Notes under the pieces: generated by a model
Databases searched by the model: none
Told to the model about the DNA's origin: nothing
Seen by the model: the letters and a program-made list of their open reading frames with translations, nothing else
Assembly (NCBI GenBank): GCA_902579065.1
Contig: CACHFI010000002.1
Span: 2,205-66,204 of the forward strand
Length of the DNA: 64,000 nt
From: an uncultured Bacteroidota bacterium
GTDB lineage: Bacteria > Bacteroidota > Bacteroidia > Flavobacteriales > BACL11
Direction of reading: 5' to 3'
In this document: positions 1 to 64,000 of the stretch, piece after piece
Position numbering within the stretch: the stretch's first letter is position 1
Layout of the letters: each line of letters opens with the position of its first letter
Made by a program: the position numbers and the translations under genes

Positions 1-261
1 TACATCATTAAAAAAGGGATTGGAAAAGATCTTGAAGATGAAAATGTAATTTTTGTTGATGAAAAAGACAAAGAATTAATTTTAGATAGTATTCTATATG
101 AAATGATTGTCTTGGCTTTTCCTACAAAAAGACAACACCAACTTAATTCTATTAATGATGAAGAATGTAACAAAGAAATGGTAAATTTGATAAATAAATA
201 TTCTGTCAAGGAAAACAATAATATTGATCCAAGATGGGAAGCTTTAAAAAAATTAAAATAG
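1..261 (+). CDS. DUF177/YceD-family protein, C-terminal part (5' end outside window)
   Basis: Frame 1 is open from base 1 to TAG at 259-261 (...ILDSILYEMIVLAFPTKRQHQ...DPRWEALKKLK*). It lies directly upstream of rpmF, the conserved yceD-rpmF arrangement. Confidence 0.55.
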   Translation, partial: YIIKKGIGKDLEDENVIFVDEKDKELILDSILYEMIVLAFPTKRQHQLNSINDEECNKEMVNLINKYSVKENNNIDPRWEALKKLK

Positions 262-270
262 TATAAAAAA

Positions 271-453
271 ATGGCACATCCTAAGAGAAAAATTTCTAAA
301 ACTAGAAGAGATAAAAGACGTACTCACTATAAAGCAAGTGCTCAAACTATTAAAACCTGTCCTGAAACTGGAGAGTCTCACTTATATCATCGTGCATATG
401 AGCATGAAGGGAAGCTATATTACAGAGGTAAATTAGTATCAAGTTCTATTTAA
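271..453 (+). CDS. rpmF: 50S ribosomal protein L32
   Basis: 60 aa, starts [17 protein letters not shown], the typical L32 N-terminus. Confidence 0.95.
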
Positions 454-561
454 TATTTTACTATAATTTAAACACCTCATATACGCTATATCAATAGCTG
501 TATAAATCTAATTCTATATTCTATTTAAATCTTATTGTTAATAAGTATTATACTACTTTAT

Positions 562-590
562 TTTGTTAGTCACCTTACTTTGTACATTTG
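562..590 (+). promoter_or_regulatory. Possible Bacteroidetes-type promoter for fabH
   Basis: TTTG at 562-565 and TACATTTG (TAnnTTTG) at 583-590, 19 nt upstream of ATG 609. The 17-nt spacing is shorter than the usual 19-21. Confidence 0.3.
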
Positions 591-608
591 GCTAAAAATT
601 TATACTTA

Positions 609-1607
609 ATGAAAAAAATTCATGCTGCCATTACAGGCATACAGGGTTATGTTCCAGATTATATTTTGGATAATAAAGAATTAGAAGAATTAGTAGACAC
701 TAATGATGAGTGGATAGTAACAAGAACAGGAATAAAAGAAAGAAGAATTTTAAAAGGAAAAAAAGGATCTTCAGATTTAGGAGCTGAAGCTATAAAAGGT
801 CTCTTAAATAAAACCAATACCTCTGCAGAAGAAATTGATTTAATTATATGTGCAACAGTAACTCCAGATATGCTTTTCCCATCAACAGCTTGCTTAATTG
901 CTGATAAAATTGGTGCGGAAAATATTTGTGCATTTGATATTTCTGCGGCATGTTCAGGTTTTTTATATGCTCTAACTACTGCTTCTAAATTTATTGAAAG
1001 TGGTTCTTATAAAAAAGTAATTGTTGTAGGATGTGACAAAATGTCTTCAATAGTAGATTACACTGATAGAACAACTTGTGTTCTATTTGGGGATGGAGCA
1101 GGAGCGGTTCTACTAGAGCCAAATACTGATGGACTTGGTATTATGGATTATATTTTAAAAAGTGATGGAAGTGGTGGGGAGTTTTTAAAAATGAAAGCAG
1201 GAGGCTCGCTACATCCTGCTTCGCATGAAACAGTTGATGCTAGAGAACATTTCGTGTATCAAGATGGTCAGCCAGTATTTAAAAAGGCCGTAAAAAGCAT
1301 GGCAGATGTATCTGAAGAAATAATGCAAAAAAACAACTTATCTTCTGATGATATTGCTTGGCTAGTTCCTCATCAAGCTAACAAAAGAATAATTGACGCT
1401 ACTTCTAGAAGAATGGGTGTTGGAGATGAAAAAGTAATGCTAAATATTGAGCGTTATGGCAATACCACTGCTGGAACAATTCCTCTTTGTTTATGGGATT
1501 GGGAAGATCAGTTAAAAAAAGGAGATAATCTCATTTTAGCTGCTTTTGGAGGTGGATTTACATGGGGATCTATTTACCTAAAATGGGCATACGATTCAAA
1601 GAAATAA
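609..1607 (+). CDS. fabH: 3-oxoacyl-ACP synthase III
   Basis: Active-site Cys in [10 protein letters not shown], plus HQANKRI and [10 protein letters not shown] motifs. The ATG at 609 ([10 protein letters not shown]) is preferred over the TTG at 588. Confidence 0.9.
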
Positions 1608-1637
1608 CTACATTTGCAACTATAAAAGCAACAAGTC

Positions 1638-2153
1638 ATGGATTTAAAAGATATTCAAGAGCTAATTAAATTTGTAGCAAAATCGGGAGCTACTGAAGTT
1701 GATTTAGAAATTGATAATGTAAAAATCTCTATCAAATCTCCTCCTAAAAAAAGAAGAGGAGCAACTGATGAAAACCCTATTTTTATTCAGCATGAAACTG
1801 CAGCTCCACAGGAACAAGCACCCCCAGCTGTAATTCCTTCTCCTGCCACACCAGTTACTACAGCTCCTCCAGTTGAGAGTGAAACAAAAACTGAAGAGGT
1901 AAATAATGAAAATTTAATCACAATAAAATCTTCAATGATAGGAACATTCTACAGAAGTTCCTCTCCTGAAAAACCACCATTTGTTAGTGTTGGTGATTCT
2001 ATAAGTTCAGGAGATACAATTTGTATTATTGAGGCTATGAAACTTTTTAATGAAATTGAAAGTGAAGTTTCTGGAAAAGTGGTGAAAATTTTAGTTGACG
2101 ATGCAACTCCGATTGAGTTTGATCAACCATTATTCTTAGTTGACCCGTCATAA
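1638..2153 (+). CDS. accB: Biotin carboxyl carrier protein of acetyl-CoA carboxylase
   Basis: Pro/Ala-rich linker and biotinylation motif IEAMKLFNEI. Confidence 0.9.
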   Translation: MDLKDIQELIKFVAKSGATEVDLEIDNVKISIKSPPKKRRGATDENPIFIQHETAAPQEQAPPAVIPSPATPVTTAPPVESETKTEEVNNENLITIKSSMIGTFYRSSSPEKPPFVSVGDSISSGDTICIIEAMKLFNEIESEVSGKVVKILVDDATPIEFDQPLFLVDPS

Positions 2154-2173
2154 TACTATAAAAAAACCTTATC

Positions 2174-3508
2174 ATGTTTAATAAAATTCTTATTGCTAAC
2201 AGAGGTGAAATTGCATTACGTGTTATTAGAACATGTAAAGAAATGAATATTAAAACTGTAGCTGTTTATTCTACTGCTGACAAAGAGAGTTTACATGTGC
2301 GGTTTGCAGATGAAGCAGTGTGTATAGGCCCTGCAGCAAGTAGTGATTCTTATTTAAATATTCCTAACATAATAGCAGCAGCTGAAATTACAAATTCAGA
2401 TGCAATTCATCCTGGATACGGCTTCTTAGCAGAAAATGCAAATTTCTCAAAAATATGTGCTGAAAATGATATTAAATTTATTGGTGCATCGCCTGAAATG
2501 ATTAACGGCATGGGAGATAAAGCTGCAGCTAAAGAAACTATGAAAATTGCAGGTGTACCTACTATTCCAGGTTCTCAAGGTATAATAGAAAATTTTGATG
2601 AGTGTAAAAAAATTGCAAAAGAAATAGGCTACCCAATAATGCTAAAAGCTACAGCAGGTGGTGGTGGTAAAGGAATGAGATTAGTTTGGAAAGAAAAAGA
2701 TTTAAAAAATGCTTGGGAAAGTGCCAAGACTGAATCAAAAGCAGCATTTGCAAATGATTCAATGTATATGGAGAAGTTTATCGAAGACCCAAGACATATT
2801 GAAATACAAATTATAGGCGATAAAACCGGTAAAGCATGCCATCTCTCAGAAAGAGACTGTTCTATACAAAGAAGACACCAAAAGTTAGCTGAAGAAACAC
2901 CATCCCCTTTTATGACAGATAAACTTAGAGAAGAAATGGGTGCGGCAGGAATTAAAGCAGCTGAAGCAGTAAAATATGAGGGAGTTGGAACAGTAGAGTT
3001 TCTAGTTGATAAGCACAGAAAATTTTATTTCATGGAAATGAATACTAGAATTCAGGTTGAACATCCTGTTACAGAAGAAGTTGTTGATTTTGATCTAATC
3101 AAAGAGCAAATTAAAGTAGCTGCAGGAATTAAAATAAGTGGAAGAAATTATCTTCCACAATTACATGCAATAGAATGTAGAATAAATGCTGAAGATCCTG
3201 AAAATGACTTTAGGCCATCTCCTGGAATGATAACCAATTTTCATGCTCCTGGTGGTCACGGAATTAGAGTAGATACTCATGTTTATGCAAATTATATGAT
3301 ACCTCCTTTCTATGATTCAATGATAGCAAAATTAATAACTGTTGCTCAAACTAGAGAAGAAGCAATATTAAAAATGTCAAGAGCTCTCGATGAATTTGTT
3401 ATTGAAGGAATAAAAACCACTATCCCTTTTCACCAAAAACTTATGAAGGATGAAAATTTCCAAAAAGGAAAATATACGACTAAGTTTATGGACGAGTTTA
3501 AAATCTAA
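2174..3508 (+). CDS. accC: Biotin carboxylase subunit of acetyl-CoA carboxylase
   Basis: [21 protein letters not shown] start, ATP-grasp GGGGKGMR motif, 444 aa. Confidence 0.95.
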
Positions 3509-3513
3509 AAACC

Positions 3514-4212
3514 ATGCAGGATGTAATTATTGAATGTTGTGCTAATTCAATCTCATCCGCCCTTACAGCAATAAAAGCAGGAGTTGATAGAATAGAGCTT
3601 TGTAAAAATTTAGAAAATGGTGGTGAAACACCTGACTATTCAGATATTATAAAGCTAAGAGAATTAACTAAAATCCCTATTCACATTCTTATTTTACCAA
3701 AAGCTAATCAATTTATTTATTCAGAAAATGAGCTTGAAAAAATAAATCAAGATATCAACTTTTGTAAAAAAAATAATATTGATGGTGTTGTAATTGGAGC
3801 GTTAGAAAATAATACTGTTGATAGATTTCAAATGAAAAAAATCATTAAGACTGCTAAGCCAATGAAAGTAACATTTCATAGAGCCTTTGACACATTAAAT
3901 GAAATAGAAAACAATCTTCATGCAATTATTAAACTTGGATGCAATTATCTTCTAACTTCTGGTCAAAAGGGAAACGTTGATTTAGGAAAAGAAAATATTG
4001 AAAAAATAATTCAACTAGCTGATAATAATATTAAAATTATTGCGGGAGGAGGAGTAAATATCGATAACATTGAATTATTATATAAACTTGGGGTTAGAGA
4101 ATTCCACTTATCTGGAACTTTATACAACAACAGCCATTTAGAAACAAATTATGAAATCATTAGAAATGTTGTAAAAAAGCTAAAGAGTATAAATAATCAA
4201 AAATTATATTGA
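3514..4212 (+). CDS. cutC: CutC-family TIM-barrel protein (annotated copper homeostasis protein)
   Basis: N-terminus IIECCANSISSALTAIKAGVDRIELC matches the CutC signature (EVC..S...A...GADRIELC). 232 aa. Confidence 0.75.
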   Translation: MQDVIIECCANSISSALTAIKAGVDRIELCKNLENGGETPDYSDIIKLRELTKIPIHILILPKANQFIYSENELEKINQDINFCKKNNIDGVVIGALENNTVDRFQMKKIIKTAKPMKVTFHRAFDTLNEIENNLHAIIKLGCNYLLTSGQKGNVDLGKENIEKIIQLADNNIKIIAGGGVNIDNIELLYKLGVREFHLSGTLYNNSHLETNYEIIRNVVKKLKSINNQKLY

Positions 4213-4260
4213 TAAAGAAAATTTATTAAATTAGGCAATCAATGAACTTTTAAATTTTTT

Positions 4261-5235
4261 ATGTCTAATCGAAGAAGTTTTATTAAAAAAACATCTATTG
4301 GAATCGCGGGCACCATAATAGGTTCTAGTTTATATTCTTGTAACAATAAAAACAATAATTCTATGAGTAATATACCAATTGTAATTTCCACATGGAAACA
4401 CGGATTTGATGCTAATGAAAAAGCATATGAAATAATAAATAATGGTGGACAAGCTATTGATGCAGTAGAAGAAGGTGTAAAAGTATCAGAGGCTGATCCA
4501 AATTGTCATAGTGTAGGATATGGTGGATGGCCAGATAGAGATGGAAATGTAACCTTGGATGCTTGTATTATGGATCACACTGGCAACTGTGGCTCTGTAA
4601 GTTTTTTGCAAAATATAAAACACCCAATTTCGGTTGCTCGAAAAGTAATGGATAATACTCCTCATGTTATGCTGTCAGGTGAAGGAGCTCTTCAATTTGC
4701 ATTAAAAAATGGATTTCATAAAGAAGATCTTTTGACTGATAAAGCTAGAAAAAGATGGGAAGAATGGCTTAAGGACGAAAAATATCAGCCAATAATTAAT
4801 ATTGAAAATCATGATACAATTGGCTTACTAGCAATTGATAAAAAAGGAGATATTGCAGGTGCTTGTACCACTTCTGGCTTAGCATGGAAGATGCATGGAA
4901 GAGTTGGTGATTCTCCTATCATTGGAGCTGGAATGTTTGTTGACAATGAAATTGGAGGAGGCTGCGCAACAGGTGTAGGAGAGGCAGTAATGAAAACTAT
5001 TGGTTCTTTTTTAATTGTAGAGCTTATGAGACAAGGGGCTACCCCTCAAGAAGCCTGTGAAGAAGGTATTGCTAGAATTGTAAAAAACCAAAACTATAAA
5101 GAAATGCAAATTGGTTATCTAGCAATAAATAAAAAAGGGGAGCATGGAGCATATGCAGTTCATAATGGATTTGATTATGCTCTATATCAAAATGGTACAA
5201 ATCAAATGATTAATGCACAGGCATTTGCCAAATGA
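4261..5235 (+). CDS. Glycosylasparaginase / N4-(beta-N-acetylglucosaminyl)-L-asparaginase (Ntn hydrolase), exported
   Basis: Tat-like signal with lipobox (SNRRSFIKK...SLYSC). Autoproteolytic site HDTIGLLAID and the GAGMFVDNEIGG...TGVGE motifs of the asparaginase-2 family. Confidence 0.85.
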   Translation: MSNRRSFIKKTSIGIAGTIIGSSLYSCNNKNNNSMSNIPIVISTWKHGFDANEKAYEIINNGGQAIDAVEEGVKVSEADPNCHSVGYGGWPDRDGNVTLDACIMDHTGNCGSVSFLQNIKHPISVARKVMDNTPHVMLSGEGALQFALKNGFHKEDLLTDKARKRWEEWLKDEKYQPIINIENHDTIGLLAIDKKGDIAGACTTSGLAWKMHGRVGDSPIIGAGMFVDNEIGGGCATGVGEAVMKTIGSFLIVELMRQGATPQEACEEGIARIVKNQNYKEMQIGYLAINKKGEHGAYAVHNGFDYALYQNGTNQMINAQAFAK

Positions 5236-7409
5236 TAAGATTTATTTTTATTGCTTCACTTCTTATATTTTCATGCTCAAAAAAAAATATTCACATCAAT
5301 ACTAGTATTATCCCCAAGCCGGTTAGTCAAACTATAAATAATGGGGTTTTTAATCTTGCTGAAAAAATTGAAATTATATACGACAGTTCATTTGTTAACG
5401 AAGTTGAGTACTTAAAATCAAATTTTCCAATTAAAGAAGGTAGTAATCAAAATTTCATTCGTATAAAAAAAAATAGTTTATTACAAGAAGAAGAATATAA
5501 GCTATTAATAAGAACCAATGAAGTTATAATTAACGCATCAACTGCAAGGGGAGCAATGCATGCAATACAAAGCTTAAGACAATTATTACCCAATAAAATT
5601 AAAAAACATCAAAAAAATATTCCAATTAAATGCATGGAGATTCATGATTATCCAAAATTTAAATGGAGAGGATTACTTCTTGATTGCTGTAGACACTTCA
5701 TGGAAAAAGAATTTGTAAAAAAATACATTGACTTACTTGCATACCATAAAATGAATATTCTTCATTGGCATTTAACAGAAGATCAAGGATGGAGAATTGC
5801 AATTGAGAAATATCCTAATCTAACTGAGACAGGTGCATGGAGAAAAGATGAAAATGGAAGCATATATGGTGGGTTTTATAATAAACAAGATATTCAAGAA
5901 ATTATTGAATATGCAAGTAAAAGACATATAGAAATTATTCCTGAAATCGAATTACCTGGGCACAGTGTTGCTGCGATTGCATCATACCCATACCTTTCTT
6001 GCACAGGTAAAAAAATTGACGTTGAAACTGACTGGGGGGTATTTAAAGATATATACTGCGCAGGAAATGATAGTGTTTTTACTTTTTTAGAAGATGTTCT
6101 TAGCGAAGTTACAGAATTATTTCCATCAGAATATATTCATATTGGAGGAGATGAAGCTCCAAAATACAGATGGGAAAACTGCAAAAAATGTCAAAAGAGG
6201 ATTAACGAAAATAAATTAAAAGATGAACATGAACTACAATCTTATTTTATTAATAGAATTGGTAAATTTTTAGAAAAAAAAGGCAAAAAAATTATTGGAT
6301 GGGATGAAATTATTGAAGGAGGAATACCTCATAATGCTGTAATTCAATCATGGCGAGGTGTTGAAGGCGGATTAACAGCAGCAAAAAATAAGCATTATGC
6401 AATTATGTCTCCAACTTCACACTGTTATTTTGATTATGATTTACAAGCTATTAATTTAGAAAAAGTATATTCATTTAATCCAATACCTACCAGCCTTGAC
6501 AGCAACAAACATAAATATATATTAGGTGGAGAATGCAATATGTGGTCTGAACGAGCTCCACAAGAAAAAGTAGATTCAAAAGTTTTTCCAAGAATTCTAG
6601 CAATGAGTGAAGTTTTATGGGGTGAAAAGGAAAATAATTATGAGGATTTTCTTAAAAGAGTTGAGAATCATTACAATAAACTTGAAAGATTAGGAGTAGA
6701 ATATGGTTATGAAAAAACACCGATTAAATTCAATTCAAAATACAATCAAAATAGATTTGATGTTGAAATTGAAAAAGGGAATAACAATATGCAAATAAGA
6801 TATAAGATCAATAATGATAGTTGGAAAAAATATACAAAACCTATTAAAATATTTAATAGCTCAAAAATAATTGCTCAAGAAGAAAATTCTAAAAGAAAAG
6901 AAATAGCTACTAAAAGTTTAGAGATAGAATTACATAAAGGTATTGGTAAAAGTGTAAATTACAACTCAACCTATAACCCGAATTATCCTGCTACTGGTTT
7001 ACAAACATTGGTTAATGGAATTTCAGGAGATAAATCCAACTTTCGTGATGGGCAGTGGCAAGGTTTTTATGGTGATGATATTGACGTGGTTATTGATCTT
7101 AAAGAAATCACAACATTTAATGAACTCAAAACTTCTTACTTTCAATACCATTTGTCATGGATTATACTGCCAAAATCAGTTGAGTATTTAATATCAAATA
7201 ATGGAAAAGAATTTACCTCAATTTATAAAAGTAAAAATATAAGTAATCCCATGAAAGAGGGAAAATTTAAAGAGTCTTATGTCTTCCAAAAGAATTATTC
7301 AGCAAGATATGTAAGGGTAATTGCAAAAAATTATGGAAATTTACCTCAAGAACATCCTGCCGCTGGATCAAAAAGCTGGCTATTTATTGATGAATTTAGT
7401 GTTAAATGA
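5232..7409 (+). CDS. GH20 beta-N-acetylhexosaminidase with C-terminal CHB_HEX_C-like plus discoidin (F5/8 type C)-like module
   Basis: HWHLTEDQGWR and catalytic IHIGGDEA motifs, lipoprotein signal (LLIFSCS), ATGA overlap with the upstream gene. Confidence 0.85.
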   Translation: MIRFIFIASLLIFSCSKKNIHINTSIIPKPVSQTINNGVFNLAEKIEIIYDSSFVNEVEYLKSNFPIKEGSNQNFIRIKKNSLLQEEEYKLLIRTNEVIINASTARGAMHAIQSLRQLLPNKIKKHQKNIPIKCMEIHDYPKFKWRGLLLDCCRHFMEKEFVKKYIDLLAYHKMNILHWHLTEDQGWRIAIEKYPNLTETGAWRKDENGSIYGGFYNKQDIQEIIEYASKRHIEIIPEIELPGHSVAAIASYPYLSCTGKKIDVETDWGVFKDIYCAGNDSVFTFLEDVLSEVTELFPSEYIHIGGDEAPKYRWENCKKCQKRINENKLKDEHELQSYFINRIGKFLEKKGKKIIGWDEIIEGGIPHNAVIQSWRGVEGGLTAAKNKHYAIMSPTSHCYFDYDLQAINLEKVYSFNPIPTSLDSNKHKYILGGECNMWSERAPQEKVDSKVFPRILAMSEVLWGEKENNYEDFLKRVENHYNKLERLGVEYGYEKTPIKFNSKYNQNRFDVEIEKGNNNMQIRYKINNDSWKKYTKPIKIFNSSKIIAQEENSKRKEIATKSLEIELHKGIGKSVNYNSTYNPNYPATGLQTLVNGISGDKSNFRDGQWQGFYGDDIDVVIDLKEITTFNELKTSYFQYHLSWIILPKSVEYLISNNGKEFTSIYKSKNISNPMKEGKFKESYVFQKNYSARYVRVIAKNYGNLPQEHPAAGSKSWLFIDEFSVK

Positions 7410-10297
7410 AAAAAGGAGTTTTATTAATTTTTCTTTTTCTGTTATTATTTAGTTGTAATAAACAAGATAATAATCTTTTTAATTATGTGAATCCTTTTAT
7501 AGGAACAGGTGGGCATGGCCATACTTATCCTGGAGTTTCTCAACCTTTTGGAATGGTACAATTAAGTCCAGATACAAGACTAGAAGGATGGGATGGTTGT
7601 GGAGGATATCATTTTTCTGATTCCATTATATATGGCTTTTCACATACGCATTTAAGTGGAACTGGTATTTCTGATTATGCCGATGTACTATTAATGCCGA
7701 CTACTGGAAAATTGAATTTAACTAATGGGGTTAAAGAAGCAAAAATTAATAATGCTCCAATTAATAAAGTTGGATATGCATCGAGATTTTCTCATAAAAA
7801 AGAAACCGCTAAAGCAGGTTATTATCAAGTTTTTTTAGAAGATTATAATATCAATGTTGAGCTTACCAGTTCTTTAAGAGTGGGAATGCATAAATACTCT
7901 TTCCCAGAAGGAGAAGTTGCCAATATTATTTTAGATCTTGAACACAGAGATAAATTGCTTGACTATAAAATAAATGTAATTGATAGCCAAACAATTATTG
8001 GATATCGTCATTCAAGTGAATGGGCAAGAGATCAAAGAATTTATTATACTTTAAAATTTTCATTACCTATTAAAAACACTCTTTTCAATGAAGAAAAAAC
8101 TATTGTTGGTTTATCTTTTGGGGAAATATCAAATCCTTTAATTGTCAAGGCTTCTATTTCTGCAGTTGATAATTCAGGTGCAAATGCTAATATGTATGAG
8201 ATAAACGATTGGGATTTTGATAGAATAAAAAAAGAAGCGCAAGAAAAATGGAATAATGAATTAGGCAAGATACAGATCAAAACTAGCTCTAAAACTAAAA
8301 AACAAATTTTTTATACCGCACTTTATCATTCTCTTCTAAATCCTAATACATATAATGATGTAAATGGCAATTATCTTGGAATGGATTTTAAAAAGCACAA
8401 TACAAAAGATAAACATTATACTATTTTTTCTTTATGGGATACATTTAGAGCAACTCATCCTCTTTTCACTATAATCCAAGTTGAAAAAACAAATGAATTT
8501 ATTCGCACCTTACTAAGACAATTTAAAGATGGAGGGCGATTACCTATTTGGGAATTAGCAGCAAATTACACAGATTGCATGATAGGATATCATTCAATAC
8601 CGGTAATAGTTGATGCTTATGTAAAAGGCATAAGAGATTGGGATGCAAATCTAGCTCTTGAAGCAATGATAAAATCCGCACAAAGTGATAAATTTGGTTT
8701 AAAAGCGTATAAAGAAAATGGATTTATTAAAGCTAGTGATGAACCAGAATCAGTATCAAAAAATTTAGAATATGCTTATGATGATTGGTGTATTGCAATT
8801 ATGGCAGACTCTTTAGGAAAAGACTCAATTGCTGAAATTTTCTATAAAAGAGCTCAATATTATAAAAATTTATATGACCCTAAATCAGGCTTTTTTAGAG
8901 GGAAAAATGCTTACTCTTGGTTTGGACCATTTAAAGCTGAAGAAGTAAATTTTAATTATACTGAAGCAAATGCTTGGCAATATTCATTATTTACTCCTCA
9001 AGACATCTCTGGACACATTAAATTAAAAGGTGGGAATGAAAAATATGAGCAACATCTCGATAGCATGTTTCTTTCTAAAATAAAAACAAGTGGAAGACAT
9101 CAACCAGATGTTACTGGATTGATTGGTCAATATGCACATGGAAATGAACCAAGTCACCACATGGCATATCTATATAACTATATCGGAAAAGCAAGTAAAA
9201 CTCAAAAATATGTAGCTCAAATTCTTAATGAACAGTATAGTGAAAAACCAGACGGACTTTCTGGAAATGAAGATTGTGGACAGATGTCATCATGGTATGT
9301 TTTAAGCAGTCTTGGGTTTTATCCTGTTACTCCAGGAATGGATTATTATGCAATTGGAACACCTCTTTTTAAAGAAGCAAAAATTAAATTAGAAAATAAT
9401 AAAACCTTCATTATAAAAGCTAAAAACGTTTCCGATAAAAATATTTTTATTCAATCTGCAAGATTAAATGGTAATGACTATGATAAAAGCTATATAAATC
9501 ATCAGACTATATTAAACGGTGGAGAAATAGAGTTTATCATGGGATCAAAAGAAAGTAATTGGGGAAATAAAGAAGTTCCTATTTCTAGAATTTTAAATCA
9601 TCAAATTATTTCTGTACCATATTTTATAGCTTCTAGTCAAACTTTTGTAAATGAACATATCGTTGAACTAGGCTCTGTAGATAGTTCTGAAATATATTAT
9701 TCTATTAATAATCGAGGATATAAAAAATATATTGAGCCAATCACAATAAATGAACAAAGCATTATATCTAGCTATGCAAAAAGAGGAAATAAAAAAAGTA
9801 AAATTGTTAGTAGCGAATATTTTCCAAGAGATGACACAAAAAAAATTAAAATACTTAGCACATATGCAAATCAATATGCAGCAGCTGGTGACAAAACTCT
9901 CATTGATCAGTTAAGAGGAGGTAATAATTATAGAACTGGTAATTGGCAAGGATATAGAGAAGATTTAAATGTTATAATTGATTTAAGCGAAACAAAAAAA
10001 ATTAATTCTATATCTTTGGGCTGTCATCAAGATGTAAGATCATGGATATTTTTTCCAAAACAAGTGGAGTATTGGACTTCTAATGATGATATTAATTATG
10101 AATATCAAGGTAAAGTGTTAGCTAATTTCTCAGATAAAATAGAGGGAAGTTTTCATAAAGATTTTACTTTAAAAGTGAAAAATTTAAAAACAAGATATAT
10201 TAAAATTAAGGCAAAAAATTATGGTGTTTGTCCTGAATGGCATTTAGGAGCTGGGGGGAAAACATGGGTTTTTGTTGATGAAATAACTATTAAATAA
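7406..10297 (+). CDS. GH92 alpha-mannosidase with C-terminal CHB_HEX_C-like plus discoidin-like module
   Basis: N-terminal [25 protein letters not shown] and the [10 protein letters not shown] / [12 protein letters not shown] motifs typical of GH92. Lipoprotein signal LLFSCN. Confidence 0.85.
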
Positions 10298-10302
10298 AAA
10301 TT

Positions 10303-11943
10303 ATGAGTGATAATAAAAATTATAAACAAGCATTATATACATTAGTTACAGTATTCTTCTTTTGGGGGTTTATTGCCGCTAGTAATGGAGTGTTTATTCC
10401 ATTTTGTAAAACATACTTTAGCTTGGATCAGTTCCAAAGTCAATTAATTGATTTTGCTTTTTATGGAGCATACTATATAGGGGCACTTTTTCTGTTTATT
10501 TTTTCAAGTGTAAGGAATATGGATATCATGAACTCATGGGGCTTTAAAAGTAGTATTGTCAAAGGATTATTATTGTCTGCAATTGGTGCTTGTGCAATGA
10601 TAATTGCTGTTAACGGAGCATCGCCTGGAGATTCATCAGCATTTAATTATATACTTGGCGCGCTTTTCATTGTTGGCCTTGGATTTTCTCTACAACAGAC
10701 TGCTGCAAACCCATTTGCAATATCACTTGGTGAGCCAGAAAAAGGATCTCACAGGCTAAATCTTGCTGGTGGTGTAAACTCATTTGGAACAGCAATTGGA
10801 CCAATAGTAGTATCATTAGCCCTTTTTGGAACAGCAGCAAGTGCAAATATTGATCTTGGACAAGAAATTGAAAATAACAATATAACATTAACAGTAGTAC
10901 AATATTTATATATTGCTGTTGGTGTATTGTTTTTAGGAGCTGCTGCTCTCTTTCATTTCTCAAAAAAATTACCTGATGGAAAAGAAGACTCAAGCTTTCT
11001 TGGTGCCTCAAAAGCAATGACCTCCCTCATAATAATAACGATTATACTTATTTTAATTTTTAGGCAAATTTTTAATCAATATATCGGCTTAGGGGATGGC
11101 GAATCATTAAGTCATGAATCTGAATCCTTAATTTTAAATTTATCGCTAATTAGTTTAGTTGTAGTTGTTGGAGGTTTAATAATCTCAAATTTATTGGCAA
11201 AGAAAAATTCTGATGGCTGGGGAGCAATGCAATATCCTCAATTAGTTTTAGGAATGCTTGCTATATTTACTTACGTTGGAGTAGAAGTAGCAATACAAAG
11301 TAATTTAGGAGAACTTTTAAAAACGCCAGCATTTGGATCTTTAAATGACACTCAGATTGCTCCATACATTTCAATGTACTGGGGAGGACTAATGATTGGA
11401 AGATGGACAGGTGCGATAACTGTTTTTAATCCATCAAATACTCTAAAAAAATGGCTCTACATTCTTGTTCCCTATTTTGCATTTGCAGTAGTTCTTTCAG
11501 TAAATGCCATTTCAGGATTTGAAGTAAAACATTTATTCGCATTTGCTATTTGTGTTGCTATTCAGATAGCTGGATTTTTTATTGGAAAAGATAAGCCTGC
11601 ATTAACATTAAAAACATTTGGTCTTTTTGGTGTTATTGCTATGTTAGTAGGATTATATACTAGCGGAACAGTAGCAATTTTTGCCTTTTTAAGTGGTGGT
11701 TTATTTTGTTCAATAATGTGGCCTTCCATTTTTGCTTTAAGTATTAAAGGGCTTGGAAAATTTACATCTCAAGGTTCAGCATTTTTAGTTATGATGATTC
11801 TTGGTGGGGCTATAATTCCCCCAATTCAAGGAAAACTTGCAGACATTATAGGTATACATGAATCATACTGGGTAACCGTATTCTGTTTCGTATACTTAAT
11901 GTACTTTGCAAAAAGAGTTGAAAATATTTTTACTACTAAATAA
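10303..11943 (+). CDS. MFS sugar transporter, FucP/GluP family (unusually long, 546 aa)
   Basis: Polytopic hydrophobic protein with FucP-like N- and C-halves. It is the last gene of the glycan operon, starting 5 nt after the GH92 stop. Confidence 0.7.
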
Positions 11944-11945
11944 TC

Positions 11946-14084
11946 TTACTGAACAATTACCGTTTTTAGAGTAACTCCTGAAGTTGTAAATATTTTAAGA
12001 TAATAAACGGAATTTCTATCAAGTTCAAACTTTTTAGAACTTAGAGTTTTATATAACTTTCCATCCTGAAGATATATATTGATCTTATAGATTTCCAAAT
12101 CAGTATTAATATTTATTTCACCAAGTGAAGGATTTGGAAATACATTTATCTCAACATCAATTAAATTATTGAGTACTGATGTTGAACTTAGTTCGTCAAA
12201 TCTCTTTGTAAATTCTTGAAGATATATATTCGCTGTAGTATGATCATGAATAATTAAAGTGTTTTCATCAGAATTATTCTCTGCATTATTACTCCAATTG
12301 TGTGAGCCCGTTAATAAAATTGGATCAGAAGCAATAATATCAGCGTCAGCTATAGCATATTTATGATGTATAGTATTTGGAATTCCTGAATGTGATTTAA
12401 CATTAACACCTGCGTCATCCATTTTATCAAACTCGGCGTACTGTGAATTTGTAGATTCCATAATACCTCGAACATTGGTTCCAAAGCTATTATGCACGTC
12501 AATAATTGCATCACCAAGATCATCTCTTGTAAATTCTAATAATGCAAATTCAAAGGTATAATCAACAGAATTAATCACTTCTAAAATTTTACTTGTTGTT
12601 TGATCTGTAGGTGAGAAATATAGTTCCATATGTACTCCATTAACATTAAAATCATGGGGTGTGTTATCAATTTTATTTGAACCGAAAGAGCCAGCCCACA
12701 TTTCTTCAAATTCCATTGTATAGGCTTTTGCTAAAGCTTGATCTTGAACAAATATTAAGTTGTTATAGTCATTAAAAAGATTGCTTGGATTTGTCCAATT
12801 GGTTGAACCTGTCATAATCCATGAGTTATTTACGGAATTTGCATCAATCACCAAGAATTTATTATGCATAATTCCTGCAGCTGGAGTTGGAGTTCTGTAT
12901 ACAATAGGAATATTAGGATCTAAACTATTTAGCATTGAATTTACTACATCATCGTCGGCAATGTACCTTACAGCTACCCCTCTATTATGAGCATCATTAA
13001 TTGCTGTAGCAATGAGTGCATCTGAAGCATTATACACGCAAATATCTAGCGTATTTTGTGCTAAATCCATATACGCTTTTATCGTATCGTTAAAATAGGT
13101 TGTAATATTTTGAGCATCAACTCCAGTTGATACAGATGTTTCCACGCTATGATTAAAATAAGGACGTATTATTCCTGAAGAATTTGAGGCGGTTGAATAT
13201 ATTCCTGTACTAGAAAATGCGGTGTCAGTACCACTCACTGAATAACATTGAACATAATAAAAAGTAGCAGGTTGCAATCCTGATAAACTTAAAGTGTGCG
13301 TTACAACATTTCCAGAGTTATTTAAATTAGAACTTAAAGCTTGAGTGGTGCCATAGTTAGCTTCAGTAGTTGCTGAATCAGATGTTGACCAAGAAAGATC
13401 AAATCCTGTAGTAGAAATATTTGATTGTGTTACAGCTGATGTTAAAATTATATTTCCCGATTGTATGATATCTGCTGAATCTCTTGGCAAAATTTGATAT
13501 CCATCATTAGCAGGAATCAAAAAAGTATACTGAGAAGAAATACCAATTAATGTAACTGGACCAGATGGAATTAAAGAGTTTTCTAATGGATGTCCATTTC
13601 TAATGTATATTTTACCTGATTGTGTGTTTGAGGTGAAGTCATGTGTTCCAACTGTAAAAAGTGAACCGCCAGAATTAAAAATCACATTATCTATCTCAAC
13701 CAATTCAGACTCAGTTGCTTCTCCAATTTGATTAGGAGTAACATTTTGAGGTTGTGGCAATGGGTTATTGTTTGAATGAATAAATGCTGCGGAGGTAGGA
13801 TTAAGTTCAAGTAAGCCATTATAATCAACCAATGTCCCCGAAACAGTTACACTATCGCCACGAACACAACCGCTCAATAATAAATTAGTTGTTAAATCAT
13901 AAAGAGCTAAACCGGCAGTTCCATCTTCGATATATCTTATAGGTCCTAATTCATCTCCGTTTGTCACAACTCCTGTTACAGTAACATTAGCTCCAACACC
14001 TTGTGATCTTGCGGTTAAAATATCTTGAGCATAAATTGATTGAATAAATAAAGCAGTTATTAAAAGTAGATTAATTTTTTTCAT
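11946..14084 (-). CDS. Secreted phospholipase-D-superfamily enzyme (two HKD motifs) with N-terminal beta-rich domains, an FN3-like domain and a T9SS C-terminal sorting domain
   Basis: Signal peptide MKKINLLLITALFIQSIYAQ. HKD 1 is HNKFLVID...GSTNWT and HKD 2 is HHKYAIAD...GSHNWS. FN3-like segment TTGFDLSWSTS...LQPATFYYVQ. C-terminal VFPNPSLGEI... Por_Secre_tail. Confidence 0.7.
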   Translation of the reverse strand: MKKINLLLITALFIQSIYAQDILTARSQGVGANVTVTGVVTNGDELGPIRYIEDGTAGLALYDLTTNLLLSGCVRGDSVTVSGTLVDYNGLLELNPTSAAFIHSNNNPLPQPQNVTPNQIGEATESELVEIDNVIFNSGGSLFTVGTHDFTSNTQSGKIYIRNGHPLENSLIPSGPVTLIGISSQYTFLIPANDGYQILPRDSADIIQSGNIILTSAVTQSNISTTGFDLSWSTSDSATTEANYGTTQALSSNLNNSGNVVTHTLSLSGLQPATFYYVQCYSVSGTDTAFSSTGIYSTASNSSGIIRPYFNHSVETSVSTGVDAQNITTYFNDTIKAYMDLAQNTLDICVYNASDALIATAINDAHNRGVAVRYIADDDVVNSMLNSLDPNIPIVYRTPTPAAGIMHNKFLVIDANSVNNSWIMTGSTNWTNPSNLFNDYNNLIFVQDQALAKAYTMEFEEMWAGSFGSNKIDNTPHDFNVNGVHMELYFSPTDQTTSKILEVINSVDYTFEFALLEFTRDDLGDAIIDVHNSFGTNVRGIMESTNSQYAEFDKMDDAGVNVKSHSGIPNTIHHKYAIADADIIASDPILLTGSHNWSNNAENNSDENTLIIHDHTTANIYLQEFTKRFDELSSTSVLNNLIDVEINVFPNPSLGEININTDLEIYKINIYLQDGKLYKTLSSKKFELDRNSVYYLKIFTTSGVTLKTVIVQ

Positions 14085-14093
14085 TTTATAAAG

Positions 14094-16901
14094 TTAAAAG
14101 TTAAAGGTAGCAGAAAGATTAAGTCTTCTTCCTAAACCAAAATATACTCCTGCAGATTTTGCATCAAAATCTTGATAATTTGTGTTATATGGATCATTAT
14201 TCTGTGCATCAGAAATATACATCTCATCAAATAAATTTAAAATACTAAGTCTTAAATTTAGTTTATTCTTTTTTGATAATTGAATTTTATAACCACAGTG
14301 CAAATCAAACAAGGCATATGATGGAATTTTCCAAGATTCTCTTCTAGCATTTATACCATTCAAAGAAAGTGGGTCAAAATCAGAATAATAATTATCAAAA
14401 TATGTTCCTCTTATTTTAAAGTAGGAATTAAAAGTAGGCTCATATCTTAAACTCAAACCATACTGTGTTTGAGCAGCATCACCTACATGTACATTAACAG
14501 CATCAAATGTTGCTATTACTTCGTTATTAAAATCATCTAGAACAGGATTATTATTATCATCTAAAAATCGCACCGTGTCTTCTGATTTCCATCTCCAATC
14601 ACCTAAGGATAATAAGCCTTCGACACTAAGATTGGGTAAAATTTTATAAATAAAATCAAATTCAATTCCTTTATGTAATGCATCCATACCATTTATATTG
14701 GCTCTGTATGTTACGTCATCAATCATAACACTAACACCCCCATTTGAAGGTTTGTTTTGCCATGAAGTGTAATATGAATTTAGATTCGCAGAGAATAGTC
14801 TTGATCTATAAGAATATCCCAATTCAGCAGCAATTACATTTTCATTTTGTATATCTCTAAAAAGCTGATTACTATAATCATAAACATTATTAAATCTAGG
14901 TGATTTTGAAATATATCCAAGATTAATAAAAGCATTATGAAAATCATCAAAATTATAATTCATTCCTGTTTTAATAGTAAAACTTGGAATCCACTTCCAA
15001 TCTGTTTCTGCGAGTTTTGCCTCTTCAGAATTCATGGTATATGCTCTTCCGTTATAAAATATGGTATCTTCTATCATGGATTTTTCAGCCCCTATAATTG
15101 TTCCATTTTCGTCAAAAATATATGTTGTATTCACTGAAGTACCAAGAGCTTCAACAAATGTAGTGTCTTCTAAAACTAAATCTTTCTTTTTAAAATGGTC
15201 TATTCTTTTATATGCAGAATTAGCAGCAGATAAATTAATAAATGAACTTATTTTGCCATCACTATATTCTAGCTGAGAAAAACCTCCTATCCATTTTACA
15301 TATCCATCATTATTGTAACCAACTTTGTCTCCTTTTCTTTTTACTTGAGATACTTGCACTCCATTAGCATCATCAATTGCATAATCACCTCCTAACAAAT
15401 CATATACCTCTCTATAATGTTCTCCCTTATAGTATCTGTAATCAAAACCTCCAGAAATAGTAATGCTATCAGAGAGTTTATAATTCACTGTTGAAAGCAA
15501 TCCATACCAAAAATGGTTATTAATTGAACTTCTTAAATATGTTTCTGACTTATTTTCATCAGAATAAAACTGATCCAGATTATTGGAATTTAAGTCATAG
15601 AATTCCTGTAAATTAATCTGGCCATTGTTATCATAATTATCTGAGTTGGAACTAAGTCTAGTCCCTCCTCCATTTCCAATTGATAAATACGAAATATTAG
15701 AAACATATAATTTTTTATTGACCGTCCAAAAATCTCTTAATGAGAATTGAGGCTTATGATAATAGTTTTTTCTTGTGTTTAATGTTTCATTATTATGTAT
15801 TGTATCTCCATTAGAATTTAGCGTCCATCTATCAAGACAACCCCAGTGTTTATTATATTGAATTCCCTTATTTACTATTCTGCCAGCAAAAGAAGAAGTA
15901 TCTCCAAGCTCTCTGGCAAAAGTTGTGTCATATGTTGCTATATCACTTTTGTATGATCTTTGTCCATGATTTTGAGGAGCTCCCATTACTGACAAGCTTA
16001 ATACATGCTTTCCTAATTCTTTTTGAATTTTAGTATAATAGAAAAATCCTTGACTATATGTTTCATCTACGAAACCGTTACCTTGTTTATATGAACCAGC
16101 TAAAGTTAAACCCCAACCATTTTTTAATTTACCAGTATTATAACCAATAGATGTGCGTATTTTTCCAAAAGAACCGATCTCTTGTTTTATTTTCCCACCT
16201 GATTTATTACCAGTTCCTTTTGTTAAAATATTCATAGTTCCTCCTACAGATGGTATTGCTAGTTTTGATGCGCCCAATCCTCTTTGAACTTGAATGTTTG
16301 AAGTTACTGCATCGAGACCAAACCAATTACTCCAATATACCCAACCATTTTCCATGTCATTAACTGGAATACCATCAATCATAACAGCAACGTTTCTTTG
16401 GTTAAATCCTCTAATTGTAATTCTGGCATCTCCGTCACCTCCACCAGACTGAGTAGCATAAACTCCAGGTGTTGAATTTAAAATCATAGGTATGTCTTGA
16501 GATGCTAATTCCTCTGTAATCTTTTTAATTGGAATACTTGAAAATGCTACTGGAGTTTCTCTTTCTTTAGCTAAATCAGCTGTTACTTGAACTTCATTTA
16601 ACAATAGGGTCTTTAATTTAAAATTAAATACTGAAGAATTTTTTGAAACGTTTATTCTCTTAGAAAGTTGCGTATAACCAACATATGAAATTGTTAGATT
16701 TCGTTCACCTTCACTTATTTCAAAAGAATAGTTTCCATCAATATCAGTTACCGTTCCTTTCCCCTTTCCAAAAATAATTGTTGCTCCAATTAATGGTTCG
16801 GATGTTGATGCATCAGTAACATTTCCTTTTACAACAATCTGAGAAAAAGCAGAATTAAAGCTGATAAAACTGCATAAAAATAATATAAGTCCTCTTTTCA
16901 A
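14094..16901 (-). CDS. TonB-dependent outer-membrane receptor with N-terminal CarboxypepD_reg domain; no SusD partner
   Basis: Signal peptide, then VKGNVTDASTSEPLIGATI...TDIDGNYSF (carboxypeptidase-regulatory-like), a plug region (ARITIRGFNQRNVAVMIDGIPVND) and a terminal aromatic residue (...LSATFNF). Confidence 0.85.
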   Translation of the reverse strand: MKRGLILFLCSFISFNSAFSQIVVKGNVTDASTSEPLIGATIIFGKGKGTVTDIDGNYSFEISEGERNLTISYVGYTQLSKRINVSKNSSVFNFKLKTLLLNEVQVTADLAKERETPVAFSSIPIKKITEELASQDIPMILNSTPGVYATQSGGGDGDARITIRGFNQRNVAVMIDGIPVNDMENGWVYWSNWFGLDAVTSNIQVQRGLGASKLAIPSVGGTMNILTKGTGNKSGGKIKQEIGSFGKIRTSIGYNTGKLKNGWGLTLAGSYKQGNGFVDETYSQGFFYYTKIQKELGKHVLSLSVMGAPQNHGQRSYKSDIATYDTTFARELGDTSSFAGRIVNKGIQYNKHWGCLDRWTLNSNGDTIHNNETLNTRKNYYHKPQFSLRDFWTVNKKLYVSNISYLSIGNGGGTRLSSNSDNYDNNGQINLQEFYDLNSNNLDQFYSDENKSETYLRSSINNHFWYGLLSTVNYKLSDSITISGGFDYRYYKGEHYREVYDLLGGDYAIDDANGVQVSQVKRKGDKVGYNNDGYVKWIGGFSQLEYSDGKISSFINLSAANSAYKRIDHFKKKDLVLEDTTFVEALGTSVNTTYIFDENGTIIGAEKSMIEDTIFYNGRAYTMNSEEAKLAETDWKWIPSFTIKTGMNYNFDDFHNAFINLGYISKSPRFNNVYDYSNQLFRDIQNENVIAAELGYSYRSRLFSANLNSYYTSWQNKPSNGGVSVMIDDVTYRANINGMDALHKGIEFDFIYKILPNLSVEGLLSLGDWRWKSEDTVRFLDDNNNPVLDDFNNEVIATFDAVNVHVGDAAQTQYGLSLRYEPTFNSYFKIRGTYFDNYYSDFDPLSLNGINARRESWKIPSYALFDLHCGYKIQLSKKNKLNLRLSILNLFDEMYISDAQNNDPYNTNYQDFDAKSAGVYFGLGRRLNLSATFNF

Positions 16902-16922
16902 GATTTAATTTATATAGAAAAT

Positions 16923-17279
16923 CTATAGTATAATTAGTTTGTGTTCTACAGAATTCCCGTTTTCAAGTAAAATTCTTAAAATATAATTACCCGAACTTAA
17001 TTCACCATTTTGTATTATAGCTTGTTTTGAATTAATTGGATTTATAACAAATTGTTTTCCTTCTATGTTGTACAAAAATATTTTTTCAATGTTATCAAAT
17101 GTACTTACCTCAATGTTATCTCCAATATTTGCTGGATTAGGGTATACCACATAACTTGATTGTTTTGAATTATCTGTACTAGAAGTAATACAATCACAAC
17201 TATGTGAGCCTAAACCTGAATAAGTTGCATCTGGTAGTGAATCCCATTCTAGTGTTGGGTTAAAAACAATAGGGTTCAT
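16923..17279 (-). CDS. C-terminal fragment of the lamin-tail-domain protein; carries the T9SS sorting domain (split from 17260-17844 by a frameshift)
   Basis: VVYPNPANIGDNIEV...ILRILLENGNSVEHKLIIL is a Por_Secre_tail. Removing one base of the T8 run at 17289-17296 joins it in frame to the upstream ORF. Confidence 0.6.
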   Translation of the reverse strand: MNPIVFNPTLEWDSLPDATYSGLGSHSCDCITSSTDNSKQSSYVVYPNPANIGDNIEVSTFDNIEKIFLYNIEGKQFVINPINSKQAIIQNGELSSGNYILRILLENGNSVEHKLIIL

Positions 17280-17844
17280 AGTAACTCCTTTTTTTTACAG
17301 ATGATTTTCTTACTAACGTCTGTCGTTTAGTCCACCATGTTCCGCCATTAGCATCAGTGTAACCTGCTGAAGCATCATCAGTCCATGCAGAACCTGGATC
17401 TTCACCTACTTTACCAATAATGTCAATTATACCGCCATCTTTTTCTAAAGTAATTGCATCATCACCATTAAAATAAAAAGGCGTAGGATATACACCGCTA
17501 CAATGCAAGTCACAAGAATTATAAAATGTTGGGTCTACAGGAACAGACCAGTATGAAGTAACCCAAACCGAATCTAACTGACCATTTCCTATTGAAATAG
17601 TTTGACCTGGAGCAATAGAACCTGAAAGTTGCCATGTATCAGGACCTGAACTAGATCCATTAGAATACCTATTCACTGTATATGCACTTAAATCAAATGT
17701 ACTATTTGAAGGGTTGTAAATTTCAACTCCGTTATTATTAGCGGGACCTTCAACATATTCTGAAAAAAACAAATCAGTACAGTCTTGTGCTACTATTGAT
17801 GAAACAAAGCATAAGTTTAAAAAAGTTAGTATAATTCTTTTCAT
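17260..17844 (-). CDS. Lamin-tail-domain (LTD) secreted protein, N-terminal fragment
   Basis: Signal peptide MKRIILTFLNLCFVSSIVAQ, then LTD signature FFSEYVEGPANNNGVEIYNPSNSTFDLSAYTV...LSGSIAPGQT. The ORF ends 7 codons after an A8 run (coding strand). Confidence 0.65.
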   Translation of the reverse strand: MKRIILTFLNLCFVSSIVAQDCTDLFFSEYVEGPANNNGVEIYNPSNSTFDLSAYTVNRYSNGSSSGPDTWQLSGSIAPGQTISIGNGQLDSVWVTSYWSVPVDPTFYNSCDLHCSGVYPTPFYFNGDDAITLEKDGGIIDIIGKVGEDPGSAWTDDASAGYTDANGGTWWTKRQTLVRKSSVKKRSYYEPYCF

Positions 17845-17963
17845 ATTGATATTTTTTATAAATAATGGCTAATTTACAAAAACATTAAATTATTAGTAGA
17901 GATTATTATATTAAATTACCTTTACAAAAACAAATTAAATATGTTAATAAAAAATAATATTTA

Positions 17964-19856
17964 ATGAGAATAAATAACTTAGAAGAATACAAGCTTGAGA
18001 AAGAGAATTTTGATAAAAACCCTGAAGAGTTTTGGGCTAAAAAAGCTAATTCATTTACATGGCATAAAAAATGGGAGGAGGTTCTAGATTGGGATTTTCA
18101 CAAGGCTCATGTCAAGTGGTTTGATGGGGGAAAATTAAATATAACAGAAAATTGTCTTGATAGACATCTTGCATCTTCAGGTGATCAAATTGCTATAAAG
18201 TGGATTGCTAATAATCCAAAAGAAAAAAATATTGACATTTCATATAATGAACTTTATGAAAAAGTATGTCAATTTTCAAATGTTTTAAAAAATAAAGGAA
18301 TAAAAAAGGGAGACAGAATTTGTTTGTATATGCCAATGGTTCCTGAGCTTGCAATTGCAGTTCTAGCCTGTGCAAGAATTGGAGCAATTCATTCCGTAGT
18401 TTTTGCCGGATTTTCTGCAAAATCACTTTGTGATAGAATAAATGACGCTCAATGTAAAGCATTAATAACTTCAGACGGCGGTTTTAGGGGAAATAAAATC
18501 ACTCCACTAAAGAAAATCGCAGATGAAGCAATGAAAAATACTCCTTCAATCCAATGCTGTATTGTACTTGAAAGAACAAATACACCAATTATTATGAAAA
18601 ATAATCGAGATTTTTGGTGGCATGAAGAAATGAAAAAAACTAGCATACATCACCATGCCGAAATTATGGATTCTGAAGATCAATTGTTTATTCTCTATAC
18701 ATCTGGGTCAACTGGTAGACCAAAAGGTATTGTACATACAACAGCAGGATACATGATTTATGCTCAGTATTCTTTTGAAAATGTTTTTCAATACAATCAT
18801 GGAGATCTATATTGGTGTACTGCAGATATCGGATGGATTACTGGGCATACTTATATAATTTACGGACCATTGCTTGCGGGAGCTACAACTGTTATGTTTG
18901 AAGGAGTTCCTACATATCCAGATGCAGGAAGATTTTGGGAAATTGTTGAGAAAAATAAAATAAATATTTTTTATACTGCGCCAACTGCAATTAGATCATT
19001 GGAAGCCTACGGAAATGAATACGTTAAAAAATATGATCTTGAATCATTAAAGGTATTGGGAACGGTTGGAGAGCCAATAAATGAAGATGCATGGAACTGG
19101 TATTTTAAAGAAATCGGAGGTGAGAAATGCCCAATTGTTGACACTTGGTGGCAAACCGAAACAGGTGGTATAATGATATCAAATCTTGCTGGGATTAATA
19201 AGGCAAAGCCAACATTTGCGACCCTTCCTCTTCCTGGTATAAAAGCATGTATTGTGGATGAAAACGGAGATGAATTAGAAACTAATAATACAGAAGGTAA
19301 ATTATGTGTAAAATACCCATGGCCTTCAATGGCAAGAACAATTTACGGAGATCACCAAAGGTTTATTGACACTTATTTTTCTTCTTTTCCTGGCAAATAC
19401 TTTAGTGGTGATGGATGTTATAAAAATGAGGAGGGGCTTTTTAGAATAACCGGTAGAGTTGATGATGTGCTTATTGTTTCTGGTCACAATCTAGGAACAG
19501 CAGAAATTGAAAGTGCAATTGATGAACATAAAAATGTTTGTGAAAGTGCAATTGTTGGATATCCTCATTCAATAAAAGGAAATGGAATATTTGCATACAT
19601 AATTTGTCATTCTTCACCAAAAGACAAGAAAGCTACAGGAATAGAAATTAATGATTTAATTACCAAACATGTAGGGCCGATTGCTAAGGTTGATAAATTT
19701 CTATATGTTGAAGGGCTTCCGAAGACAAGATCTGGAAAAATAATGAGACGTATACTAAGAAAAATAGCAAGTGGAGAATTTAATGAACTTGGGGACACAA
19801 GTACTTTACTTGATCCAAATGTTGTAACAAGTATTATTAAAGAATCACAGAAATAG
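17964..19856 (+). CDS. acs: Acetyl-CoA synthetase
   Basis: AMP-binding motif YTSGSTGRPKG, DTWWQTETGG, C-terminal PKTRSGKIMRRILRKI. 630 aa. Confidence 0.95.
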   Translation: MRINNLEEYKLEKENFDKNPEEFWAKKANSFTWHKKWEEVLDWDFHKAHVKWFDGGKLNITENCLDRHLASSGDQIAIKWIANNPKEKNIDISYNELYEKVCQFSNVLKNKGIKKGDRICLYMPMVPELAIAVLACARIGAIHSVVFAGFSAKSLCDRINDAQCKALITSDGGFRGNKITPLKKIADEAMKNTPSIQCCIVLERTNTPIIMKNNRDFWWHEEMKKTSIHHHAEIMDSEDQLFILYTSGSTGRPKGIVHTTAGYMIYAQYSFENVFQYNHGDLYWCTADIGWITGHTYIIYGPLLAGATTVMFEGVPTYPDAGRFWEIVEKNKINIFYTAPTAIRSLEAYGNEYVKKYDLESLKVLGTVGEPINEDAWNWYFKEIGGEKCPIVDTWWQTETGGIMISNLAGINKAKPTFATLPLPGIKACIVDENGDELETNNTEGKLCVKYPWPSMARTIYGDHQRFIDTYFSSFPGKYFSGDGCYKNEEGLFRITGRVDDVLIVSGHNLGTAEIESAIDEHKNVCESAIVGYPHSIKGNGIFAYIICHSSPKDKKATGIEINDLITKHVGPIAKVDKFLYVEGLPKTRSGKIMRRILRKIASGEFNELGDTSTLLDPNVVTSIIKESQK

Positions 19857-19883
19857 TTAACTTTGCGAATCAAACTGTTCTAG

Positions 19884-20609
19884 ATGTCAAATTTAATTAT
19901 CATACCTACTTATAATGAAATTGAAAATATTGAAAATATTATCCGAAAAGTATTTTCACTAGAAGAATCATTTAGTATTCTGATAATTGATGATGGTTCT
20001 CCTGATGGAACGGCAAAAAAAGTAAAAGAACTACAAAAAGAATTTTCAAACACATTATTTATTGAAGAAAGAAAGGGTAAGTTAGGCTTAGGTACTGCTT
20101 ATATTCTCGGCTTTAAATGGGCATTAAAAAAAGATTATCAATATATTTTTGAAATGGATGCTGATTTTTCACACGATCCAAATGATCTTTCAAGATTATT
20201 AATAGCTTGTAAAGAAAAGGAAGGAGATGTGGCAATTGGATCAAGATATGTTAAGGGAGTAAATATTGTAAATTGGCCTATGAGTAGACTATTAATGTCC
20301 TATTTCGCTTCAAAATATGTAAAGGCAATAACTGGAATGCCAATTCATGACTCTACTGCTGGATTTAAATGCTATAATAGAAAAGTTTTAGAGAAAATTA
20401 ATCTTGACAAGATTGAATTTGTTGGCTATGCCTTTCAAATAGAAATGAAATTTACGTCTTGGAAATACGGATTCAATATCATAGAAGTTCCAGTAATTTT
20501 TACAGATCGACAAGAAGGAAATTCAAAAATGAGTGGTGGAATATTCTATGAAGCTCTCTTTGGAGTAATCAAAATGAAAGTAAAGAGCTATTTTAAAAAC
20601 TGGAAATAG
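19884..20609 (+). CDS. GT2 polyprenol/dolichol-phosphate mannosyltransferase-like glycosyltransferase
   Basis: IIIPTYNEIENI, IIDDGSPDGT and DADFSHDP motifs. Confidence 0.8.
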   Translation: MSNLIIIPTYNEIENIENIIRKVFSLEESFSILIIDDGSPDGTAKKVKELQKEFSNTLFIEERKGKLGLGTAYILGFKWALKKDYQYIFEMDADFSHDPNDLSRLLIACKEKEGDVAIGSRYVKGVNIVNWPMSRLLMSYFASKYVKAITGMPIHDSTAGFKCYNRKVLEKINLDKIEFVGYAFQIEMKFTSWKYGFNIIEVPVIFTDRQEGNSKMSGGIFYEALFGVIKMKVKSYFKNWK

Positions 20610-21941
20610 GTGAAGACACTCATTAAAAATGCGCAAATTGTAAATGAGGGTAAAATATTTAAATCAGATTTATTAATTGAAGATCGAATAATAAAAAAGA
20701 TCGCTAACTCAATAAATGAAAAGGTTGATAAATGTATTAACGCAGAGGGCCTTCATTTAATTCCTGGATTAATTGATGACCAAGTTCATTTTCGTGAACC
20801 TGGACTTACTCACAAAGCAGACATATATACTGAAAGCAAAGCTGCAATTGCAGGTGGAATTACTTCATTTATGGAGATGCCAAATACTAACCCTCAAACA
20901 TTAACACAAGAATTATTAGAAGAAAAATTTAGAACTGGGGATAAAAAATCACTAGCTAATTTTACTTTTTTCATGGGAGTTTCAAACAATAATCTAAAAG
21001 AGGTTTTAAAAACTGACCCAAAAACTGTAGGTGCGATTAAAATTTTCATGGGCTCATCAACGGGAGATATGCTAGTAGATGATAAAAATGTTTTGGAAGA
21101 AATATTCAAAAAATCAAAGTGCTTAATTGCAGTACATTGTGAAGACGAGACAATTATAAAGGAAAACATTCAGAAAGCGGTTAAACAATACGGAGATAAT
21201 ATTCCAATTAATCTTCATCCTGATATTAGAAGTGTTGAGGCATGCTATAAATCATCATCATTTGCGGTTGAACTTGCAAAAAAACACAATACACGCTTAC
21301 ATGTTTTTCATTTATCAACTGAAAAAGAAGTTAGTCTTTTTGAAAACAACATTCCTTTAAAAGATAAAAAGATTACAGCTGAAGTCTGCATTCATCATTT
21401 GTATTTTAATTCTGATAACTACAAAGAAAAAGGATCATATATCAAATGGAATCCAGCTGTTAAAAACAAAAGTGATCAAATAGCATTATTAAATGCTCTT
21501 ATAGAAAACAAAATAGATGTAATCGCAACTGATCATGCTCCTCATACAATAGATGAAAAAAACAATAAATATTTAAAAGCACCATCAGGCGGTCCTTTAG
21601 TTCAACATGGGCTTGGTGTAATGCTAAAATTTGTTAATCAGAATAAAATTAATCTTGAAAAAGTAGTAGAAAAAATGTGTCATAACCCGTCGATTTGCTT
21701 TAAAATTGAAAAGAGAGGTTTTATACGAGAAAATTACTTTGCAGATCTTGTACTTGTAGACATTAATAAAAAGTATGAAGTCAAAAAAGAAGACCTTCTT
21801 TATAAATGTAAATGGTCGCCATTTGAAGGAGATGAATTATTTGGAAAAGTAAACTACACAATAGTTAATGGAAATATTGTTTACGAAAATGGGCGCTTTA
21901 ATGAATCCATTAAAGGGATGCGATTAACTTTTAATAGATAA
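20610..21941 (+). CDS. pyrC: Dihydroorotase (amidohydrolase superfamily)
   Basis: GTG start abutting the previous stop. DDQVHFREPGLTHKADI and ATDHAPH metal-ligand motifs. Confidence 0.75.
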   Translation: MKTLIKNAQIVNEGKIFKSDLLIEDRIIKKIANSINEKVDKCINAEGLHLIPGLIDDQVHFREPGLTHKADIYTESKAAIAGGITSFMEMPNTNPQTLTQELLEEKFRTGDKKSLANFTFFMGVSNNNLKEVLKTDPKTVGAIKIFMGSSTGDMLVDDKNVLEEIFKKSKCLIAVHCEDETIIKENIQKAVKQYGDNIPINLHPDIRSVEACYKSSSFAVELAKKHNTRLHVFHLSTEKEVSLFENNIPLKDKKITAEVCIHHLYFNSDNYKEKGSYIKWNPAVKNKSDQIALLNALIENKIDVIATDHAPHTIDEKNNKYLKAPSGGPLVQHGLGVMLKFVNQNKINLEKVVEKMCHNPSICFKIEKRGFIRENYFADLVLVDINKKYEVKKEDLLYKCKWSPFEGDELFGKVNYTIVNGNIVYENGRFNESIKGMRLTFNR

Positions 21942-21970
21942 AAAAAGCACCTAGTTAGGTGCTTTTTTTA
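21941..21970. terminator. Bidirectional intrinsic terminator
   Basis: Perfect 12-bp inverted repeat AAAAAAGCACCT (21941-21952) / AGGTGCTTTTTT (21957-21968) with loop AGTT. The A-tract and T-tract flanks let it serve the convergent pyrC and the small lipoprotein gene. Confidence 0.75.
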
Positions 21971-21987
21971 ATTTGTGTTGAAGCTAA

Positions 21988-22188
21988 TTATTCACCAGCA
22001 CTCTCTTCTTCAGCTGCAGTTTCAGCTTCTTCAGCTGCAACATCAGCAGAATCTTGAGCTGCCGCTGCTGCTGCAGGAGCTGCTTCTTCTGTTGTTTCTG
22101 TTGCAGCTTCCTCTGTAGTAGCACCGCCTCCGCATGCACTAAATACAAAAATAAAACCTGCAACAATTAAATATAATAATTTTTTCAT
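21988..22188 (-). CDS. Small acidic Ala/Glu/Thr-rich lipoprotein (66 aa), function unknown
   Basis: Signal plus lipobox MKKLLYLIVAGFIFVFSAC followed by a low-complexity acidic tail. Flanked by a terminator and a promoter-sized gap. Locally GC-rich. Confidence 0.5.
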   Translation of the reverse strand: MKKLLYLIVAGFIFVFSACGGGATTEEAATETTEEAAPAAAAAAQDSADVAAEEAETAAEEESAGE

Positions 22189-22286
22189 CTTGATTTATTT
22201 AGATTAATTTGGTGTTCAAATATAAGCTTTTAAAGAACATTGGCATAAGTATCATTCAACATCAAACATCAAGTTATCAATAGTAT

Positions 22287-22318
22287 TTTGTGTATTAATT
22301 CTCTTTATTTTAACTTTG
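22287..22318 (+). promoter_or_regulatory. Bacteroidetes-type promoter (-33 TTTG / -7 TAnnTTTG) for the DUF4296 gene
   Basis: TTTG at 22287-22290, a 20-nt spacer, then TAACTTTG at 22311-22318. The ATG at 22323 implies a leaderless or very short-leader mRNA. Confidence 0.4.
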
Positions 22319-22322
22319 CCTT

Positions 22323-22658
22323 ATGATAAGAATATTTATACTGTTTCTTATATTGTTTAGCTGTAACAATATCAATAATAGAGCTAATGATAATATCATA
22401 CCAGCTGATATGTTCACAGATTTGATTGCGGATATTCATTTAATAGAAGCTAAGTTTGAAACTATAAAATTCAAAGAAGAAATTAAAGCTACTGCCATTC
22501 TGCAACATGACTATGATTCGATTTTTTCAATGTATAATGTGTCCTATATTGATTTTAAAAATTCATTGGAATTTTACTCTTTATCTAATGATGAACTTGA
22601 AAAAATATACACAAATGCTCTTGAAAAAATAAAAAAAGAGAAATCTAAATTAGATTAG
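22323..22658 (+). CDS. DUF4296-family lipoprotein
   Basis: Lipoprotein signal MIRIFILFLILFSCN, then IPADMFTDLIADIHLIEAKF, typical of DUF4296. Confidence 0.55.
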   Translation: MIRIFILFLILFSCNNINNRANDNIIPADMFTDLIADIHLIEAKFETIKFKEEIKATAILQHDYDSIFSMYNVSYIDFKNSLEFYSLSNDELEKIYTNALEKIKKEKSKLD

Positions 22659-23654
22659 CTCTTTTTCAAAAAATCTACAATACTCTTTAATTGTTTTGTC
22701 AATTGGAATAAAATCATATTTCAGTGTTTCTTTGATTTTTTTTGATGAGTATGCAACACGTTTCATTGCACTATTAGCAGTTTCTTTAGTAAGAAGTGAA
22801 GGCATACCTGTGAAAAATGTTTTCAAAGCATCGACCCTCCAAGCTAATTCTTTTAAAAATGGGGTTACTTTATATTTTGCTCGTGGAATTTTAAATTCAT
22901 CTGCTATTTGATTAAAAACGTCCTGAAATGAAATGTTAGTTCCGTTTAAAATATATCTTTCATTTTTAATTTTTTCAGACAAAAACTGTATTGTAATTTT
23001 AGCAACATCCATAACATCTACGTAACCTGAACTTCCTGGAGAATAAAATTTTAAGCCATTAAAAACTGTTTGAAAAATTTTAGAACTACCCTTATTCCAA
23101 TCACCGGGCCCTAAAATTATTGATGGATTCAATATTATGGTATTGATACCTTCTGAGGAAGCACGCCATACTTCTTGTTCAGCATAATACTTACTATATG
23201 CATAATTGCTTACAGATTTGTTTGCAGAAAAAAATGACTCTTCATTAATTTCAAGATCTCCATCTTTTCTTCCTAATGTAGAAACTGAACTGATATATAT
23301 ACATTTTTTGAAATTATGGCTTAACGCAACATTCATAACATTTGCTGTTCCTTCAATATTGATTTTTTTCAACAACTCTACATCAGCTTTTTGAAATGAA
23401 ACAAGTCCTGCTGCATGAATTACAATATCACAATCACACATATGTTTATCTAAAGAAGGTATATCATTAATATCACCTTCACACCAAAAAATTTTATCAA
23501 ATAAATTTGAAGATTTATAATAATCAAATATCTTTTTGCAAGTATGCATACTACTTGATGAGCGCTTTAATGCTTTAACTGAAATATTATTTTGCATTAA
23601 CAACAACAAAATATATGAGCCAACAAGTCCGGTTCCTCTGGTTAAAAAAATCAT
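22650..23654 (-). CDS. NAD-dependent epimerase/dehydratase-family (extended SDR) protein
   Basis: The likely start MIFLTRGTGLVGSY carries a Rossmann motif variant (TRGTGLVG). YAYSKYYAE supplies YxxxK. The ORF-track start at 23678 is probably an over-extension. Confidence 0.7.
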   Translation of the reverse strand: MIFLTRGTGLVGSYILLLLMQNNISVKALKRSSSSMHTCKKIFDYYKSSNLFDKIFWCEGDINDIPSLDKHMCDCDIVIHAAGLVSFQKADVELLKKINIEGTANVMNVALSHNFKKCIYISSVSTLGRKDGDLEINEESFFSANKSVSNYAYSKYYAEQEVWRASSEGINTIILNPSIILGPGDWNKGSSKIFQTVFNGLKFYSPGSSGYVDVMDVAKITIQFLSEKIKNERYILNGTNISFQDVFNQIADEFKIPRAKYKVTPFLKELAWRVDALKTFFTGMPSLLTKETANSAMKRVAYSSKKIKETLKYDFIPIDKTIKEYCRFFEKELI

Positions 23655-23732
23655 ATTACAAAAATACATATATGGCATTAAAAGATTAATCTATTATTTT
23701 ATATATATTCTTATTTTTGAAAAAAAGTATTG

Positions 23733-25001
23733 ATGAACTTTATACAAGAATTAACATGGCGAGGTATGATTCATGATATTATGCCTGGTACTAAAGAGCA
23801 ATTCCAAAATGAAATGACTTCTGCCTATATTGGATTTGATCCTACAGCTGATTCATTACATATAGGAAGCTTAGTTCAAATTATGATTTTAGTGCATCTT
23901 CAAAATGCCGGTCATAAACCATATGCTCTTGTAGGGGGTGCTACAGGAATGGTAGGTGATCCTTCTGGAAAATCAAAAGAAAGAAATCTCTTAGATAAAG
24001 ATACCTTAGATCATAATTTAAACTGTGTAAAGAAACAACTAGAAAAATTTCTTGATTTTAACTGTGGAGATAATTCTGCTGTAGTAATAAATAATTATGA
24101 TTGGTTTGAAAATATGTCTTTCTTAGAATTTATAAGAGATAATGGTAAACATATTTCTGTAAATTATATGATGGCAAAAGATTCCGTAAAATCCAGATTA
24201 TCAACTGGGATGAGTTTCACTGAGTTTTCCTATCAATTAGTTCAGGGTTATGATTTTTATTGGCTTTGGAAAAACAAAAACTGTAAGGTTCAACTTGGTG
24301 GATCTGATCAATGGGGAAATATTGTTACTGGAACGGAACTTATAAGAAGGAAAGAGGGTGGAAGTGCTTTTGCTGTAACAACACCATTAATTCAAAAATC
24401 AGATGGGGGAAAATTTGGAAAAACTGAAGAGGGAAATGTTTGGCTTGATAAGAATAAAACTTCCTCTTATAAATTTTATCAATTTTGGTTAAATAATTCT
24501 GATGAAGATGCTAAAAATTACATTAAAATTTTTACTTTAAAAAATCAAAATGAAATCAACGATTTAGTTAAAGAACATGATAAAGCTCCCCATCTTAGAG
24601 TTTTACAAAAAGAGTTAGCAAAAGATGTCACTTTAAGAGTTCACGGAGAAAATGAATTAAATAATGCATTAATTGCCAGCAATATTTTATTTGGGAAGTC
24701 TACTTCTGAAGATTTAATTAAACTTGATGAAGACACCTTCTTATCAGTTTTTGAAGGAGTTCCACAATTTGAACTAAAACAAGATGATATTAACTGTGGG
24801 TTATTAGATTTACTTTCTGAGAAAACAAATATCTTTGATAGTAAAGGAGAAGCCAGAAGAATGATAACGTCAAATGCTGTTAGTATAAATAAAGAAAAAA
24901 TTTCCTTAGAATTTCAAACCTCTTCGGAAAATCTAATAAATAAAAAATATCTGCTTGTTCAAAAAGGCAAAAAAAACTATTTTATTATTAAGATCCTATA
25001 A
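23733..25001 (+). CDS. tyrS: Tyrosyl-tRNA synthetase
   Basis: HIGS (HIGH) and KFGKT (KMSKS) motifs, C-terminal S4-like domain. Confidence 0.95.
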
Positions 25002-25515
25002 AATTATCTATAGCATTTGCTAGTGCATTATGATTTTGACTTCCAATTAAAATATGCCTGCCGTTTTTCAAATTTACTTTAACACCTTTATTTCCTCTTA
25101 CATTATAAGCTTTTGCCTTATATCTAAATCGAATCCCCCATCCTCCATAATCTTTAATTGGTGAGTATGTAATTGCTTCAACATTTTCAATTTCATCAAA
25201 TCTTATTATATATGATTTAAAGTGCATTGGAAAAAATTGATAGTGAATTCCCTTAGAAGTAACAGAAATCCTAAGCTCTAACAAATAAAATAACAAACAA
25301 AAAACTAGTCCTAAAAGAAGTATAATTCTAGAGTCATCATTTAGAAATTGAATATCTTCATTTGATAATACAGGAATCAAACACGGCAATAAAAAAGAAG
25401 CAACTAAAATAATCCACACCCATAATTGTGTAAATTTTTGTTTTTCATAGAATTCAATTTTACTCACTGCTATACATTTTAAAAAAATTATAATAAAAGT
25501 GAGGAATCGTTTCAA
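24988..25515 (-). CDS. Membrane protein with two TM helices and a PH-like C-terminal domain, function unknown
   Basis: Hydrophobic helices [20 protein letters not shown] and [16 protein letters not shown]. If the upstream M20 gene is repaired, the real start is more likely GTG at 25467, giving an 8-nt overlap with the repaired stop. Confidence 0.4.
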
Positions 25516-25619
25516 TACCTTTTAAATAATTAAAAATTCCATAATGCTCATTGGGAGAATGAATTGCGTCACTATCAAGTCCAAAACCAAACAAAATAGA
25601 TTTTACGTTCAACTCTTTT

Positions 25620-26855
25620 TCAAATAATGCTACTATTGGAATACTCCCCCCCCGATCTTACAGGTACTGGCTCCTTCCCATATGTAGTTTTCATTGCCTG
25701 ACTAGCCGCTTTATATGCAATGATATCTGTTGGAGAAACATAAGGCTCTCCTCCATGATGAGGACGCACCTCAACCTTAACACTCTTGGGTGCAATTGAT
25801 TTAAAATAATCTGTAAATAGTTGAGTAATTTCATTATCGCTTTGATGTGGAACAAGTCGCATCGATATTTTTGCAAAAGCTTTTGAGGGAATTACTGTTT
25901 TAGCTCCCTCACCAATATACCCTCCCCATATTCCATTTACATCCAAAGTTGGTCTAATACCTGTTCGCTCCATAGTTGTGAAACCTTCTTCACCATGTAC
26001 ATCAGTCAATTCAAGTGCTTTTTTATATTCATCAAGTGAAAATGGAGCTTTAGCCATTTTGGCTCTTTCTTCAATTGATAGCTCTGCTACATTATCATAA
26101 AAACCGGGAATTGTAATTTTATTATTTTCATCCTTCAATTTTGCTATCATCTCACACAAAATATTAATAGGATTAGCAACAGCTCCTCCATACAATCCTG
26201 AATGCAAATCACGATTAGGGCCTGTCACTTCAACTTCTAAATAACTTAAGCCTTTTAAACCAGTAGTTATTGAAGGTGTATTATTTGAAATTATTCCTGT
26301 ATCAGAAATTAAAATTGCGTCACATGATAATTTCTCTTTGTTAGAGACAACAAAATCAGATAAATGTTCTGATCCTACTTCCTCTTCTCCTTCTATCATA
26401 AATTTAAGATTACATGGAAGAGTATTAGTTTCAATCATTAATTCAAATGCTTTAACATGCATATAAAATTGCCCTTTATCATCACAAGCTCCTCTAGCAA
26501 AAATTGCACCATCTGGATGTGTCTCTGTTTTTTTAATTATGGGATCGAAAGGACCACTCTCCCACAATTCTAATGGATCTGCAGGCTGAACGTCATAATG
26601 TCCATAAACCAAAACAGTAGGTAAACTTTTATCTATTATCATGTCGGCATATACAATTGGGTATCCGGCTGTTGGACAAATCTCAACATTATTGGCACCA
26701 GCTGATTTTAATGAACCTGCAACTGCATCTGCACAATTCATTACATCTTGTTTATATGCAGGATCAGCACTAATTGAAGGTATTTTCAATAAATTTATGA
26801 GTTCATCTATAAATCTTTCTTTATTTTCTTTTATGTATTTATTTATATATTCCAT
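25620..26855 (-). CDS. M20-family dipeptidase, truncated as sequenced by a frameshift in a C8 (coding-strand G8) run; the repaired gene would span 25460-26855
   Basis: HYDVQPA, ARGACDDKGQ and EGEEEVGS motifs. After the G-run, the -1 frame continues GGSIPIVALFEKELNVKSILFGFGLDSDAIHSPNEHYGIFNYLKG..., the conserved M20 C-terminus. Confidence 0.8.
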   Translation of the reverse strand: MEYINKYIKENKERFIDELINLLKIPSISADPAYKQDVMNCADAVAGSLKSAGANNVEICPTAGYPIVYADMIIDKSLPTVLVYGHYDVQPADPLELWESGPFDPIIKKTETHPDGAIFARGACDDKGQFYMHVKAFELMIETNTLPCNLKFMIEGEEEVGSEHLSDFVVSNKEKLSCDAILISDTGIISNNTPSITTGLKGLSYLEVEVTGPNRDLHSGLYGGAVANPINILCEMIAKLKDENNKITIPGFYDNVAELSIEERAKMAKAPFSLDEYKKALELTDVHGEEGFTTMERTGIRPTLDVNGIWGGYIGEGAKTVIPSKAFAKISMRLVPHQSDNEITQLFTDYFKSIAPKSVKVEVRPHHGGEPYVSPTDIIAYKAASQAMKTTYGKEPVPVRSGGEYSNSSII

Positions 26856-26856
26856 T

Positions 26857-28371
26857 TTATACTAAGCTTTTACCAGTCATTTCAATTGGCTTTTCAACAC
26901 CCATTAATTTTAAAATTGTTGGAGCAACGTCAGCTAAAATTCCATTATTTAATTTCTCATATTTTGAATTAATCAAAAAACAAGGAACTGGATTTGTCGT
27001 ATGAGCAGTGTTTGGTGTTCCGTCAATATTTAAAGCATAATCAGCATTTCCGTGGTCAGCAATTATTAATATTTTGTATTTGTTTTGTATTGCATGTTCA
27101 ACAACACTTTTAGAACATTGATCAACAATTTCAACTGCCTGAACGATTGCTTTAAAATCACCAGTGTGACCAACCATATCTGGATTAGCAAAATTTAAAC
27201 AAATAAAATCAGGCCTATTTTCTTTAATTTCTAAAACTGTTTTTTCAACTAATTCAAGTGCACTCATTTGCGGTTTTAAATCATATGTTGCAACCTTTGG
27301 AGAATCAGCCATAATTCTTCTTTCACCTTTAAAGACTTTTTCTCTTCCACCAGATAGAAAATAGGTTACATGAGGATATTTTTCAGTTTCAGCAATTCTT
27401 GTTTGCTTCAAATTGTTTAATTCTAAAATTTCTCCTAAAGTATTTTCTATATTTTTCTTATCAAATATGACATTAATATTTTTAAAAGTTGAATCATAGT
27501 TTGTCATTGTTGTAAAATGCAAATCTAATTTCTGCATATTAAAATCAGGCATATCAAATTGAGTAAGCACAGAAGTTATTTCTCTACATCTGTCTGTTCT
27601 ATAATTGAAGCAAATAACCGCATCTCCATTTTTTATCTTACCAATAGGGTTTCCATTTTTATCTACACATACTAAGGGAGTTAAAAATTCATCAGTAATC
27701 TTTTTATCATACAAATCTTTAATCGAATCAAAAATATTTTTTGATATTTCTCCTTCACCATTTACCATAGCATCATATGACACTCGAATCCTTTCCCATC
27801 GATTATCTCTATCCATAGCATAATACCTTCCAGAAACAGAAGCAATCTTAGCTCCATTTAAATTATCAAATAACTTTTTTAGGTGCTGTATTCCAGAAGT
27901 TGGGTCGCAGTCTCGACCATCGGTAAAAGCATGTACAAAAACTTCTTTAACCCCTTTTAATTTAGCAGTTTCAAGTAACTTATATAAATGTTGTTGATGT
28001 GAGTGAATTCCACCATCAGACACTAAACCTATCAAATGAAGTGAGCTATTATTTTTTTTAACATACTCAAAAGAATTATTTAAACTTATGTTTTCTGAAA
28101 TTGAATTGTTTCTGCAAGCTTTATTAATTTTCACTAAATCTTGATCTACAATTCTTCCTGCACCTATATTTAAATGGCCAACCTCAGAATTACCCATTTG
28201 TCCCTCTGGCAACCCTACTTTTTCCCCATCAGTTAATAGCTCTGAGTTTGGATATTTTTTATAAAGAGAGTCAATAAATGGGGTTTTTGCATTAAAAATT
28301 GCATCAGAATTTGATTTGTCACCATGACCCCATCCATCTAAAATTATTAGTATTGTTTTGCTAGTTGACAT
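26857..28371 (-). CDS. gpmI: 2,3-bisphosphoglycerate-independent phosphoglycerate mutase
   Basis: ILDGWGHG start, SEVGHLNIGAGR and ADHGNA motifs. 504 aa. Confidence 0.95.
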   Translation of the reverse strand: MSTSKTILIILDGWGHGDKSNSDAIFNAKTPFIDSLYKKYPNSELLTDGEKVGLPEGQMGNSEVGHLNIGAGRIVDQDLVKINKACRNNSISENISLNNSFEYVKKNNSSLHLIGLVSDGGIHSHQQHLYKLLETAKLKGVKEVFVHAFTDGRDCDPTSGIQHLKKLFDNLNGAKIASVSGRYYAMDRDNRWERIRVSYDAMVNGEGEISKNIFDSIKDLYDKKITDEFLTPLVCVDKNGNPIGKIKNGDAVICFNYRTDRCREITSVLTQFDMPDFNMQKLDLHFTTMTNYDSTFKNINVIFDKKNIENTLGEILELNNLKQTRIAETEKYPHVTYFLSGGREKVFKGERRIMADSPKVATYDLKPQMSALELVEKTVLEIKENRPDFICLNFANPDMVGHTGDFKAIVQAVEIVDQCSKSVVEHAIQNKYKILIIADHGNADYALNIDGTPNTAHTTNPVPCFLINSKYEKLNNGILADVAPTILKLMGVEKPIEMTGKSLV

Positions 28372-28399
28372 CTAGGCAAAAATAGAAAAACTATAAAGA

Positions 28400-29143
28400 T
28401 CAATCTTGATATATAGCATCAAAAAAATTCTTTCTCATATTTTGATGGATACCATTATCAGCACCTAATCTTTCAGGATGAAACTGAACAGCAATCATAA
28501 AAGGGTGAAGACTTTTGTCCATAACAACAGCTTCTGGTAAACCATCATTAGATTCTGCAACAACAACAATTCCTTCAGCTATATCCTTTAATCCTTGATG
28601 ATGCCATGAATTTACAGTATGGATAGAATCATTATTTTTTGGGAAAATCATGTCAACATAATCGTTATTATTTGAAGATATATATATTTCATGTGTAACC
28701 TCTCCATTATTTCTATGTATAACTTCATCACCTAATTCTGTTGGAATATCACCATATAAAGTTCCTCCATGTGCAACATTCATCATTTGCATACCTCTAC
28801 ATATTCCTATAAAAGGGATCTGCTCAGAGAGAGCATAATCAAATAATTTTTTCTCTATGCTATCACGCCTGAAATCCATTGCTTCACAAAGTAATAAGTT
28901 TGAACTGTCCCCATACATTAGAGGATTGATATCCTCACCACCAGTTAATACTATTCCATCAGCAACTAACATAAGACTATCTAAATTATTAATTGTATAT
29001 GCATTTACTATATTAAAATCGAGTTCGGTCAACCAGTTAATATAATTAGTTGATGCTTTTGAAAGAATAATAGTTTTCTTCTCTTGCTCGATTGAACATG
29101 AAAGAAAAAAAACAAAAATTAATAGAGATAAATATTTTTTCAT
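28400..29143 (-). CDS. Class-I glutamine amidotransferase-like / peptidase C26 gamma-glutamyl hydrolase family, lipoprotein
   Basis: Lipobox FFLSCS, nucleophile elbow GICRGMQMMN, HHQ and QFHPE motifs. Confidence 0.7.
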   Translation of the reverse strand: MKKYLSLLIFVFFLSCSIEQEKKTIILSKASTNYINWLTELDFNIVNAYTINNLDSLMLVADGIVLTGGEDINPLMYGDSSNLLLCEAMDFRRDSIEKKLFDYALSEQIPFIGICRGMQMMNVAHGGTLYGDIPTELGDEVIHRNNGEVTHEIYISSNNNDYVDMIFPKNNDSIHTVNSWHHQGLKDIAEGIVVVAESNDGLPEAVVMDKSLHPFMIAVQFHPERLGADNGIHQNMRKNFFDAIYQD

Positions 29144-29144
29144 T

Positions 29145-29864
29145 TTAATTAAAAATTTTCTTTAGTATTTGAGTAGTTCTAGCTTTAGGATTATTTCTTA
29201 TTTCTTTTTCATTCTCTTCAATTAAATAAAAAATTCCATCAATAGTTTTTAAGGTAATGTAATCAGTCAAATCAAACTTTACTTTTTTAACAAGAGGTAT
29301 TGTATTATATCTCTTAAGAATTAAATCTAACATTTTCTGAACTTCAGTATTGTCCATTTCATTTTTAACAATAGGATAAAAAGTAGTATATAAATTATCA
29401 AAAGATTTGTCTTTTAAATATAGTGTTGCTGAATTTTCTGAGCCATTTAAAATTTGAATTGCATCATTAAATCTTAGGCTTAAAACAGCCTTAACAATTA
29501 TTTCAGATGCTTCTATAGATGCTAATTCAGCAGTTTGATTCATAGAATACTCAAAATCTAAAACTAATTTATCTAGACCTATATTTAGACAAGCCTTTTT
29601 AACTTTATTTATTTTACTTGGAAATGGAATTTTAATATTATCATTTTTATAAAAACCATTTAGTTGGGATGCATTATTACATGATTTAATAACAGAAATT
29701 TTTAAAGCTTCAGTTAATCCATTACTAATATCTTTATTAGATTGTGTCTTTTTAGAATTAATAAATGAATTCGCTGTACTTGATACATTTTTCAATACAT
29801 CAAGTTGTGCAAAAGAAAAATTAAAAACAAATAATAAATAGAAAAACAAATTAAGCTTAAGCAT
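29145..29864 (-). CDS. DUF4197-family exported protein
   Basis: Start at ATG 29864 gives the signal peptide MLKLNLFFYLLFVFNFSFAQ. The C-terminal IRNNPKARTTQILKKIF is the DUF4197 signature. The ORF-track GTG start at 29906 lies inside the tandem repeat. Confidence 0.7.
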   Translation of the reverse strand: MLKLNLFFYLLFVFNFSFAQLDVLKNVSSTANSFINSKKTQSNKDISNGLTEALKISVIKSCNNASQLNGFYKNDNIKIPFPSKINKVKKACLNIGLDKLVLDFEYSMNQTAELASIEASEIIVKAVLSLRFNDAIQILNGSENSATLYLKDKSFDNLYTTFYPIVKNEMDNTEVQKMLDLILKRYNTIPLVKKVKFDLTDYITLKTIDGIFYLIEENEKEIRNNPKARTTQILKKIFN

Positions 29865-29872
29865 TTTTATAT

Positions 29873-31261
29873 TTAATTTTTTGCACTTTTTTGCACTTTT
29901 TTGCACTTTTTTGCACTTTTTTGTGTGTTTTTTACAATTTTTAGCATTTTTTTCATCACCTCATCAGTATCCCAAAGTTCATTTATATTTTCAATAGACA
30001 TAATTTGTTCCATTAATTTTTCTTGCTTCATGCCTATTTTCCACGCTTCTGAATAGGGAGTGTTTGTAAAAGAAACCATACTGTACAAAGGGACCCATTT
30101 TTCTGGATGAAGCTTAGAGAATTTTTGCTCAATCTTTTTCTGTAATAAGAATTTTGGATCTGCTGTTTTGTCACGCATAACAATAAAATTGTGCAAAGAC
30201 AAATCCTGCAAACCATCTCCATTTGACTTTCGAGCCTGAGAATATCTAATTAAAATACTTTTCAAATCATCCTCATCATTTATCAATTCATCTAAAATCC
30301 TACAATCCTCAAAACTAGCATTCATTCCTTGACCATAAAATGGCACTGTAGCATGAGCTGAATCTCCAATTAAAACACAATAATCATTAAGATGCCATGG
30401 ATAACACTTAAAAATTCCCATTGAAGAAGTTGGATTCTTAAAAAACTGATCGGAAAGGTCGGGAATCAATTTAGTAAAATCTGGAAAAACTCTACTAAAA
30501 AATTCATTTACCTTTTGAGTCGTATCTAGCTTTTCGAAAGAATCATTTCCTTCAAAAGGAGAAAAAAGTGTACAAGTATAGCTACCATCTAAATTAGGTA
30601 ATGCAATGAGCATAAAATTTCCTCTCGGCCAAATATGCAATGCATTCTTTTCGATTTTATGTGTTCCATCTGGATTTGCAGGAATTAATAATTCTTTATA
30701 ACCATGCTCAATATAAAATTGAGAAAACTGAAAACGATCCTGACGCATCATTTTATCTCTCACAGCTGAATAAGCCCCATCGGCACCAACGATTAAATCA
30801 CATTCAATTGTAATATTTTTTTGTGTTGCATTATTATAAAAAATAAGTTCAGCTTTATCGAAGCTTACATCAATGCACTTATGATTAAAGAAAATTTTAG
30901 CCCCTTCTTTTTCGGCAAGATTCATTAATAAAACATTCAACCCCCCTCTTGGAACAGAAAAAATTGCTTGATCTTCATTACCATAATATTGATCTGTGAG
31001 ACTACCATCATCATCATGCATAATTCTTTTAGGCATTGGTATGGCTATATCTCGAACATATTCATCCACGTTTACTTTTTCTAAAGCTGTCCACCCTCTT
31101 TTTGATAAAGCGAGATTGATTGAGCGTCCCGCAACTAAAGCTGTTTTGCGCATATCTGGCCTGCGCTCATAAATTCTAACTTGATACCCTCTCTTGAGCA
31201 TGTAAAGAGCACATAAAGAACCTGCTAATCCAGCACCAACTATTACTATGTTTTTTTTCAT
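29873..31261 (-). CDS. kmo: Kynurenine 3-monooxygenase
   Basis: FAD motif IVIVGAGLAGS, GDSAHATVPFYGQGMN motif, 462 aa. Abuts kynU with no gap. Confidence 0.9.
   Translation of the reverse strand: MKKNIVIVGAGLAGSLCALYMLKRGYQVRIYERRPDMRKTALVAGRSINLALSKRGWTALEKVNVDEYVRDIAIPMPKRIMHDDDGSLTDQYYGNEDQAIFSVPRGGLNVLLMNLAEKEGAKIFFNHKCIDVSFDKAELIFYNNATQKNITIECDLIVGADGAYSAVRDKMMRQDRFQFSQFYIEHGYKELLIPANPDGTHKIEKNALHIWPRGNFMLIALPNLDGSYTCTLFSPFEGNDSFEKLDTTQKVNEFFSRVFPDFTKLIPDLSDQFFKNPTSSMGIFKCYPWHLNDYCVLIGDSAHATVPFYGQGMNASFEDCRILDELINDEDDLKSILIRYSQARKSNGDGLQDLSLHNFIVMRDKTADPKFLLQKKIEQKFSKLHPEKWVPLYSMVSFTNTPYSEAWKIGMKQEKLMEQIMSIENINELWDTDEVMKKMLKIVKNTQKSAKKCKKVQKSAKN
29877..29926. repeat. 10-bp direct tandem repeat, four perfect copies plus one degenerate copy
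   Basis: TTGCACTTTT at 29881-29890, 29891-29900, 29901-29910 and 29911-29920, followed by TTGTGTGTTT. It encodes the KMO C-terminal tail ...QKSAKKCKKVQKSAKN*. Confidence 0.9.
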
Positions 31262-32512
31262 TTACAAAGTTTCTTCCAGAATTTTACAAAAATTATATAC
31301 ATCTAAGTAACTATTATACAAAGGAACTGGAGCTACACGAATTACATCAGGTTCTCTCCAATCAGCTATTACTCCTTTTTTTGTAATTTCATTAAATAAA
31401 TTTTTATCTCCATTTTTTACACTTAAAGATATCTGACAGCCTCTTTCATTAGGTGTGATTATTTTAATTCGATCATTTGGCAACTGACCAAGTAGAAAAA
31501 CTAAATAAGAGGTTAACTGTTTTGATTTTTCTACTAGTGATGGCATTCCAACTTCATCAAAAATAGATAAAGAAGCTCTAACAGCTGCTAAAGAAAGAAT
31601 AGGAGGATTACTTAATTGCCAGCCTTCAGCTGTTTCAATAGGCATAAATTCATCTGGCATTTTAAAACGACTTTCCTTGTTATGCCCCCACCATCCTGCA
31701 AATCTTTCTAGTTTTCTTTTATGATGTTTTTCGTGTATAAAAACCCCGGCAACTGAGCCCGGACCAGAATTTAAATATTTATATGAACACCAAACAGCAA
31801 AATCAACTCCCCAATCATTTAGCGATAATTCAATATTGCCAGCAGCATGTGCCAAATCAAATCCTACCATAATATTATACTTATGAGCATAATCTGTAAT
31901 TTTCTGCATGTCGAAAACTTGACCTGTATAGTAATTAACTCCTCCTAGCAAAATCAGAGAAATAGAATCAGAATTTTCATTAATAATGTTTAATATATCT
32001 TCTGTCCTCACTACAACCTCTCCTTTTCTTGGAGCAAGCTTTATTAAAGATGAAGATGGATCAAGCCCATGATGTTTAATATGTGACTCAACAGCATAAA
32101 TATCAGAAGGAAATGCATCAGACTCAATTATAATTTTATAACGAACCTTAGTTGGCCTATAGAATGAGACCATCATTAAATGAAGGTTGACAGATAAGGT
32201 GTTCATAGCAACCACTTCATTCTCTTTAGCACCAACTATTTTTGAATAACTTGAAGACAAAAATTCATGATAAGGCAACCAGGGGTTTTTGGCATGTAAA
32301 TGCCCTTCAACTCCAAGGCTTTTCCAATCCTCTAATTCTTGTTGCACGAACTCTTCAGTATTTTTTGATTGTAACCCAAGAGAATTACCGCAAAGATAAA
32401 TATACTTATCTCCGTTATTTTGAAGAGGAAAATAAAACTTGTCCTGATAAGAAGCAAGAGGATCTTTTTTATCAAGTTCTAAAGCAAATTCTATTGAGTT
32501 TTTAAATGTCAT
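31262..32512 (-). CDS. kynU: Kynureninase
   Basis: PLP-lysine region CSYKYLNSGPG, YLCGNSLGLQ, 416 aa. Confidence 0.9.
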   Translation of the reverse strand: MTFKNSIEFALELDKKDPLASYQDKFYFPLQNNGDKYIYLCGNSLGLQSKNTEEFVQQELEDWKSLGVEGHLHAKNPWLPYHEFLSSSYSKIVGAKENEVVAMNTLSVNLHLMMVSFYRPTKVRYKIIIESDAFPSDIYAVESHIKHHGLDPSSSLIKLAPRKGEVVVRTEDILNIINENSDSISLILLGGVNYYTGQVFDMQKITDYAHKYNIMVGFDLAHAAGNIELSLNDWGVDFAVWCSYKYLNSGPGSVAGVFIHEKHHKRKLERFAGWWGHNKESRFKMPDEFMPIETAEGWQLSNPPILSLAAVRASLSIFDEVGMPSLVEKSKQLTSYLVFLLGQLPNDRIKIITPNERGCQISLSVKNGDKNLFNEITKKGVIADWREPDVIRVAPVPLYNSYLDVYNFCKILEETL

Positions 32513-33302
32513 TTAATTTAAAAATTAATGGGCGACTTGGGGCAGCATCAGAAACAAAAGAAGGTATTTGTAAGTTTAACAGATATTTACCATCTTCTAT
32601 TTTTTCATCAACATATATCATTTCTGTAATTGTATAATTTTTAGTATTACTATTGTACTTTTTAGCTTCAGTATCCCAAAAAATATTATGGCTGCTCAAA
32701 ATGCCATCATCAAACAACCTATCCACTGAAGGGGTATCAACCAAAAGATGTTCTACACCTCTTTTTCTTAAATATTTCATTGCTTCTATAGAAAAAAAAG
32801 GCGGTGGTTGCTGCATATAATCTTGCGACATTTTAATTTTTGAGTTTGGATATGTTCTGATTATTAACCCTTCTAAAAAAGCATCAGAGATATTATTTAG
32901 TTTTTCTTCCAACATGTGCCTGGTAATCAAAAGGTCTTCAGAATTTAAATTTGGAAAATACGTTTCTTTACTATTATTTGGAGTAACTGAAATTAGTGTG
33001 CTTTTTATAAAAACTTCTTTTAAAGCAAGATTAATTGAAATCCTTTCTTTTGTAATATGACCTATACACTCTGTATGAGTACCATTACAATGGGGCGTTA
33101 TCTTAAATGTCTCGAAATTGCATGGACCTCCCTCTCTTGTGTCTCCAATAAAATCATCATCCCTATATGGTGATGAAGTAGCTTTTTCAACATTATATGT
33201 GTTTGGCTGCAAACCATTAAAGTTTACAGGTATAGATAAGTCATAATATTCTGAAAAGTCAATTGAGTATGATTTACCTCCTAACTTAAAATTTACATTC
33301 AT
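32502..33302 (-). CDS. Cyclase-family protein, putative divergent kynurenine formamidase
   Basis: HCNGTHTECIGH resembles the cyclase/KynB metal motif HxGTHxDxPxH with D->E and P->G. LLVDTPSVD...SSHNIF resembles the second conserved block. It sits inside the operon with an 11-nt overlap with kynU. Confidence 0.5.
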   Translation of the reverse strand: MNVNFKLGGKSYSIDFSEYYDLSIPVNFNGLQPNTYNVEKATSSPYRDDDFIGDTREGGPCNFETFKITPHCNGTHTECIGHITKERISINLALKEVFIKSTLISVTPNNSKETYFPNLNSEDLLITRHMLEEKLNNISDAFLEGLIIRTYPNSKIKMSQDYMQQPPPFFSIEAMKYLRKRGVEHLLVDTPSVDRLFDDGILSSHNIFWDTEAKKYNSNTKNYTITEMIYVDEKIEDGKYLLNLQIPSFVSDAAPSRPLIFKLNDI

Positions 33303-33305
33303 TTT

Positions 33306-34340
33306 TTATAAATCTTCTTCTCTCTTATTAAGCCAGTTCAATACATTCTTACACCAAATGTCTTTAGCTTCTTGCTTAGTCAAAATTCCATTTTCAACAG
33401 CATAATCTATCACTCTTCCTGGATAAGATGTTCCAACACCTTCCATTTCTCCTAAAGGAAAAGGATCATCTAATCCCATGATTAACTGACTCACTCCAAC
33501 TCTTTTCTTTAATAAATCAAGCGTATGCGAATCATGAACAAGAGTATCAAAATACAAGTTCTTATGGCCTAAAGTTTTTCTCGGATCTTCTAATTCTTCA
33601 AAGATATCTGGACGTCCATCAAAACCCTGAATTCTTCTCCCATAGCTAGCTATACCTAACATTCCTCCGTGTGCAAAACTTGTTCTCAAATTAGGAAATT
33701 TGTTAGGTAAATCTCTTAATGTAAATAAATGAAGGGTATCGGCGCATTGTGCCATCATCCAAATCAAATGAAATCTCCAATATTTATTTTTTAATGCTAT
33801 CATTTTTTCACCATCATAAGGGTGAATTTGAATTGCTAAACCATGGTGATTTGCAAGTTCATAAATCGGATCAACATCAGATTCTGCTGTTGACATCCAT
33901 TCGCCTTTAGAATTTAAAAAATGTGAAGGCAAACATAAAACACGTAGATTCAATTTCACACATCTTTCAATTTCCTTTAGTGCGTGTTCAATATACATTG
34001 GCTGAACAACAAACCCACATGTAAACTTTTTGGGATAATCATTTTGTACTGAAGCATTAAAATCATTTTGAAATTGAATCCCATCAAAGCAATCTTGCTT
34101 TTTCCAACCATTACAATATAATTGTGAAAGACATAGCATTACACCATGGTCGATGTTATGCTGATCCATCCACTCTATTTTTTCTTTTACAAAAAAACTT
34201 GCTCCATTAATTGGCCTAGACCAATCTGCTTGTCTCATAAACTTCTTATCATCATCTATCCAAAACAACTTTTTCTCTCTCATAAAAGCAGGTATTTGAG
34301 AAGGCTCAGGAAGTATATGACCGTGTCCGTTTATTCGCAT
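33306..34340 (-). CDS. 2-amino-3-carboxymuconate-6-semialdehyde decarboxylase (amidohydrolase-2 family)
   Basis: N-terminal metal ligands MRINGHGHILP. Size (344 aa) and the FAHGG / YFDT..H / GLDDPFP blocks are typical of ACMSD-type amidohydrolases. Confidence 0.75.
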   Translation of the reverse strand: MRINGHGHILPEPSQIPAFMREKKLFWIDDDKKFMRQADWSRPINGASFFVKEKIEWMDQHNIDHGVMLCLSQLYCNGWKKQDCFDGIQFQNDFNASVQNDYPKKFTCGFVVQPMYIEHALKEIERCVKLNLRVLCLPSHFLNSKGEWMSTAESDVDPIYELANHHGLAIQIHPYDGEKMIALKNKYWRFHLIWMMAQCADTLHLFTLRDLPNKFPNLRTSFAHGGMLGIASYGRRIQGFDGRPDIFEELEDPRKTLGHKNLYFDTLVHDSHTLDLLKKRVGVSQLIMGLDDPFPLGEMEGVGTSYPGRVIDYAVENGILTKQEAKDIWCKNVLNWLNKREEDL

Positions 34341-34349
34341 ATCTTATTA

Positions 34350-34886
34350 TTAATCACTAACGTATCTACTATCAGCCTCCATTACCTCACCTGTTTTTGG
34401 ACATGTTCTGAGCTTTTCATCAGAATAAAAACGTTTAAATACAGGTAAGAAATCTTTTTCAATATTAGTTAAGTGAAAATATTCCTCATAAAGTAATTCA
34501 TTAGCTGTATCTGAAAACCACATTAGACCATCTTTATCATTATTTGTTCTTTTTCTTTCAATAACTAAACCAATAGACCCTTCTGAACGAACAGGAGAAT
34601 GAGGTATTTTAGGTGGTAACAAAAACATTTCCCCCTCATTAATTGGAACCTCAACTAATTTACCATCTTGTTGTGTCTTTACAACAATACTTCCTTCTAT
34701 TTGGTAAAATAACTCTTCAGTTTCATTGTAATGATAGTCTTTTCGCGCATTTGGCCCTGCTACTATCATCACTATGTAATCTTCTGACTCAACATATAAG
34801 TTTTTATTTCCAACTGGAGGTTTAAGCAAATGTCTGTTTTCATCAATCCACTTTTGTAAGTTAAATGGTTTTTTAATTTTTGTCAT
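34350..34886 (-). CDS. 3-hydroxyanthranilate 3,4-dioxygenase (cupin)
   Basis: LQKWIDENRHLLKPPVGNK, KDYHYNETEELFYQIEG and PPKIPHSPVR match the HAAO cupin iron-ligand pattern. 178 aa. Confidence 0.9.
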   Translation of the reverse strand: MTKIKKPFNLQKWIDENRHLLKPPVGNKNLYVESEDYIVMIVAGPNARKDYHYNETEELFYQIEGSIVVKTQQDGKLVEVPINEGEMFLLPPKIPHSPVRSEGSIGLVIERKRTNNDKDGLMWFSDTANELLYEEYFHLTNIEKDFLPVFKRFYSDEKLRTCPKTGEVMEADSRYVSD

Positions 34887-34896
34887 AATTATATAT

Positions 34897-35331
34897 TTAA
34901 ATTGTTGCTATAACTTTTAATTCAATTGCAATTGGGGTTGGTAATGATTTAATTTCAATGGTAGTTCTACAAGGTTGATTTTCCTTAAAATATTCAGCAT
35001 ATATTTTATTATATATTTTAAAATCATCTTTCATATTAGTTAAAAAAACCTGAACATCTACAATATTGTCCCATGAAGAACCAGCATCTTCAAGAATATA
35101 TCTAACATTTTGAAATACTGAATGACACTGCTTAGCAATATCATAACTTTCGATTTCCCCCTCATCATTAAGTTTTACTCCTGGAATATTTTTTTGATTT
35201 GCAGCTCGTGGCCCTACCCCAGAAAGAAACAAAAATTCACCAACCTTTCTTGCGTGAGGATATAATCCTACTGCTTGTGGAGCTCTTTCACTATTAAATT
35301 TTTCTCCATTCATATCTATATTTTTAGACAC
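34897..35331 (-). CDS. RidA/YjgF-family protein, probable 2-aminomuconate deaminase
   Basis: APQAVGLYPHARKVGEFLFLSGVGP and the C-terminal CRTTIEIKSLP are RidA hallmarks. The operon context matches AmnD/NbaF-type deaminases. Confidence 0.7.
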   Translation of the reverse strand: MSKNIDMNGEKFNSERAPQAVGLYPHARKVGEFLFLSGVGPRAANQKNIPGVKLNDEGEIESYDIAKQCHSVFQNVRYILEDAGSSWDNIVDVQVFLTNMKDDFKIYNKIYAEYFKENQPCRTTIEIKSLPTPIAIELKVIATI

Positions 35332-36755
35332 ACGTTTTTTGGTTCAGTAAAAAATTGTAAAGATTTAAACCCGCCTTCTCTTCCAACTCCTGACTGTTTC
35401 ATCCCTCCAAATGGAATTCTTAAATCTCTTAACATCCAAGTATTAATCCATACAATTCCAGATTTTATTTTTGCAGCAACTCTATGTGCTCTACTAACAT
35501 TCTCAGTAAAAATACTAGCTGAGAGCCCATAATCTGTAGAATTAGCCATCAATATTACCTCGTCTTCATCTTTAAATGGTATTAATGTTAATACAGGTCC
35601 AAATATTTCTTCTTGATTAATACTGCAATCAAAAGGCAAACCATCAATAATAGTTGGTTCAATATAATACCCATTAGCATATTCGCCCTCAATAATTTTT
35701 CTTTTTCCTCCAAGTAATATTTTCCCTCCTAATTTTTTTGCTTCTTCAATTTTTGATAAAACTTTGTTCATATGGTCTATTGAAACTACAGCACCTAAAT
35801 CATTGGATTCTTTTGGGTTTCCTACTTTTAAAAGCGATGCTTTTGCAATAACTGCATTTTTAAATTTTTCGTATATGGTTTCCTCTACAAATAATCTGGA
35901 ACCACATAAGCATATTTGTCCTTGATTAGAAAAACCTGCTTTTACAGCCAGTGCAACAGCTTTTTCAAAATTAGCATCAGCAAATACAATATTTGGATTT
36001 TTCCCGCCTAACTCAAGAGATAATTTCTTAAACATGGGGGCAGCTAATTTAGCAATATGCTTACCAGTAACTGTTCCTCCAGTGAATGAGACAATAGGTG
36101 TATCAACATGAGTTGTGAGTGCATCACCCATTTTTGAACCAACTCCGTGAACGATATTTAATACTCCTTCTGGAAAATTAATTTCTTTACAAATCTTACT
36201 AAGCAAAAATGCGGTCATTGGGGTAATTTCAGAGGGCTTTGCAACAACTGTATTGCCAGCAGCCAAGGCTGGAGCAATTTTCCATGTCAAAAGATATAAT
36301 GGCAAATTCCATGGAGATATACAGGCGGCTACACCAACAGGCTCTCTTAAAGTATAATTTAATGCCTTGCCATCCATTTCATGTATCTCAGAAGAAAAAT
36401 GTAGTATAGCTGTAGCAAAAAATCTGAAATTTTCGGAAGCCCTTGGAATATCTACTATTCTAGCAAGAGTTTCTGGCTTTCCATTATCTTTACTTTCTGT
36501 AAGTATTAATTCTTCAGAATACTCATCAATCTTGTCTGCTAGATCCATTAACAAATCAGATCGTTGTTTTTTTGTTGTTTGACTCCAGCTTTCAAAAGCT
36601 TGTTTAGCAGATTTAACAGCAATATTAATATCTTCATAATTACTATCTGGAATTAATGAATATGGCTGTCCAGTAGCTGGGTTAAAATTTTCAAAGAAAT
36701 TTCCAGAGACTGGCTCAACTAATTCTCCATTAATATAATTATAAATTTTCTCCAT
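35316..36755 (-). CDS. Aldehyde dehydrogenase, probable 2-aminomuconate-6-semialdehyde dehydrogenase
   Basis: ALDH motifs LELGGKNP (catalytic Glu) and FSNQGQICLCGSR (catalytic Cys), plus EEIFGPV. 479 aa. Confidence 0.8.
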   Translation of the reverse strand: MEKIYNYINGELVEPVSGNFFENFNPATGQPYSLIPDSNYEDINIAVKSAKQAFESWSQTTKKQRSDLLMDLADKIDEYSEELILTESKDNGKPETLARIVDIPRASENFRFFATAILHFSSEIHEMDGKALNYTLREPVGVAACISPWNLPLYLLTWKIAPALAAGNTVVAKPSEITPMTAFLLSKICKEINFPEGVLNIVHGVGSKMGDALTTHVDTPIVSFTGGTVTGKHIAKLAAPMFKKLSLELGGKNPNIVFADANFEKAVALAVKAGFSNQGQICLCGSRLFVEETIYEKFKNAVIAKASLLKVGNPKESNDLGAVVSIDHMNKVLSKIEEAKKLGGKILLGGKRKIIEGEYANGYYIEPTIIDGLPFDCSINQEEIFGPVLTLIPFKDEDEVILMANSTDYGLSASIFTENVSRAHRVAAKIKSGIVWINTWMLRDLRIPFGGMKQSGVGREGGFKSLQFFTEPKNVCLKI

Positions 36756-36758
36756 ACA

Positions 36759-37538
36759 CTATAAACTTGATGTTCTTCCTCCATCTACAGGTAAATTAAT
36801 CCCATTTATATAACTTGCAGCAGGCGAGCTCAAAAATATAGTAGCATTTGCAACTTCACTTGCTTCACCAAATCTATTTAATGGTACTGATTTTTTCATT
36901 TCATTCTCGACTTCAATTTTTGACTTACCTAAAATGCTGGATTTTTTTTCAATCAAGGATTTCAATCTATTTGTATTTGTAAAGCCTGGCAGAACATTAT
37001 TTACAGTGATCCCGTATGAGCCCAATTCTAGTGATAATGTTTTTGCCCAATTTGCAACAGCCGCTCTAATTGTATTAGAAACTCCTAAACCAGGAATTGG
37101 AGCTTTTACAGAAGTAGAAATTATATTTATTATTCTCCCAAATGATTTTTTTTTCATTCCGCCTACAACCTTTTGAATCAGAATTTGATTATTTAATAGA
37201 TGCATTTTAAAAGCTAATAAAAAATCCTCAGCACTTGCATCGGCTATCGGACCAGAAGCTGGACCACCAGTATTATTTATTAAAATATCGTAGTTTGTTT
37301 TTTCTAAAATTTCAATTTTTTTAGCAAATTGATTATCTGCAAAATCTACACATAGGTAATTGTGATTTTGAGCTAAAGAAGTGTCAAGTGTATCAACGAC
37401 TTCTTTTAAAACACTTTCATTTCTAGCTATTAATGTTAAGCTTACCCCTTGCTTAGCCAAGCCAACTGCAATTGCCTTACCAATTCCTTGGGTACTACCA
37501 CACACAATAGCTTTTTTATTTCTTAATCCTAAATTCAT
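36759..37538 (-). CDS. SDR-fold protein with non-canonical active site, function unknown
   Basis: The cofactor motif GSTQGIG and NNTG are present. Where classical SDRs have YxxxK, 13 residues after the Ser, this protein reads S-N-T-I-R (ISTSVKAPIPGLGVSNTIRAAVANWAK). 4-nt overlap with TDO. Confidence 0.8.
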   Translation of the reverse strand: MNLGLRNKKAIVCGSTQGIGKAIAVGLAKQGVSLTLIARNESVLKEVVDTLDTSLAQNHNYLCVDFADNQFAKKIEILEKTNYDILINNTGGPASGPIADASAEDFLLAFKMHLLNNQILIQKVVGGMKKKSFGRIINIISTSVKAPIPGLGVSNTIRAAVANWAKTLSLELGSYGITVNNVLPGFTNTNRLKSLIEKKSSILGKSKIEVENEMKKSVPLNRFGEASEVANATIFLSSPAASYINGINLPVDGGRTSSL

Positions 37539-38632
37539 ATTTTTTTATTACTAAAATTAAAACTCAGTTTTTCCTCAATATTAGTTGGAAGCTTTGGCAG
37601 ATACTCTCTAGAAATCATAAGTGTTGCAATATTCGCAATATCCTCAAATAATCTATGTTTATCAACTGTTTGTTTTAAATACCCCTGACCACTTGATCCG
37701 CCAGTGCCAATTTTTTGACCTAACATCTTCTCAACCATCTGAACATGTCTAAATCTCCAAAGAGATATTTTATGGTCTATTTCAACCAGTTGGCGTAAAA
37801 ATTTATATGGCAATTGAAGTATCGGTTGCTCTCCATATAGATTAATTAATAATGCAGACATCGTGGCTTTATATGACAATTTTGTCATTCCGTTCTCATG
37901 AGATTGACGGTGATTTTTCTCATCAAAAATATTTTGAAAATATTTTTGATTTTCTTTAATCATCTTTATTCTAATAGCCTTATCATTGTCACTTATTGAT
38001 GAGGAATTGATGATCGACATTTCCCTGTCTAACATTTTTGCAACAGCAGATTTATATTGTTCAATAAAATCAAACCCCTCCATTTGTAAAAAAGGAATCC
38101 TTTCTAACCATTTTTCCACTAATGTAAATAATGAATTATCACTTTCTAAATCAAGAATCTCCTCTTTTTTTTCACCACTAAATTGATCGTGATATGGACA
38201 TCCTCCAAAGTGATGTCTTTTGTTAATTTTTAAACCAAGTATAACTTCTATTTTTCTAAACTGATGAGATTGAAAGCCAGAAGCTGGAGACAAATAATTT
38301 CTGAAATCTAAAAAATCAAGGGCTGTCATAGTTTCAAGAATGTCAAGTTGTTGTACTAAAACATCTAAAATTTTACTAACTCTATCAAAACGCCCTACTA
38401 CTATACCCACGTTTTCTTCATCCATTTTTTCTTTACTCAACAAATGAATCACTGAATTTATTTCATGAATAATCTGTTTAAACCACAACTCATATGTCTG
38501 ATGAATTATGATAAATAACATTTCTTCATGAGCTTCATTATTATTCCCTTTACTTAAAGGATGTTGAGCGTCAAGAATTTTATCTAGATCCAAATACTCA
38601 TTATAGTGAACAGATGAGGGTTTTTTAGACAT
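37535..38632 (-). CDS. kynA: Tryptophan 2,3-dioxygenase
   Basis: YNEYLDLDKIL..QHP, EMLFIIIHQTYELWFKQ and GTGGSSG motifs. 365 aa. Confidence 0.9.
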   Translation of the reverse strand: MSKKPSSVHYNEYLDLDKILDAQHPLSKGNNNEAHEEMLFIIIHQTYELWFKQIIHEINSVIHLLSKEKMDEENVGIVVGRFDRVSKILDVLVQQLDILETMTALDFLDFRNYLSPASGFQSHQFRKIEVILGLKINKRHHFGGCPYHDQFSGEKKEEILDLESDNSLFTLVEKWLERIPFLQMEGFDFIEQYKSAVAKMLDREMSIINSSSISDNDKAIRIKMIKENQKYFQNIFDEKNHRQSHENGMTKLSYKATMSALLINLYGEQPILQLPYKFLRQLVEIDHKISLWRFRHVQMVEKMLGQKIGTGGSSGQGYLKQTVDKHRLFEDIANIATLMISREYLPKLPTNIEEKLSFNFSNKKI

Positions 38633-38670
38633 TTATTGTGTTTTAACTGCAGTAAATATAAGAAGATATT

Positions 38671-39477
38671 TTACAAAAAGATTGATGTGAGAATTAAAAA
38701 AAACAAAAGAGAAATCGAACACGATTCAAGCCAAAAAGAATAATACAAACCGTCTTTTTTTTGATTATCCTTACATACAATATAAAACGAATATAAAAAA
38801 CAGAGAATGGTTGAAATAAAAAACCCAAAATTTAAATTATTTAAATACAAATACGAATCAATAATTAAAAAAAGTAATAAAAAAAAGACAGCTATTTTTT
38901 TAGCCATTTTATCTCCTACTAACATTGGAATCGTGTAAGTTTTTTTCTTATCGTATTCAACATCCCTGATGTCAAATGGAATAGTTATTGCAATAATGAA
39001 AAACATTCGGGATATTATTGATAAAACGACATTTGAATTTAGAACTAAATTGCTTTCATAGTAAATTAGTGCAACAGTAGAAAAAGACCACGAAAAAGCT
39101 ATTAGAAAAATTTTTAAATAAGGTGTTTTTCTTAAAATAGGATAGCTCAATGAAATAGTAGAAATCATTAAAACCATTAATTGAGTAATGCCACTTAACT
39201 TTAGAAATAAATTAGAAAAAATAATCACTGATATAAGCAGCAGAAATTGAAAAACATACTTGTTCTTTAAAATCCAGAAAGATTTTAAATCCTTTTTTAC
39301 TGTGTAACAAAAAATAAATCTTTGGAAATTATAAGACAAAAAAGTGCCAAAAAACAATAATAGAAGTATTTTAAAATCATACAGGCCTAATGTATATTGT
39401 GATACTAAAGCAAGAGAAAAAACAGATAGTGAAATAAAAAGTTTACTGCTTAAAACAAAATTAATTAAATGATTCAA
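38671..39477 (-). CDS. Polytopic membrane protein, UbiA-prenyltransferase-like (second Asp-rich motif only)
   Basis: About 8 hydrophobic helices. PFDIRDVEYDKKKTYTIPMLVG fits DxxDxxxD plus the following G...T.P...G block. No NxxxDxxxD is visible after TM2. Confidence 0.35.
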   Translation of the reverse strand: MNHLINFVLSSKLFISLSVFSLALVSQYTLGLYDFKILLLLFFGTFLSYNFQRFIFCYTVKKDLKSFWILKNKYVFQFLLLISVIIFSNLFLKLSGITQLMVLMISTISLSYPILRKTPYLKIFLIAFSWSFSTVALIYYESNLVLNSNVVLSIISRMFFIIAITIPFDIRDVEYDKKKTYTIPMLVGDKMAKKIAVFFLLLFLIIDSYLYLNNLNFGFFISTILCFLYSFYIVCKDNQKKDGLYYSFWLESCSISLLFFLILTSIFL

Positions 39478-39486
39478 ATCAAAATG

Positions 39487-42252
39487 CTATATTACAATAT
39501 TGATTATTTTTTTTGGTACTATTATAATTCTTTTTGGCTTTGAAGAATCTAAATAATGTAATGTTTTTTCATGCTTCATAATGTAATCTTCTATTTCATC
39601 TTTACCCATTTCAACCGGTAAACTAACTTTAAATCTCATTTTACCATTAAACGAAACTGGATAATTAATTTCATTTTCAACTAAATATTTTGATTCATAT
39701 TTTGGAAATGGAACTTTTGATATTGAAGATGTATTACCCAATTTTTCCCAAATTTCTTCTGCAAAATGTGGTGCATATGGAGATAAAAGAATAATAAAAT
39801 CTGAAAAGACACTTATATTTTTACATTTTTGATCAATTAATTCATTTAAACAAATCATTAATGTACTTACAACTGTATTAAATGAAAAACGCTCAATATC
39901 TTCGTCAACTTTCTTTATAGTTTTATGAAGAGTTTTTAATGAAGCATCAGTTGGAGGATTGGACGTTAAACAAAAAACATTTTCGCTGTCATGAAGATGC
40001 CTCCATAGTTTTCTTAAAAAATTATGCACCCCACTAATACCATTAACATCCCATGGCTTAAATTGTTCTAATGGCCCAAGAAACATTTCATAAAGTCTCA
40101 AAGTATCTGCGCCATATTTTTCTACTAAATCGTCTGGAGTTTGAGTATTATATTTAGATTTTGACATTTTTTCAACTTCATGACTACACTTATAACGCCC
40201 ATCATCTTCTAAAATAAATTCTGCATCTGAAAACTCACTCCTCCAGTTTTTAAATTTATCAATATCTAAATAATCATTTTCAACCAGATTAATATCAACA
40301 TGAATCTTTGATGTATCATACTTGTCTTTTAATGAGTTTGTAACAAATATATTAGAATCTTTAATCCTATAAACAAAATTTGATCTGCCAAGAATCATAC
40401 CTTGATTAATCAGTTTTTTAAATGGTTCATCAAAAGATATGAAGCCTCTGTCAAATAAAAATTTTGTCCAAAATCGAGAATATAATAAATGACCTACAGC
40501 GTGTTCTGCTCCACCAATATATAGGTCTACCTGGCCCCAGTAATCAGATTTTTTTTTAGAAACAAACTCTTGATTATTTTCTGCATCCATAAATCTTAAA
40601 AAATACCAGGAAGAACCTGCCCATCCAGGCATTATATTAGTATCCATTCTATCTCCTTCAAAAATATTCCAATCTGATTGTTTTGCTCTTGCTAGTGGAG
40701 GGTCTCCCGTTTCTGTAGGTAAGTACTTATCAATCTCAGGCAAAGTAACAGGTTCATTTTGTGAAATAATGTAGGGTAGATCATTTTTATAATAAACAGG
40801 GAATGGTTCTCCCCAATATCTTTGCCTAGAAAAAACTGCATCTCTAAGTCTATAATTAACTTTTGATGTGCCAATACCTTGATCTTCAATTTTTGAAATT
40901 GATTTTTCAATTGCCTCTTTACAATTTAAATTATTTAAAAAATCAGAATTAATTATTATCGCATCTTTTCCCTCAAATGCAGATTGAGATATATCAGTTT
41001 CCTTAAAAATATTAATAATGTTGATATTGTAATGTTTAGCAAATAACCAATCTCTCTGATCACCGCAAGGAACTGCCATTACAGCTCCTGTACCGTATGA
41101 TGCAAGAACATAATCCGCAACCCAAATTTCGATTTTATTTTTTGAAAATGGATGAATAGCATAACTTCCTGTAAAAACGCCACTAACTTTTTTGTCTGAT
41201 TGTCGTTCTCTTTCTGATTTTAACTTAGAAATTGACAAATAATTATCAACTTCATTTTGCATTTGACTTGTTGTAAGAGAAGACACTAATTCATGCTCTG
41301 GAGATAAAACTAAAAAACTGACTCCAAACAAAGTATCTGGTCTTGTTGTAAAAACCTCGATAACTTCACCACATTCTGTAGAAAAACTCATGGTAACTCC
41401 CTTGGATTTACCAATCCAATTTCTTTGCATTTCTTTTAATGAGTCTGACCAATCAATATTATTTAAGCCTTCATTTAATCTATCCGCATAAGCCGTGATT
41501 CTTAACGACCACTGTTTCATTTTCTTTTGCTCAACCAAAAAACCTCCGCGTTCTGATCGCCCTTCTTTGACTTCATCATTTGCCAATACTGTTCCTAACT
41601 CTGGACACCAATTAACCATACTTTCAGAAAGATATGCAAGTCTATATGACAACAGAACTTCTTGCTTTCTATTTTCTGAAAAACTTAACCATTCTTGAGA
41701 ACTAAATGAAGGGGTTTTTTCATCACATGGCGAGTTTACTTCTAAGTTTCCATTTCTTTCAAATTCTGATATTAGTTCTGAAATAGGAAATGCTTTATTG
41801 TCAATGTTACAATAATATGAATCAAATAATTGTTTAAAAATCCACTGAGTCCATTTATAATAATCAGGATCAGAAGTTTTAAATTCTCTACTCCAATCAA
41901 ATGAAAATCCTAATTTGTCTAATTGTTCTCGGTAACGACTAGAATTTTTTTCAGTAGCAATTTTAGGGTGAATACCTGTTTCTATTGCATATTGCTCAGT
42001 TGGAAGACCAAAAGAGTCATATCCCATTGGGTGTAATACATTGTAGCCTTTATGCTTTTTAAAACGAGAATATATATCAGATGCAATATAACCGAGAGGA
42101 TGACCAACATGCAATCCAGATCCAGATGGATATGGGAACATATCTAAAACATAAAATTTTTGTTTAGTGTCATCCTCAAAAACTTTATAGGTTTCGTTAG
42201 CACTCCAATAAGAGCGCCATTTTTTTTCAATATTTTTAAAATTGTACTGCAT
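39487..42252 (-). CDS. leuS: Leucyl-tRNA synthetase
   Basis: HVGHPLGY (HIGH), KMSKS, 921 aa. Confidence 0.97.
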   Translation of the reverse strand: MQYNFKNIEKKWRSYWSANETYKVFEDDTKQKFYVLDMFPYPSGSGLHVGHPLGYIASDIYSRFKKHKGYNVLHPMGYDSFGLPTEQYAIETGIHPKIATEKNSSRYREQLDKLGFSFDWSREFKTSDPDYYKWTQWIFKQLFDSYYCNIDNKAFPISELISEFERNGNLEVNSPCDEKTPSFSSQEWLSFSENRKQEVLLSYRLAYLSESMVNWCPELGTVLANDEVKEGRSERGGFLVEQKKMKQWSLRITAYADRLNEGLNNIDWSDSLKEMQRNWIGKSKGVTMSFSTECGEVIEVFTTRPDTLFGVSFLVLSPEHELVSSLTTSQMQNEVDNYLSISKLKSERERQSDKKVSGVFTGSYAIHPFSKNKIEIWVADYVLASYGTGAVMAVPCGDQRDWLFAKHYNINIINIFKETDISQSAFEGKDAIIINSDFLNNLNCKEAIEKSISKIEDQGIGTSKVNYRLRDAVFSRQRYWGEPFPVYYKNDLPYIISQNEPVTLPEIDKYLPTETGDPPLARAKQSDWNIFEGDRMDTNIMPGWAGSSWYFLRFMDAENNQEFVSKKKSDYWGQVDLYIGGAEHAVGHLLYSRFWTKFLFDRGFISFDEPFKKLINQGMILGRSNFVYRIKDSNIFVTNSLKDKYDTSKIHVDINLVENDYLDIDKFKNWRSEFSDAEFILEDDGRYKCSHEVEKMSKSKYNTQTPDDLVEKYGADTLRLYEMFLGPLEQFKPWDVNGISGVHNFLRKLWRHLHDSENVFCLTSNPPTDASLKTLHKTIKKVDEDIERFSFNTVVSTLMICLNELIDQKCKNISVFSDFIILLSPYAPHFAEEIWEKLGNTSSISKVPFPKYESKYLVENEINYPVSFNGKMRFKVSLPVEMGKDEIEDYIMKHEKTLHYLDSSKPKRIIIVPKKIINIVI

Positions 42253-42326
42253 CGTTGTTTTTCTCTTTTACAAAGTTAAGTAATCCAGTTAAATCTTCAG
42301 TGTATTTTTATATTTTAGCAAACATA

Positions 42327-43205
42327 ATGAACAAGAGAAAAAACAAAACGCTAAATCGAAAAATTGTTTCTTCATCAGTTTCAGTTATTATTAGCCTCTC
42401 ACTTGTTCTATTTGTTCTAGGTCTCTTATCATTATTTTTAATCAATGCTCAAAGATTAACAAATTATGTCAAAGAGAATGTTGGCTTCTCAATAATGATA
42501 AATGATAACATTAAAGAAATTGAGCTCATTGAGTTTAATAAAATATTAGATGCAGAAGACTTTACAAAAAGCACTAAATTTATTTCAAAAGAACAAGCAA
42601 CTAATGATTTAGAAAATGAACTTGGGGAAGATTTTGTTAATTTTCTTGGTTTTAATCCAATTATGGCATCAATTGATGTCAAGTTAAATTCTAATTATGC
42701 CAACAATGATAGCTTACAAACCATTAGCACATCTTTAGAAAAAAACAAAATTGTTCATGAAATTTATTATCAAAAAAATTTAATTGAAAGCCTTAATAGT
42801 AACATCAGAAAAATATCATTATTTCTTTTTTGCTTTAGCTTAATCTTATTTTTCATTGCTTTTGCATTGATTAATAACACAATAAGACTTTCAGTTTATT
42901 CTAAAAGATTTTTGATAAGAACTATGAGGCTTGTTGGAGCTGAAAGTAGTTTTATTCAAAAACCATTCATTATAACAGGTGTCTATCAAGGCCTGTATAG
43001 TTCTATTTTTGCAATTTTTTTACTAATCGGGTCAATACAATTAATACAGCAGGAAACAGCAAGTATTTTAAATATAAATGACCTTCAAATAATTGGAATC
43101 GTTTTTATTGTTTTATTTTGTTCAGGAATTATATTGAGTTGTGCTTCAACTTTTTTTGCCGTGAGACGTTTTATCTATTTAAATGAAAATGAATTATATA
43201 ATTAA
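42327..43205 (+). CDS. ftsX: Cell-division protein FtsX-like permease
   Basis: Start at MNKRKNKTLNRK, TM1, periplasmic domain, then three C-terminal TMs (FtsX topology). The ORF-track start at 42255 abuts the leuS start and is probably an over-extension. Confidence 0.75.
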   Translation: MNKRKNKTLNRKIVSSSVSVIISLSLVLFVLGLLSLFLINAQRLTNYVKENVGFSIMINDNIKEIELIEFNKILDAEDFTKSTKFISKEQATNDLENELGEDFVNFLGFNPIMASIDVKLNSNYANNDSLQTISTSLEKNKIVHEIYYQKNLIESLNSNIRKISLFLFCFSLILFFIAFALINNTIRLSVYSKRFLIRTMRLVGAESSFIQKPFIITGVYQGLYSSIFAIFLLIGSIQLIQQETASILNINDLQIIGIVFIVLFCSGIILSCASTFFAVRRFIYLNENELYN

Positions 43206-43216
43206 AAAATAAGAAT

Positions 43217-43441
43217 ATGGATTTTGTTTTTAAGAAAAAAAACTACATTCTGCTAATTAGTGGATTAGTTTTAATTTTAACTGGAATATTTTTAATGATG
43301 GGGGGAGAGTCAGAAGATCCAAATGTATTTTCAGAAGAAATATTTAATTTTCAAAGGCTTACTCTTGCTCCAATTTTAATTGTTGGAGGTTTTGTTTTGG
43401 AGATTTTTGCAATTATGTTAAAATCTGACAACAAAAATTAA
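43217..43441 (+). CDS. DUF3098-family small membrane protein
   Basis: 74 aa with two TM helices, in the conserved ftsX-DUF3098-uppP order seen in Bacteroidetes. Confidence 0.55.
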   Translation: MDFVFKKKNYILLISGLVLILTGIFLMMGGESEDPNVFSEEIFNFQRLTLAPILIVGGFVLEIFAIMLKSDNKN

Positions 43442-43443
43442 AA

Positions 43444-44232
43444 GTGGATGTCCTAAACGCTATAATTCTTGGAATTATTCAAGGACTCACAGAGTTTCTT
43501 CCTGTCAGTAGTAGTGGGCATTTAGAAATTTTCAAAGTCATCCTTGGAGATAATAAACTACCAAACGAAAGCCTTTTAATGACAGTGATTTTACATTTTG
43601 CAACAGCATGTAGTACTATTGTTGTTTTTAAAGATGATATAAAAGATTTAATATTGGGGCTATTTAGTTTTGAAAAGAATGATAGCTTTTGGTTTTCTGT
43701 CAAAATAATTCTCTCAATGGTTCCTGCAGTTTTTGTTGGATTTTTCTTTGAATCAGAAATTGAATCTTTATTTAATGGAAATTTAATAATTGTTGGTAGT
43801 ATGCTAATTCTTACTGGTGCCTTGCTTTTTTTAGCAGATAAAGCCAAGCCAAGTGAAAAAAAAATTAGTTTCTCATCCTCCCTTCTAGTTGGAATTGCAC
43901 AAGCAATTGCAATAATTCCTGGAATTTCCAGATCAGGCTCAACAATTTCTACTGCAGTAATTCTTGGAATAGACAAAGAAAATGCCGCTAAATTTTCTTT
44001 TCTAATGGTTGTTCCTTTAATAATTGGTAAAGTTATTAAAGACATTACTAGTGCTGAAACAATTGTAAATAATGAATCTGTTTTTCCATTAATTATTGGT
44101 TTTGTTTTTGCATTTATAACAGGGATGATTGCCTGTAAATGGATGATCAAACTTGTAAAAAATAGTAAGCTTAAATATTTTTCAATCTACTGTTTTCTAG
44201 TTGGAATATTTTCAATAATCTCTGCAATTTAA
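43444..44232 (+). CDS. uppP: Undecaprenyl-diphosphate phosphatase
   Basis: QGLTEFLPVSSSGHL and PGISRSGSTI motifs. GTG start. Confidence 0.9.
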   Translation: MDVLNAIILGIIQGLTEFLPVSSSGHLEIFKVILGDNKLPNESLLMTVILHFATACSTIVVFKDDIKDLILGLFSFEKNDSFWFSVKIILSMVPAVFVGFFFESEIESLFNGNLIIVGSMLILTGALLFLADKAKPSEKKISFSSSLLVGIAQAIAIIPGISRSGSTISTAVILGIDKENAAKFSFLMVVPLIIGKVIKDITSAETIVNNESVFPLIIGFVFAFITGMIACKWMIKLVKNSKLKYFSIYCFLVGIFSIISAI

Positions 44233-44233
44233 A

Positions 44234-44944
44234 ATGCATAATAAGCTATCAACTCTTTCAAAAGAAGATTTTGAATCGGGAGTAGTATTGCTAATTAATA
44301 AGGAAATAAATTGGACCTCTTTTGATGTTGTAAAAAAAATTAAAAACCTTTTAAAAGAAAAATTTCGTTTCAAAAAAATAAAAGTCGGTCATGCTGGCAC
44401 ATTAGACCCCCTTGCAACTGGACTTCTTGTAATATGTACAGGGAAGTCAACAAAAATGATTTCCGAGATTCAAAATCAGAAAAAAGAATACACCGGAGAA
44501 TTAACAATGGGAGCAACAACTCCCTCTTATGATTTAGAAACTGAAATAGATCATAGATACGATATCTCTAATATAACTGAAAAAGATATTTCTTCAAAAA
44601 CAAAGTTATTTATTGGTGAAGTTTCTCAAAAACCACCAATATTTTCGGCAATTAAAGTAAAGGGCGAAAGACTTTATGAAAAAGCAAGAAGAGGAGAAAA
44701 AATAAACATAAAAAAAAGAAAAATAACTGTTTATAATTTCAAATTAACCAAAATTTTATTACCAAAAATTCATTTTATTATAGAGTGTAGTAAAGGAACA
44801 TACATTCGATCAATTGCACATGATTTTGGCAAATCATTAAACAACGGAGCTCACCTTAGCAAATTAATTAGAACTAAAATTGGAGAATTTGATTTAAAAG
44901 ATGCAAAATCAATTATAGAGTTTGAAAATGAACTTAATCAATAA
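44234..44944 (+). CDS. truB: tRNA pseudouridine(55) synthase
   Basis: Catalytic-Asp motif GHAGTLDPLATG. Confidence 0.9.
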   Translation: MHNKLSTLSKEDFESGVVLLINKEINWTSFDVVKKIKNLLKEKFRFKKIKVGHAGTLDPLATGLLVICTGKSTKMISEIQNQKKEYTGELTMGATTPSYDLETEIDHRYDISNITEKDISSKTKLFIGEVSQKPPIFSAIKVKGERLYEKARRGEKINIKKRKITVYNFKLTKILLPKIHFIIECSKGTYIRSIAHDFGKSLNNGAHLSKLIRTKIGEFDLKDAKSIIEFENELNQ

Positions 44945-44949
44945 AACCT

Positions 44950-44981
44950 CTTGACAAGGGAAGTGCTATATATTATATTTG
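44950..44981 (+). promoter_or_regulatory. Possible promoter for queA
   Basis: CTTGACA at 44950-44956, 20 nt between TTG and TA, then TATATTTG (TAnnTTTG) at 44974-44981. ATG at 45003. Confidence 0.35.
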
Positions 44982-45002
44982 CAAACCCAAAAAAACTCCA
45001 AT

Positions 45003-46058
45003 ATGAAATATAAATTATCAATGTTTAGTTTTGATCTGCCTGAAAAATTAATCGCAGATACTCCAGCAAAGACAAGAGATGACTCTAAATTAATGGTTCT
45101 CCACAGAAGTACTGGAGAAATTGAACACAAAAAAGTTTCAGATCTTATTGATTACTTTGATGATGGAGATATGATGTGTGTAAACAATACAAAAGTTTTT
45201 CCTGCTAGATTATATGCTAACAAGGAAAAAACTGGTGCAAGAATAGAAGTTTTTTTACTAAGAGAATTAAATAAAAAAAACAGATTATGGGATGTCTTAG
45301 TTGATCCCGCTAGAAAAATTAGAATTGGAAACAAATTATTTTTTGGTGAAAATGACGAACTAATTGCTGAGGTAATTGACAATACTACATCTAGGGGAAG
45401 AACCCTTCGATTCTTATATGACGGAACACACGATGAGTTTAAAGAAACTCTAAATTCCCTCGGCCGAACACCTCTACCTAGTTTTATAAAAAGAGAGCCT
45501 ACTGCACAAGATACTGAAAGATATCAAACTGTATATGCAAAAGAGGAGGGTGCTGTTGCTGCTCCAACTGCCGGCATGCATTTAAGTAAAACTCAGATGC
45601 TAAAAATGCAAATTAAAGGAATTGATTTTTCTGAAATAACATTGCATGTCGGTCTTGGAACATTTCATCCAATAATGGTAGAAGATCTTTCAAAACATAA
45701 AATGGAATCTGAACAAATGATCATTGGTCAAGAAGCCGCTGAAAAAATTAACAAAACTTTAGAAAATAGAAAAAAAGTTTGTGCCATTGGAACAACAGTT
45801 ATGAGAAGTTTAGAGTCAAGTGTTTCAACAAAGAATCATGTTATTCCATTTAATGGTTGGACTAATATTTTTATTTTTCCTCCTTATGAGTTTAAAATCG
45901 CATCTTGTATGTTAACAAATTTTCATCTACCCAAATCTTCTCTAATGATGCAGGTTTCAGCATTTTCAGGATATGAGTTATTAATAAAAGCATACAAAGA
46001 AGGAGTGAAAAAGAAATACAAATTCCATACATATGGGGATGCAATGTTAATATTATAA
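45003..46058 (+). CDS. queA: S-adenosylmethionine:tRNA ribosyltransferase-isomerase
   Basis: [25 protein letters not shown] and [10 protein letters not shown] motifs. Confidence 0.9.
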
Positions 46059-46059
46059 C

Positions 46060-46710
46060 ATGACAACTTCAGCATTAATTGTAGCTGGTGGATCAGGAAT
46101 TAGATTTAATAACAAAACTCCTAAACAATTTTTATTAGCAAATGGTAAGCCAATTTTAATGCATACCATTAATTGCTTCTCTAAATTTGATGACATTTGT
46201 GTTGTTCTGCCCAAGAGAAATTTTTCAGATTGGACAAGTTTGTGTAAAGAACACGAATTTAAGATTAAACATAAACTTGTTGAGGGTGGTGAAAACAGAT
46301 TTAGATCTGTTCAAAATGGACTTAAAAAATTAAATAATAATGGTATTGTGCTTATTCACGACGGAGTTAGACCCTGTATAAAAAAGCAGATGATTAACAA
46401 CTTAATTCAAAATGTATCAAAGGGTTATGGGGTTGTTCCTGTTCTTCCTATAACAGATTCTTTAATATATAATGATGAAGGTAAAACAAAGAGCATCAGT
46501 AGAGAGAATTATTTTTCTGTTCAAACACCTCAGGCTTTTATGCTAAATGAAATCAATAATGCTTATAGTCAAGATTTTGACCCAAAATTTACAGATGATG
46601 CATCTGTGTTTGAATCGTATGGAAAAAAAATAAAAACGGTTGAGGGAGATATAAAAAATATAAAAGTTACATACCCAATTGATTTACATATTGTAAATAA
46701 GTATCTTTAG
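46060..46710 (+). CDS. ispD: 2-C-methyl-D-erythritol 4-phosphate cytidylyltransferase
   Basis: LIVAGGSGIRF..KTPKQF N-terminus, GGENRFRSV, HDGVRP. Confidence 0.85.
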   Translation: MTTSALIVAGGSGIRFNNKTPKQFLLANGKPILMHTINCFSKFDDICVVLPKRNFSDWTSLCKEHEFKIKHKLVEGGENRFRSVQNGLKKLNNNGIVLIHDGVRPCIKKQMINNLIQNVSKGYGVVPVLPITDSLIYNDEGKTKSISRENYFSVQTPQAFMLNEINNAYSQDFDPKFTDDASVFESYGKKIKTVEGDIKNIKVTYPIDLHIVNKYL

Positions 46711-46778
46711 CTTGATGAGCTGATAACAAGAATTTTTACTAATAATTCTAATATACACATATTAAAAGCACAAAAAAA

Positions 46779-47819
46779 TTGAAGGAAAAAAAAGATATTA
46801 GAACTTTAGATTTAAATGAAATCTCACTGTTTTTTGAGCAAAATAATATTGCTCGTTTTCGTGCAAAGCAAGTTTATGAATGGCTTTGGAAAAAAAGAGC
46901 ACTTAGTTTTGATGAAATGACATCCTTGTCAATTTCTGACAGAAGTTTGTTAAGCAAGCACTTTATAATAAATGGAGTTTCCATACATAAAATGGAGCAA
47001 AGCAATGATAATACAATAAAATACAGTTTTAAGTTACATGACAACAAACTCGTTGAAGGAGTTTTAATTCCTTCCAGAAAAAGATTAACCGCTTGCATTT
47101 CTTCTCAGGCTGGATGTAGTCTTGCTTGTACTTTTTGTGCAACTGGAACACTTAAATTAGAGAGAAATCTTAACTATGCTGAAATCTATGATCAAGTATA
47201 TATTTTAAACGAAAAGGCAAAATTAAAATTTGGCAAACCTCTTAGCAATATTGTTTATATGGGTATGGGTGAGCCATTATTAAATTATGACAATTTAATC
47301 AAGAGCACAAAATTAATTTCTAGTAGTGATGGATTATCAATGTCTCCAAAAAGAATTACGGTTTCAACTGCCGGAATTTCAAAAATGATTAAAAAGCTTG
47401 CTGATGACAATGTGAAATTTAATTTGGCATTAAGTCTTCATACAGCAGATAATGAAATAAGAAACAAGATTATGCCAATAAACGAATCTATAGATTTAGA
47501 TAAACTTAAAGAATCAGTAAAATATTTTTTTGAAAAAACTGGAACAAGAATAACATACGAATACATCTTATTTGACGAAGTTAATGATTCGATTGAAGAC
47601 GCTAATCTTCTTGCAAAATTTTGCAAAAAAGTTCCTTGTAAAGTTAATTTGATTGAATATAATCCTGTTGATGGATTTCCCTTCAAGAAATCTTCGTCTA
47701 ACAAGACCAATAAATTTATTGAATTTTTGGAAAACAAAAACATTATTGTTAATCTAAGAAGAAGTAAAGGAAAAGATATTAATGCTGCCTGTGGACAATT
47801 AGTAAACAAATTAAAATAA
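46779..47819 (+). CDS. rlmN: 23S rRNA/tRNA adenine-C2 methyltransferase (radical SAM)
   Basis: FRAKQVYEWLW, CxxxCxxC in GCSLACTFCATG, C-terminal AACGQL. TTG start. Confidence 0.9.
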   Translation: MKEKKDIRTLDLNEISLFFEQNNIARFRAKQVYEWLWKKRALSFDEMTSLSISDRSLLSKHFIINGVSIHKMEQSNDNTIKYSFKLHDNKLVEGVLIPSRKRLTACISSQAGCSLACTFCATGTLKLERNLNYAEIYDQVYILNEKAKLKFGKPLSNIVYMGMGEPLLNYDNLIKSTKLISSSDGLSMSPKRITVSTAGISKMIKKLADDNVKFNLALSLHTADNEIRNKIMPINESIDLDKLKESVKYFFEKTGTRITYEYILFDEVNDSIEDANLLAKFCKKVPCKVNLIEYNPVDGFPFKKSSSNKTNKFIEFLENKNIIVNLRRSKGKDINAACGQLVNKLK

Positions 47820-47874
47820 GCATTAACTAATAACTAAAATATTAAAACTATAAATTAGCTTAAAGATTTAAATT

Positions 47875-48849
47875 TTGTCAGAAATAAAAAAAATAAAAAA
47901 ACCTATTGTCGATGAAATGAATGTTTTTGAAGATAAGTTCAAAACATCATTAAAAACTCGTGTGCCTCTTCTTGACAAAATAATGCATTATATAATTAAA
48001 CGAAAAGGCAAGCAAATGAGGCCAATGTTTGTTTTTTTAACTGCTAAGCTTTTTGGAAGCACTAAAGAAAGTGCATATACTGCTGCAAGTCTAATTGAAC
48101 TTCTACACACAGCAACTCTAGTGCATGATGATGTAATAGATGAGGCCAATTTTAGAAGAGGAGTGTTTTCAATAAATGCATTATGGAAAAATAAAATTTC
48201 TGTGTTAGTAGGTGATTTCTTACTATCAAGAGGCCTTTTACTTGCTGTAGAAAAAGAAGAATTTAATCTTTTAAAAATTGTTAGTAAAGCAGTTAAAGAA
48301 ATGAGCGAAGGAGAATTATTGCAAATTGAAAAGACTAGAAAATTAAATATTACAGAAGAGATTTATTTTGAAATAATTAGAAAAAAAACCGCAACATTAA
48401 TTTCTGCTTGTTGTGAGTCTGGAGCTGCATCAGCTAAAACTTCTGAAAAAAATATTGAACTTATGAGGATTTTTGGTGAAAAAGTAGGCCTTGCTTTTCA
48501 AATCAAAGATGACTTGTTTGATTACACTCAAAATCCTTTAATAGGCAAGCCAACAGGTTTAGATATTAGAGAGAAAAAAATGACTCTTCCTTTAATATTC
48601 ACCTTAAACAAGGTTGAAAAAAAAGAAAAAGATTTTATTATCAATACTATTAAAAATGACAGTAAAAACTCTAAAAAAGTACAACAAATAATTAATTTAG
48701 TGAAAGAAAATAAAGGATTAGAATTCGCTGAAAATAAAATGATTGATTTGTATAATGAAGCCATTGAACTGCTGTCAGATTTTGAAGAAAATGATGCTAA
48801 GCAATCATTAATCCAATTAGTTAATTATGTTATAAAAAGGAAACGATGA
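47875..48849 (+). CDS. ispB: Long-chain polyprenyl-diphosphate synthase
   Basis: First DDxxD in LVHDDVIDEA, second in FQIKDDLFDY. TTG start. Confidence 0.8.
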   Translation: MSEIKKIKKPIVDEMNVFEDKFKTSLKTRVPLLDKIMHYIIKRKGKQMRPMFVFLTAKLFGSTKESAYTAASLIELLHTATLVHDDVIDEANFRRGVFSINALWKNKISVLVGDFLLSRGLLLAVEKEEFNLLKIVSKAVKEMSEGELLQIEKTRKLNITEEIYFEIIRKKTATLISACCESGAASAKTSEKNIELMRIFGEKVGLAFQIKDDLFDYTQNPLIGKPTGLDIREKKMTLPLIFTLNKVEKKEKDFIINTIKNDSKNSKKVQQIINLVKENKGLEFAENKMIDLYNEAIELLSDFEENDAKQSLIQLVNYVIKRKR

Positions 48850-50726
48850 TTCCCAAGGAAACAATTGATGAAATATTTGAAGCTGCAAAAATTGAAGAAG
48901 TAATTTCTGATTTTGTAACATTAAAAAAAAGAGGTGCTAATCTTTTAGGACTATGTCCTTTTCATAATGAAAAAACCCCTTCATTTACGGTGTCACCAAG
49001 CAAAGGGATATATAAATGTTTTGGCTGTGGAGAAGGGGGTAATAGTGTAAGTTTTTTAATGGATAAGGAACATTATTCATACCCTGAAGCTCTAAAGTAT
49101 TTAGCTAGAAAATATAATATTGAAATTGTTGAGCAGGCAATGACTGAAGAACAAGTAGAAAGAGCAAGTGAAAAAGACAGTCTTTATATAATTTCAAAAT
49201 TTGCAAAAGATTTTTTCACCAATGAACTTTGGGAATCTGAAGAGGGCAAAACAATTGGACTTAATTATTTCAAAGAAAGGGGTTACTCTGAAGAAATTAT
49301 CAAAAAATTTGAGCTGGGATATAGTCCAAAATCTAAGGATGCTTTAAGTAAAAAGAGTATAAAAAATCAGTATTCTAAAGAATCTTTATTAAAATCAGGA
49401 CTATCTATTGAAATTGATAAAAAAGCTTTGATTGATAGATTTAGAGAAAGAGTAATATTTCCTATTCACAGTTTTTCAGGAAGAATTTTAGGTTTTGGAG
49501 GAAGAGCATTAAATCCAAATGCTAAAGCTAAATATCAAAATTCTCCTGAATCATTGATATACAATAAAAGTAAAATTCTATACGGAATATTTTTTGCTAA
49601 AAATGCAATTAGCAAAAATAATAACTGCTTTATTGTCGAGGGCTATACAGATGTAATCTCCTTATATCAAAAAGGCGTGGAAAATGTAGTTTCAGCATCA
49701 GGGACAGCATTGAGTATAGATCAGATAAAATTGATAAGTAGATTTACAAATAATATTTCAATATTATTTGATGGCGACTCTGCAGGTATAAAAGCTTCCT
49801 TTAGAAGTGTAGATTTAATTCTAAAAGAAGGGATGAATGTAAAAGTAATTCCGTTTCCTGAAAATGAAGATCCCGACTCATTTGCCAAACAAAACACTTC
49901 AGAAGATCTCAAAACTTTTTTAGAAAAAAATGCAATTGATTTTATCACTTACAAAACAAAAATTTTAAATGCTGAAAGTGAAGAAGATCCAATAAAAAGA
50001 GTAGCTATTATTAAGGAAATTATAAGATCAATAGCTTTAATTCCAGATTACTTAACAAGAACTGAATACTGCAAGGTATGTAGTAAATTATTAGACGTGA
50101 AAGAGAGTGTATTATTAAGAGATATTGATCAAGAAAGAAAAAGAATTAATCTTTCTGAAAATGTTCAAAGAATTGAAAAGGGAAAACCTCCAAACGCTGA
50201 AAAAAATCTTAAAAGAAAAAAATATGAAGAGGAAATAATTAGAATCCTGCTGAACTATGGAGATAAAAAAATAACTTTTGATAATGATACTGTTTTAGTT
50301 TATGATTTCATAATTAATGAATTAGAGGCAGATAATATTACAATTAATAATGAACCACACAACAAAATTTACTCTGAAATCAAGAGACTATCAAGTTTGA
50401 ATAAATTTAACCAATCGTATTTTACATCACATAGAGAAAATGCGATAAACAAACTTTCAATTGATTTGCTTTCAAACAAACATATAATTAGTGAAAATTG
50501 GGCATCTAGACACAAGATTTATACTAGTGTAGAAAGTGAGAATCTAAAAAAAACAGCTGAAAAATCTATACTTATGTTAAAAGCTCAACACGTTGAAGAA
50601 GAAATTACCATGATACAGGCTAAAATAAAATCAAACTCTGCAAAACATGAGGATATTACTTTATTAAATAATTTAATTAAAATTAAAAATAAAATTTCCA
50701 ACCTTGTTGGAAGAACTGGCTTTTAA
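48846..50726 (+). CDS. dnaG: DNA primase
   Basis: Zinc finger CPFHNEKTPSFTVSPSKGIYKCFGCGEGG, TOPRIM EGYTDV...FDGDSAG. Confidence 0.9.
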   Translation: MIPKETIDEIFEAAKIEEVISDFVTLKKRGANLLGLCPFHNEKTPSFTVSPSKGIYKCFGCGEGGNSVSFLMDKEHYSYPEALKYLARKYNIEIVEQAMTEEQVERASEKDSLYIISKFAKDFFTNELWESEEGKTIGLNYFKERGYSEEIIKKFELGYSPKSKDALSKKSIKNQYSKESLLKSGLSIEIDKKALIDRFRERVIFPIHSFSGRILGFGGRALNPNAKAKYQNSPESLIYNKSKILYGIFFAKNAISKNNNCFIVEGYTDVISLYQKGVENVVSASGTALSIDQIKLISRFTNNISILFDGDSAGIKASFRSVDLILKEGMNVKVIPFPENEDPDSFAKQNTSEDLKTFLEKNAIDFITYKTKILNAESEEDPIKRVAIIKEIIRSIALIPDYLTRTEYCKVCSKLLDVKESVLLRDIDQERKRINLSENVQRIEKGKPPNAEKNLKRKKYEEEIIRILLNYGDKKITFDNDTVLVYDFIINELEADNITINNEPHNKIYSEIKRLSSLNKFNQSYFTSHRENAINKLSIDLLSNKHIISENWASRHKIYTSVESENLKKTAEKSILMLKAQHVEEEITMIQAKIKSNSAKHEDITLLNNLIKIKNKISNLVGRTGF

Positions 50727-52396
50727 TAAAAATCCTTAATAATAAGCTGTAATTCTCTTTTATTATTCCAAAAATTTTCGCCTAAACTATAACACAAATT
50801 AATTCTATCTCCATTGAGTTCTTTAAGCTGAGAAGCTAAATTAAATCCAATTCCTTTAATGATTCTATTATTGGTTTCTATGGTGAATTGCACGTGTGTT
50901 TGAGATTCTCCTACAAGTCTTGGAGGATATTTCAATTTAAGATCATAACTACAAAAAATTGGCTCTGGATTTCCTGGACCAAATGGAGAGAATTGTTTAA
51001 CTATTCTGTAAAATTTATCATCTAAGCCGTTTAAATCTAAATTAAGATCAATATCTATTTTATTTTTAAGTAATTCTTTGTCAATATTACCACTAACTAA
51101 TAATTCGAAGCGATTCTTAAATGATTCATAATTTTCCTTTTTAATTGTTATTCCTGCGGCATACTTGTGCCCTCCAAAATTTTCACAAAGATCTTCACAT
51201 TTACTAATTATTTCATAAATATTAAAATTACTAATTGATCTAGCTGACCCAGTCATTTTCCCATTACTTTCTGAAAAAACAATTGTTGGTCTATAGTGTT
51301 TTTCTATTAACTTAGAGGCAACTATGCCAATTACTCCTTTGTGCCAATTACTTGATGCTACTACTGTTGTATATGAATTATAATCTATCTGCTTAAGAGC
51401 TTCTTCAAAGATTTCATTTTGAATTTTTTTTCGCTCATTGTTGAGGAAAAAAAGAGTTTCTGCATATTTTTCTGCTTGCTCCAATTCTTTTTCAATTAGC
51501 AATTTAACTGCATCACCAGCATGTGAAATTCTTCCAGCTGCATTGATCATTGGAGCAATTCCAAATAAAACTTCAGATGATGAAATATCTTTAGTTTTAG
51601 ATAATCTATTGAGTAAAGAAAAAAGGCCTATACTAGGATTTTCATTTAATTTAAGTATTCCATGAAAAGTATATATTCTGTTTTCACCTATAATTGGAAC
51701 AATGTCAGCAAGATTAGCAACTGCTACAAAATCAAGATATTCGTACACCTTACTTAAATCAAGTTTATTTTTCTGATAATAAGCTAAAATTAATTTAAAT
51801 CCCACACCACATCCACACAAATCCTTAAATGGATAATTACATTCTTTTTGCTTGGGATTTAAAATAGCATCTGCATTTGGATTGGATTTTCCAGGATTAT
51901 GATGGTCGCAAATAATAACATCAATCCCCATACTTTTAGCATAAGCAATATTCTCAACATCTCTAATTCCACAGTCTAAAGTAATAATCAAATCAACACT
52001 GTTTTCTAATGCAAAATCAATTCCTCTTTTTGAAACACCATATCCTTCCTCATATCTATCTGGACAATAAAATTGATAATTTATTTGCTGAGATGATAAA
52101 AACAAGCACATCATTGAAACTGATGTAACTCCATCAACATCATAATCTCCGTAAACCAAAACATTTTCATGAGTATTTTTTGCTTGAATTATTCTGTCAA
52201 CAGCAAGGTCCATGTCTTTCATTAAAAAAGGAGAGTGTGTGTGTTTTAAATTTGGGCGAAAAAAATCTTTTGCTGAATTAAAATCAAATACTTCTCGTTT
52301 AATTAGTAAATGAGCTATATCTTCAGAAACATTTAAATCTTTTGCAAGTTTGGAAATTAAACTAACGTCCTTTTTTATATAACTCCATTTTTTCAT
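50723..52396 (-). CDS. recJ: Single-stranded-DNA-specific exonuclease RecJ
   Basis: DHH-family motifs GDYDVDG, TLDCG, ICDHH, GGHKYAAG. Confidence 0.9.
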   Translation of the reverse strand: MKKWSYIKKDVSLISKLAKDLNVSEDIAHLLIKREVFDFNSAKDFFRPNLKHTHSPFLMKDMDLAVDRIIQAKNTHENVLVYGDYDVDGVTSVSMMCLFLSSQQINYQFYCPDRYEEGYGVSKRGIDFALENSVDLIITLDCGIRDVENIAYAKSMGIDVIICDHHNPGKSNPNADAILNPKQKECNYPFKDLCGCGVGFKLILAYYQKNKLDLSKVYEYLDFVAVANLADIVPIIGENRIYTFHGILKLNENPSIGLFSLLNRLSKTKDISSSEVLFGIAPMINAAGRISHAGDAVKLLIEKELEQAEKYAETLFFLNNERKKIQNEIFEEALKQIDYNSYTTVVASSNWHKGVIGIVASKLIEKHYRPTIVFSESNGKMTGSARSISNFNIYEIISKCEDLCENFGGHKYAAGITIKKENYESFKNRFELLVSGNIDKELLKNKIDIDLNLDLNGLDDKFYRIVKQFSPFGPGNPEPIFCSYDLKLKYPPRLVGESQTHVQFTIETNNRIIKGIGFNLASQLKELNGDRINLCYSLGENFWNNKRELQLIIKDFY

Positions 52397-53064
52397 TTAC
52401 CTCCTTCAATAACAATTACAAACTCCCCCTTAATTTTAGCTCGAGAAAAATAATCAAGTACCTCTTTCACTGTACCTCTTTTGGTTTCCTCATAAATTTT
52501 AGTTAACTCTCTACTAACACTTACTTTTCTGCCACTACCGAAAATTTCAATTAGAGAGGATAATGTTTTTAATAGTCTATGAGGCGATTCATAAAGTACA
52601 ATTGTTCTTTCCTCGGCTTTTAATTTCAATAATCTTTTTAAACGTCCTTTTTTATGAGGAAGAAAACCTTCAAATACAAACCTATCGCTTGCAAGGCCTG
52701 AATTAACCAACGCAGGAATTAGAGCTGTAGGACCAGGAAGTGTTTCAACTAAAATGTCGTTTTTAATACATTCTCTTACTAGTAAAAATCCAGGGTCAGA
52801 AATTGATGGTGTTCCTGCATCAGAAATAATAGCATAGTTAATGCCTGATTTAATATTTTCAATAATTTTCATTAGTTTTTGATGCTCATTGTATTGATGG
52901 TAAGATATAATCTTTGTAGAAATATTATAATGATTTAATAATTTTTTGCTTTTTCTAGTATCTTCAGCTAAAATACAATCTACATTTTTTAAAGTTATGA
53001 TGGCTCTAAATGTAATGTCTTCTAAATTGCCAATGGGTGTTGGTATGATGTAAATCTTATTCAT
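52393..53064 (-). CDS. rsmI: 16S rRNA (cytidine1402-2'-O)-methyltransferase
   Basis: IYIIPTPIGNLEDIT, AEDTR and SDAGTPSISDPG motifs. Confidence 0.9.
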   Translation of the reverse strand: MNKIYIIPTPIGNLEDITFRAIITLKNVDCILAEDTRKSKKLLNHYNISTKIISYHQYNEHQKLMKIIENIKSGINYAIISDAGTPSISDPGFLLVRECIKNDILVETLPGPTALIPALVNSGLASDRFVFEGFLPHKKGRLKRLLKLKAEERTIVLYESPHRLLKTLSSLIEIFGSGRKVSVSRELTKIYEETKRGTVKEVLDYFSRAKIKGEFVIVIEGGK

Positions 53065-53069
53065 ATTAA

Positions 53070-53957
53070 TTACATAAAAAAAGGATGAAATTTAAAATTG
53101 GGTGATATTTGAAGTGTTGGACTAGGCAGCTTATAGTATTTTAAAATAAATTTAATCTTTTTTGCAAATGGTGTATCCCAATTTCTTAAAATATATTTTA
53201 TGTCATAATCTATTGCAAAATAAAATTCTTGATTTCCTCCCATTTTAGTTCCTCCATTTAAATATTGCGTATCATCTAGACCAAATCCAAAAGCTAAATC
53301 AATATAATCAGGAAACTTAACATCCTCAATGATTCTATTAACATCTATTGTCATCCAGTAAGTTTGGTTTGGATAATCATCATACCAAGAAAATTGACTT
53401 GGTGTTCTACCCCTTTCTGCTTCCAATTCCCAATAAATGTTTGAACGTTTAAAATATGAAAACTTAAAATCAATTGCTTTTAAAGGTTCATGATATTCTT
53501 GAAAAACAGGCCAAAAAGAACCCAAAGATCCTATACTAAAATCCCACATACTAAAACCCCAATAAGGTGCATAAGCATCTTTCATTTCAATAGCTAATTG
53601 TATTCCAGAGCCAAATAAAGCGCCATACCATAATGATTTTTTATTACTGAATCCTGCCCATCTATATGAAGAGCTGAAAAGATCAGAAGCATATACCCCC
53701 CCAAAAAAATGTGCTGCCTTATCAACATTAAGCGCATAAACTAAATCATTACCAGGATCAAAACGAAAATTATTCGACATGTCACTCCACCATGAATTTT
53801 GCACATAATAAAATGATGCGCCAAAATATAATCCCAACGAACTACTCACTAAAACAACTCTGTTTTTATTTACTCTAATTGAATCTTTTGATTGTCCATT
53901 TGAGTATTTTAAAAAAAACATAACCAAAATAACTAACAACAAATTTTTGTTTTTCAT
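53070..53957 (-). CDS. DUF2279-like exported protein
   Basis: Signal peptide, Trp/Tyr/Gly-rich sequence with DKAAHFFGG block. Family call made from memory only. Confidence 0.45.
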   Translation of the reverse strand: MKNKNLLLVILVMFFLKYSNGQSKDSIRVNKNRVVLVSSSLGLYFGASFYYVQNSWWSDMSNNFRFDPGNDLVYALNVDKAAHFFGGVYASDLFSSSYRWAGFSNKKSLWYGALFGSGIQLAIEMKDAYAPYWGFSMWDFSIGSLGSFWPVFQEYHEPLKAIDFKFSYFKRSNIYWELEAERGRTPSQFSWYDDYPNQTYWMTIDVNRIIEDVKFPDYIDLAFGFGLDDTQYLNGGTKMGGNQEFYFAIDYDIKYILRNWDTPFAKKIKFILKYYKLPSPTLQISPNFKFHPFFM

Positions 53958-54005
53958 TTAGATGTAATGGGGGTTTTATATTTTTGTTAACAAACATAAT
54001 TAAAA

Positions 54006-54578
54006 GTGGGTACACAAAAGACAAACATTAGAGGCGAAATTGAAGTTATCTGTGGATCCATGTTTTCTGGAAAAACTAAACTCCTAATAAAAAAAATTAG
54101 AGATGCCAAAAATAATAACTTAGTAGTAAGTGTCTTTAAACCAAAAATTGATACCAGATATAATGAAAGTAAAATTGTCTCTCATGAAAAAAATGAAATA
54201 AATGCGATACCTATTAAAAAATCTTCTGATATTATTAAACTTTCTAAATCTGCAAAGCTAATAGCAATTGATGAGGTACAATTTTTCGATAATAAAATTA
54301 TTGAGACCTGTAAAAAATTATCTCAACAAAATAAACATATCATTCTTGCGGGTTTAGATATGGATTATCTTGGGGAGCCTTTTGGTCCTATGCCAAAATT
54401 AATTGATATAGCAAATAATGTAATTCGTTTAAATGCTATTTGTGATATATGCAATCAAAAAGCTTATCATACTTATCGAAAATCTAAATCTACAAAAACC
54501 ATAATGCTTGGCGAGAAAAAAGAATACCTTGCGCTATGTAGGCAATGTTTTAATGAAAAAACCAAAAAGAATGGATAA
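54006..54578 (+). CDS. tdk: Thymidine kinase
   Basis: P-loop GSMFSGKT, DEVQFF, zinc-ribbon cysteines (C..C...C..C). GTG start. Confidence 0.9.
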   Translation: MGTQKTNIRGEIEVICGSMFSGKTKLLIKKIRDAKNNNLVVSVFKPKIDTRYNESKIVSHEKNEINAIPIKKSSDIIKLSKSAKLIAIDEVQFFDNKIIETCKKLSQQNKHIILAGLDMDYLGEPFGPMPKLIDIANNVIRLNAICDICNQKAYHTYRKSKSTKTIMLGEKKEYLALCRQCFNEKTKKNG

Positions 54579-55638
54579 TTTTCATGAATCAATATTTGAG
54601 ATCAACCTAAAATATCTCAAACAAAACTTTGATTTTCTAAAAAAGAAAATAAAGCCAAAAACAAATATTATTGCTGTTGTTAAAGCTTTTGCTTATGGGC
54701 ATGGAGATATTAAAGTTGCTCAAACACTAGAAAAATTAAATGTTAATGCGCTGTGGGTTGCTGATTTTGAAGAAGGAGTAATTTTAAGAAAAAATGGTAT
54801 TGACACTCCTATTATTATTGCAAATACAAGCCCAAAATCTATTGAGCAAATACTTAAATATAAACTTGATGTTGTCGTATATAATTTTAGGGTTTTAAAT
54901 GAGCTAATTTCAAAAAATCAAAAAATAAATATTCATTTAAAATTTAATTCTGGAATGAATAGGTTTGGATTTTCTTTTGATGAAATAAGTGAAATTAAAG
55001 CAAGGTTAAAAAATGCCAAAAACATTAAAATTTCTTCAATATGCTCACACCTTTCTTCCAGCAGAGACAAGGACAAGGACGAAACAACAAATTTGCAACT
55101 GAAAAATTTTAAAAAAATATCTTCCAGTTTTTCTGATGTCCAATGTAAACATATTTTAAATACGAGTGGGGTAATTAGATTTTCTGATCATCAATACACA
55201 GCTGTTAGATTAGGTATTGGATTATTTGGAGTTCATAAAATAAAAAATCTAAAACCTATTGGTAGTTTATCAACCACAATAAGTCAAATAAGGACAATTT
55301 ATAAAAATGACATAATTGGATACGGAGGTCGATTTAAAGCTACTAAACAAATGAAAATTGGCATAGTTCCTTTTGGTTATGCTGATGGGCTTGATAGAAA
55401 ACTCGGAAACGGAAATGGCACCCTTTATGTTGGTGGGTTTGATTGTAAAATTCTTGGTGAAATCAGTATGGATTCATGTGTTATTGATTTAAGTAAAACT
55501 TCTGCAAAAGAAGGTGATAGAGTAGAGATTTTTGGAGAACATAACGACATATACTCTATATGTAATAAAATTGAATCTATTCCTTATGAGTTTTTATCTA
55601 AAATTAATAGGAGAATAAAAAGAGTCTATATCAATTAG
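54571..55638 (+). CDS. alr: Alanine racemase
   Basis: PLP-lysine motif VVKAFAYGHG. Start at MDNFHESIFEINL (8-nt overlap with tdk) is preferred over 54508 or 54553. Confidence 0.85.
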   Translation: MDNFHESIFEINLKYLKQNFDFLKKKIKPKTNIIAVVKAFAYGHGDIKVAQTLEKLNVNALWVADFEEGVILRKNGIDTPIIIANTSPKSIEQILKYKLDVVVYNFRVLNELISKNQKINIHLKFNSGMNRFGFSFDEISEIKARLKNAKNIKISSICSHLSSSRDKDKDETTNLQLKNFKKISSSFSDVQCKHILNTSGVIRFSDHQYTAVRLGIGLFGVHKIKNLKPIGSLSTTISQIRTIYKNDIIGYGGRFKATKQMKIGIVPFGYADGLDRKLGNGNGTLYVGGFDCKILGEISMDSCVIDLSKTSAKEGDRVEIFGEHNDIYSICNKIESIPYEFLSKINRRIKRVYIN

Positions 55639-57271
55639 AAACTTTCAAAACAGAATCATAAAGATTTTGTTGAGCTAAATATTTAATAGCTTCTTGCACC
55701 TCCTTATCATATTTTAAAGAAGTTCTAATTCTACCCTCTTGAAAATAGTATCTAGACACTATCTCTTCACTCAAAATCTCTTTAATTATATCTTTATTTC
55801 TGTTTAAATCATTTTTCTTATTAATTTCAAATTCATTAGATAAATCAAGAAACTTACTTTCAATAAATTCAAAATATTTTTCATTTTCAGATGTTGATTT
55901 TAAGTCTTCAAGAGCTTTTTCTGTTTCAGTTTTGTAATCATAAGATTTATCACTTAAAAAATTAACAAAAGAATTAAAGTCTTTATCATTCATTGTAAAA
56001 GAGCTATCTAAAGAAGCATTGGAATGCTTAAAATATGTTGCATAATCAAAAAATAATCGCTCTTGAATTAGTGAAACAATTAAATTACTGATATCATCTT
56101 GATCTACCTCAACATCTGGTTTAATTCCTCCCCCATCATAAACTGTCCTTCCATTTTTAGTTTTAAATGCTGTCATTAAAGAGTCCGGCACTTTTCCAAC
56201 GCTTCCGTCTTCGTTTCTATTTGAATAATCCAAAGCCTGAATGCATCTCCCACTTGGAATATAATATTTTGCAACAGTTAATTTGAGTTGAGAATTATAA
56301 CTTAATTTTTTTGTTTGTTGAACTAATCCTTTTCCAAAACTACGCTTTCCTATTACAATACCTCTGTCTAAATCTTGAATTGCTCCAGCAACAATTTCAG
56401 ATGCTGATGCAGAGCTTTGATTAATTAACACAACAATAGGAGTTTCAAGGTCTAGGGGTGGTCTTGAGGCTTTATAAACTTTATCCCATGACTGAATTTT
56501 ACCCTTGGTACTTACAACTTCTTGGCCTTTCTCAACAAATAAATTTACTATACTTACAGACTCGTTTAATAGTCCCCCTGGATTGCCGCGAAGATCTAAA
56601 ATAAGTCCCCTCAATTCTCCTTGTTTTTTCAAATCCAAAAGAGCTTCCTTAATATCTTTACTACAGTCTCTTGTAAAACTTCGTAATTTTATATAACCTA
56701 TTCCATCATCAACATAAGAAAAGTAGGGCACGCTTTTGACAGAAATTTTTTGTCTTTTAAAATTAACGGTAAAAGGTTCTTTCATATATGGTCTTTCAAT
56801 AAGTAATTCAACAGCTGTATTTGGCTGCCCTTTTAGAGCCTTACTAACCTCCTCAGTGTTTTTTCCTTTTGCACTTTCTCCGTCTATTTCTAAAATTTTA
56901 TCACCCGCAATTAAACCTGCCTTTTGAGCTGGAAAACCCTTGTATGGCTCACTAATAAAAACATAGTCTTTTCTTTTTGTAATTACTGCGCCAATACCCC
57001 CATATTGACCGGTTGTCATAAATTGAAAATCTTCTATTTCTGATTCCGGAATATAATTAGTATATGGGTCTAATGATTTAAGCATTTTATCAATAGCTGT
57101 TTTCATTAACTTACCTGGATCTGTTTCATCTACGTAGTAATTATTCAACTCCCTGTAAACAGTAGTGAATATGTCTAAATTCTTGGCAATCTCAAAATAA
57201 CTATCTGTGAAGCTAAATGAAGATAGAATAACTACACATGAAACAACAAATATTTTTATTTTTTTACTCAT
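55631..57271 (-). CDS. S41-family carboxyl-terminal processing peptidase with PDZ domain
   Basis: PDZ segment PAQKAGLIAGDKILEIDG. DLRGNPGG, SASASEI and GKRSFGKG catalytic blocks. Start at MSKKIKIF. Confidence 0.85.
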   Translation of the reverse strand: MSKKIKIFVVSCVVILSSFSFTDSYFEIAKNLDIFTTVYRELNNYYVDETDPGKLMKTAIDKMLKSLDPYTNYIPESEIEDFQFMTTGQYGGIGAVITKRKDYVFISEPYKGFPAQKAGLIAGDKILEIDGESAKGKNTEEVSKALKGQPNTAVELLIERPYMKEPFTVNFKRQKISVKSVPYFSYVDDGIGYIKLRSFTRDCSKDIKEALLDLKKQGELRGLILDLRGNPGGLLNESVSIVNLFVEKGQEVVSTKGKIQSWDKVYKASRPPLDLETPIVVLINQSSASASEIVAGAIQDLDRGIVIGKRSFGKGLVQQTKKLSYNSQLKLTVAKYYIPSGRCIQALDYSNRNEDGSVGKVPDSLMTAFKTKNGRTVYDGGGIKPDVEVDQDDISNLIVSLIQERLFFDYATYFKHSNASLDSSFTMNDKDFNSFVNFLSDKSYDYKTETEKALEDLKSTSENEKYFEFIESKFLDLSNEFEINKKNDLNRNKDIIKEILSEEIVSRYYFQEGRIRTSLKYDKEVQEAIKYLAQQNLYDSVLKVSN

Positions 57272-57275
57272 TTTA

Positions 57276-57497
57276 TTATGGTGTTGGGTCATAACCACTT
57301 CCTCCCCAGGGATGACATTTAATTATTCGTTTAAAAGTAAGAACAATTCCTTTAAAAGGCCCATGTTTTTTTATTGATTCTTTAGAATACTGTGAACATG
57401 TAGGTGTATAACGACAGCGTGCGGGTATAAGCGGCGAAATTAAATTTTGATATATGTATATAATTGAAAGAAAAATCAAAGAAAAAATATTTTTCAT
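57276..57497 (-). CDS. yidD: Membrane protein insertion efficiency factor YidD
   Basis: YQ..ISP......CRY.PTCSQY...I..HG and CHPW..GGYDP motifs. Confidence 0.9.
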
Positions 57498-57865
57498 AAT
57501 TTACTAATTAAACGCTTAAATAAAATAATTATTTTTTCTTCAATAATATTTGAGGGATACTTATTTCTACTTTGATAAATTACTGCACAATTCATGTAAA
57601 TTTTATTTTCTTTAAAAAAGTCAATTAAAACAAACTTATTTTTTCTAATAGACTCCTTAATTTGTCTTTTTATATGGTTCCTTTCTACAGCTCCAGATAC
57701 ATTTTTTTTTGGGACAACAATTTGACTTTTTAAATGCTTCTGTGTTTGATTAGACTTTAAGTATACTAATCTTATGAAGTCTTCAGAAATTGATTGCCCA
57801 TTTAAAAATAGATTTTGTATTAATGTTCTATTGCAAAGCCTTTCTGACTTACTAAAGGTGTACAT
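57494..57865 (-). CDS. rnpA: Ribonuclease P protein component
   Basis: 123 aa, basic, with [19 protein letters not shown] (RNR-like motif). 4-nt overlap with yidD. Confidence 0.85.
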
Positions 57866-57870
57866 ACTAT

Positions 57871-58635
57871 CTATCTCCTCCTTTTATTTGCCTCTTTTAT
57901 GTACTGATCAAGAGCCATTGACATTGATGGAGCGTTCTTATTTGGGACCTTTATGTCAACGCGAAGCCCATGATCTTCAACAGACTTAACGGTTGTTGGT
58001 CCAAAAATTGCCAGTCTGGTTTCGCCCTGCACAAAGTCAGGGAAGTTTTCAAATAGTGATTTTATTCCAGTTGGACTAAAAAACACCAAAACATCATATT
58101 TTACATCTGCAAGATCTGACAAGTCTGAACACGCAACTTTATACATTTGAGCCATTGTATAGTTAAGATTACTTTCTAGCAATGATTTGTTAACTCTGTT
58201 TTTTAAAACATCTGAACATGGGTATATAAATTTGCTGTCACTATGTTTTTCCATTACCGGAATGAGACTCGCAAAAGTTTGCTCCCCAGTAAATACTTTA
58301 CGTTTCCTAAAAGTTATAAAGTTTTGTAAATAGTGAGCGATTGCCTCAGAAACACAGAAATATTTTGTGTAATCTGGTACCTTAATTCTCAACTTTTCAC
58401 ACATACCAAAATAATGGTCCATGGCATGCTTACTGGTGAAAATCACTGCATCATGATTCAATATACTAATTCTTTGTTCTCTAAATTCAATTGAAGAGAT
58501 TTCTTCAACATGTATAAATGGTCTGTAATCAATTTTTAAATTATATTTTTTCTTTATAACAGCATAGGGACATTTACCCGTGGGCTGAGGCTGTGAAATT
58601 AATATTGATTTAACTTTTGCTTTTACTGAAGACAT
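57871..58635 (-). CDS. Uroporphyrinogen-III synthase (HemD)-like protein
   Basis: Start at MSSVKAKVKSILISQPQP. Two-lobed HemD-like layout (AVIFTSKHAMDHYF ... LVFFSPTGIKSLF). Confidence 0.6.
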   Translation of the reverse strand: MSSVKAKVKSILISQPQPTGKCPYAVIKKKYNLKIDYRPFIHVEEISSIEFREQRISILNHDAVIFTSKHAMDHYFGMCEKLRIKVPDYTKYFCVSEAIAHYLQNFITFRKRKVFTGEQTFASLIPVMEKHSDSKFIYPCSDVLKNRVNKSLLESNLNYTMAQMYKVACSDLSDLADVKYDVLVFFSPTGIKSLFENFPDFVQGETRLAIFGPTTVKSVEDHGLRVDIKVPNKNAPSMSMALDQYIKEANKRRR

Positions 58636-58645
58636 TGCTAATATT

Positions 58646-59290
58646 TTAGTAAAAAAATCCTTTTGTAATAAATACAAAAGGATAAATTTCTAGAATGCAA
58701 AGATACAAAAATATATATACTGATGAAAGGCCAAATGAATTAGTGCCTACTTGCCAAATCCAGTATAATTTAAAAACAAGGAAACATACAGAGAAAAATA
58801 AAATTATAGATAGAATTATATGATTAATATTAAATGCAAAAAAGAATAAAATCAAAATAAACGGAGTAATAATTATACCTAATGCTTTATCAGACAAGAA
58901 AGAATAAAAAACTGTTAAACGAGATATTTCTTCAGCAAATAACATTTTTCCCAAAAAATTTAATATTAAATATTTCAGTAGATAAAAGCTTGCGATTGAA
59001 AGAAAAATTGAGAAATAGCTTCCAAAAAAGGAATAATAAGATTTATTAAAAATTAATAACAATGAAAAATTTAGTATTAAAATTAAAAATGCGATCCAGC
59101 TAACTCTTTCTGTAAATGCATTATCTTGTCTTAAATATTGGCTTGCATACCTGTATTGAAAAGGTGCGTTTAACATCAATCTTGTATATTTCCAATAAAA
59201 TGCTCTTAATAAGCCTAAAAGAAAAATAGATCCTAAAATTATACTAAATATAAAAGAATTATCAATTAATATTTGTGGTATAGGTAGCAT
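58646..59290 (-). CDS. DUF4271-family integral membrane protein
   Basis: Six or so hydrophobic helices, in the conserved pairing with the hemD-like gene in Bacteroidetes. Confidence 0.5.
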   Translation of the reverse strand: MLPIPQILIDNSFIFSIILGSIFLLGLLRAFYWKYTRLMLNAPFQYRYASQYLRQDNAFTERVSWIAFLILILNFSLLLIFNKSYYSFFGSYFSIFLSIASFYLLKYLILNFLGKMLFAEEISRLTVFYSFLSDKALGIIITPFILILFFFAFNINHIILSIILFFSVCFLVFKLYWIWQVGTNSFGLSSVYIFLYLCILEIYPFVFITKGFFY

Positions 59291-59383
59291 AATTATAGCA
59301 AAAATACCTTTTTAAACATTTTAAATAAATTAGTTATTCATTAATCTTATTAAAAACAATATTTTTGTAAAAATTTTAATGAT

Positions 59384-60562
59384 ATGAAACAAGATCTTTT
59401 TCAAGCTCCAGATTATTTTAATATGGATGAGCTACTTACGGATGAACACAAATTAATTAGAGAGGCAGCTAGAGAATGGGTAAAAAAAGAAATCTCTCCT
59501 ATAATTGAAGATGCATGTCAAAAGGCCGAATTCCCGAGTCAAATTTTGCCTGGACTTGCAGAAATAGGTGCTTTTGGACCATATATTCCTGTTGAATATG
59601 GTGGAGCTGGATTAGATAACATATCATACGGTATCATTATGCAGGAACTTGAGCGAGGAGACAGTGGTATTAGGTCTACAGCATCAGTACAATCTTCTCT
59701 TGTAATGTATCCAATATTCAAGTATGGAAATGAAGATCAGCGCAAAAAATATCTACCCAAATTAGCTACTGGCGAACTTATGGGGTGTTTTGGATTAACT
59801 GAGCCTGATCACGGTTCAAATCCTGGTGGAATGACTACGAACATAAAAGATATGGGGGATCATTTTATTCTTAATGGTGCTAAAATGTGGATTTCTAACT
59901 CTCCCTTTGCAGATATTGCTGTAGTTTGGGCAAAAAACGAAGAAGGACGTATAAAAGGAGTGATTGTTGAAAGAGGGATGGAGGGGTTTACAACACCTGA
60001 AACTCATAACAAATGGAGTTTAAGGGCTTCAGCAACTGGAGAACTAGTTTTTGATAATGTAAAAATTCCAAAAGAAAATATTTTGCCAAATAAAGATGGG
60101 CTTGGAGCCCCACTTGGGTGTTTGGACTCGGCAAGGTATGGAATTGCTTGGGGAGCAATTGGTGCGGCAATGGACTGCTACGATACAGCTCTAAGATATT
60201 CAAAAGAAAGGATTCAATTTGGTAAGCCAATTGCCGCTTTTCAACTTCAACAAAAGAAACTTGCAGAAATGATAACTGAAATAACAAAAGCTCAGTTTAT
60301 TACCCTAAGATTAGGGCAACTTAAAAATGAAGATAAAGCAACCTCCGCTCAAATATCTATGTGTAAAAGAAATAATGTAGAAATGGCTTTGAACATCACA
60401 AGAGAAGCAAGGCAAATCCTTGGGGGGATGGGAATAACTGGGGAATATTCTATTATGAGACATATGATGAACTTAGAATCTGTGATCACATATGAAGGAA
60501 CCCATGACATACATCTTCTCATTACAGGATTAGATATTACAGGCGAAAATGCATTTAAATAA
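59384..60562 (+). CDS. gcdH: Glutaryl-CoA dehydrogenase (acyl-CoA dehydrogenase family)
   Basis: DSGIRSTASVQSSLVMYPI, GCFGLTEPDHGSNPGGM, ARYGIAWGAIGAA and C-terminal TYEGTHDIHLLITG..ITG follow the GCDH pattern. Confidence 0.8.
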   Translation: MKQDLFQAPDYFNMDELLTDEHKLIREAAREWVKKEISPIIEDACQKAEFPSQILPGLAEIGAFGPYIPVEYGGAGLDNISYGIIMQELERGDSGIRSTASVQSSLVMYPIFKYGNEDQRKKYLPKLATGELMGCFGLTEPDHGSNPGGMTTNIKDMGDHFILNGAKMWISNSPFADIAVVWAKNEEGRIKGVIVERGMEGFTTPETHNKWSLRASATGELVFDNVKIPKENILPNKDGLGAPLGCLDSARYGIAWGAIGAAMDCYDTALRYSKERIQFGKPIAAFQLQQKKLAEMITEITKAQFITLRLGQLKNEDKATSAQISMCKRNNVEMALNITREARQILGGMGITGEYSIMRHMMNLESVITYEGTHDIHLLITGLDITGENAFK

Positions 60563-60565
60563 GAT

Positions 60566-61126
60566 TTATAATACTTTACTTACCTCATAAAGTTTATTAT
60601 AAAATTGCTGCCCATATTTTCTAATTAAAGGCTCCTTTAAAAATTTAAATACCGGAATTTGCATCTCATTACCTAACTTACAGGCAGAAGAACATATTTT
60701 ATTTGATTCATAATTTATAGCATCAAACTTTTCGTATTCTGTAATGCGTATTGGATACAAATGACAGGAAATTGGTTTTTTGAAATTGATTTTTTTATCA
60801 ATGTAGGCTTTTTCAATTGCACATTTTGAAATTCCATTTTCAAAAACTACATATACGCACTCTCTGTCATTAATTAACGGGGTAGTTAGGTCTCCTTCCT
60901 GATCCACAACATAAACCCCCTTTTTTTCAACAACTTCAAGTCCTTTTTCTGACATGTAGCTCTTTACTTTTTTATGAATTTTTTTTAGCTCCTTAATTTC
61001 AGATTTAAGAAGTGGCGCGCCAGAATCACCTTCAACACAACAAGCGCCTTTACAAGAGGTAAGGTCACAAACAAATTTTTTTTCAAAAATTTCCTTTGAA
61101 ATAATTTTTCCATCAATTTCAATCAT
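60566..61126 (-). CDS. DUF3109-family Cys-rich protein
   Basis: FVCDLTSCKGACCVEGDSGAPL N-terminal cysteine cluster. Confidence 0.6.
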   Translation of the reverse strand: MIEIDGKIISKEIFEKKFVCDLTSCKGACCVEGDSGAPLLKSEIKELKKIHKKVKSYMSEKGLEVVEKKGVYVVDQEGDLTTPLINDRECVYVVFENGISKCAIEKAYIDKKINFKKPISCHLYPIRITEYEKFDAINYESNKICSSACKLGNEMQIPVFKFLKEPLIRKYGQQFYNKLYEVSKVL

Positions 61127-61173
61127 ATTGTAAAATTACATAATTATAATTTGAGAATTATTAGATTTGTGCT

Positions 61174-62706
61174 ATGACAAATAATGAGGATTTATTTAAA
61201 AAAATCATAGGTCATTGTAAAGAATATGGCTTTGTTTTTCAATCATCTGAAATATATGATGGATTATCTGCAGCATACGATTATGGACCAAATGGTGTTG
61301 AACTCAAAAACAACATTAAAGAATATTGGTGGAAATCTATGGTTAATATGCATGAAAATATAGTCGGAATAGATTCCTCAATTTTCATGCACCCCACAAC
61401 ATGGAAAGCGTCAGGACATGTTGATGCATTTAATGATCCTCTAATTGATAATAAGGATTCTAAAAAAAGATATCGAGCTGATGTTTTAATTGAAAATTAT
61501 ATACAAAAAATTGAAAATAAAATTCAGAAAGATATAGAAAAGGCGAGTAAAAAATTTGGAGATCAATTTAATAAAAATGAATTCATCACTACTAATAAAA
61601 GAGTGATAGAGCGAAATCAAAAAATTGAAGAAATAAAAAAAGTTTTAACCAATTCTTTGTCTGAAAACAACCTTTCTGATATAAAAAGTTTAATTGAAGA
61701 ATTAGAAATAAAATGTCCTATTTCAGGCACATGCAATTGGACAGACGTAAGACAATTTAATTTAATGTTCAAAACTGAAATTGGATCTACATCTGAATCA
61801 AGTTCCGAAATTTATTTGCGTCCAGAAACTGCACAAGGAATTTTTGTGAATTTTTTAAATGTTCAAAAATCATCAAGAATGAAAATTCCTTTCGGAATTG
61901 CACAAATCGGAAAAGCTTTTAGAAATGAAATTATTGCACGACAATTTATTTTTAGAATGAGAGAATTTGAGCAAATGGAAATGCAATTTTTTGTTAGACC
62001 TGGAGAAGAAATGAAATGGTACGAATATTGGAAAAAAGCTAGATTAAGTTGGCACAAAAATCTTAACATGGGTAATAAAAACTACAAATTCCATGACCAC
62101 GAAAACCTAGCTCATTATGCCAATGCTGCATGTGATATTGAATTCAAATTTCCATTTGGCTTTAAAGAACTGGAGGGAATTCATTCAAGAACAGACTTTG
62201 ATCTAAAAGCACACATGCAATATTCAGGTAAAAAAATGCAATACTTTGATCCTGAAATCAATGAGCATTATGTTCCATATGTTGTTGAAACCTCTATTGG
62301 TCTTGATAGAATGTTCTTGGCGATTTTAACTAGTTCGTATGTAGAAGAAATGGTTAGTGATGATGAAAAAAGAATCGTTTTAAAAATTCCTCCTCAACTT
62401 GCCCCTATTAAACTAGCTATTCTTCCTTTAACAAAAAAGGATGGGCTTCCTGAAAAAGCAAGAGAAATTCTCCACTCTCTTCAAACTGATTTTAAATGTC
62501 AATACGAAGAAAAAGATTCTATTGGAAAAAGATATAGAAGGCAAGATGCAATAGGAACACCATACTGTATAACTATTGATCATGAAACACTTGACAATAA
62601 TTCTGTGACATTAAGAAATCGAGACAGCATGAAACAAGAACGCATTAAAATTAGCGAACTTAAATCAACAGTACTTAATAAACTAGACATATCTAGCATC
62701 TTATAA
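61174..62706 (+). CDS. glyQS: Glycyl-tRNA synthetase (class II, alpha2 type)
   Basis: GFVFQSSEIYDG, LRPETAQGIF, FRNEI..R..IFR.REFEQME and ETSIGLDR motifs. Confidence 0.95.
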   Translation: MTNNEDLFKKIIGHCKEYGFVFQSSEIYDGLSAAYDYGPNGVELKNNIKEYWWKSMVNMHENIVGIDSSIFMHPTTWKASGHVDAFNDPLIDNKDSKKRYRADVLIENYIQKIENKIQKDIEKASKKFGDQFNKNEFITTNKRVIERNQKIEEIKKVLTNSLSENNLSDIKSLIEELEIKCPISGTCNWTDVRQFNLMFKTEIGSTSESSSEIYLRPETAQGIFVNFLNVQKSSRMKIPFGIAQIGKAFRNEIIARQFIFRMREFEQMEMQFFVRPGEEMKWYEYWKKARLSWHKNLNMGNKNYKFHDHENLAHYANAACDIEFKFPFGFKELEGIHSRTDFDLKAHMQYSGKKMQYFDPEINEHYVPYVVETSIGLDRMFLAILTSSYVEEMVSDDEKRIVLKIPPQLAPIKLAILPLTKKDGLPEKAREILHSLQTDFKCQYEEKDSIGKRYRRQDAIGTPYCITIDHETLDNNSVTLRNRDSMKQERIKISELKSTVLNKLDISSIL

Positions 62707-62710
62707 TTTT

Positions 62711-62737
62711 ACCAGCTACTTGTTGGTTTATTATTTT
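62711..62737 (+). terminator. Weak candidate intrinsic terminator after glyQS
   Basis: ACCAGC (62711-62716) / GTTGGT (62722-62727) forms a 6-bp stem including one G-U pair, with loop TACTT, followed by the T-rich TTATTATTTT. Confidence 0.25.
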
Positions 62738-62798
62738 GGACCTAAGTTGTGCTTATATTCCAATAGCTATGTTGGCGTGGAGAATGTCAAAAAAATAA

Positions 62799-63152
62799 TT
62801 ACTTATCTCTTTTAATTTTTGCTGAAATTTTGGTAAAAACTGAATCAATTGGAACGTTTAATTTTTCAACCTCGACCTCAACATTATGAACATAATCTAA
62901 AGTTAGTATTTGATCAGCAATTCTTGCTGCAACATGTTCAATCATATTAGATCTAATTGCCATTTGCTCTTCAACAATATTAATTAGTTTAACATAGTCA
63001 ACTGTATCCTGTAAATCATCTGATTTTTCTACCTCACTTGTATCAGAATTTACATAAACATTAACAATAAAATGACCGCCTAAAACTGCCTCTTCTGGTA
63101 AATGGCCGTGATATGCAAATAATTTAATTCCTTCTATCTTAATTAATCCCAT
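62799..63152 (-). CDS. folB: Dihydroneopterin aldolase
   Basis: 117 aa. IKIEGIKLFAYHGHLPEE and DTVDY blocks are typical of FolB. Confidence 0.85.
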   Translation of the reverse strand: MGLIKIEGIKLFAYHGHLPEEAVLGGHFIVNVYVNSDTSEVEKSDDLQDTVDYVKLINIVEEQMAIRSNMIEHVAARIADQILTLDYVHNVEVEVEKLNVPIDSVFTKISAKIKRDK

Positions 63153-63153
63153 A

Positions 63154-64000
63154 CTAAATATTATTAATAGCTGTTTCTATTCTTGTAAGTGTTTCTTTTT
63201 TGCCAATAATCTCAGAAATATTAAATAATGAGGGGCCCATTCCAATTCCTGTTAATGCTAGCCTAAACTGAGGAAGTAATTGACCCATTCCAATATTAAA
63301 CTGTGCTAAAATTCCTTGAAACTCTAATTGTATTTTATTTGAAGTAAATTCATCAAGATTTAAAAGTCTTGCTTTTAATGCTTCAAGAATCTCAGGGGTG
63401 TTTTCTTTCCATTTTTTTCTAACCGTCTTTTCATCATAGTTAGTTGGAGCTTCAAAAAAATATCTTCCCTCATTTAGCATGTCTGAAACAAATGTTGCCC
63501 GTTCTTTCAATTCATTACAAACTCTAACAACAAACTTTTTTTCAGCACTAAAACCCTGTTCTTTTAATAGAGGAATAAGTTCATCAGCTAAATCAAAATC
63601 ATCCTTATTTCTTAAATACTGCTGGTTAAACCATTTTGTTTTATCAAAATCAAATTTTGCTCCTGACTTACCTACTCTTTCAAGCGAAAATTCTTTTATT
63701 AATTCTTCCAAAGAAAAAATCTCCTTTGTTGTACCAGGGTTCCAACCCAAAAGAGACAGCATATTTATAAATGATTCTGGGTAATATCCTTCTTCCCTAT
63801 AGCCTGAACTTATTTCTAGGCTTTCAGGATTTTTCCATTCAGTTGGAAATACAGGAAAACCTAGTCTATCACCATCTCTTTTACTTAATTTACCATTTCC
63901 ATCTGGCTTTAATATGAGTGGTAAATGTGCAAATTCTGGCATTTCTTTTTCCCAGCCCAAATATTTGTAAAGTAAAACATGTAAGGGTGCAGATGGAAGC
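63154..64000 (-). CDS. gltX: Glutamyl-tRNA synthetase, C-terminal two-thirds (5' end outside window)
   Basis: KLSKR (KMSKS-type) motif in FAHLPLILKPDGNGKLSKRDG. The frame stays open upstream of the TTG at 63960 to the window edge (...PSAPLHVLLYKYLGWE). Confidence 0.9.
   Translation of the reverse strand, partial: LPSAPLHVLLYKYLGWEKEMPEFAHLPLILKPDGNGKLSKRDGDRLGFPVFPTEWKNPESLEISSGYREEGYYPESFINMLSLLGWNPGTTKEIFSLEELIKEFSLERVGKSGAKFDFDKTKWFNQQYLRNKDDFDLADELIPLLKEQGFSAEKKFVVRVCNELKERATFVSDMLNEGRYFFEAPTNYDEKTVRKKWKENTPEILEALKARLLNLDEFTSNKIQLEFQGILAQFNIGMGQLLPQFRLALTGIGMGPSLFNISEIIGKKETLTRIETAINNI

What the first reader, a model, noticed from the sequence alone, without database searches (positions are those of the whole stretch)
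29873..38632. Nine-gene kynurenine operon encoding an animal-type tryptophan-to-2-aminomuconate (probably 2-oxoadipate) route
Nine co-directional genes are packed with overlaps or gaps of 10 nt or less. The order is TDO (4-nt overlap) SDR (3-nt gap) ALDH (16-nt overlap) RidA (10) HAAO (9) ACMSD (3) cyclase-like (11-nt overlap) kynureninase (0) KMO. Motifs support every assignment. The set contains the NAD-directed trunk (TDO, formamidase, KMO, KYNU, HAAO). It also contains the catabolic branch (ACMSD, aminomuconate-semialdehyde dehydrogenase, RidA-type deaminase). Known bacterial versions of the catabolic branch (nitrobenzoate and aminophenol degraders, Burkholderia/Cupriavidus) continue with 4-oxalocrotonate decarboxylase, hydratase and aldolase genes. 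None of those is present here. Instead there is an SDR-fold gene in the operon and a glutaryl-CoA dehydrogenase at 59384. That resembles the mammalian glutarate pathway, in which one step still has no assigned gene.
Basis: partly seen in the sequence, partly recalled or inferred. Interest (0 to 1): 0.7.

Follow-up and report, generated by a model that had tools for sequence, protein, structure and literature searches.

The report
Tryptophan-breakdown operon with unassigned reductase
An abundant small-genome marine flavobacterium carries a compact nine-gene cluster for breaking down tryptophan; eight genes are routine, but the ninth, an unusual reductase kept beside these genes across Bacteroidota, is a good candidate for a step (to 2-oxoadipate) that has no assigned gene.

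Summary
Nine co-directional minus-strand genes (29873-38632) have exactly the reported order and spacing. Homology supports all nine assignments: TDO, KMO, kynureninase, HAAO, ACMSD (all catalytic residues kept), 2-aminomuconate-semialdehyde dehydrogenase, a RidA-type 2-aminomuconate deaminase, a divergent cyclase-family putative formamidase, and an SDR. JGI/IMG automatic annotation already names seven of these; the trunk in Flavobacteriales is published.

The SDR is the new element. It is atypical: Ser/Arg replace the catalytic Tyr/Lys. Its only characterised relatives are AerF and BacG, NADPH-dependent C=C reductases of conjugated 2-oxo acids. Orthologs (50-60% identity) sit beside HAAO, ACMSD or the aldehyde dehydrogenase in about seven different gene arrangements across Flavobacteriales and Cytophagales. 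The called-gene Pfam tables of the cultured-species loci and the ORFs of the window show no decarboxylase, hydratase or aldolase genes.

The best reading is that the SDR reduces 2-oxohex-3-enedioate to 2-oxoadipate, feeding glutaryl-CoA. This is inferred, not shown.

"Animal-type" is only partly right. The deaminase, formamidase and single-domain HAAO are bacterial types. A 2026 preprint assigns the animal step to ASPDH, which makes a different product. Tight spacing is the norm in this genome, and the rest of the genome could not be searched.

The parts
37535..38632 (-). Tryptophan 2,3-dioxygenase (365 aa), long eukaryote-like form
   Evidence: PF03301 at 5.8e-98, covering nearly the full profile. 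PDB sequence matches to human and insect TDO reach about 1e-86 over the full length. Bacterial TDOs reach about 1e-34 over the N-terminal 130 residues only.
36759..37538 (-). Atypical SDR (259 aa) of the AerF/BacG-like subfamily. Proposed NADPH-dependent 2-oxohex-3-enedioate (4-oxalocrotonate) reductase that forms 2-oxoadipate.
   Evidence: Pfam adh_short_C2 and adh_short. PDB sequence matches: Burkholderia SDRs 5vps/5idx/5va8, AerF 6jh7 at 7e-40, BacG 3u49 at 4e-32. The AF2 model has pLDDT 90.6. Its best structural matches are those same NADP(H)-bound proteins at TM about 0.9. S154 and R158 replace the canonical Tyr and Lys; H113 is invariant in 44 orthologs. Linkage to HAAO, ACMSD or AMSDH is conserved in about seven arrangements. 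The function is inferred.
35316..36755 (-). 2-Aminomuconate-6-semialdehyde dehydrogenase (479 aa)
   Evidence: PF00171 at 4.5e-165. The best NCBIfam hit is TIGR03216, hydroxymuconic semialdehyde DH, at 543 bits, below its 693-bit cutoff. The seven best PDB sequence matches are all 2-aminomuconate semialdehyde dehydrogenases, 1e-123 to 1e-127. JGI names a cluster mate accordingly.
34897..35313 (-). RidA-family 2-aminomuconate deaminase (138 aa from ATG 35313; an alternative GTG at 35331 gives 144 aa)
   Evidence: PF01042 at 2.8e-27. The best PDB sequence match is 6izh, '2-aminomuconate deaminase', at 3.4e-22. JGI names the identical protein '2-aminomuconate deaminase'.
34350..34886 (-). 3-Hydroxyanthranilate 3,4-dioxygenase (178 aa, single cupin domain)
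   Evidence: NF009763 at 256 bits (cutoff 220) and TIGR03037 at 220 bits (cutoff 146), both above cutoff. H52, E58, H96, R48 and R100 are invariant in alignment A1.
33306..34340 (-). ACMS decarboxylase (344 aa), a divergent lineage
   Evidence: All 13 PDB sequence matches are ACMSD, with human at 3e-29 and P. fluorescens at 2e-10. The residue-by-residue alignment shows these positions conserved: H6/H8, R42, H173, W189, H224, R235 and D291. They correspond to Pf H9/H11, R51, H177, W191, H228, R239 and D294. No NCBIfam model matches.
32502..33302 (-). Cyclase-family protein (266 aa), putative kynurenine formamidase
   Evidence: PF04199 at 5.6e-15, above its gathering score. TIGR03035 arylformamidase reaches only 25 bits against a 223-bit cutoff. 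There is no PDB sequence match. The motif HCNGTHTECIGH at residue 71 resembles the KynB metal motif. An ortholog lies between HAAO and KYNU in L048. JGI names a cluster mate 'arylformamidase'.
31262..32512 (-). Kynureninase (416 aa)
   Evidence: TIGR01814 at 451 bits, above its 246-bit cutoff. PF22580 KYNU_C is also matched.
29873..31261 (-). Kynurenine 3-monooxygenase (462 aa; cluster mates are 450 aa)
   Evidence: The ten best PDB sequence matches are all KMO, from 9e-101 down to 6e-66. The next family, TetX, scores 1e-15.
59384..60562 (+). Glutaryl-CoA dehydrogenase (392 aa). A possible downstream enzyme, unlinked and not part of the cluster.
   Evidence: PDB sequence matches to GCDH reach 5e-128 to 2e-111, against 1e-73 for the next family. 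Its neighbours are unrelated.

Best explanation
The cluster encodes the oxidative (kynurenine) route of tryptophan breakdown.

The steps supported by homology run as follows:
1. TDO opens the indole ring.
2. The cyclase-family protein removes formate.
3. KMO hydroxylates kynurenine.
4. Kynureninase releases alanine and 3-hydroxyanthranilate.
5. HAAO opens the ring to ACMS. ACMS can cyclise on its own to quinolinate for NAD synthesis.
6. ACMSD removes CO2.
7. The aldehyde dehydrogenase makes 2-aminomuconate.
8. The RidA-type deaminase releases ammonia and gives 2-oxohex-3-enedioate (4-oxalocrotonate).

The next step is inferred. The atypical AerF/BacG-like SDR would use NADPH to reduce the C3=C4 double bond conjugated to the 2-oxo acid and so form 2-oxoadipate. 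A 2-oxoacid dehydrogenase complex, not encoded in the window, would convert this to glutaryl-CoA. The unlinked GCDH would then take it towards acetyl-CoA.

On this reading the usual bacterial decarboxylase / hydratase / aldolase lower pathway is replaced by a single reductive step into the lysine/glutarate route.
For: Family assignments:
- Each trunk and branch enzyme is supported (details under 'parts').

SDR chemistry:
- The only characterised proteins among its closest sequence and structure matches are AerF and BacG/YwfH.
- BacG carries out conjugate C=C reduction of a 2-oxo acid (my own knowledge of Rajavel 2013).
- The canonical Tyr and Lys are replaced by S154 and R158. This argues against ordinary ketone reduction.
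- The top structural matches are NADP(H) complexes, and R39 follows strand 2. Both point to NADPH.

SDR linkage:
- Orthologs at 50-60% identity sit beside HAAO, ACMSD or AMSDH in several distinct layouts.
- The window clade has the nine-gene operon.
- Cyclobacteriaceae, Fulvivirga, Ekhidna and Roseivirgaceae have [ALDH<-SDR]<->[HAAO->KYNU->KMO].
- Pontibacter has [KYNU<-ACMSD<-HAAO]<->[SDR->ALDH].
- Aquimarina and Pseudofulvibacter have KYNU-KMO-RidA-IclR-ALDH-SDR-HAAO-ACMSD.
- Kordia has RidA-ALDH-SDR-x-ACMSD.
- Vicingaceae and Salibacteraceae have SDR<->HAAO-ACMSD.

Lower pathway:
- No FAA-hydrolase, HMGL-aldolase or acetaldehyde-dehydrogenase domain appears in the Pfam tables of those contexts or among the window ORFs scanned.
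- No paper in the library names a gene for this reduction.
- The 2026 preprint leaves the fate of the deaminase product open.
Against: - No biochemical data exist for any member of this SDR ortholog group.
- The K-x-x-x-Y pair on helix 4 is visible in AerF ('GKLIGY'). It is reported as catalytic in BacG (Lys113/Tyr117) from my own knowledge; the BacG sequence was not aligned here. It is not conserved in this SDR, which has H113 and N117 at those positions. The mechanism cannot simply be copied from AerF/BacG.
- Homologs at 41% identity or less on plasmids sit in unrelated contexts. The subfamily is therefore functionally diverse.
- In three Cyclobacteriaceae loci the SDR neighbours only HAAO-KYNU-KMO, with no branch gene within 10 kb.
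- In L091 HAAO is found only by tblastn, about 2.5 kb from the SDR, with no other pathway gene nearby.
- The rest of the genome, a contig of about 1.7 Mb, could not be searched for a meta-cleavage lower pathway, for nadC, or for a 2-oxoadipate dehydrogenase.
- GCDH is unlinked and is common in bacteria that degrade lysine.
Confidence: 0.5

Rival explanations
1. The pathway continues after the deaminase through the standard meta-cleavage lower pathway (4-oxalocrotonate decarboxylase, hydratase, aldolase) encoded elsewhere in the genome. The SDR has some other accessory role.
For: This is the only experimentally established bacterial continuation (Burkholderia cenocepacia cluster, as summarised). 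The rest of the genome was not searchable. SDR homologs occur in many unrelated contexts.
Against: No such gene lies among the window ORFs scanned or within 10 kb of the SDR in the annotated cultured-species loci. In known degraders those genes are clustered with HAAO/ACMSD. This rival gives no reason for the SDR to keep its place beside HAAO, ACMSD and AMSDH through many rearrangements. The host genome is small (contigs of about 1.7 Mb).
Confidence: 0.2
2. The SDR acts on a different labile intermediate of the same pathway. One option is direct reduction of 2-aminomuconate or its imine tautomer, a functional analogue of metazoan ASPDH. Another is action on the semialdehyde. The RidA protein would then only mop up imines.
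For: Metazoa do reduce 2-aminomuconate directly with NAD(P)H. In Cytophagales clusters the SDR pairs with AMSDH, and no RidA gene is adjacent. In three loci the SDR neighbours only HAAO-KYNU-KMO.
Against: A RidA protein whose best solved relative is a validated 2-aminomuconate deaminase is encoded in the window operon and in the Flavobacteriaceae clusters. The characterised relatives AerF and BacG act on conjugated 2-oxo acids, not on enamines.
Confidence: 0.15
3. The cluster is essentially the known Flavobacteriales de novo NAD pathway. ACMSD and the downstream genes serve only as an overflow or detoxification valve, and the SDR is a passenger gene.
For: The kynurenine route to quinolinate is published for Flavobacteriales (PMC4217691, citing Lima 2009). 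Many of the 80 HAAO loci, for example in the genus Flavobacterium, have HAAO with no SDR ortholog at 50% identity or more within 10 kb.
Against: Four of the nine genes (ACMSD, AMSDH, deaminase, SDR) lead away from quinolinate. That is a large investment for a genome of about 1.7 Mb. The SDR is invariant at 80 or more positions across 44 orthologs and moves together with the branch genes. A passenger gene would not behave this way.
Confidence: 0.1

Closest known systems
Bacterial 3-hydroxyanthranilate / 2-nitrobenzoate / 2-aminophenol catabolic clusters (Burkholderia cenocepacia J2315 kynurenine cluster; nba and amn clusters of Pseudomonas)
   Same: HAAO, ACMSD, 2-aminomuconate semialdehyde dehydrogenase and a RidA-family 2-aminomuconate deaminase work in series. 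The window's ALDH and RidA proteins have these enzymes as their best solved relatives.
   Different: Those clusters continue with 4-oxalocrotonate decarboxylase, hydratase, aldolase and acetaldehyde dehydrogenase, and they have no SDR. Here none of those genes was found in the window ORFs scanned or in the annotated related loci, and an AerF/BacG-like SDR is a fixed member. The TDO, KMO and ACMSD here are also closer to the metazoan forms.
Metazoan kynurenine-to-glutarate pathway (TDO2, AFMID, KMO, KYNU, HAAO, ACMSD, ALDH8A1, ASPDH/AMR)
   Same: The intermediates are the same as far as 2-aminomuconate. TDO, KMO and ACMSD match human, rat or insect enzymes best. The presumed end point, 2-oxoadipate then glutaryl-CoA with a human-like GCDH, is also shared.
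   Different: The formamidase is cyclase-family, not AFMID. HAAO is single-domain (one search shows that the eukaryotic forms are two-domain). The step after 2-aminomuconate uses a RidA deaminase plus an SDR here. The animal enzyme is ASPDH, which makes 2-aminohex-3-enedioate without releasing ammonia.
Fungal 3-hydroxyanthranilate catabolic cluster (Aspergillus; PMC7842363 and the 2026 preprint)
   Same: HAAO, ACMSD, AMSDH and a RidA-type deaminase are clustered. The fate of 2-oxohex-3-enedioate is unassigned, and reduction to 2-oxoadipate has been explicitly suggested. An SDR gene is reported as syntenic in some Aspergillus clusters.
   Different: Whether the fungal syntenic SDR is homologous to this one was not testable. 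The fungal clusters lack the TDO/KMO/KYNU trunk genes in the same locus.
AerF (aeruginosin Choi biosynthesis) and BacG/YwfH (bacilysin biosynthesis) SDR ene-reductases
   Same: They belong to the same SDR subfamily by sequence (7e-40 and 4e-32) and by structure (TM about 0.9), and they bind NADPH. AerF also lacks the canonical Tyr-x3-Lys. The proposed substrate is likewise a C=C bond conjugated to a 2-oxo acid.
   Different: Identity is only 33-36%. The helix-4 Lys-x3-Tyr pair of AerF/BacG is His113...Asn117 here. The genomic context is catabolic, not a peptide-antibiotic cluster. The proposed substrate is a linear dicarboxylate.
Kynurenine route to quinolinate/NAD in Flavobacteriales and Xanthomonadales (Lima 2009; my own knowledge of Kurnasov 2003)
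   Same: TDO, KMO, KYNU and HAAO are present in Bacteroidota with an affinity to the eukaryotic enzymes (PMC4217691).
   Different: Those descriptions concern the five-step NAD trunk. Here the trunk is fused in one unit with a four-gene branch that leads away from quinolinate.

Membership tests
Kynurenine pathway trunk (Trp to ACMS/quinolinate) | Tryptophan 2,3-dioxygenase present | tested here: met
   PF03301 at 5.8e-98. PDB TDO matches reach about 1e-86.
Kynurenine pathway trunk (Trp to ACMS/quinolinate) | Kynurenine formamidase present | tested here: inconclusive
   The cyclase family PF04199 is above its gathering score. TIGR03035 reaches 25 bits against a 223-bit cutoff, and no solved KynB matches. 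The assignment rests on context and on a KO-based name.
Kynurenine pathway trunk (Trp to ACMS/quinolinate) | KMO, kynureninase and HAAO present | tested here: met
   KMO matches PDB entries at 9e-101. TIGR01814 and NF009763/TIGR03037 are above their cutoffs.
Kynurenine pathway trunk (Trp to ACMS/quinolinate) | Quinolinate phosphoribosyltransferase (nadC) in the genome, so that the trunk can feed NAD | not testable with these tools
   No nadC was found among the window ORFs of 100 aa or more that were scanned.
ACMS catabolic branch (ACMSD, AMSDH, 2-aminomuconate deaminase) | ACMSD with its metal ligands, catalytic His and substrate Arg residues | tested here: met
   H6/H8, R42, H173, H224, R235 and D291 align to Pf H9/H11, R51, H177, H228, R239 and D294. 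Every PDB sequence match is an ACMSD.
ACMS catabolic branch (ACMSD, AMSDH, 2-aminomuconate deaminase) | Aldehyde dehydrogenase of the 2-amino/2-hydroxymuconate semialdehyde type | tested here: met
   The seven best PDB sequence matches are AMSDH. The best NCBIfam model is TIGR03216, though at 543 bits it is below the 693-bit equivalog cutoff. The E-L-G-G and catalytic Cys motifs and R-x-PFGG are present.
ACMS catabolic branch (ACMSD, AMSDH, 2-aminomuconate deaminase) | RidA/YjgF-type 2-aminomuconate deaminase | tested here: inconclusive
   The best solved relative is 6izh, 2-aminomuconate deaminase, at 3.4e-22. Generic RidA proteins follow closely, with the next at 9e-21. Specificity is inferred from context.
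Meta-cleavage lower pathway (4-oxalocrotonate decarboxylase, 2-oxopent-4-enoate hydratase, HOA aldolase, acetaldehyde DH) | Those genes clustered with the upper pathway | tested here: not met
   No FAA_hydrolase, HMGL-like or DmpG domain appears among the window ORFs of 100 aa or more that were scanned. None appears within 10 kb in the contexts with annotated genes.
Meta-cleavage lower pathway (4-oxalocrotonate decarboxylase, 2-oxopent-4-enoate hydratase, HOA aldolase, acetaldehyde DH) | Those genes anywhere in the genome | not testable with these tools
   Only the 64 kb window and 10 kb flanks of related loci can be read.
AerF/BacG-type SDR ene-reductases | Same SDR subfamily by sequence and fold, binding NADPH | tested here: met
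   AerF at 7e-40 and BacG at 4e-32. TM 0.87-0.92 to the NADPH complexes. R39 follows strand 2.
AerF/BacG-type SDR ene-reductases | Canonical Tyr-x3-Lys absent | tested here: met
   S154 and R158 align to FabG Y151 and K155.
AerF/BacG-type SDR ene-reductases | Helix-4 Lys-x3-Tyr catalytic pair (BacG K113/Y117; AerF 'GKLIGY') | tested here: not met
   The window has H113 and N117 at those columns, and H113 is invariant in 44 orthologs. This protein is therefore not filed as an AerF/BacG ortholog, only as a relative with probably similar chemistry.
AerF/BacG-type SDR ene-reductases | C=C reduction activity on a conjugated 2-oxo acid | not testable with these tools
   This needs an enzyme assay.
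Metazoan ASPDH-type 2-aminomuconate reductase | An aspartate-dehydrogenase-fold protein associated with the pathway genes | tested here: not met
   No ORF in the cluster or window matches that fold. The only reductase in the cluster is an SDR.

The most novel reading that the evidence does not exclude
The conserved Bacteroidota SDR is the long-unassigned 'oxalocrotonate reductase' (2-oxohex-3-enedioate to 2-oxoadipate). It would define a third, reductive lower branch of the 3-hydroxyanthranilate pathway in bacteria. It would also give a sequence handle for finding the equivalent step downstream of the fungal deaminase. The proposed catalytic solution is an SDR ene-reductase that lacks both the canonical Tyr/Lys and the AerF/BacG Lys/Tyr pair and uses an invariant His instead.
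Probability: 0.45. Interest if true: 0.7.

Novelty: new variant of a known kind. Interest (0 to 1): 0.55.

Why it matters
How carbon from 2-aminomuconate reaches 2-oxoadipate has been an open point in tryptophan catabolism for decades. A 2026 preprint assigns the animal step to ASPDH, which makes an unexpected amino-acid product. That preprint shows that fungi use a RidA-type deaminase and leaves the next step without a gene.

This cluster, and its relatives in cultured Aquimarina, Kordia, Pontibacter and Pseudofulvibacter, offers a specific and testable candidate for that next step. Strains and simple spectrophotometric assays are already at hand.

The cluster also shows that a very abundant, genome-streamlined marine flavobacterium devotes nine genes to complete tryptophan oxidation. 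That bears on the turnover of aromatic amino acids in the sea and on predictions of NAD auxotrophy.

If the SDR works as proposed, it would be a one-enzyme route from aromatic ring-cleavage products to 2-oxoadipate. This is of some interest for bio-based production of adipate and glutarate.

Tried and rejected
- A single-sequence AlphaFold model of the SDR was useless (pLDDT 36). It was replaced by a model built on a 44-sequence alignment.
- tblastn of the SDR against plasmids gave only homologs at 41% identity or less. Three contexts were inspected (Priestia, Gemmatirosa, Ideonella) and none had kynurenine genes. They say nothing about this ortholog group, beyond showing that the subfamily is diverse.
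- The sigma-70 promoter and terminator scan gave counts no higher than shuffled sequence. The Bacteroidetes -7 motif TAnnTTTG is absent just upstream of TDO but is present upstream of LeuRS. Transcript boundaries therefore remain unknown.
- GCDH orthologs lie near HAAO in L012 and L025, which looked like a lead. They sit among unrelated housekeeping genes, so this was treated as coincidence.
- I checked whether the 921-aa and 935-aa ORFs could be 2-oxoacid dehydrogenase E1 subunits. They are LeuRS and a TonB-dependent receptor.
- Literature searches found no gene assignment for '2-aminomuconate reductase', 'oxalocrotonate reductase' and variants, or for SDRs in 3-hydroxyanthranilate clusters. 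They returned only the 2026 ASPDH preprint and a textbook-style enzyme name.
- The strict 'animal-type pathway' reading was rejected, because the formamidase, HAAO architecture and deaminase are bacterial or fungal types.

Full report
**Observation**

One search shows nine consecutive ORFs on the minus strand between 29873 and 38632.
- TDO to SDR: 4-nt overlap
- SDR to ALDH: 3-nt gap
- ALDH to RidA: 16-nt overlap
- RidA to HAAO: 10-nt gap
- HAAO to ACMSD: 9-nt gap
- ACMSD to cyclase-like: 3-nt gap
- cyclase-like to kynureninase: 11-nt overlap
- kynureninase to KMO: 0 nt

Two qualifications apply.
- The RidA gene more probably starts at the ATG at 35313. That gives 138 aa and a 2-nt gap, which is the length called in related contigs and held in the protein collection.
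- Such packing is normal in this window. Coding density is about 96.5%, and 59% of the other co-directional pairs also have gaps of 10 nt or less.

The co-directional run extends from LeuRS (39487-42252) and a UbiA-like gene (38671-39477) upstream. Downstream it continues through DUF4197, a C26 peptidase, iPGM and an M20 peptidase. Consensus scans gave no usable promoter or terminator. The unit is therefore defined by functional coherence and by synteny in other genomes, not by spacing.

**What the genes are**

Pfam, NCBIfam and PDB sequence searches support each assignment.
- Kynureninase and HAAO score above NCBI's equivalog cutoffs.
- The ten best solved relatives of KMO are all KMO (9e-101 to 6e-66).
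- TDO matches human and insect TDO over its full length (about 1e-86). It matches bacterial TDO only over the N-terminal third (about 1e-34).
- The 344-aa amidohydrolase matches no NCBIfam model, but every PDB sequence hit is ACMSD. The printed alignments show all metal ligands, the catalytic His and both substrate-binding Arg residues conserved.
- The seven best solved relatives of the ALDH are 2-aminomuconate semialdehyde dehydrogenases.
- The best solved relative of the RidA protein is a 2-aminomuconate deaminase, 6izh.
- The cyclase-family protein is the weakest call. PF04199 is above its gathering score, but the arylformamidase equivalog is far below cutoff and no solved KynB matches. It carries a KynB-like His/Glu motif. 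An ortholog lies between HAAO and kynureninase in another Bacteroidia genome.

The exact window proteins are in the public collection, on an NCBI contig of 66,485 bp. JGI's automatic annotation already names seven of the nine correctly (no member of the TDO cluster read carried a name) and calls the SDR a generic 3-oxoacyl-ACP reductase. Near-identical operons sit on contigs of about 1.7 Mb from marine metagenomes. The host is therefore an abundant, streamlined, uncultured marine member of the Flavobacteriales. GC content is about 30%.

**Surroundings**

Pfam scans covered the window ORFs of 100 aa or more, apart from two short ORFs (118 and 111 aa) and a few that overlap longer genes. The Pfam table of the near-identical locus L001 covers a further block. 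Together these showed none of the following:
- FAA-hydrolase-type decarboxylase or hydratase
- HMGL/DmpG aldolase
- acetaldehyde dehydrogenase
- nadC
- 2-oxoacid dehydrogenase

The acyl-CoA dehydrogenase at 59384-60562 is a decarboxylating glutaryl-CoA dehydrogenase of the human type. It is unlinked and lies among unrelated genes. It is compatible with a glutarate route but is not evidence for one.

**The SDR**

This is the only gene without an obvious role.
- By sequence its closest solved relatives are three Burkholderia structural-genomics SDRs, AerF (6jh7), TM1169, APE0912 and BacG/YwfH.
- A model built on 44 orthologs has pLDDT 90.6. It superposes best on the same proteins, all NADP(H) complexes, at TM 0.87-0.92.
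- BacG performs the corresponding conjugate reduction of dihydro-hydroxyphenylpyruvate (my own knowledge of the bacilysin literature).
- The only characterised relatives therefore reduce a C=C bond conjugated to a 2-oxo acid.
- In a MAFFT alignment the canonical catalytic Tyr and Lys are Ser154 and Arg158 here.
- The helix-4 Lys-x3-Tyr pair, seen in AerF and reported as catalytic for BacG (my own knowledge), is His113...Asn117 here. H113 is invariant across 44 orthologs.
- The protein is thus a relative of AerF/BacG, not an ortholog. The chemistry is a reasoned inference.

**Comparative genomics**

A scan of one genome per species with an HAAO profile returned 80 Bacteroidota loci. tblastn with the window proteins and ORF clustering gave these results.
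- The full nine-gene layout is confined to the window's close relatives.
- SDR orthologs at 50-59% identity lie immediately beside HAAO in many Cytophagales and other Flavobacteriales. Unrelated SDRs score about 30%, so the two groups are clearly separated.
- The usual Cytophagales layout is [ALDH<-SDR]<->[HAAO->KYNU->KMO].

A profile search with those orthologs found only Bacteroidota proteins. Contexts in cultured species add further layouts:
- Pontibacter: [KYNU<-ACMSD<-HAAO]<->[SDR->ALDH]
- Aquimarina and Pseudofulvibacter: KYNU-KMO-RidA-IclR-ALDH-SDR-HAAO-ACMSD
- Kordia: RidA-ALDH-SDR-x-ACMSD
- Strain SCSIO 12741: an HAAO match by tblastn about 2.5 kb from the SDR

This amounts to roughly seven independent arrangements that keep the SDR with HAAO and the branch genes. 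None of the called-gene Pfam tables for these contexts lists a meta-cleavage lower-pathway domain. Chance adjacency of one particular gene to another in genomes of 2-6 Mb is of the order of 1 in 1000 per genome, so this linkage is far beyond chance.

**Mechanism proposed**

The deaminase product, 2-oxohex-3-enedioate, is an alpha,beta-unsaturated 2-oxo dicarboxylate. That is the functional group which the AerF/BacG relatives reduce. NADPH-dependent reduction of C3=C4 gives 2-oxoadipate. A 2-oxoacid dehydrogenase complex would convert this to glutaryl-CoA, and GCDH would act next. Invariant basic residues (K145, R158, R191) could bind the two carboxylates; this is speculative.
- Supported by homology: all steps up to the deaminase.
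- Inferred: the SDR step and everything after it.

**Comparison with what is known**

- The trunk in Flavobacteriales, and its affinity to eukaryotic enzymes, is published (PMC4217691).
- The ACMSD / AMSDH / deaminase branch is known from Burkholderia and from nitrobenzoate and aminophenol degraders. There it continues with the decarboxylase / hydratase / aldolase set.
- In animals a June 2026 preprint identifies ASPDH as a 2-aminomuconate reductase that gives 2-aminohex-3-enedioate without ammonia release. It shows that fungi use a RidA-type deaminase and leaves later steps open.
- A study of Aspergillus clusters suggested reduction of 2-oxo-3-hexenedioate to 2-oxoadipate as one possibility. 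It noted a syntenic SDR but made no assignment.
- I found no paper that assigns a gene to this reduction.
- The cluster is therefore a known pathway with a new, conserved and unassigned component: a new variant of a known kind.

**Limits**

- No biochemistry exists for this SDR group.
- The remainder of the genome could not be searched. A remote meta-cleavage set, nadC, or a dedicated 2-oxoadipate dehydrogenase cannot be confirmed or excluded.
- Three Cyclobacteriaceae loci show the SDR with only HAAO-KYNU-KMO nearby.
- Distant subfamily members occur in unrelated contexts.

**Verdict**

- The ordinary part (eight genes) is already known in kind.
- The SDR is a worthwhile, directly testable lead.

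Noticed in passing
window 34350-34886 (HAAO), residues 125, 128, 162, 165: Most single-domain HAAO homologs in alignment A1 carry four Cys residues (C125, C128, C162, C165), the rubredoxin-like site of bacterial enzymes. The window protein has S125, A128, C162 and T165, so that second metal site appears to be lost, as in animal enzymes.
   Followed up: partly
window 33306-34340; L028:10590-11627, L076, L041, L060, L068: Bacteroidota carry two very different ACMSD lineages next to HAAO. One is a human-like canonical form, which is 26-28% identical to the window protein. The other is the divergent form found in the window, which is 55-85% identical in Kordia, Aquimarina, Vicingaceae and the window clade. 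The divergent form matches no NCBIfam model, and NCBI names it only 'amidohydrolase'.
   Followed up: partly
window 29873-29906 (3' end of KMO / start of DUF4197): The window KMO is 462 aa, whereas nearly all members of its 90% cluster are 450 aa. The extra lysine-rich tail (…KSAKKCKKVQKSAKN) overlaps the GTG start of the DUF4197 gene by 34 nt. This may be a mutated stop codon or a sequencing difference.
   Followed up: no
window 3514-17844: A block looks like an N-glycan or glycoprotein utilisation locus: CutC, glycosylasparaginase (Asparaginase_2), GH20 hexosaminidase, GH92 mannosidase, an MFS transporter, a PLD-like/DUF5689 protein, a TonB-dependent receptor with a CarboxypepD_reg domain, and a lamin-tail-domain protein.
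   Followed up: no
L090:7755-8522 and 12661-13302; L092:7787-8548 and 12517-13158: In Aquimarina spongiae and Pseudofulvibacter geojedonensis the cluster contains an IclR-type regulator between the RidA and ALDH genes. A class-I O-methyltransferase (Methyltransf_3) directly follows ACMSD. The window operon has neither of these and no regulator of its own.
   Followed up: no
window 38671-39477: A 268-aa UbiA-family membrane protein lies 38 nt upstream of TDO on the same strand, and this placement is kept in the close relatives L001 and L004. It scores barely above the Pfam threshold and has no NCBIfam match. Whether it belongs to the transcription unit is unknown.
   Followed up: no
L001 (ERZ28548087 contig, 1.68 Mb): In this otherwise near-identical contig the genes for LeuRS, TruB and QueA are each split into two called ORFs. 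This suggests residual frameshift errors in that assembly rather than real pseudogenes (compared).
   Followed up: no
L085:6111-9099 (Priestia aryabhattai plasmid p-LAD2): The closest plasmid-borne homolog of the SDR (41% identity) is flanked by a fumarylacetoacetate-hydrolase-family gene and a dicarboxylate symporter. This hints that other members of the subfamily also act on dicarboxylic oxo-acids.
   Followed up: no

Follow-up and report, generated by a model that had tools for sequence, protein, structure and literature searches.

In Proteobacteria such as Burkholderia cenocepacia and Pseudomonas, 2-aminomuconate deaminase is followed by 4-oxalocrotonate decarboxylase, hydratase, and aldolase; by decarboxylating, these bacteria bypass the 2-oxoadipate step. 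The classical "2-aminomuconate reductase" formulation has 2-aminomuconate reduced before it is deaminated. To our knowledge, the conversion of 2-aminomuconate or 4-oxalocrotonate into 2-oxoadipate has stood in charts of tryptophan catabolism for decades without a gene, and the literature searched contains no bacterial gene for the 2-aminomuconate/oxalocrotonate reductase step. The preliminary description of the locus considered here called the step unassigned even in mammals, a statement now outdated: according to a June 2026 preprint, human ASPDH is the 2-aminomuconate reductase and makes 2-aminohex-3-enedioate (bioRxiv 10.64898/2026.06.05.730449). ASPDH and the RidA-type deaminase are mutually exclusive in eukaryotes (bioRxiv 10.64898/2026.06.05.730449).

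The closest characterized relatives of the SDR protein encoded at this locus are AerF and BacG/YwfH. AerF, solved with NADPH and 4-hydroxyphenylpyruvate (PDB 6jha/6jhb), serves secondary metabolism rather than catabolism and is an NADPH-dependent C=C reductase that acts on a conjugated 2-oxo acid. BacG/YwfH from Bacillus subtilis (PDB 3u49/3u4c), likewise an NADPH-dependent C=C reductase of a conjugated 2-oxo acid, belongs to bacilysin/tetrahydrotyrosine biosynthesis, where it adds hydride in conjugate fashion to its unsaturated substrate; its tetrad was reportedly described by Rajavel et al. in 2013 as Lys113-Tyr117-Ser155-Asn158.

How does the locus compare? The window, that is, the whole 64-kb stretch of DNA that was analyzed (GC 30%), carries the SDR gene within a minus-strand kynurenine operon (Table 1). 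The ORF is real, with an ATG start and 259 codons for amino acids, and it is packed as tightly into the operon as originally reported: its ATG (37538-37536) overlaps the TGA of the TDO gene (37537-37535) in an ATGA junction, so that 4 nt are common to both ORFs, and its TAG, ending at 36759, is separated by three bases (TGT) from the ATG of the ALDH gene at 36755. The SDR thus shares a cluster, its synteny, and in all likelihood its transcript with TDO, AMSDH, RidA, HAO, and ACMSD homologs. The first assignments of the ALDH, RidA, and ACMSD neighbors are backed by their best PDB matches (AMSDH, 6izh, and human ACMSD, respectively). Because these three match AMSDH, 2-aminomuconate deaminase, and ACMSD, the pathway encoded by the operon ends at 2-aminomuconate/4-oxalocrotonate unless the SDR acts next.

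Table 1. Features of the kynurenine operon, the SDR motifs, and the glutaryl-CoA dehydrogenase gene in the window
Feature	Coordinates	Strand	Basis and remarks
Atypical SDR, 259 aa; candidate NADPH-dependent conjugate (C=C) reductase	36759..37538	-	Pfam, alignment, AF2/Foldseek
Gly-rich dinucleotide-binding motif codons G14-S-T-Q-G-I-G20	37479..37499	-	Sequence; G18 and G20 invariant (91-sequence alignment)
His113 codon (CAT)	37200..37202	-	Site of SDR tetrad Asn and of BacG/AerF catalytic Lys113
S154-N155-T-I-R158 codons, in place of Y-x-x-x-K	37065..37079	-	TCT AAT ACA ATT AGA; alignments
Tryptophan 2,3-dioxygenase (TDO)	37535..38632	-	PF03301, 5.8e-98; stop overlaps SDR start (ATGA)
2-Aminomuconate-6-semialdehyde dehydrogenase-like ALDH	35316..36755	-	PDB matches 7bzv, 4i1w, E ~1e-124 to 1e-126
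RidA-family protein, likely 2-aminomuconate deaminase	34897..35331	-	Best match 6izh (2-aminomuconate deaminase), 3e-22
3-Hydroxyanthranilate 3,4-dioxygenase (HAO)	34350..34886	-	NF009763, 256 bits (cutoff 220)
ACMS decarboxylase-like amidohydrolase	33306..34340	-	Human ACMSD 2wm1, 2.9e-29
Cyclase-family kynurenine formamidase (KFA) candidate	32502..33302	-	PF04199; TIGR03035 match weak
Kynureninase (KYNU)	31262..32512	-	TIGR01814, 450.8 bits, above cutoff
FAD monooxygenase, presumed kynurenine 3-monooxygenase (KMO); last gene of the operon	29873..31261	-	Profile matches and conserved synteny
Glutaryl-CoA dehydrogenase, outside the operon; expected downstream of 2-oxoadipate	59384..60562	+	2eba, 1sir, E ~1e-127

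With HAO, ACMSD, AMSDH, and a RidA-type deaminase upstream, the operon resembles the Proteobacterial lower pathway; it departs from that pathway in having the SDR and in the absence of the decarboxylase, hydratase, and aldolase genes from both the operon and the scanned ORFs of the window. Among ORFs of at least 90 aa scanned across the 64 kb (another four, 62799-63152 among them, were either assessed visually or left out of the scan), there is no 4-oxalocrotonate decarboxylase, hydratase, or aldolase, nor is there an FAA-hydrolase-type decarboxylase/hydratase among the scanned ORFs.

The protein itself combines an ordinary SDR frame with an altered active site. It matches adh_short_C2 (PF13561, 1.5e-37) and adh_short (PF00106, 2.4e-31), and its AF2 model (pLDDT 97.3) shows alternating beta and alpha elements; both motifs noted at the outset, GSTQGIG (G14-x3-G18-x-G20) and NNTG (N88-N-T-G91), are in place, as in classical SDRs. 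Profile matches and Foldseek structural neighbors are to SDRs only, all close structures carry NADP(H), and the aspartate dehydrogenase fold of ASPDH does not appear among them. The basic residue after beta-2, R39, is of the NADP(H) type and at least 90% conserved in 91 aligned sequences, and relatives have been solved with NADP(H); the SDR may bind this cofactor as well. A FabG/3-oxoacyl-ACP reductase label was considered and rejected: the NCBIfam matches all fall far under their cutoffs, and the Tyr/Lys pair is absent.

In a MAFFT alignment, N110, S138, Y151, and K155 of E. coli FabG correspond to H113, S141, S154, and R158. The Tyr-to-Ser and Lys-to-Arg substitutions, at first read from an alignment by eye, are therefore confirmed, and a proper alignment did not restore the tetrad. 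The replacement of the tetrad Asn by His113 had been missed. What has to be given up is the idea that these changes are peculiar to one gene: the Asn-Ser-Tyr-Lys tetrad with its YxxxK motif is missing from a large subfamily of atypical SDRs, which includes the NADP(H)-bound structures 5vps, 5idx/5idy, and 5va8 and to which the residue signature S-N-x-x-R assigns the protein. In the 91-sequence alignment, which reaches down to 36% identity, S154 and R158 never vary, conservation is 90% or higher at N155, R39, and R191, and the larger set S141, K145, S154-N155-x-x-R158, and T189-x-R191, all present here, is invariant or at least 90% conserved; His113 and Asn117 are each at least 95% conserved among 84 orthologs. 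In a set of about 130 sequences, each representing a 50%-identity cluster, S154-N155-x-x-R158, K145, and R191 are near-invariant. Since the replacement residues are conserved, the altered tetrad is a family trait that reflects neither chance nor decay. For the same reason we reject the idea of a catalytically dead pseudo-enzyme or nucleotide-binding regulator, which the missing Tyr and Lys might suggest but which is very improbable: the subfamily keeps its replacement residues nearly unchanged over hundreds of 50%-identity clusters, its cofactor motifs are intact, its members crystallize with NADP(H), and AerF and BacG are active although they too lack Tyr at this position.

If the canonical catalytic residues are gone, what chemistry might the protein perform? 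The best sequence and fold matches are the Burkholderia structural-genomics SDRs 5vps (B. ambifaria), 5idx/5idy (B. vietnamiensis), and 5va8 (B. phymatum), with E values of ~1e-40 to 1e-42 and, for 5va8/5vps/5idy, Foldseek TM scores of 0.93-0.94; they share S141, K145, S154-N155-x-x-R158, and R191 with our protein and bind NADP(H), but are only 31-33% identical to it, and their residue 113 is Asn, not His. AerF (phmmer 6.8e-40, 36% identity; 6jha, TM 0.92) and YwfH (3.6e-32, 33% identity; 3u4c, TM 0.89) follow, and by overall sequence and fold the SDR resembles this ene-reductase group. Like the SDR, AerF has Ser instead of Tyr at the classical position along with K145, R191, and R39; BacG has the same length and numbering, and K145 and R191. 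These two residues are common to the SDR, AerF, BacG, and the Burkholderia structures, whereas FabG has Thr and Met there. The active sites diverge elsewhere: AerF has Lys113/Tyr117, Asn158, and Gly141 where the SDR has His113/Asn117, Arg158, and Ser141, and the BacG tetrad given above, whose positions agree with the BacG sequence, corresponds to His113-Asn117-Asn155-Arg158. Because the BacG/AerF catalytic pair Lys113/Tyr117, located on the helix that normally bears the tetrad Asn, is His113/Asn117 here, the mechanism of these enzymes is not simply transferable. Their overall chemistry is the kind that is required to convert 2-oxohex-3-enedioate into 2-oxoadipate.

We consider the SDR a credible candidate for the bacterial reductase that yields 2-oxoadipate from the ring-opened product, with a substrate and a product that we infer. 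The reading we favor, though at somewhat short of an even chance, is that it is an active, NADPH-preferring atypical SDR that reduces 2-oxohex-3-enedioate to 2-oxoadipate after ALDH and RidA have acted. In this scheme, the SDR would come after two enzymes, aminomuconate-semialdehyde dehydrogenase and the 2-aminomuconate deaminase of the RidA type; hydride from NADPH would attack 2-oxohex-3-enedioate, which is 4-oxalocrotonate in its keto form, at C4, and the resulting enolate would be protonated at C3 to give 2-oxoadipate. K145, R191, and R158 may bind the 2-oxo-acid and carboxylate groups, with H113 as the putative proton donor. 2-Oxoadipate could then enter the glutaryl-CoA route, for which the window also holds a glutaryl-CoA dehydrogenase gene, and the SDR step would replace the 4-oxalocrotonate decarboxylase/hydratase/aldolase branch of Proteobacteria. 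Of the original case for a reductase candidate, the altered tetrad and the operon packing stand; the lack of a decarboxylase among the scanned ORFs and the recurrent synteny support it, and the homology to AerF/BacG is new support. The claim of a step unassigned even in mammals does not hold.

The order of events could also be reversed, the SDR reducing 2-aminomuconate at its C4=C5 bond or as the imine tautomer and RidA then hydrolyzing 2-iminoadipate or its enamine to 2-oxoadipate and ammonia. RidA proteins canonically hydrolyze 2-imino acids, the operon places the SDR gene ahead of ALDH and RidA, the SDR-ALDH-RidA triad is kept together even outside kynurenine clusters, and animals possess an NAD(P)H-dependent 2-aminomuconate reductase, albeit of unrelated fold. 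We nevertheless regard this order as improbable: the RidA protein is closest to 6izh, which was deposited as a 2-aminomuconate deaminase and acts directly on 2-aminomuconate, and AerF and BacG take 2-oxo acids rather than 2-amino or enamine acids. The parallel with ASPDH is likewise partial. ASPDH resembles the proposed SDR role in performing an NAD(P)H-dependent reduction directly downstream of 2-aminomuconate (bioRxiv 10.64898/2026.06.05.730449), but it has the aspartate dehydrogenase fold, does not deaminate, and produces 2-aminohex-3-enedioate rather than 2-oxoadipate; and unlike ASPDH in eukaryotes, the SDR coexists with RidA.

Is the association with kynurenine genes more than a local accident? 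Of 80 species-level loci, 45 have such genes beside the ortholog; gene order differs among them, several phyla are represented, and the linked loci are scattered over the ortholog tree. In marine Flavobacteriales, the order is TDO-SDR-ALDH-RidA-HAO-ACMSD-KFA-KYNU-KMO, and this nine-gene operon keeps the SDR with its start/stop overlap in all 37 species loci recovered (some on incomplete contigs). An Ignavibacteria MAG has TDO-SDR-x-ALDH; two Phycisphaerae have SDR-ALDH-RidA beside M20 and M24 peptidases and an amidase instead of HAO/ACMSD; and one locus (L070) holds the full cluster in rearranged form. ALDH is the commonest and closest neighbor of the SDR across loci. Linkage outside this window, whose absence would have spoken against a role in the pathway, is thus recurrent but not universal, as at about 35 of the 80 loci none of these genes lies within 10 kb. 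Among more distant representatives, five have readable context: two are kynurenine-linked (P0133 and P0144) and three are not (P0130, P0137, and P0164); the contig of a sixth, P0125, is too short to judge.

Some of these arrangements lend themselves to another job in the pathway, such as carbonyl reduction or detoxification of the quinone-imines of 3-hydroxyanthranilate/3-hydroxykynurenine or of the semialdehydes ACMS and AMS. At several loci, HAO, TDO, or KFA-KYNU takes the place of ALDH/RidA as the partner: four Bacteroidota (L049, L059, L066, and L075) carry HAO and the SDR as a divergent pair, and KFA-KYNU adjoins a relative with 49% identity. The cluster around one relative, L082, looks like one for NAD biosynthesis (KFA, KYNU, and QPRT), with neither ALDH nor ACMSD in view; L082 differs at K145 and N117, however, and may therefore not be isofunctional. 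Such a job seems quite unlikely to us, given that ALDH is the most frequent and nearest neighbor, that ordinary carbonyl reduction is less likely without the catalytic Tyr, and that the characterized relatives reduce C=C bonds.

The unlinked orthologs raise a further alternative: the SDR may be a housekeeping or broad-use reductase of FCB-group bacteria that acts on a substrate unrelated to tryptophan and, in some lineages, happens to lie within the operon. The conserved neighbors of these roughly 35 orthologs are housekeeping genes only (gltX, a cytidine/guanine deaminase-like gene, RecX, RsmB, an M23 peptidase, and TPR proteins), no fixed sequence differences separate linked from unlinked orthologs, and distant paralogs lie in quite different catabolic clusters. 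Even so, we think this unlikely, if the least so of the alternatives: streamlined genomes retain the SDR overlapped within the nine-gene operon in every one of the marine Flavobacteriales loci recovered, and the association with pathway genes recurs across gene orders and phyla. In addition, pathway genes are often scattered in Bacteroidota, which makes absent linkage weak evidence.

A wider proposal is more tentative still than the oxalocrotonate reduction favored above. In its terms, the His113/Ser154-Asn155/Arg158 SDR would be the missing oxalocrotonate (2-oxohex-3-enedioate) reductase, and together with the RidA-type deaminase it would define a third, undescribed fate of 2-aminomuconate (deamination, reduction to 2-oxoadipate, then glutaryl-CoA) in Bacteroidota, other FCB-group bacteria, and some Planctomycetota; the S-N-x-x-R subfamily broadly would consist of Tyr-independent conjugate reductases of 2-oxo-3-enoic acids. 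If the SDR does carry out the reduction, then (i) the orphan conversion to 2-oxoadipate would have its first gene; (ii) a tryptophan-to-glutaryl-CoA route would be complete in marine Flavobacteriales, which are abundant bacteria; and (iii) a large SDR subfamily, so far represented by crystal structures with no function attached, would gain a chemistry.

Two observations concern SDR genes elsewhere. In a paper on a fungal cluster, an SDR features as a syntenic neighbor and nothing more. The plasmid-borne distant paralogs pair with DHDPS-family genes in different catabolic clusters; these pairs hint at 2-oxo-acid chemistry for the paralogs, and are no evidence as to the operon SDR itself.

The atypical short-chain reductase (SDR) gene of the preliminary description is a genuine minus-strand ORF, the second in a compact minus-strand block of nine genes that runs from TDO to KMO (see table). 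Read directly, the DNA also bears out both junctions claimed for it: the SDR ATG and the TDO TGA overlap by 4 nt as ATGA, and the 3-nt gap to ALDH reads TAG, TGT, ATG. Immediately upstream of the operon lie leuS and a gene for a UbiA-family membrane protein. The window has a G+C content of 30% and is most closely related to MAGs of marine Flavobacteriales; in most of these the UbiA-family gene keeps its position between leuS and TDO despite only 31–55% identity.

Features of the kynurenine operon and its surroundings, with best matches among solved structures
Feature	Position	Strand	Remarks
10-nt tandem repeat (TTTTTTGCAC, ~5 copies)	29877-29926		3' end of KMO gene
FAD monooxygenase, presumed kynurenine 3-monooxygenase (KMO)	29873-31261	-	
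Kynureninase (KYNU)	31262-32512	-	
Cyclase-type formamidase (KFA)	32502-33302	-	
ACMSD-like amidohydrolase	33306-34340	-	human ACMSD, 2.9e-29
3-Hydroxyanthranilate dioxygenase (HAO)	34350-34886	-	
RidA-family protein (RidA)	34897-35331	-	6izh, deposited as 2-aminomuconate deaminase, 3e-22
ALDH	35316-36755	-	7bzv, 4u3w, 4i1w, 2-aminomuconate-6-semialdehyde dehydrogenases, E ~1e-124 to 1e-126
SDR	36759-37538	-	259 aa
Tryptophan 2,3-dioxygenase (TDO)	37535-38632	-	
UbiA-family membrane protein	38671-39477	-	
Glutaryl-CoA dehydrogenase	59384-60562	+	bacterial 2eba and human GCDH 1sir, E ~1e-127

The best matches of ALDH, RidA and the amidohydrolase indicate that the operon encodes tryptophan breakdown to 2-aminomuconate or 4-oxalocrotonate, and the SDR is its sole enzyme without an assigned step. 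Pfam scans of nearly all other window ORFs of at least 90 aa (with four exceptions, between 25.6 and 28.4 kb and at 62.8 kb, that were inspected visually or left out) revealed no FAA-hydrolase-type 4-oxalocrotonate decarboxylase/hydratase and no aldolase. Glutaryl-CoA dehydrogenase, encoded 22 kb from the operon, is the enzyme needed once 2-oxoadipate has been converted to glutaryl-CoA, and would be expected downstream if 2-oxoadipate is the SDR product.

The by-eye reading that the catalytic Tyr and Lys are replaced by Ser and Arg is correct: in a MAFFT alignment, N110/S138/Y151/K155 of E. coli FabG correspond to H113/S141/S154/R158, so that the tetrad is not intact and its Asn is substituted as well. 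Among 1.84 billion cluster representatives, 557 match at E<=1e-30, and in ~130 of the best full-length ones the pattern S141-x-S-x-K145 ... S154-N155-x-x-R158 ... P184-G-x-T-x-T189-x-R191 is almost invariant, which rules out a degenerate SDR copy; a dead enzyme is very unlikely. Position 113 is His in closer relatives and Asn, Thr or Leu in more distant ones, while R39, following strand β2, is at least 90% conserved; a basic residue here usually signals a preference for NADP(H). The top PDB matches, three Burkholderia structural-genomics SDRs (5vps, 5idx/5idy, 5va8), also carry the S-N-x-x-R motif, and their structures contain NADP(H); the “non-canonical” site is thus the hallmark of a subfamily that already has structures but no assigned function.

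What might this subfamily reduce? With an AlphaFold2 model (pLDDT 97.3, pTM 0.93; input alignment of 91 sequences) as the Foldseek query against the PDB, the Burkholderia proteins (TM 0.93–0.94), Microcystis AerF (6jha/6jhb, with NADPH and 4-hydroxyphenylpyruvate; TM 0.92, 36% identity) and B. subtilis YwfH/BacG (3u4c; TM 0.89, 33% identity) all outrank ordinary ketoreductases. BacG carries out conjugate hydride addition to an unsaturated 2-oxo acid (dihydro-hydroxyphenylpyruvate). For AerF, the source is a 2020 study listed as reference 59 in PMC10143770. In both enzymes the bond reduced is a C=C double bond in conjugation with the 2-oxo-acid group, and conversion of 2-oxohex-3-enedioate to 2-oxoadipate requires this chemistry. 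Residue numbering is identical in BacG and the target. The BacG catalytic residues are reportedly Lys113-Tyr117-Ser155-Asn158 (Rajavel et al. 2013); at these positions the target has His113-Asn117-Asn155-Arg158. Because it lacks the catalytic dyad, the target is not strictly of BacG/AerF type and is better described as a sister type. The target has two basic residues, K145 and R191, in common with AerF, BacG and the Burkholderia proteins, where FabG has Thr and Met; we infer that they may hold the 2-oxo-acid carboxylate.

In the literature searched, no bacterial gene was found assigned to reduction of 2-oxohex-3-enedioate or 2-aminomuconate, and the one mention of “oxalocrotonate reductase” is a box, with no gene attached, in a figure of a 2026 review. 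The statement that this step is unassigned even in mammals is outdated, since a June 2026 preprint reports human ASPDH as the 2-aminomuconate reductase yielding 2-aminohex-3-enedioate; in fungi a RidA-type deaminase is used instead, and SDRs are not mentioned (bioRxiv 10.64898/2026.06.05.730449). In the bacterial operon, RidA-type deamination would come first and the SDR would then reduce 2-oxohex-3-enedioate to 2-oxoadipate, an assignment that, by analogy with AerF and BacG, we put forward tentatively. The swapped order, in which the SDR would reduce 2-aminomuconate, the substrate reported for ASPDH, before RidA acts, is unlikely. The earlier reductase proposal holds in part: homology to 2-oxo-acid ene-reductases and recurrent synteny strengthen it, but it is less singular than it seemed, the whole family sharing the trait, structures being available and a mammalian gene now being known.

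Does the SDR travel with kynurenine genes elsewhere? A scan of 185,579 species genomes yielded 80 orthologue loci (55–81% identity), at which pathway genes were located by tblastn of the operon proteins. The operon is kept at all 37 marine Flavobacteriales loci, as far as each contig extends; an Ignavibacteria MAG has TDO-SDR-DUF4286-ALDH, one further locus (L070) carries a complete but rearranged cluster, and in four Bacteroidota HAO adjoins the SDR divergently. Two Phycisphaerae MAGs contain an SDR-ALDH-RidA triad (L054 7243-14633; L073 130-5296) that is preceded by genes for M20 and M24 metallopeptidases and, in L054, followed by an amidase-signature gene; its ALDH is of the hydroxy/aminomuconate-semialdehyde type, neither HAO nor ACMSD is found within 10 kb, and the three-enzyme module may here be supplied by another route. 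Among distant representatives, one (49% identity) adjoins KFA-KYNU with QPRT nearby and another has TDO 5 kb away, while three others with contig context lack pathway genes there. The expected association with kynurenine genes in other taxa thus recurs in several lineages, but about 35 of the 80 loci have housekeeping neighbours only, as an unrelated housekeeping role would have it; this role and another one inside the pathway share nearly all of the remaining probability. Linked loci are scattered across the orthologue clade in a neighbour-joining tree. Comparison of 47 linked with 37 unlinked orthologues shows 75 positions in common at >=95% conservation and none with a fixed difference; by sequence, the two sets look isofunctional.

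Otherwise syntenic operons carry two versions of the HAO+ACMSD pair (L003-L009 and L036-L037 vs L010-L032), with ~85–95%/80% identity to the window in one and ~60%/28% in the other, whereas SDR and ALDH identities vary smoothly across these loci, a pattern suggestive of cassette replacement within the operon. Some relatives (L007, at 12225-12677 and 8942-10000; also L006, L009-L012, L014, L016, L018) have extra ORFs: a 150-aa GNAT-like acetyltransferase between ALDH and RidA and, in some, a 352-aa secreted leucine-rich-repeat-like protein between TDO and SDR. Rhizobial and Rhodococcus plasmids encode S-N-x-x-R paralogues (35–38% identity; L087 6075-7759, L088 6069-9241) directly after a DHDPS-family gene, with overlapping start and stop, followed on the Rhodococcus plasmid by an ALDH gene; this hints that the wider subfamily may act on 2-oxo acids from Schiff-base aldolases or dehydratases. 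Finally, the repeat at the end of KMO encodes a repeated ...QKSAKKCKK... tail and yields the GTG start, probably spurious, of the next (DUF4197) ORF; because its period is not a multiple of three, slippage would frameshift the KMO C-terminus.
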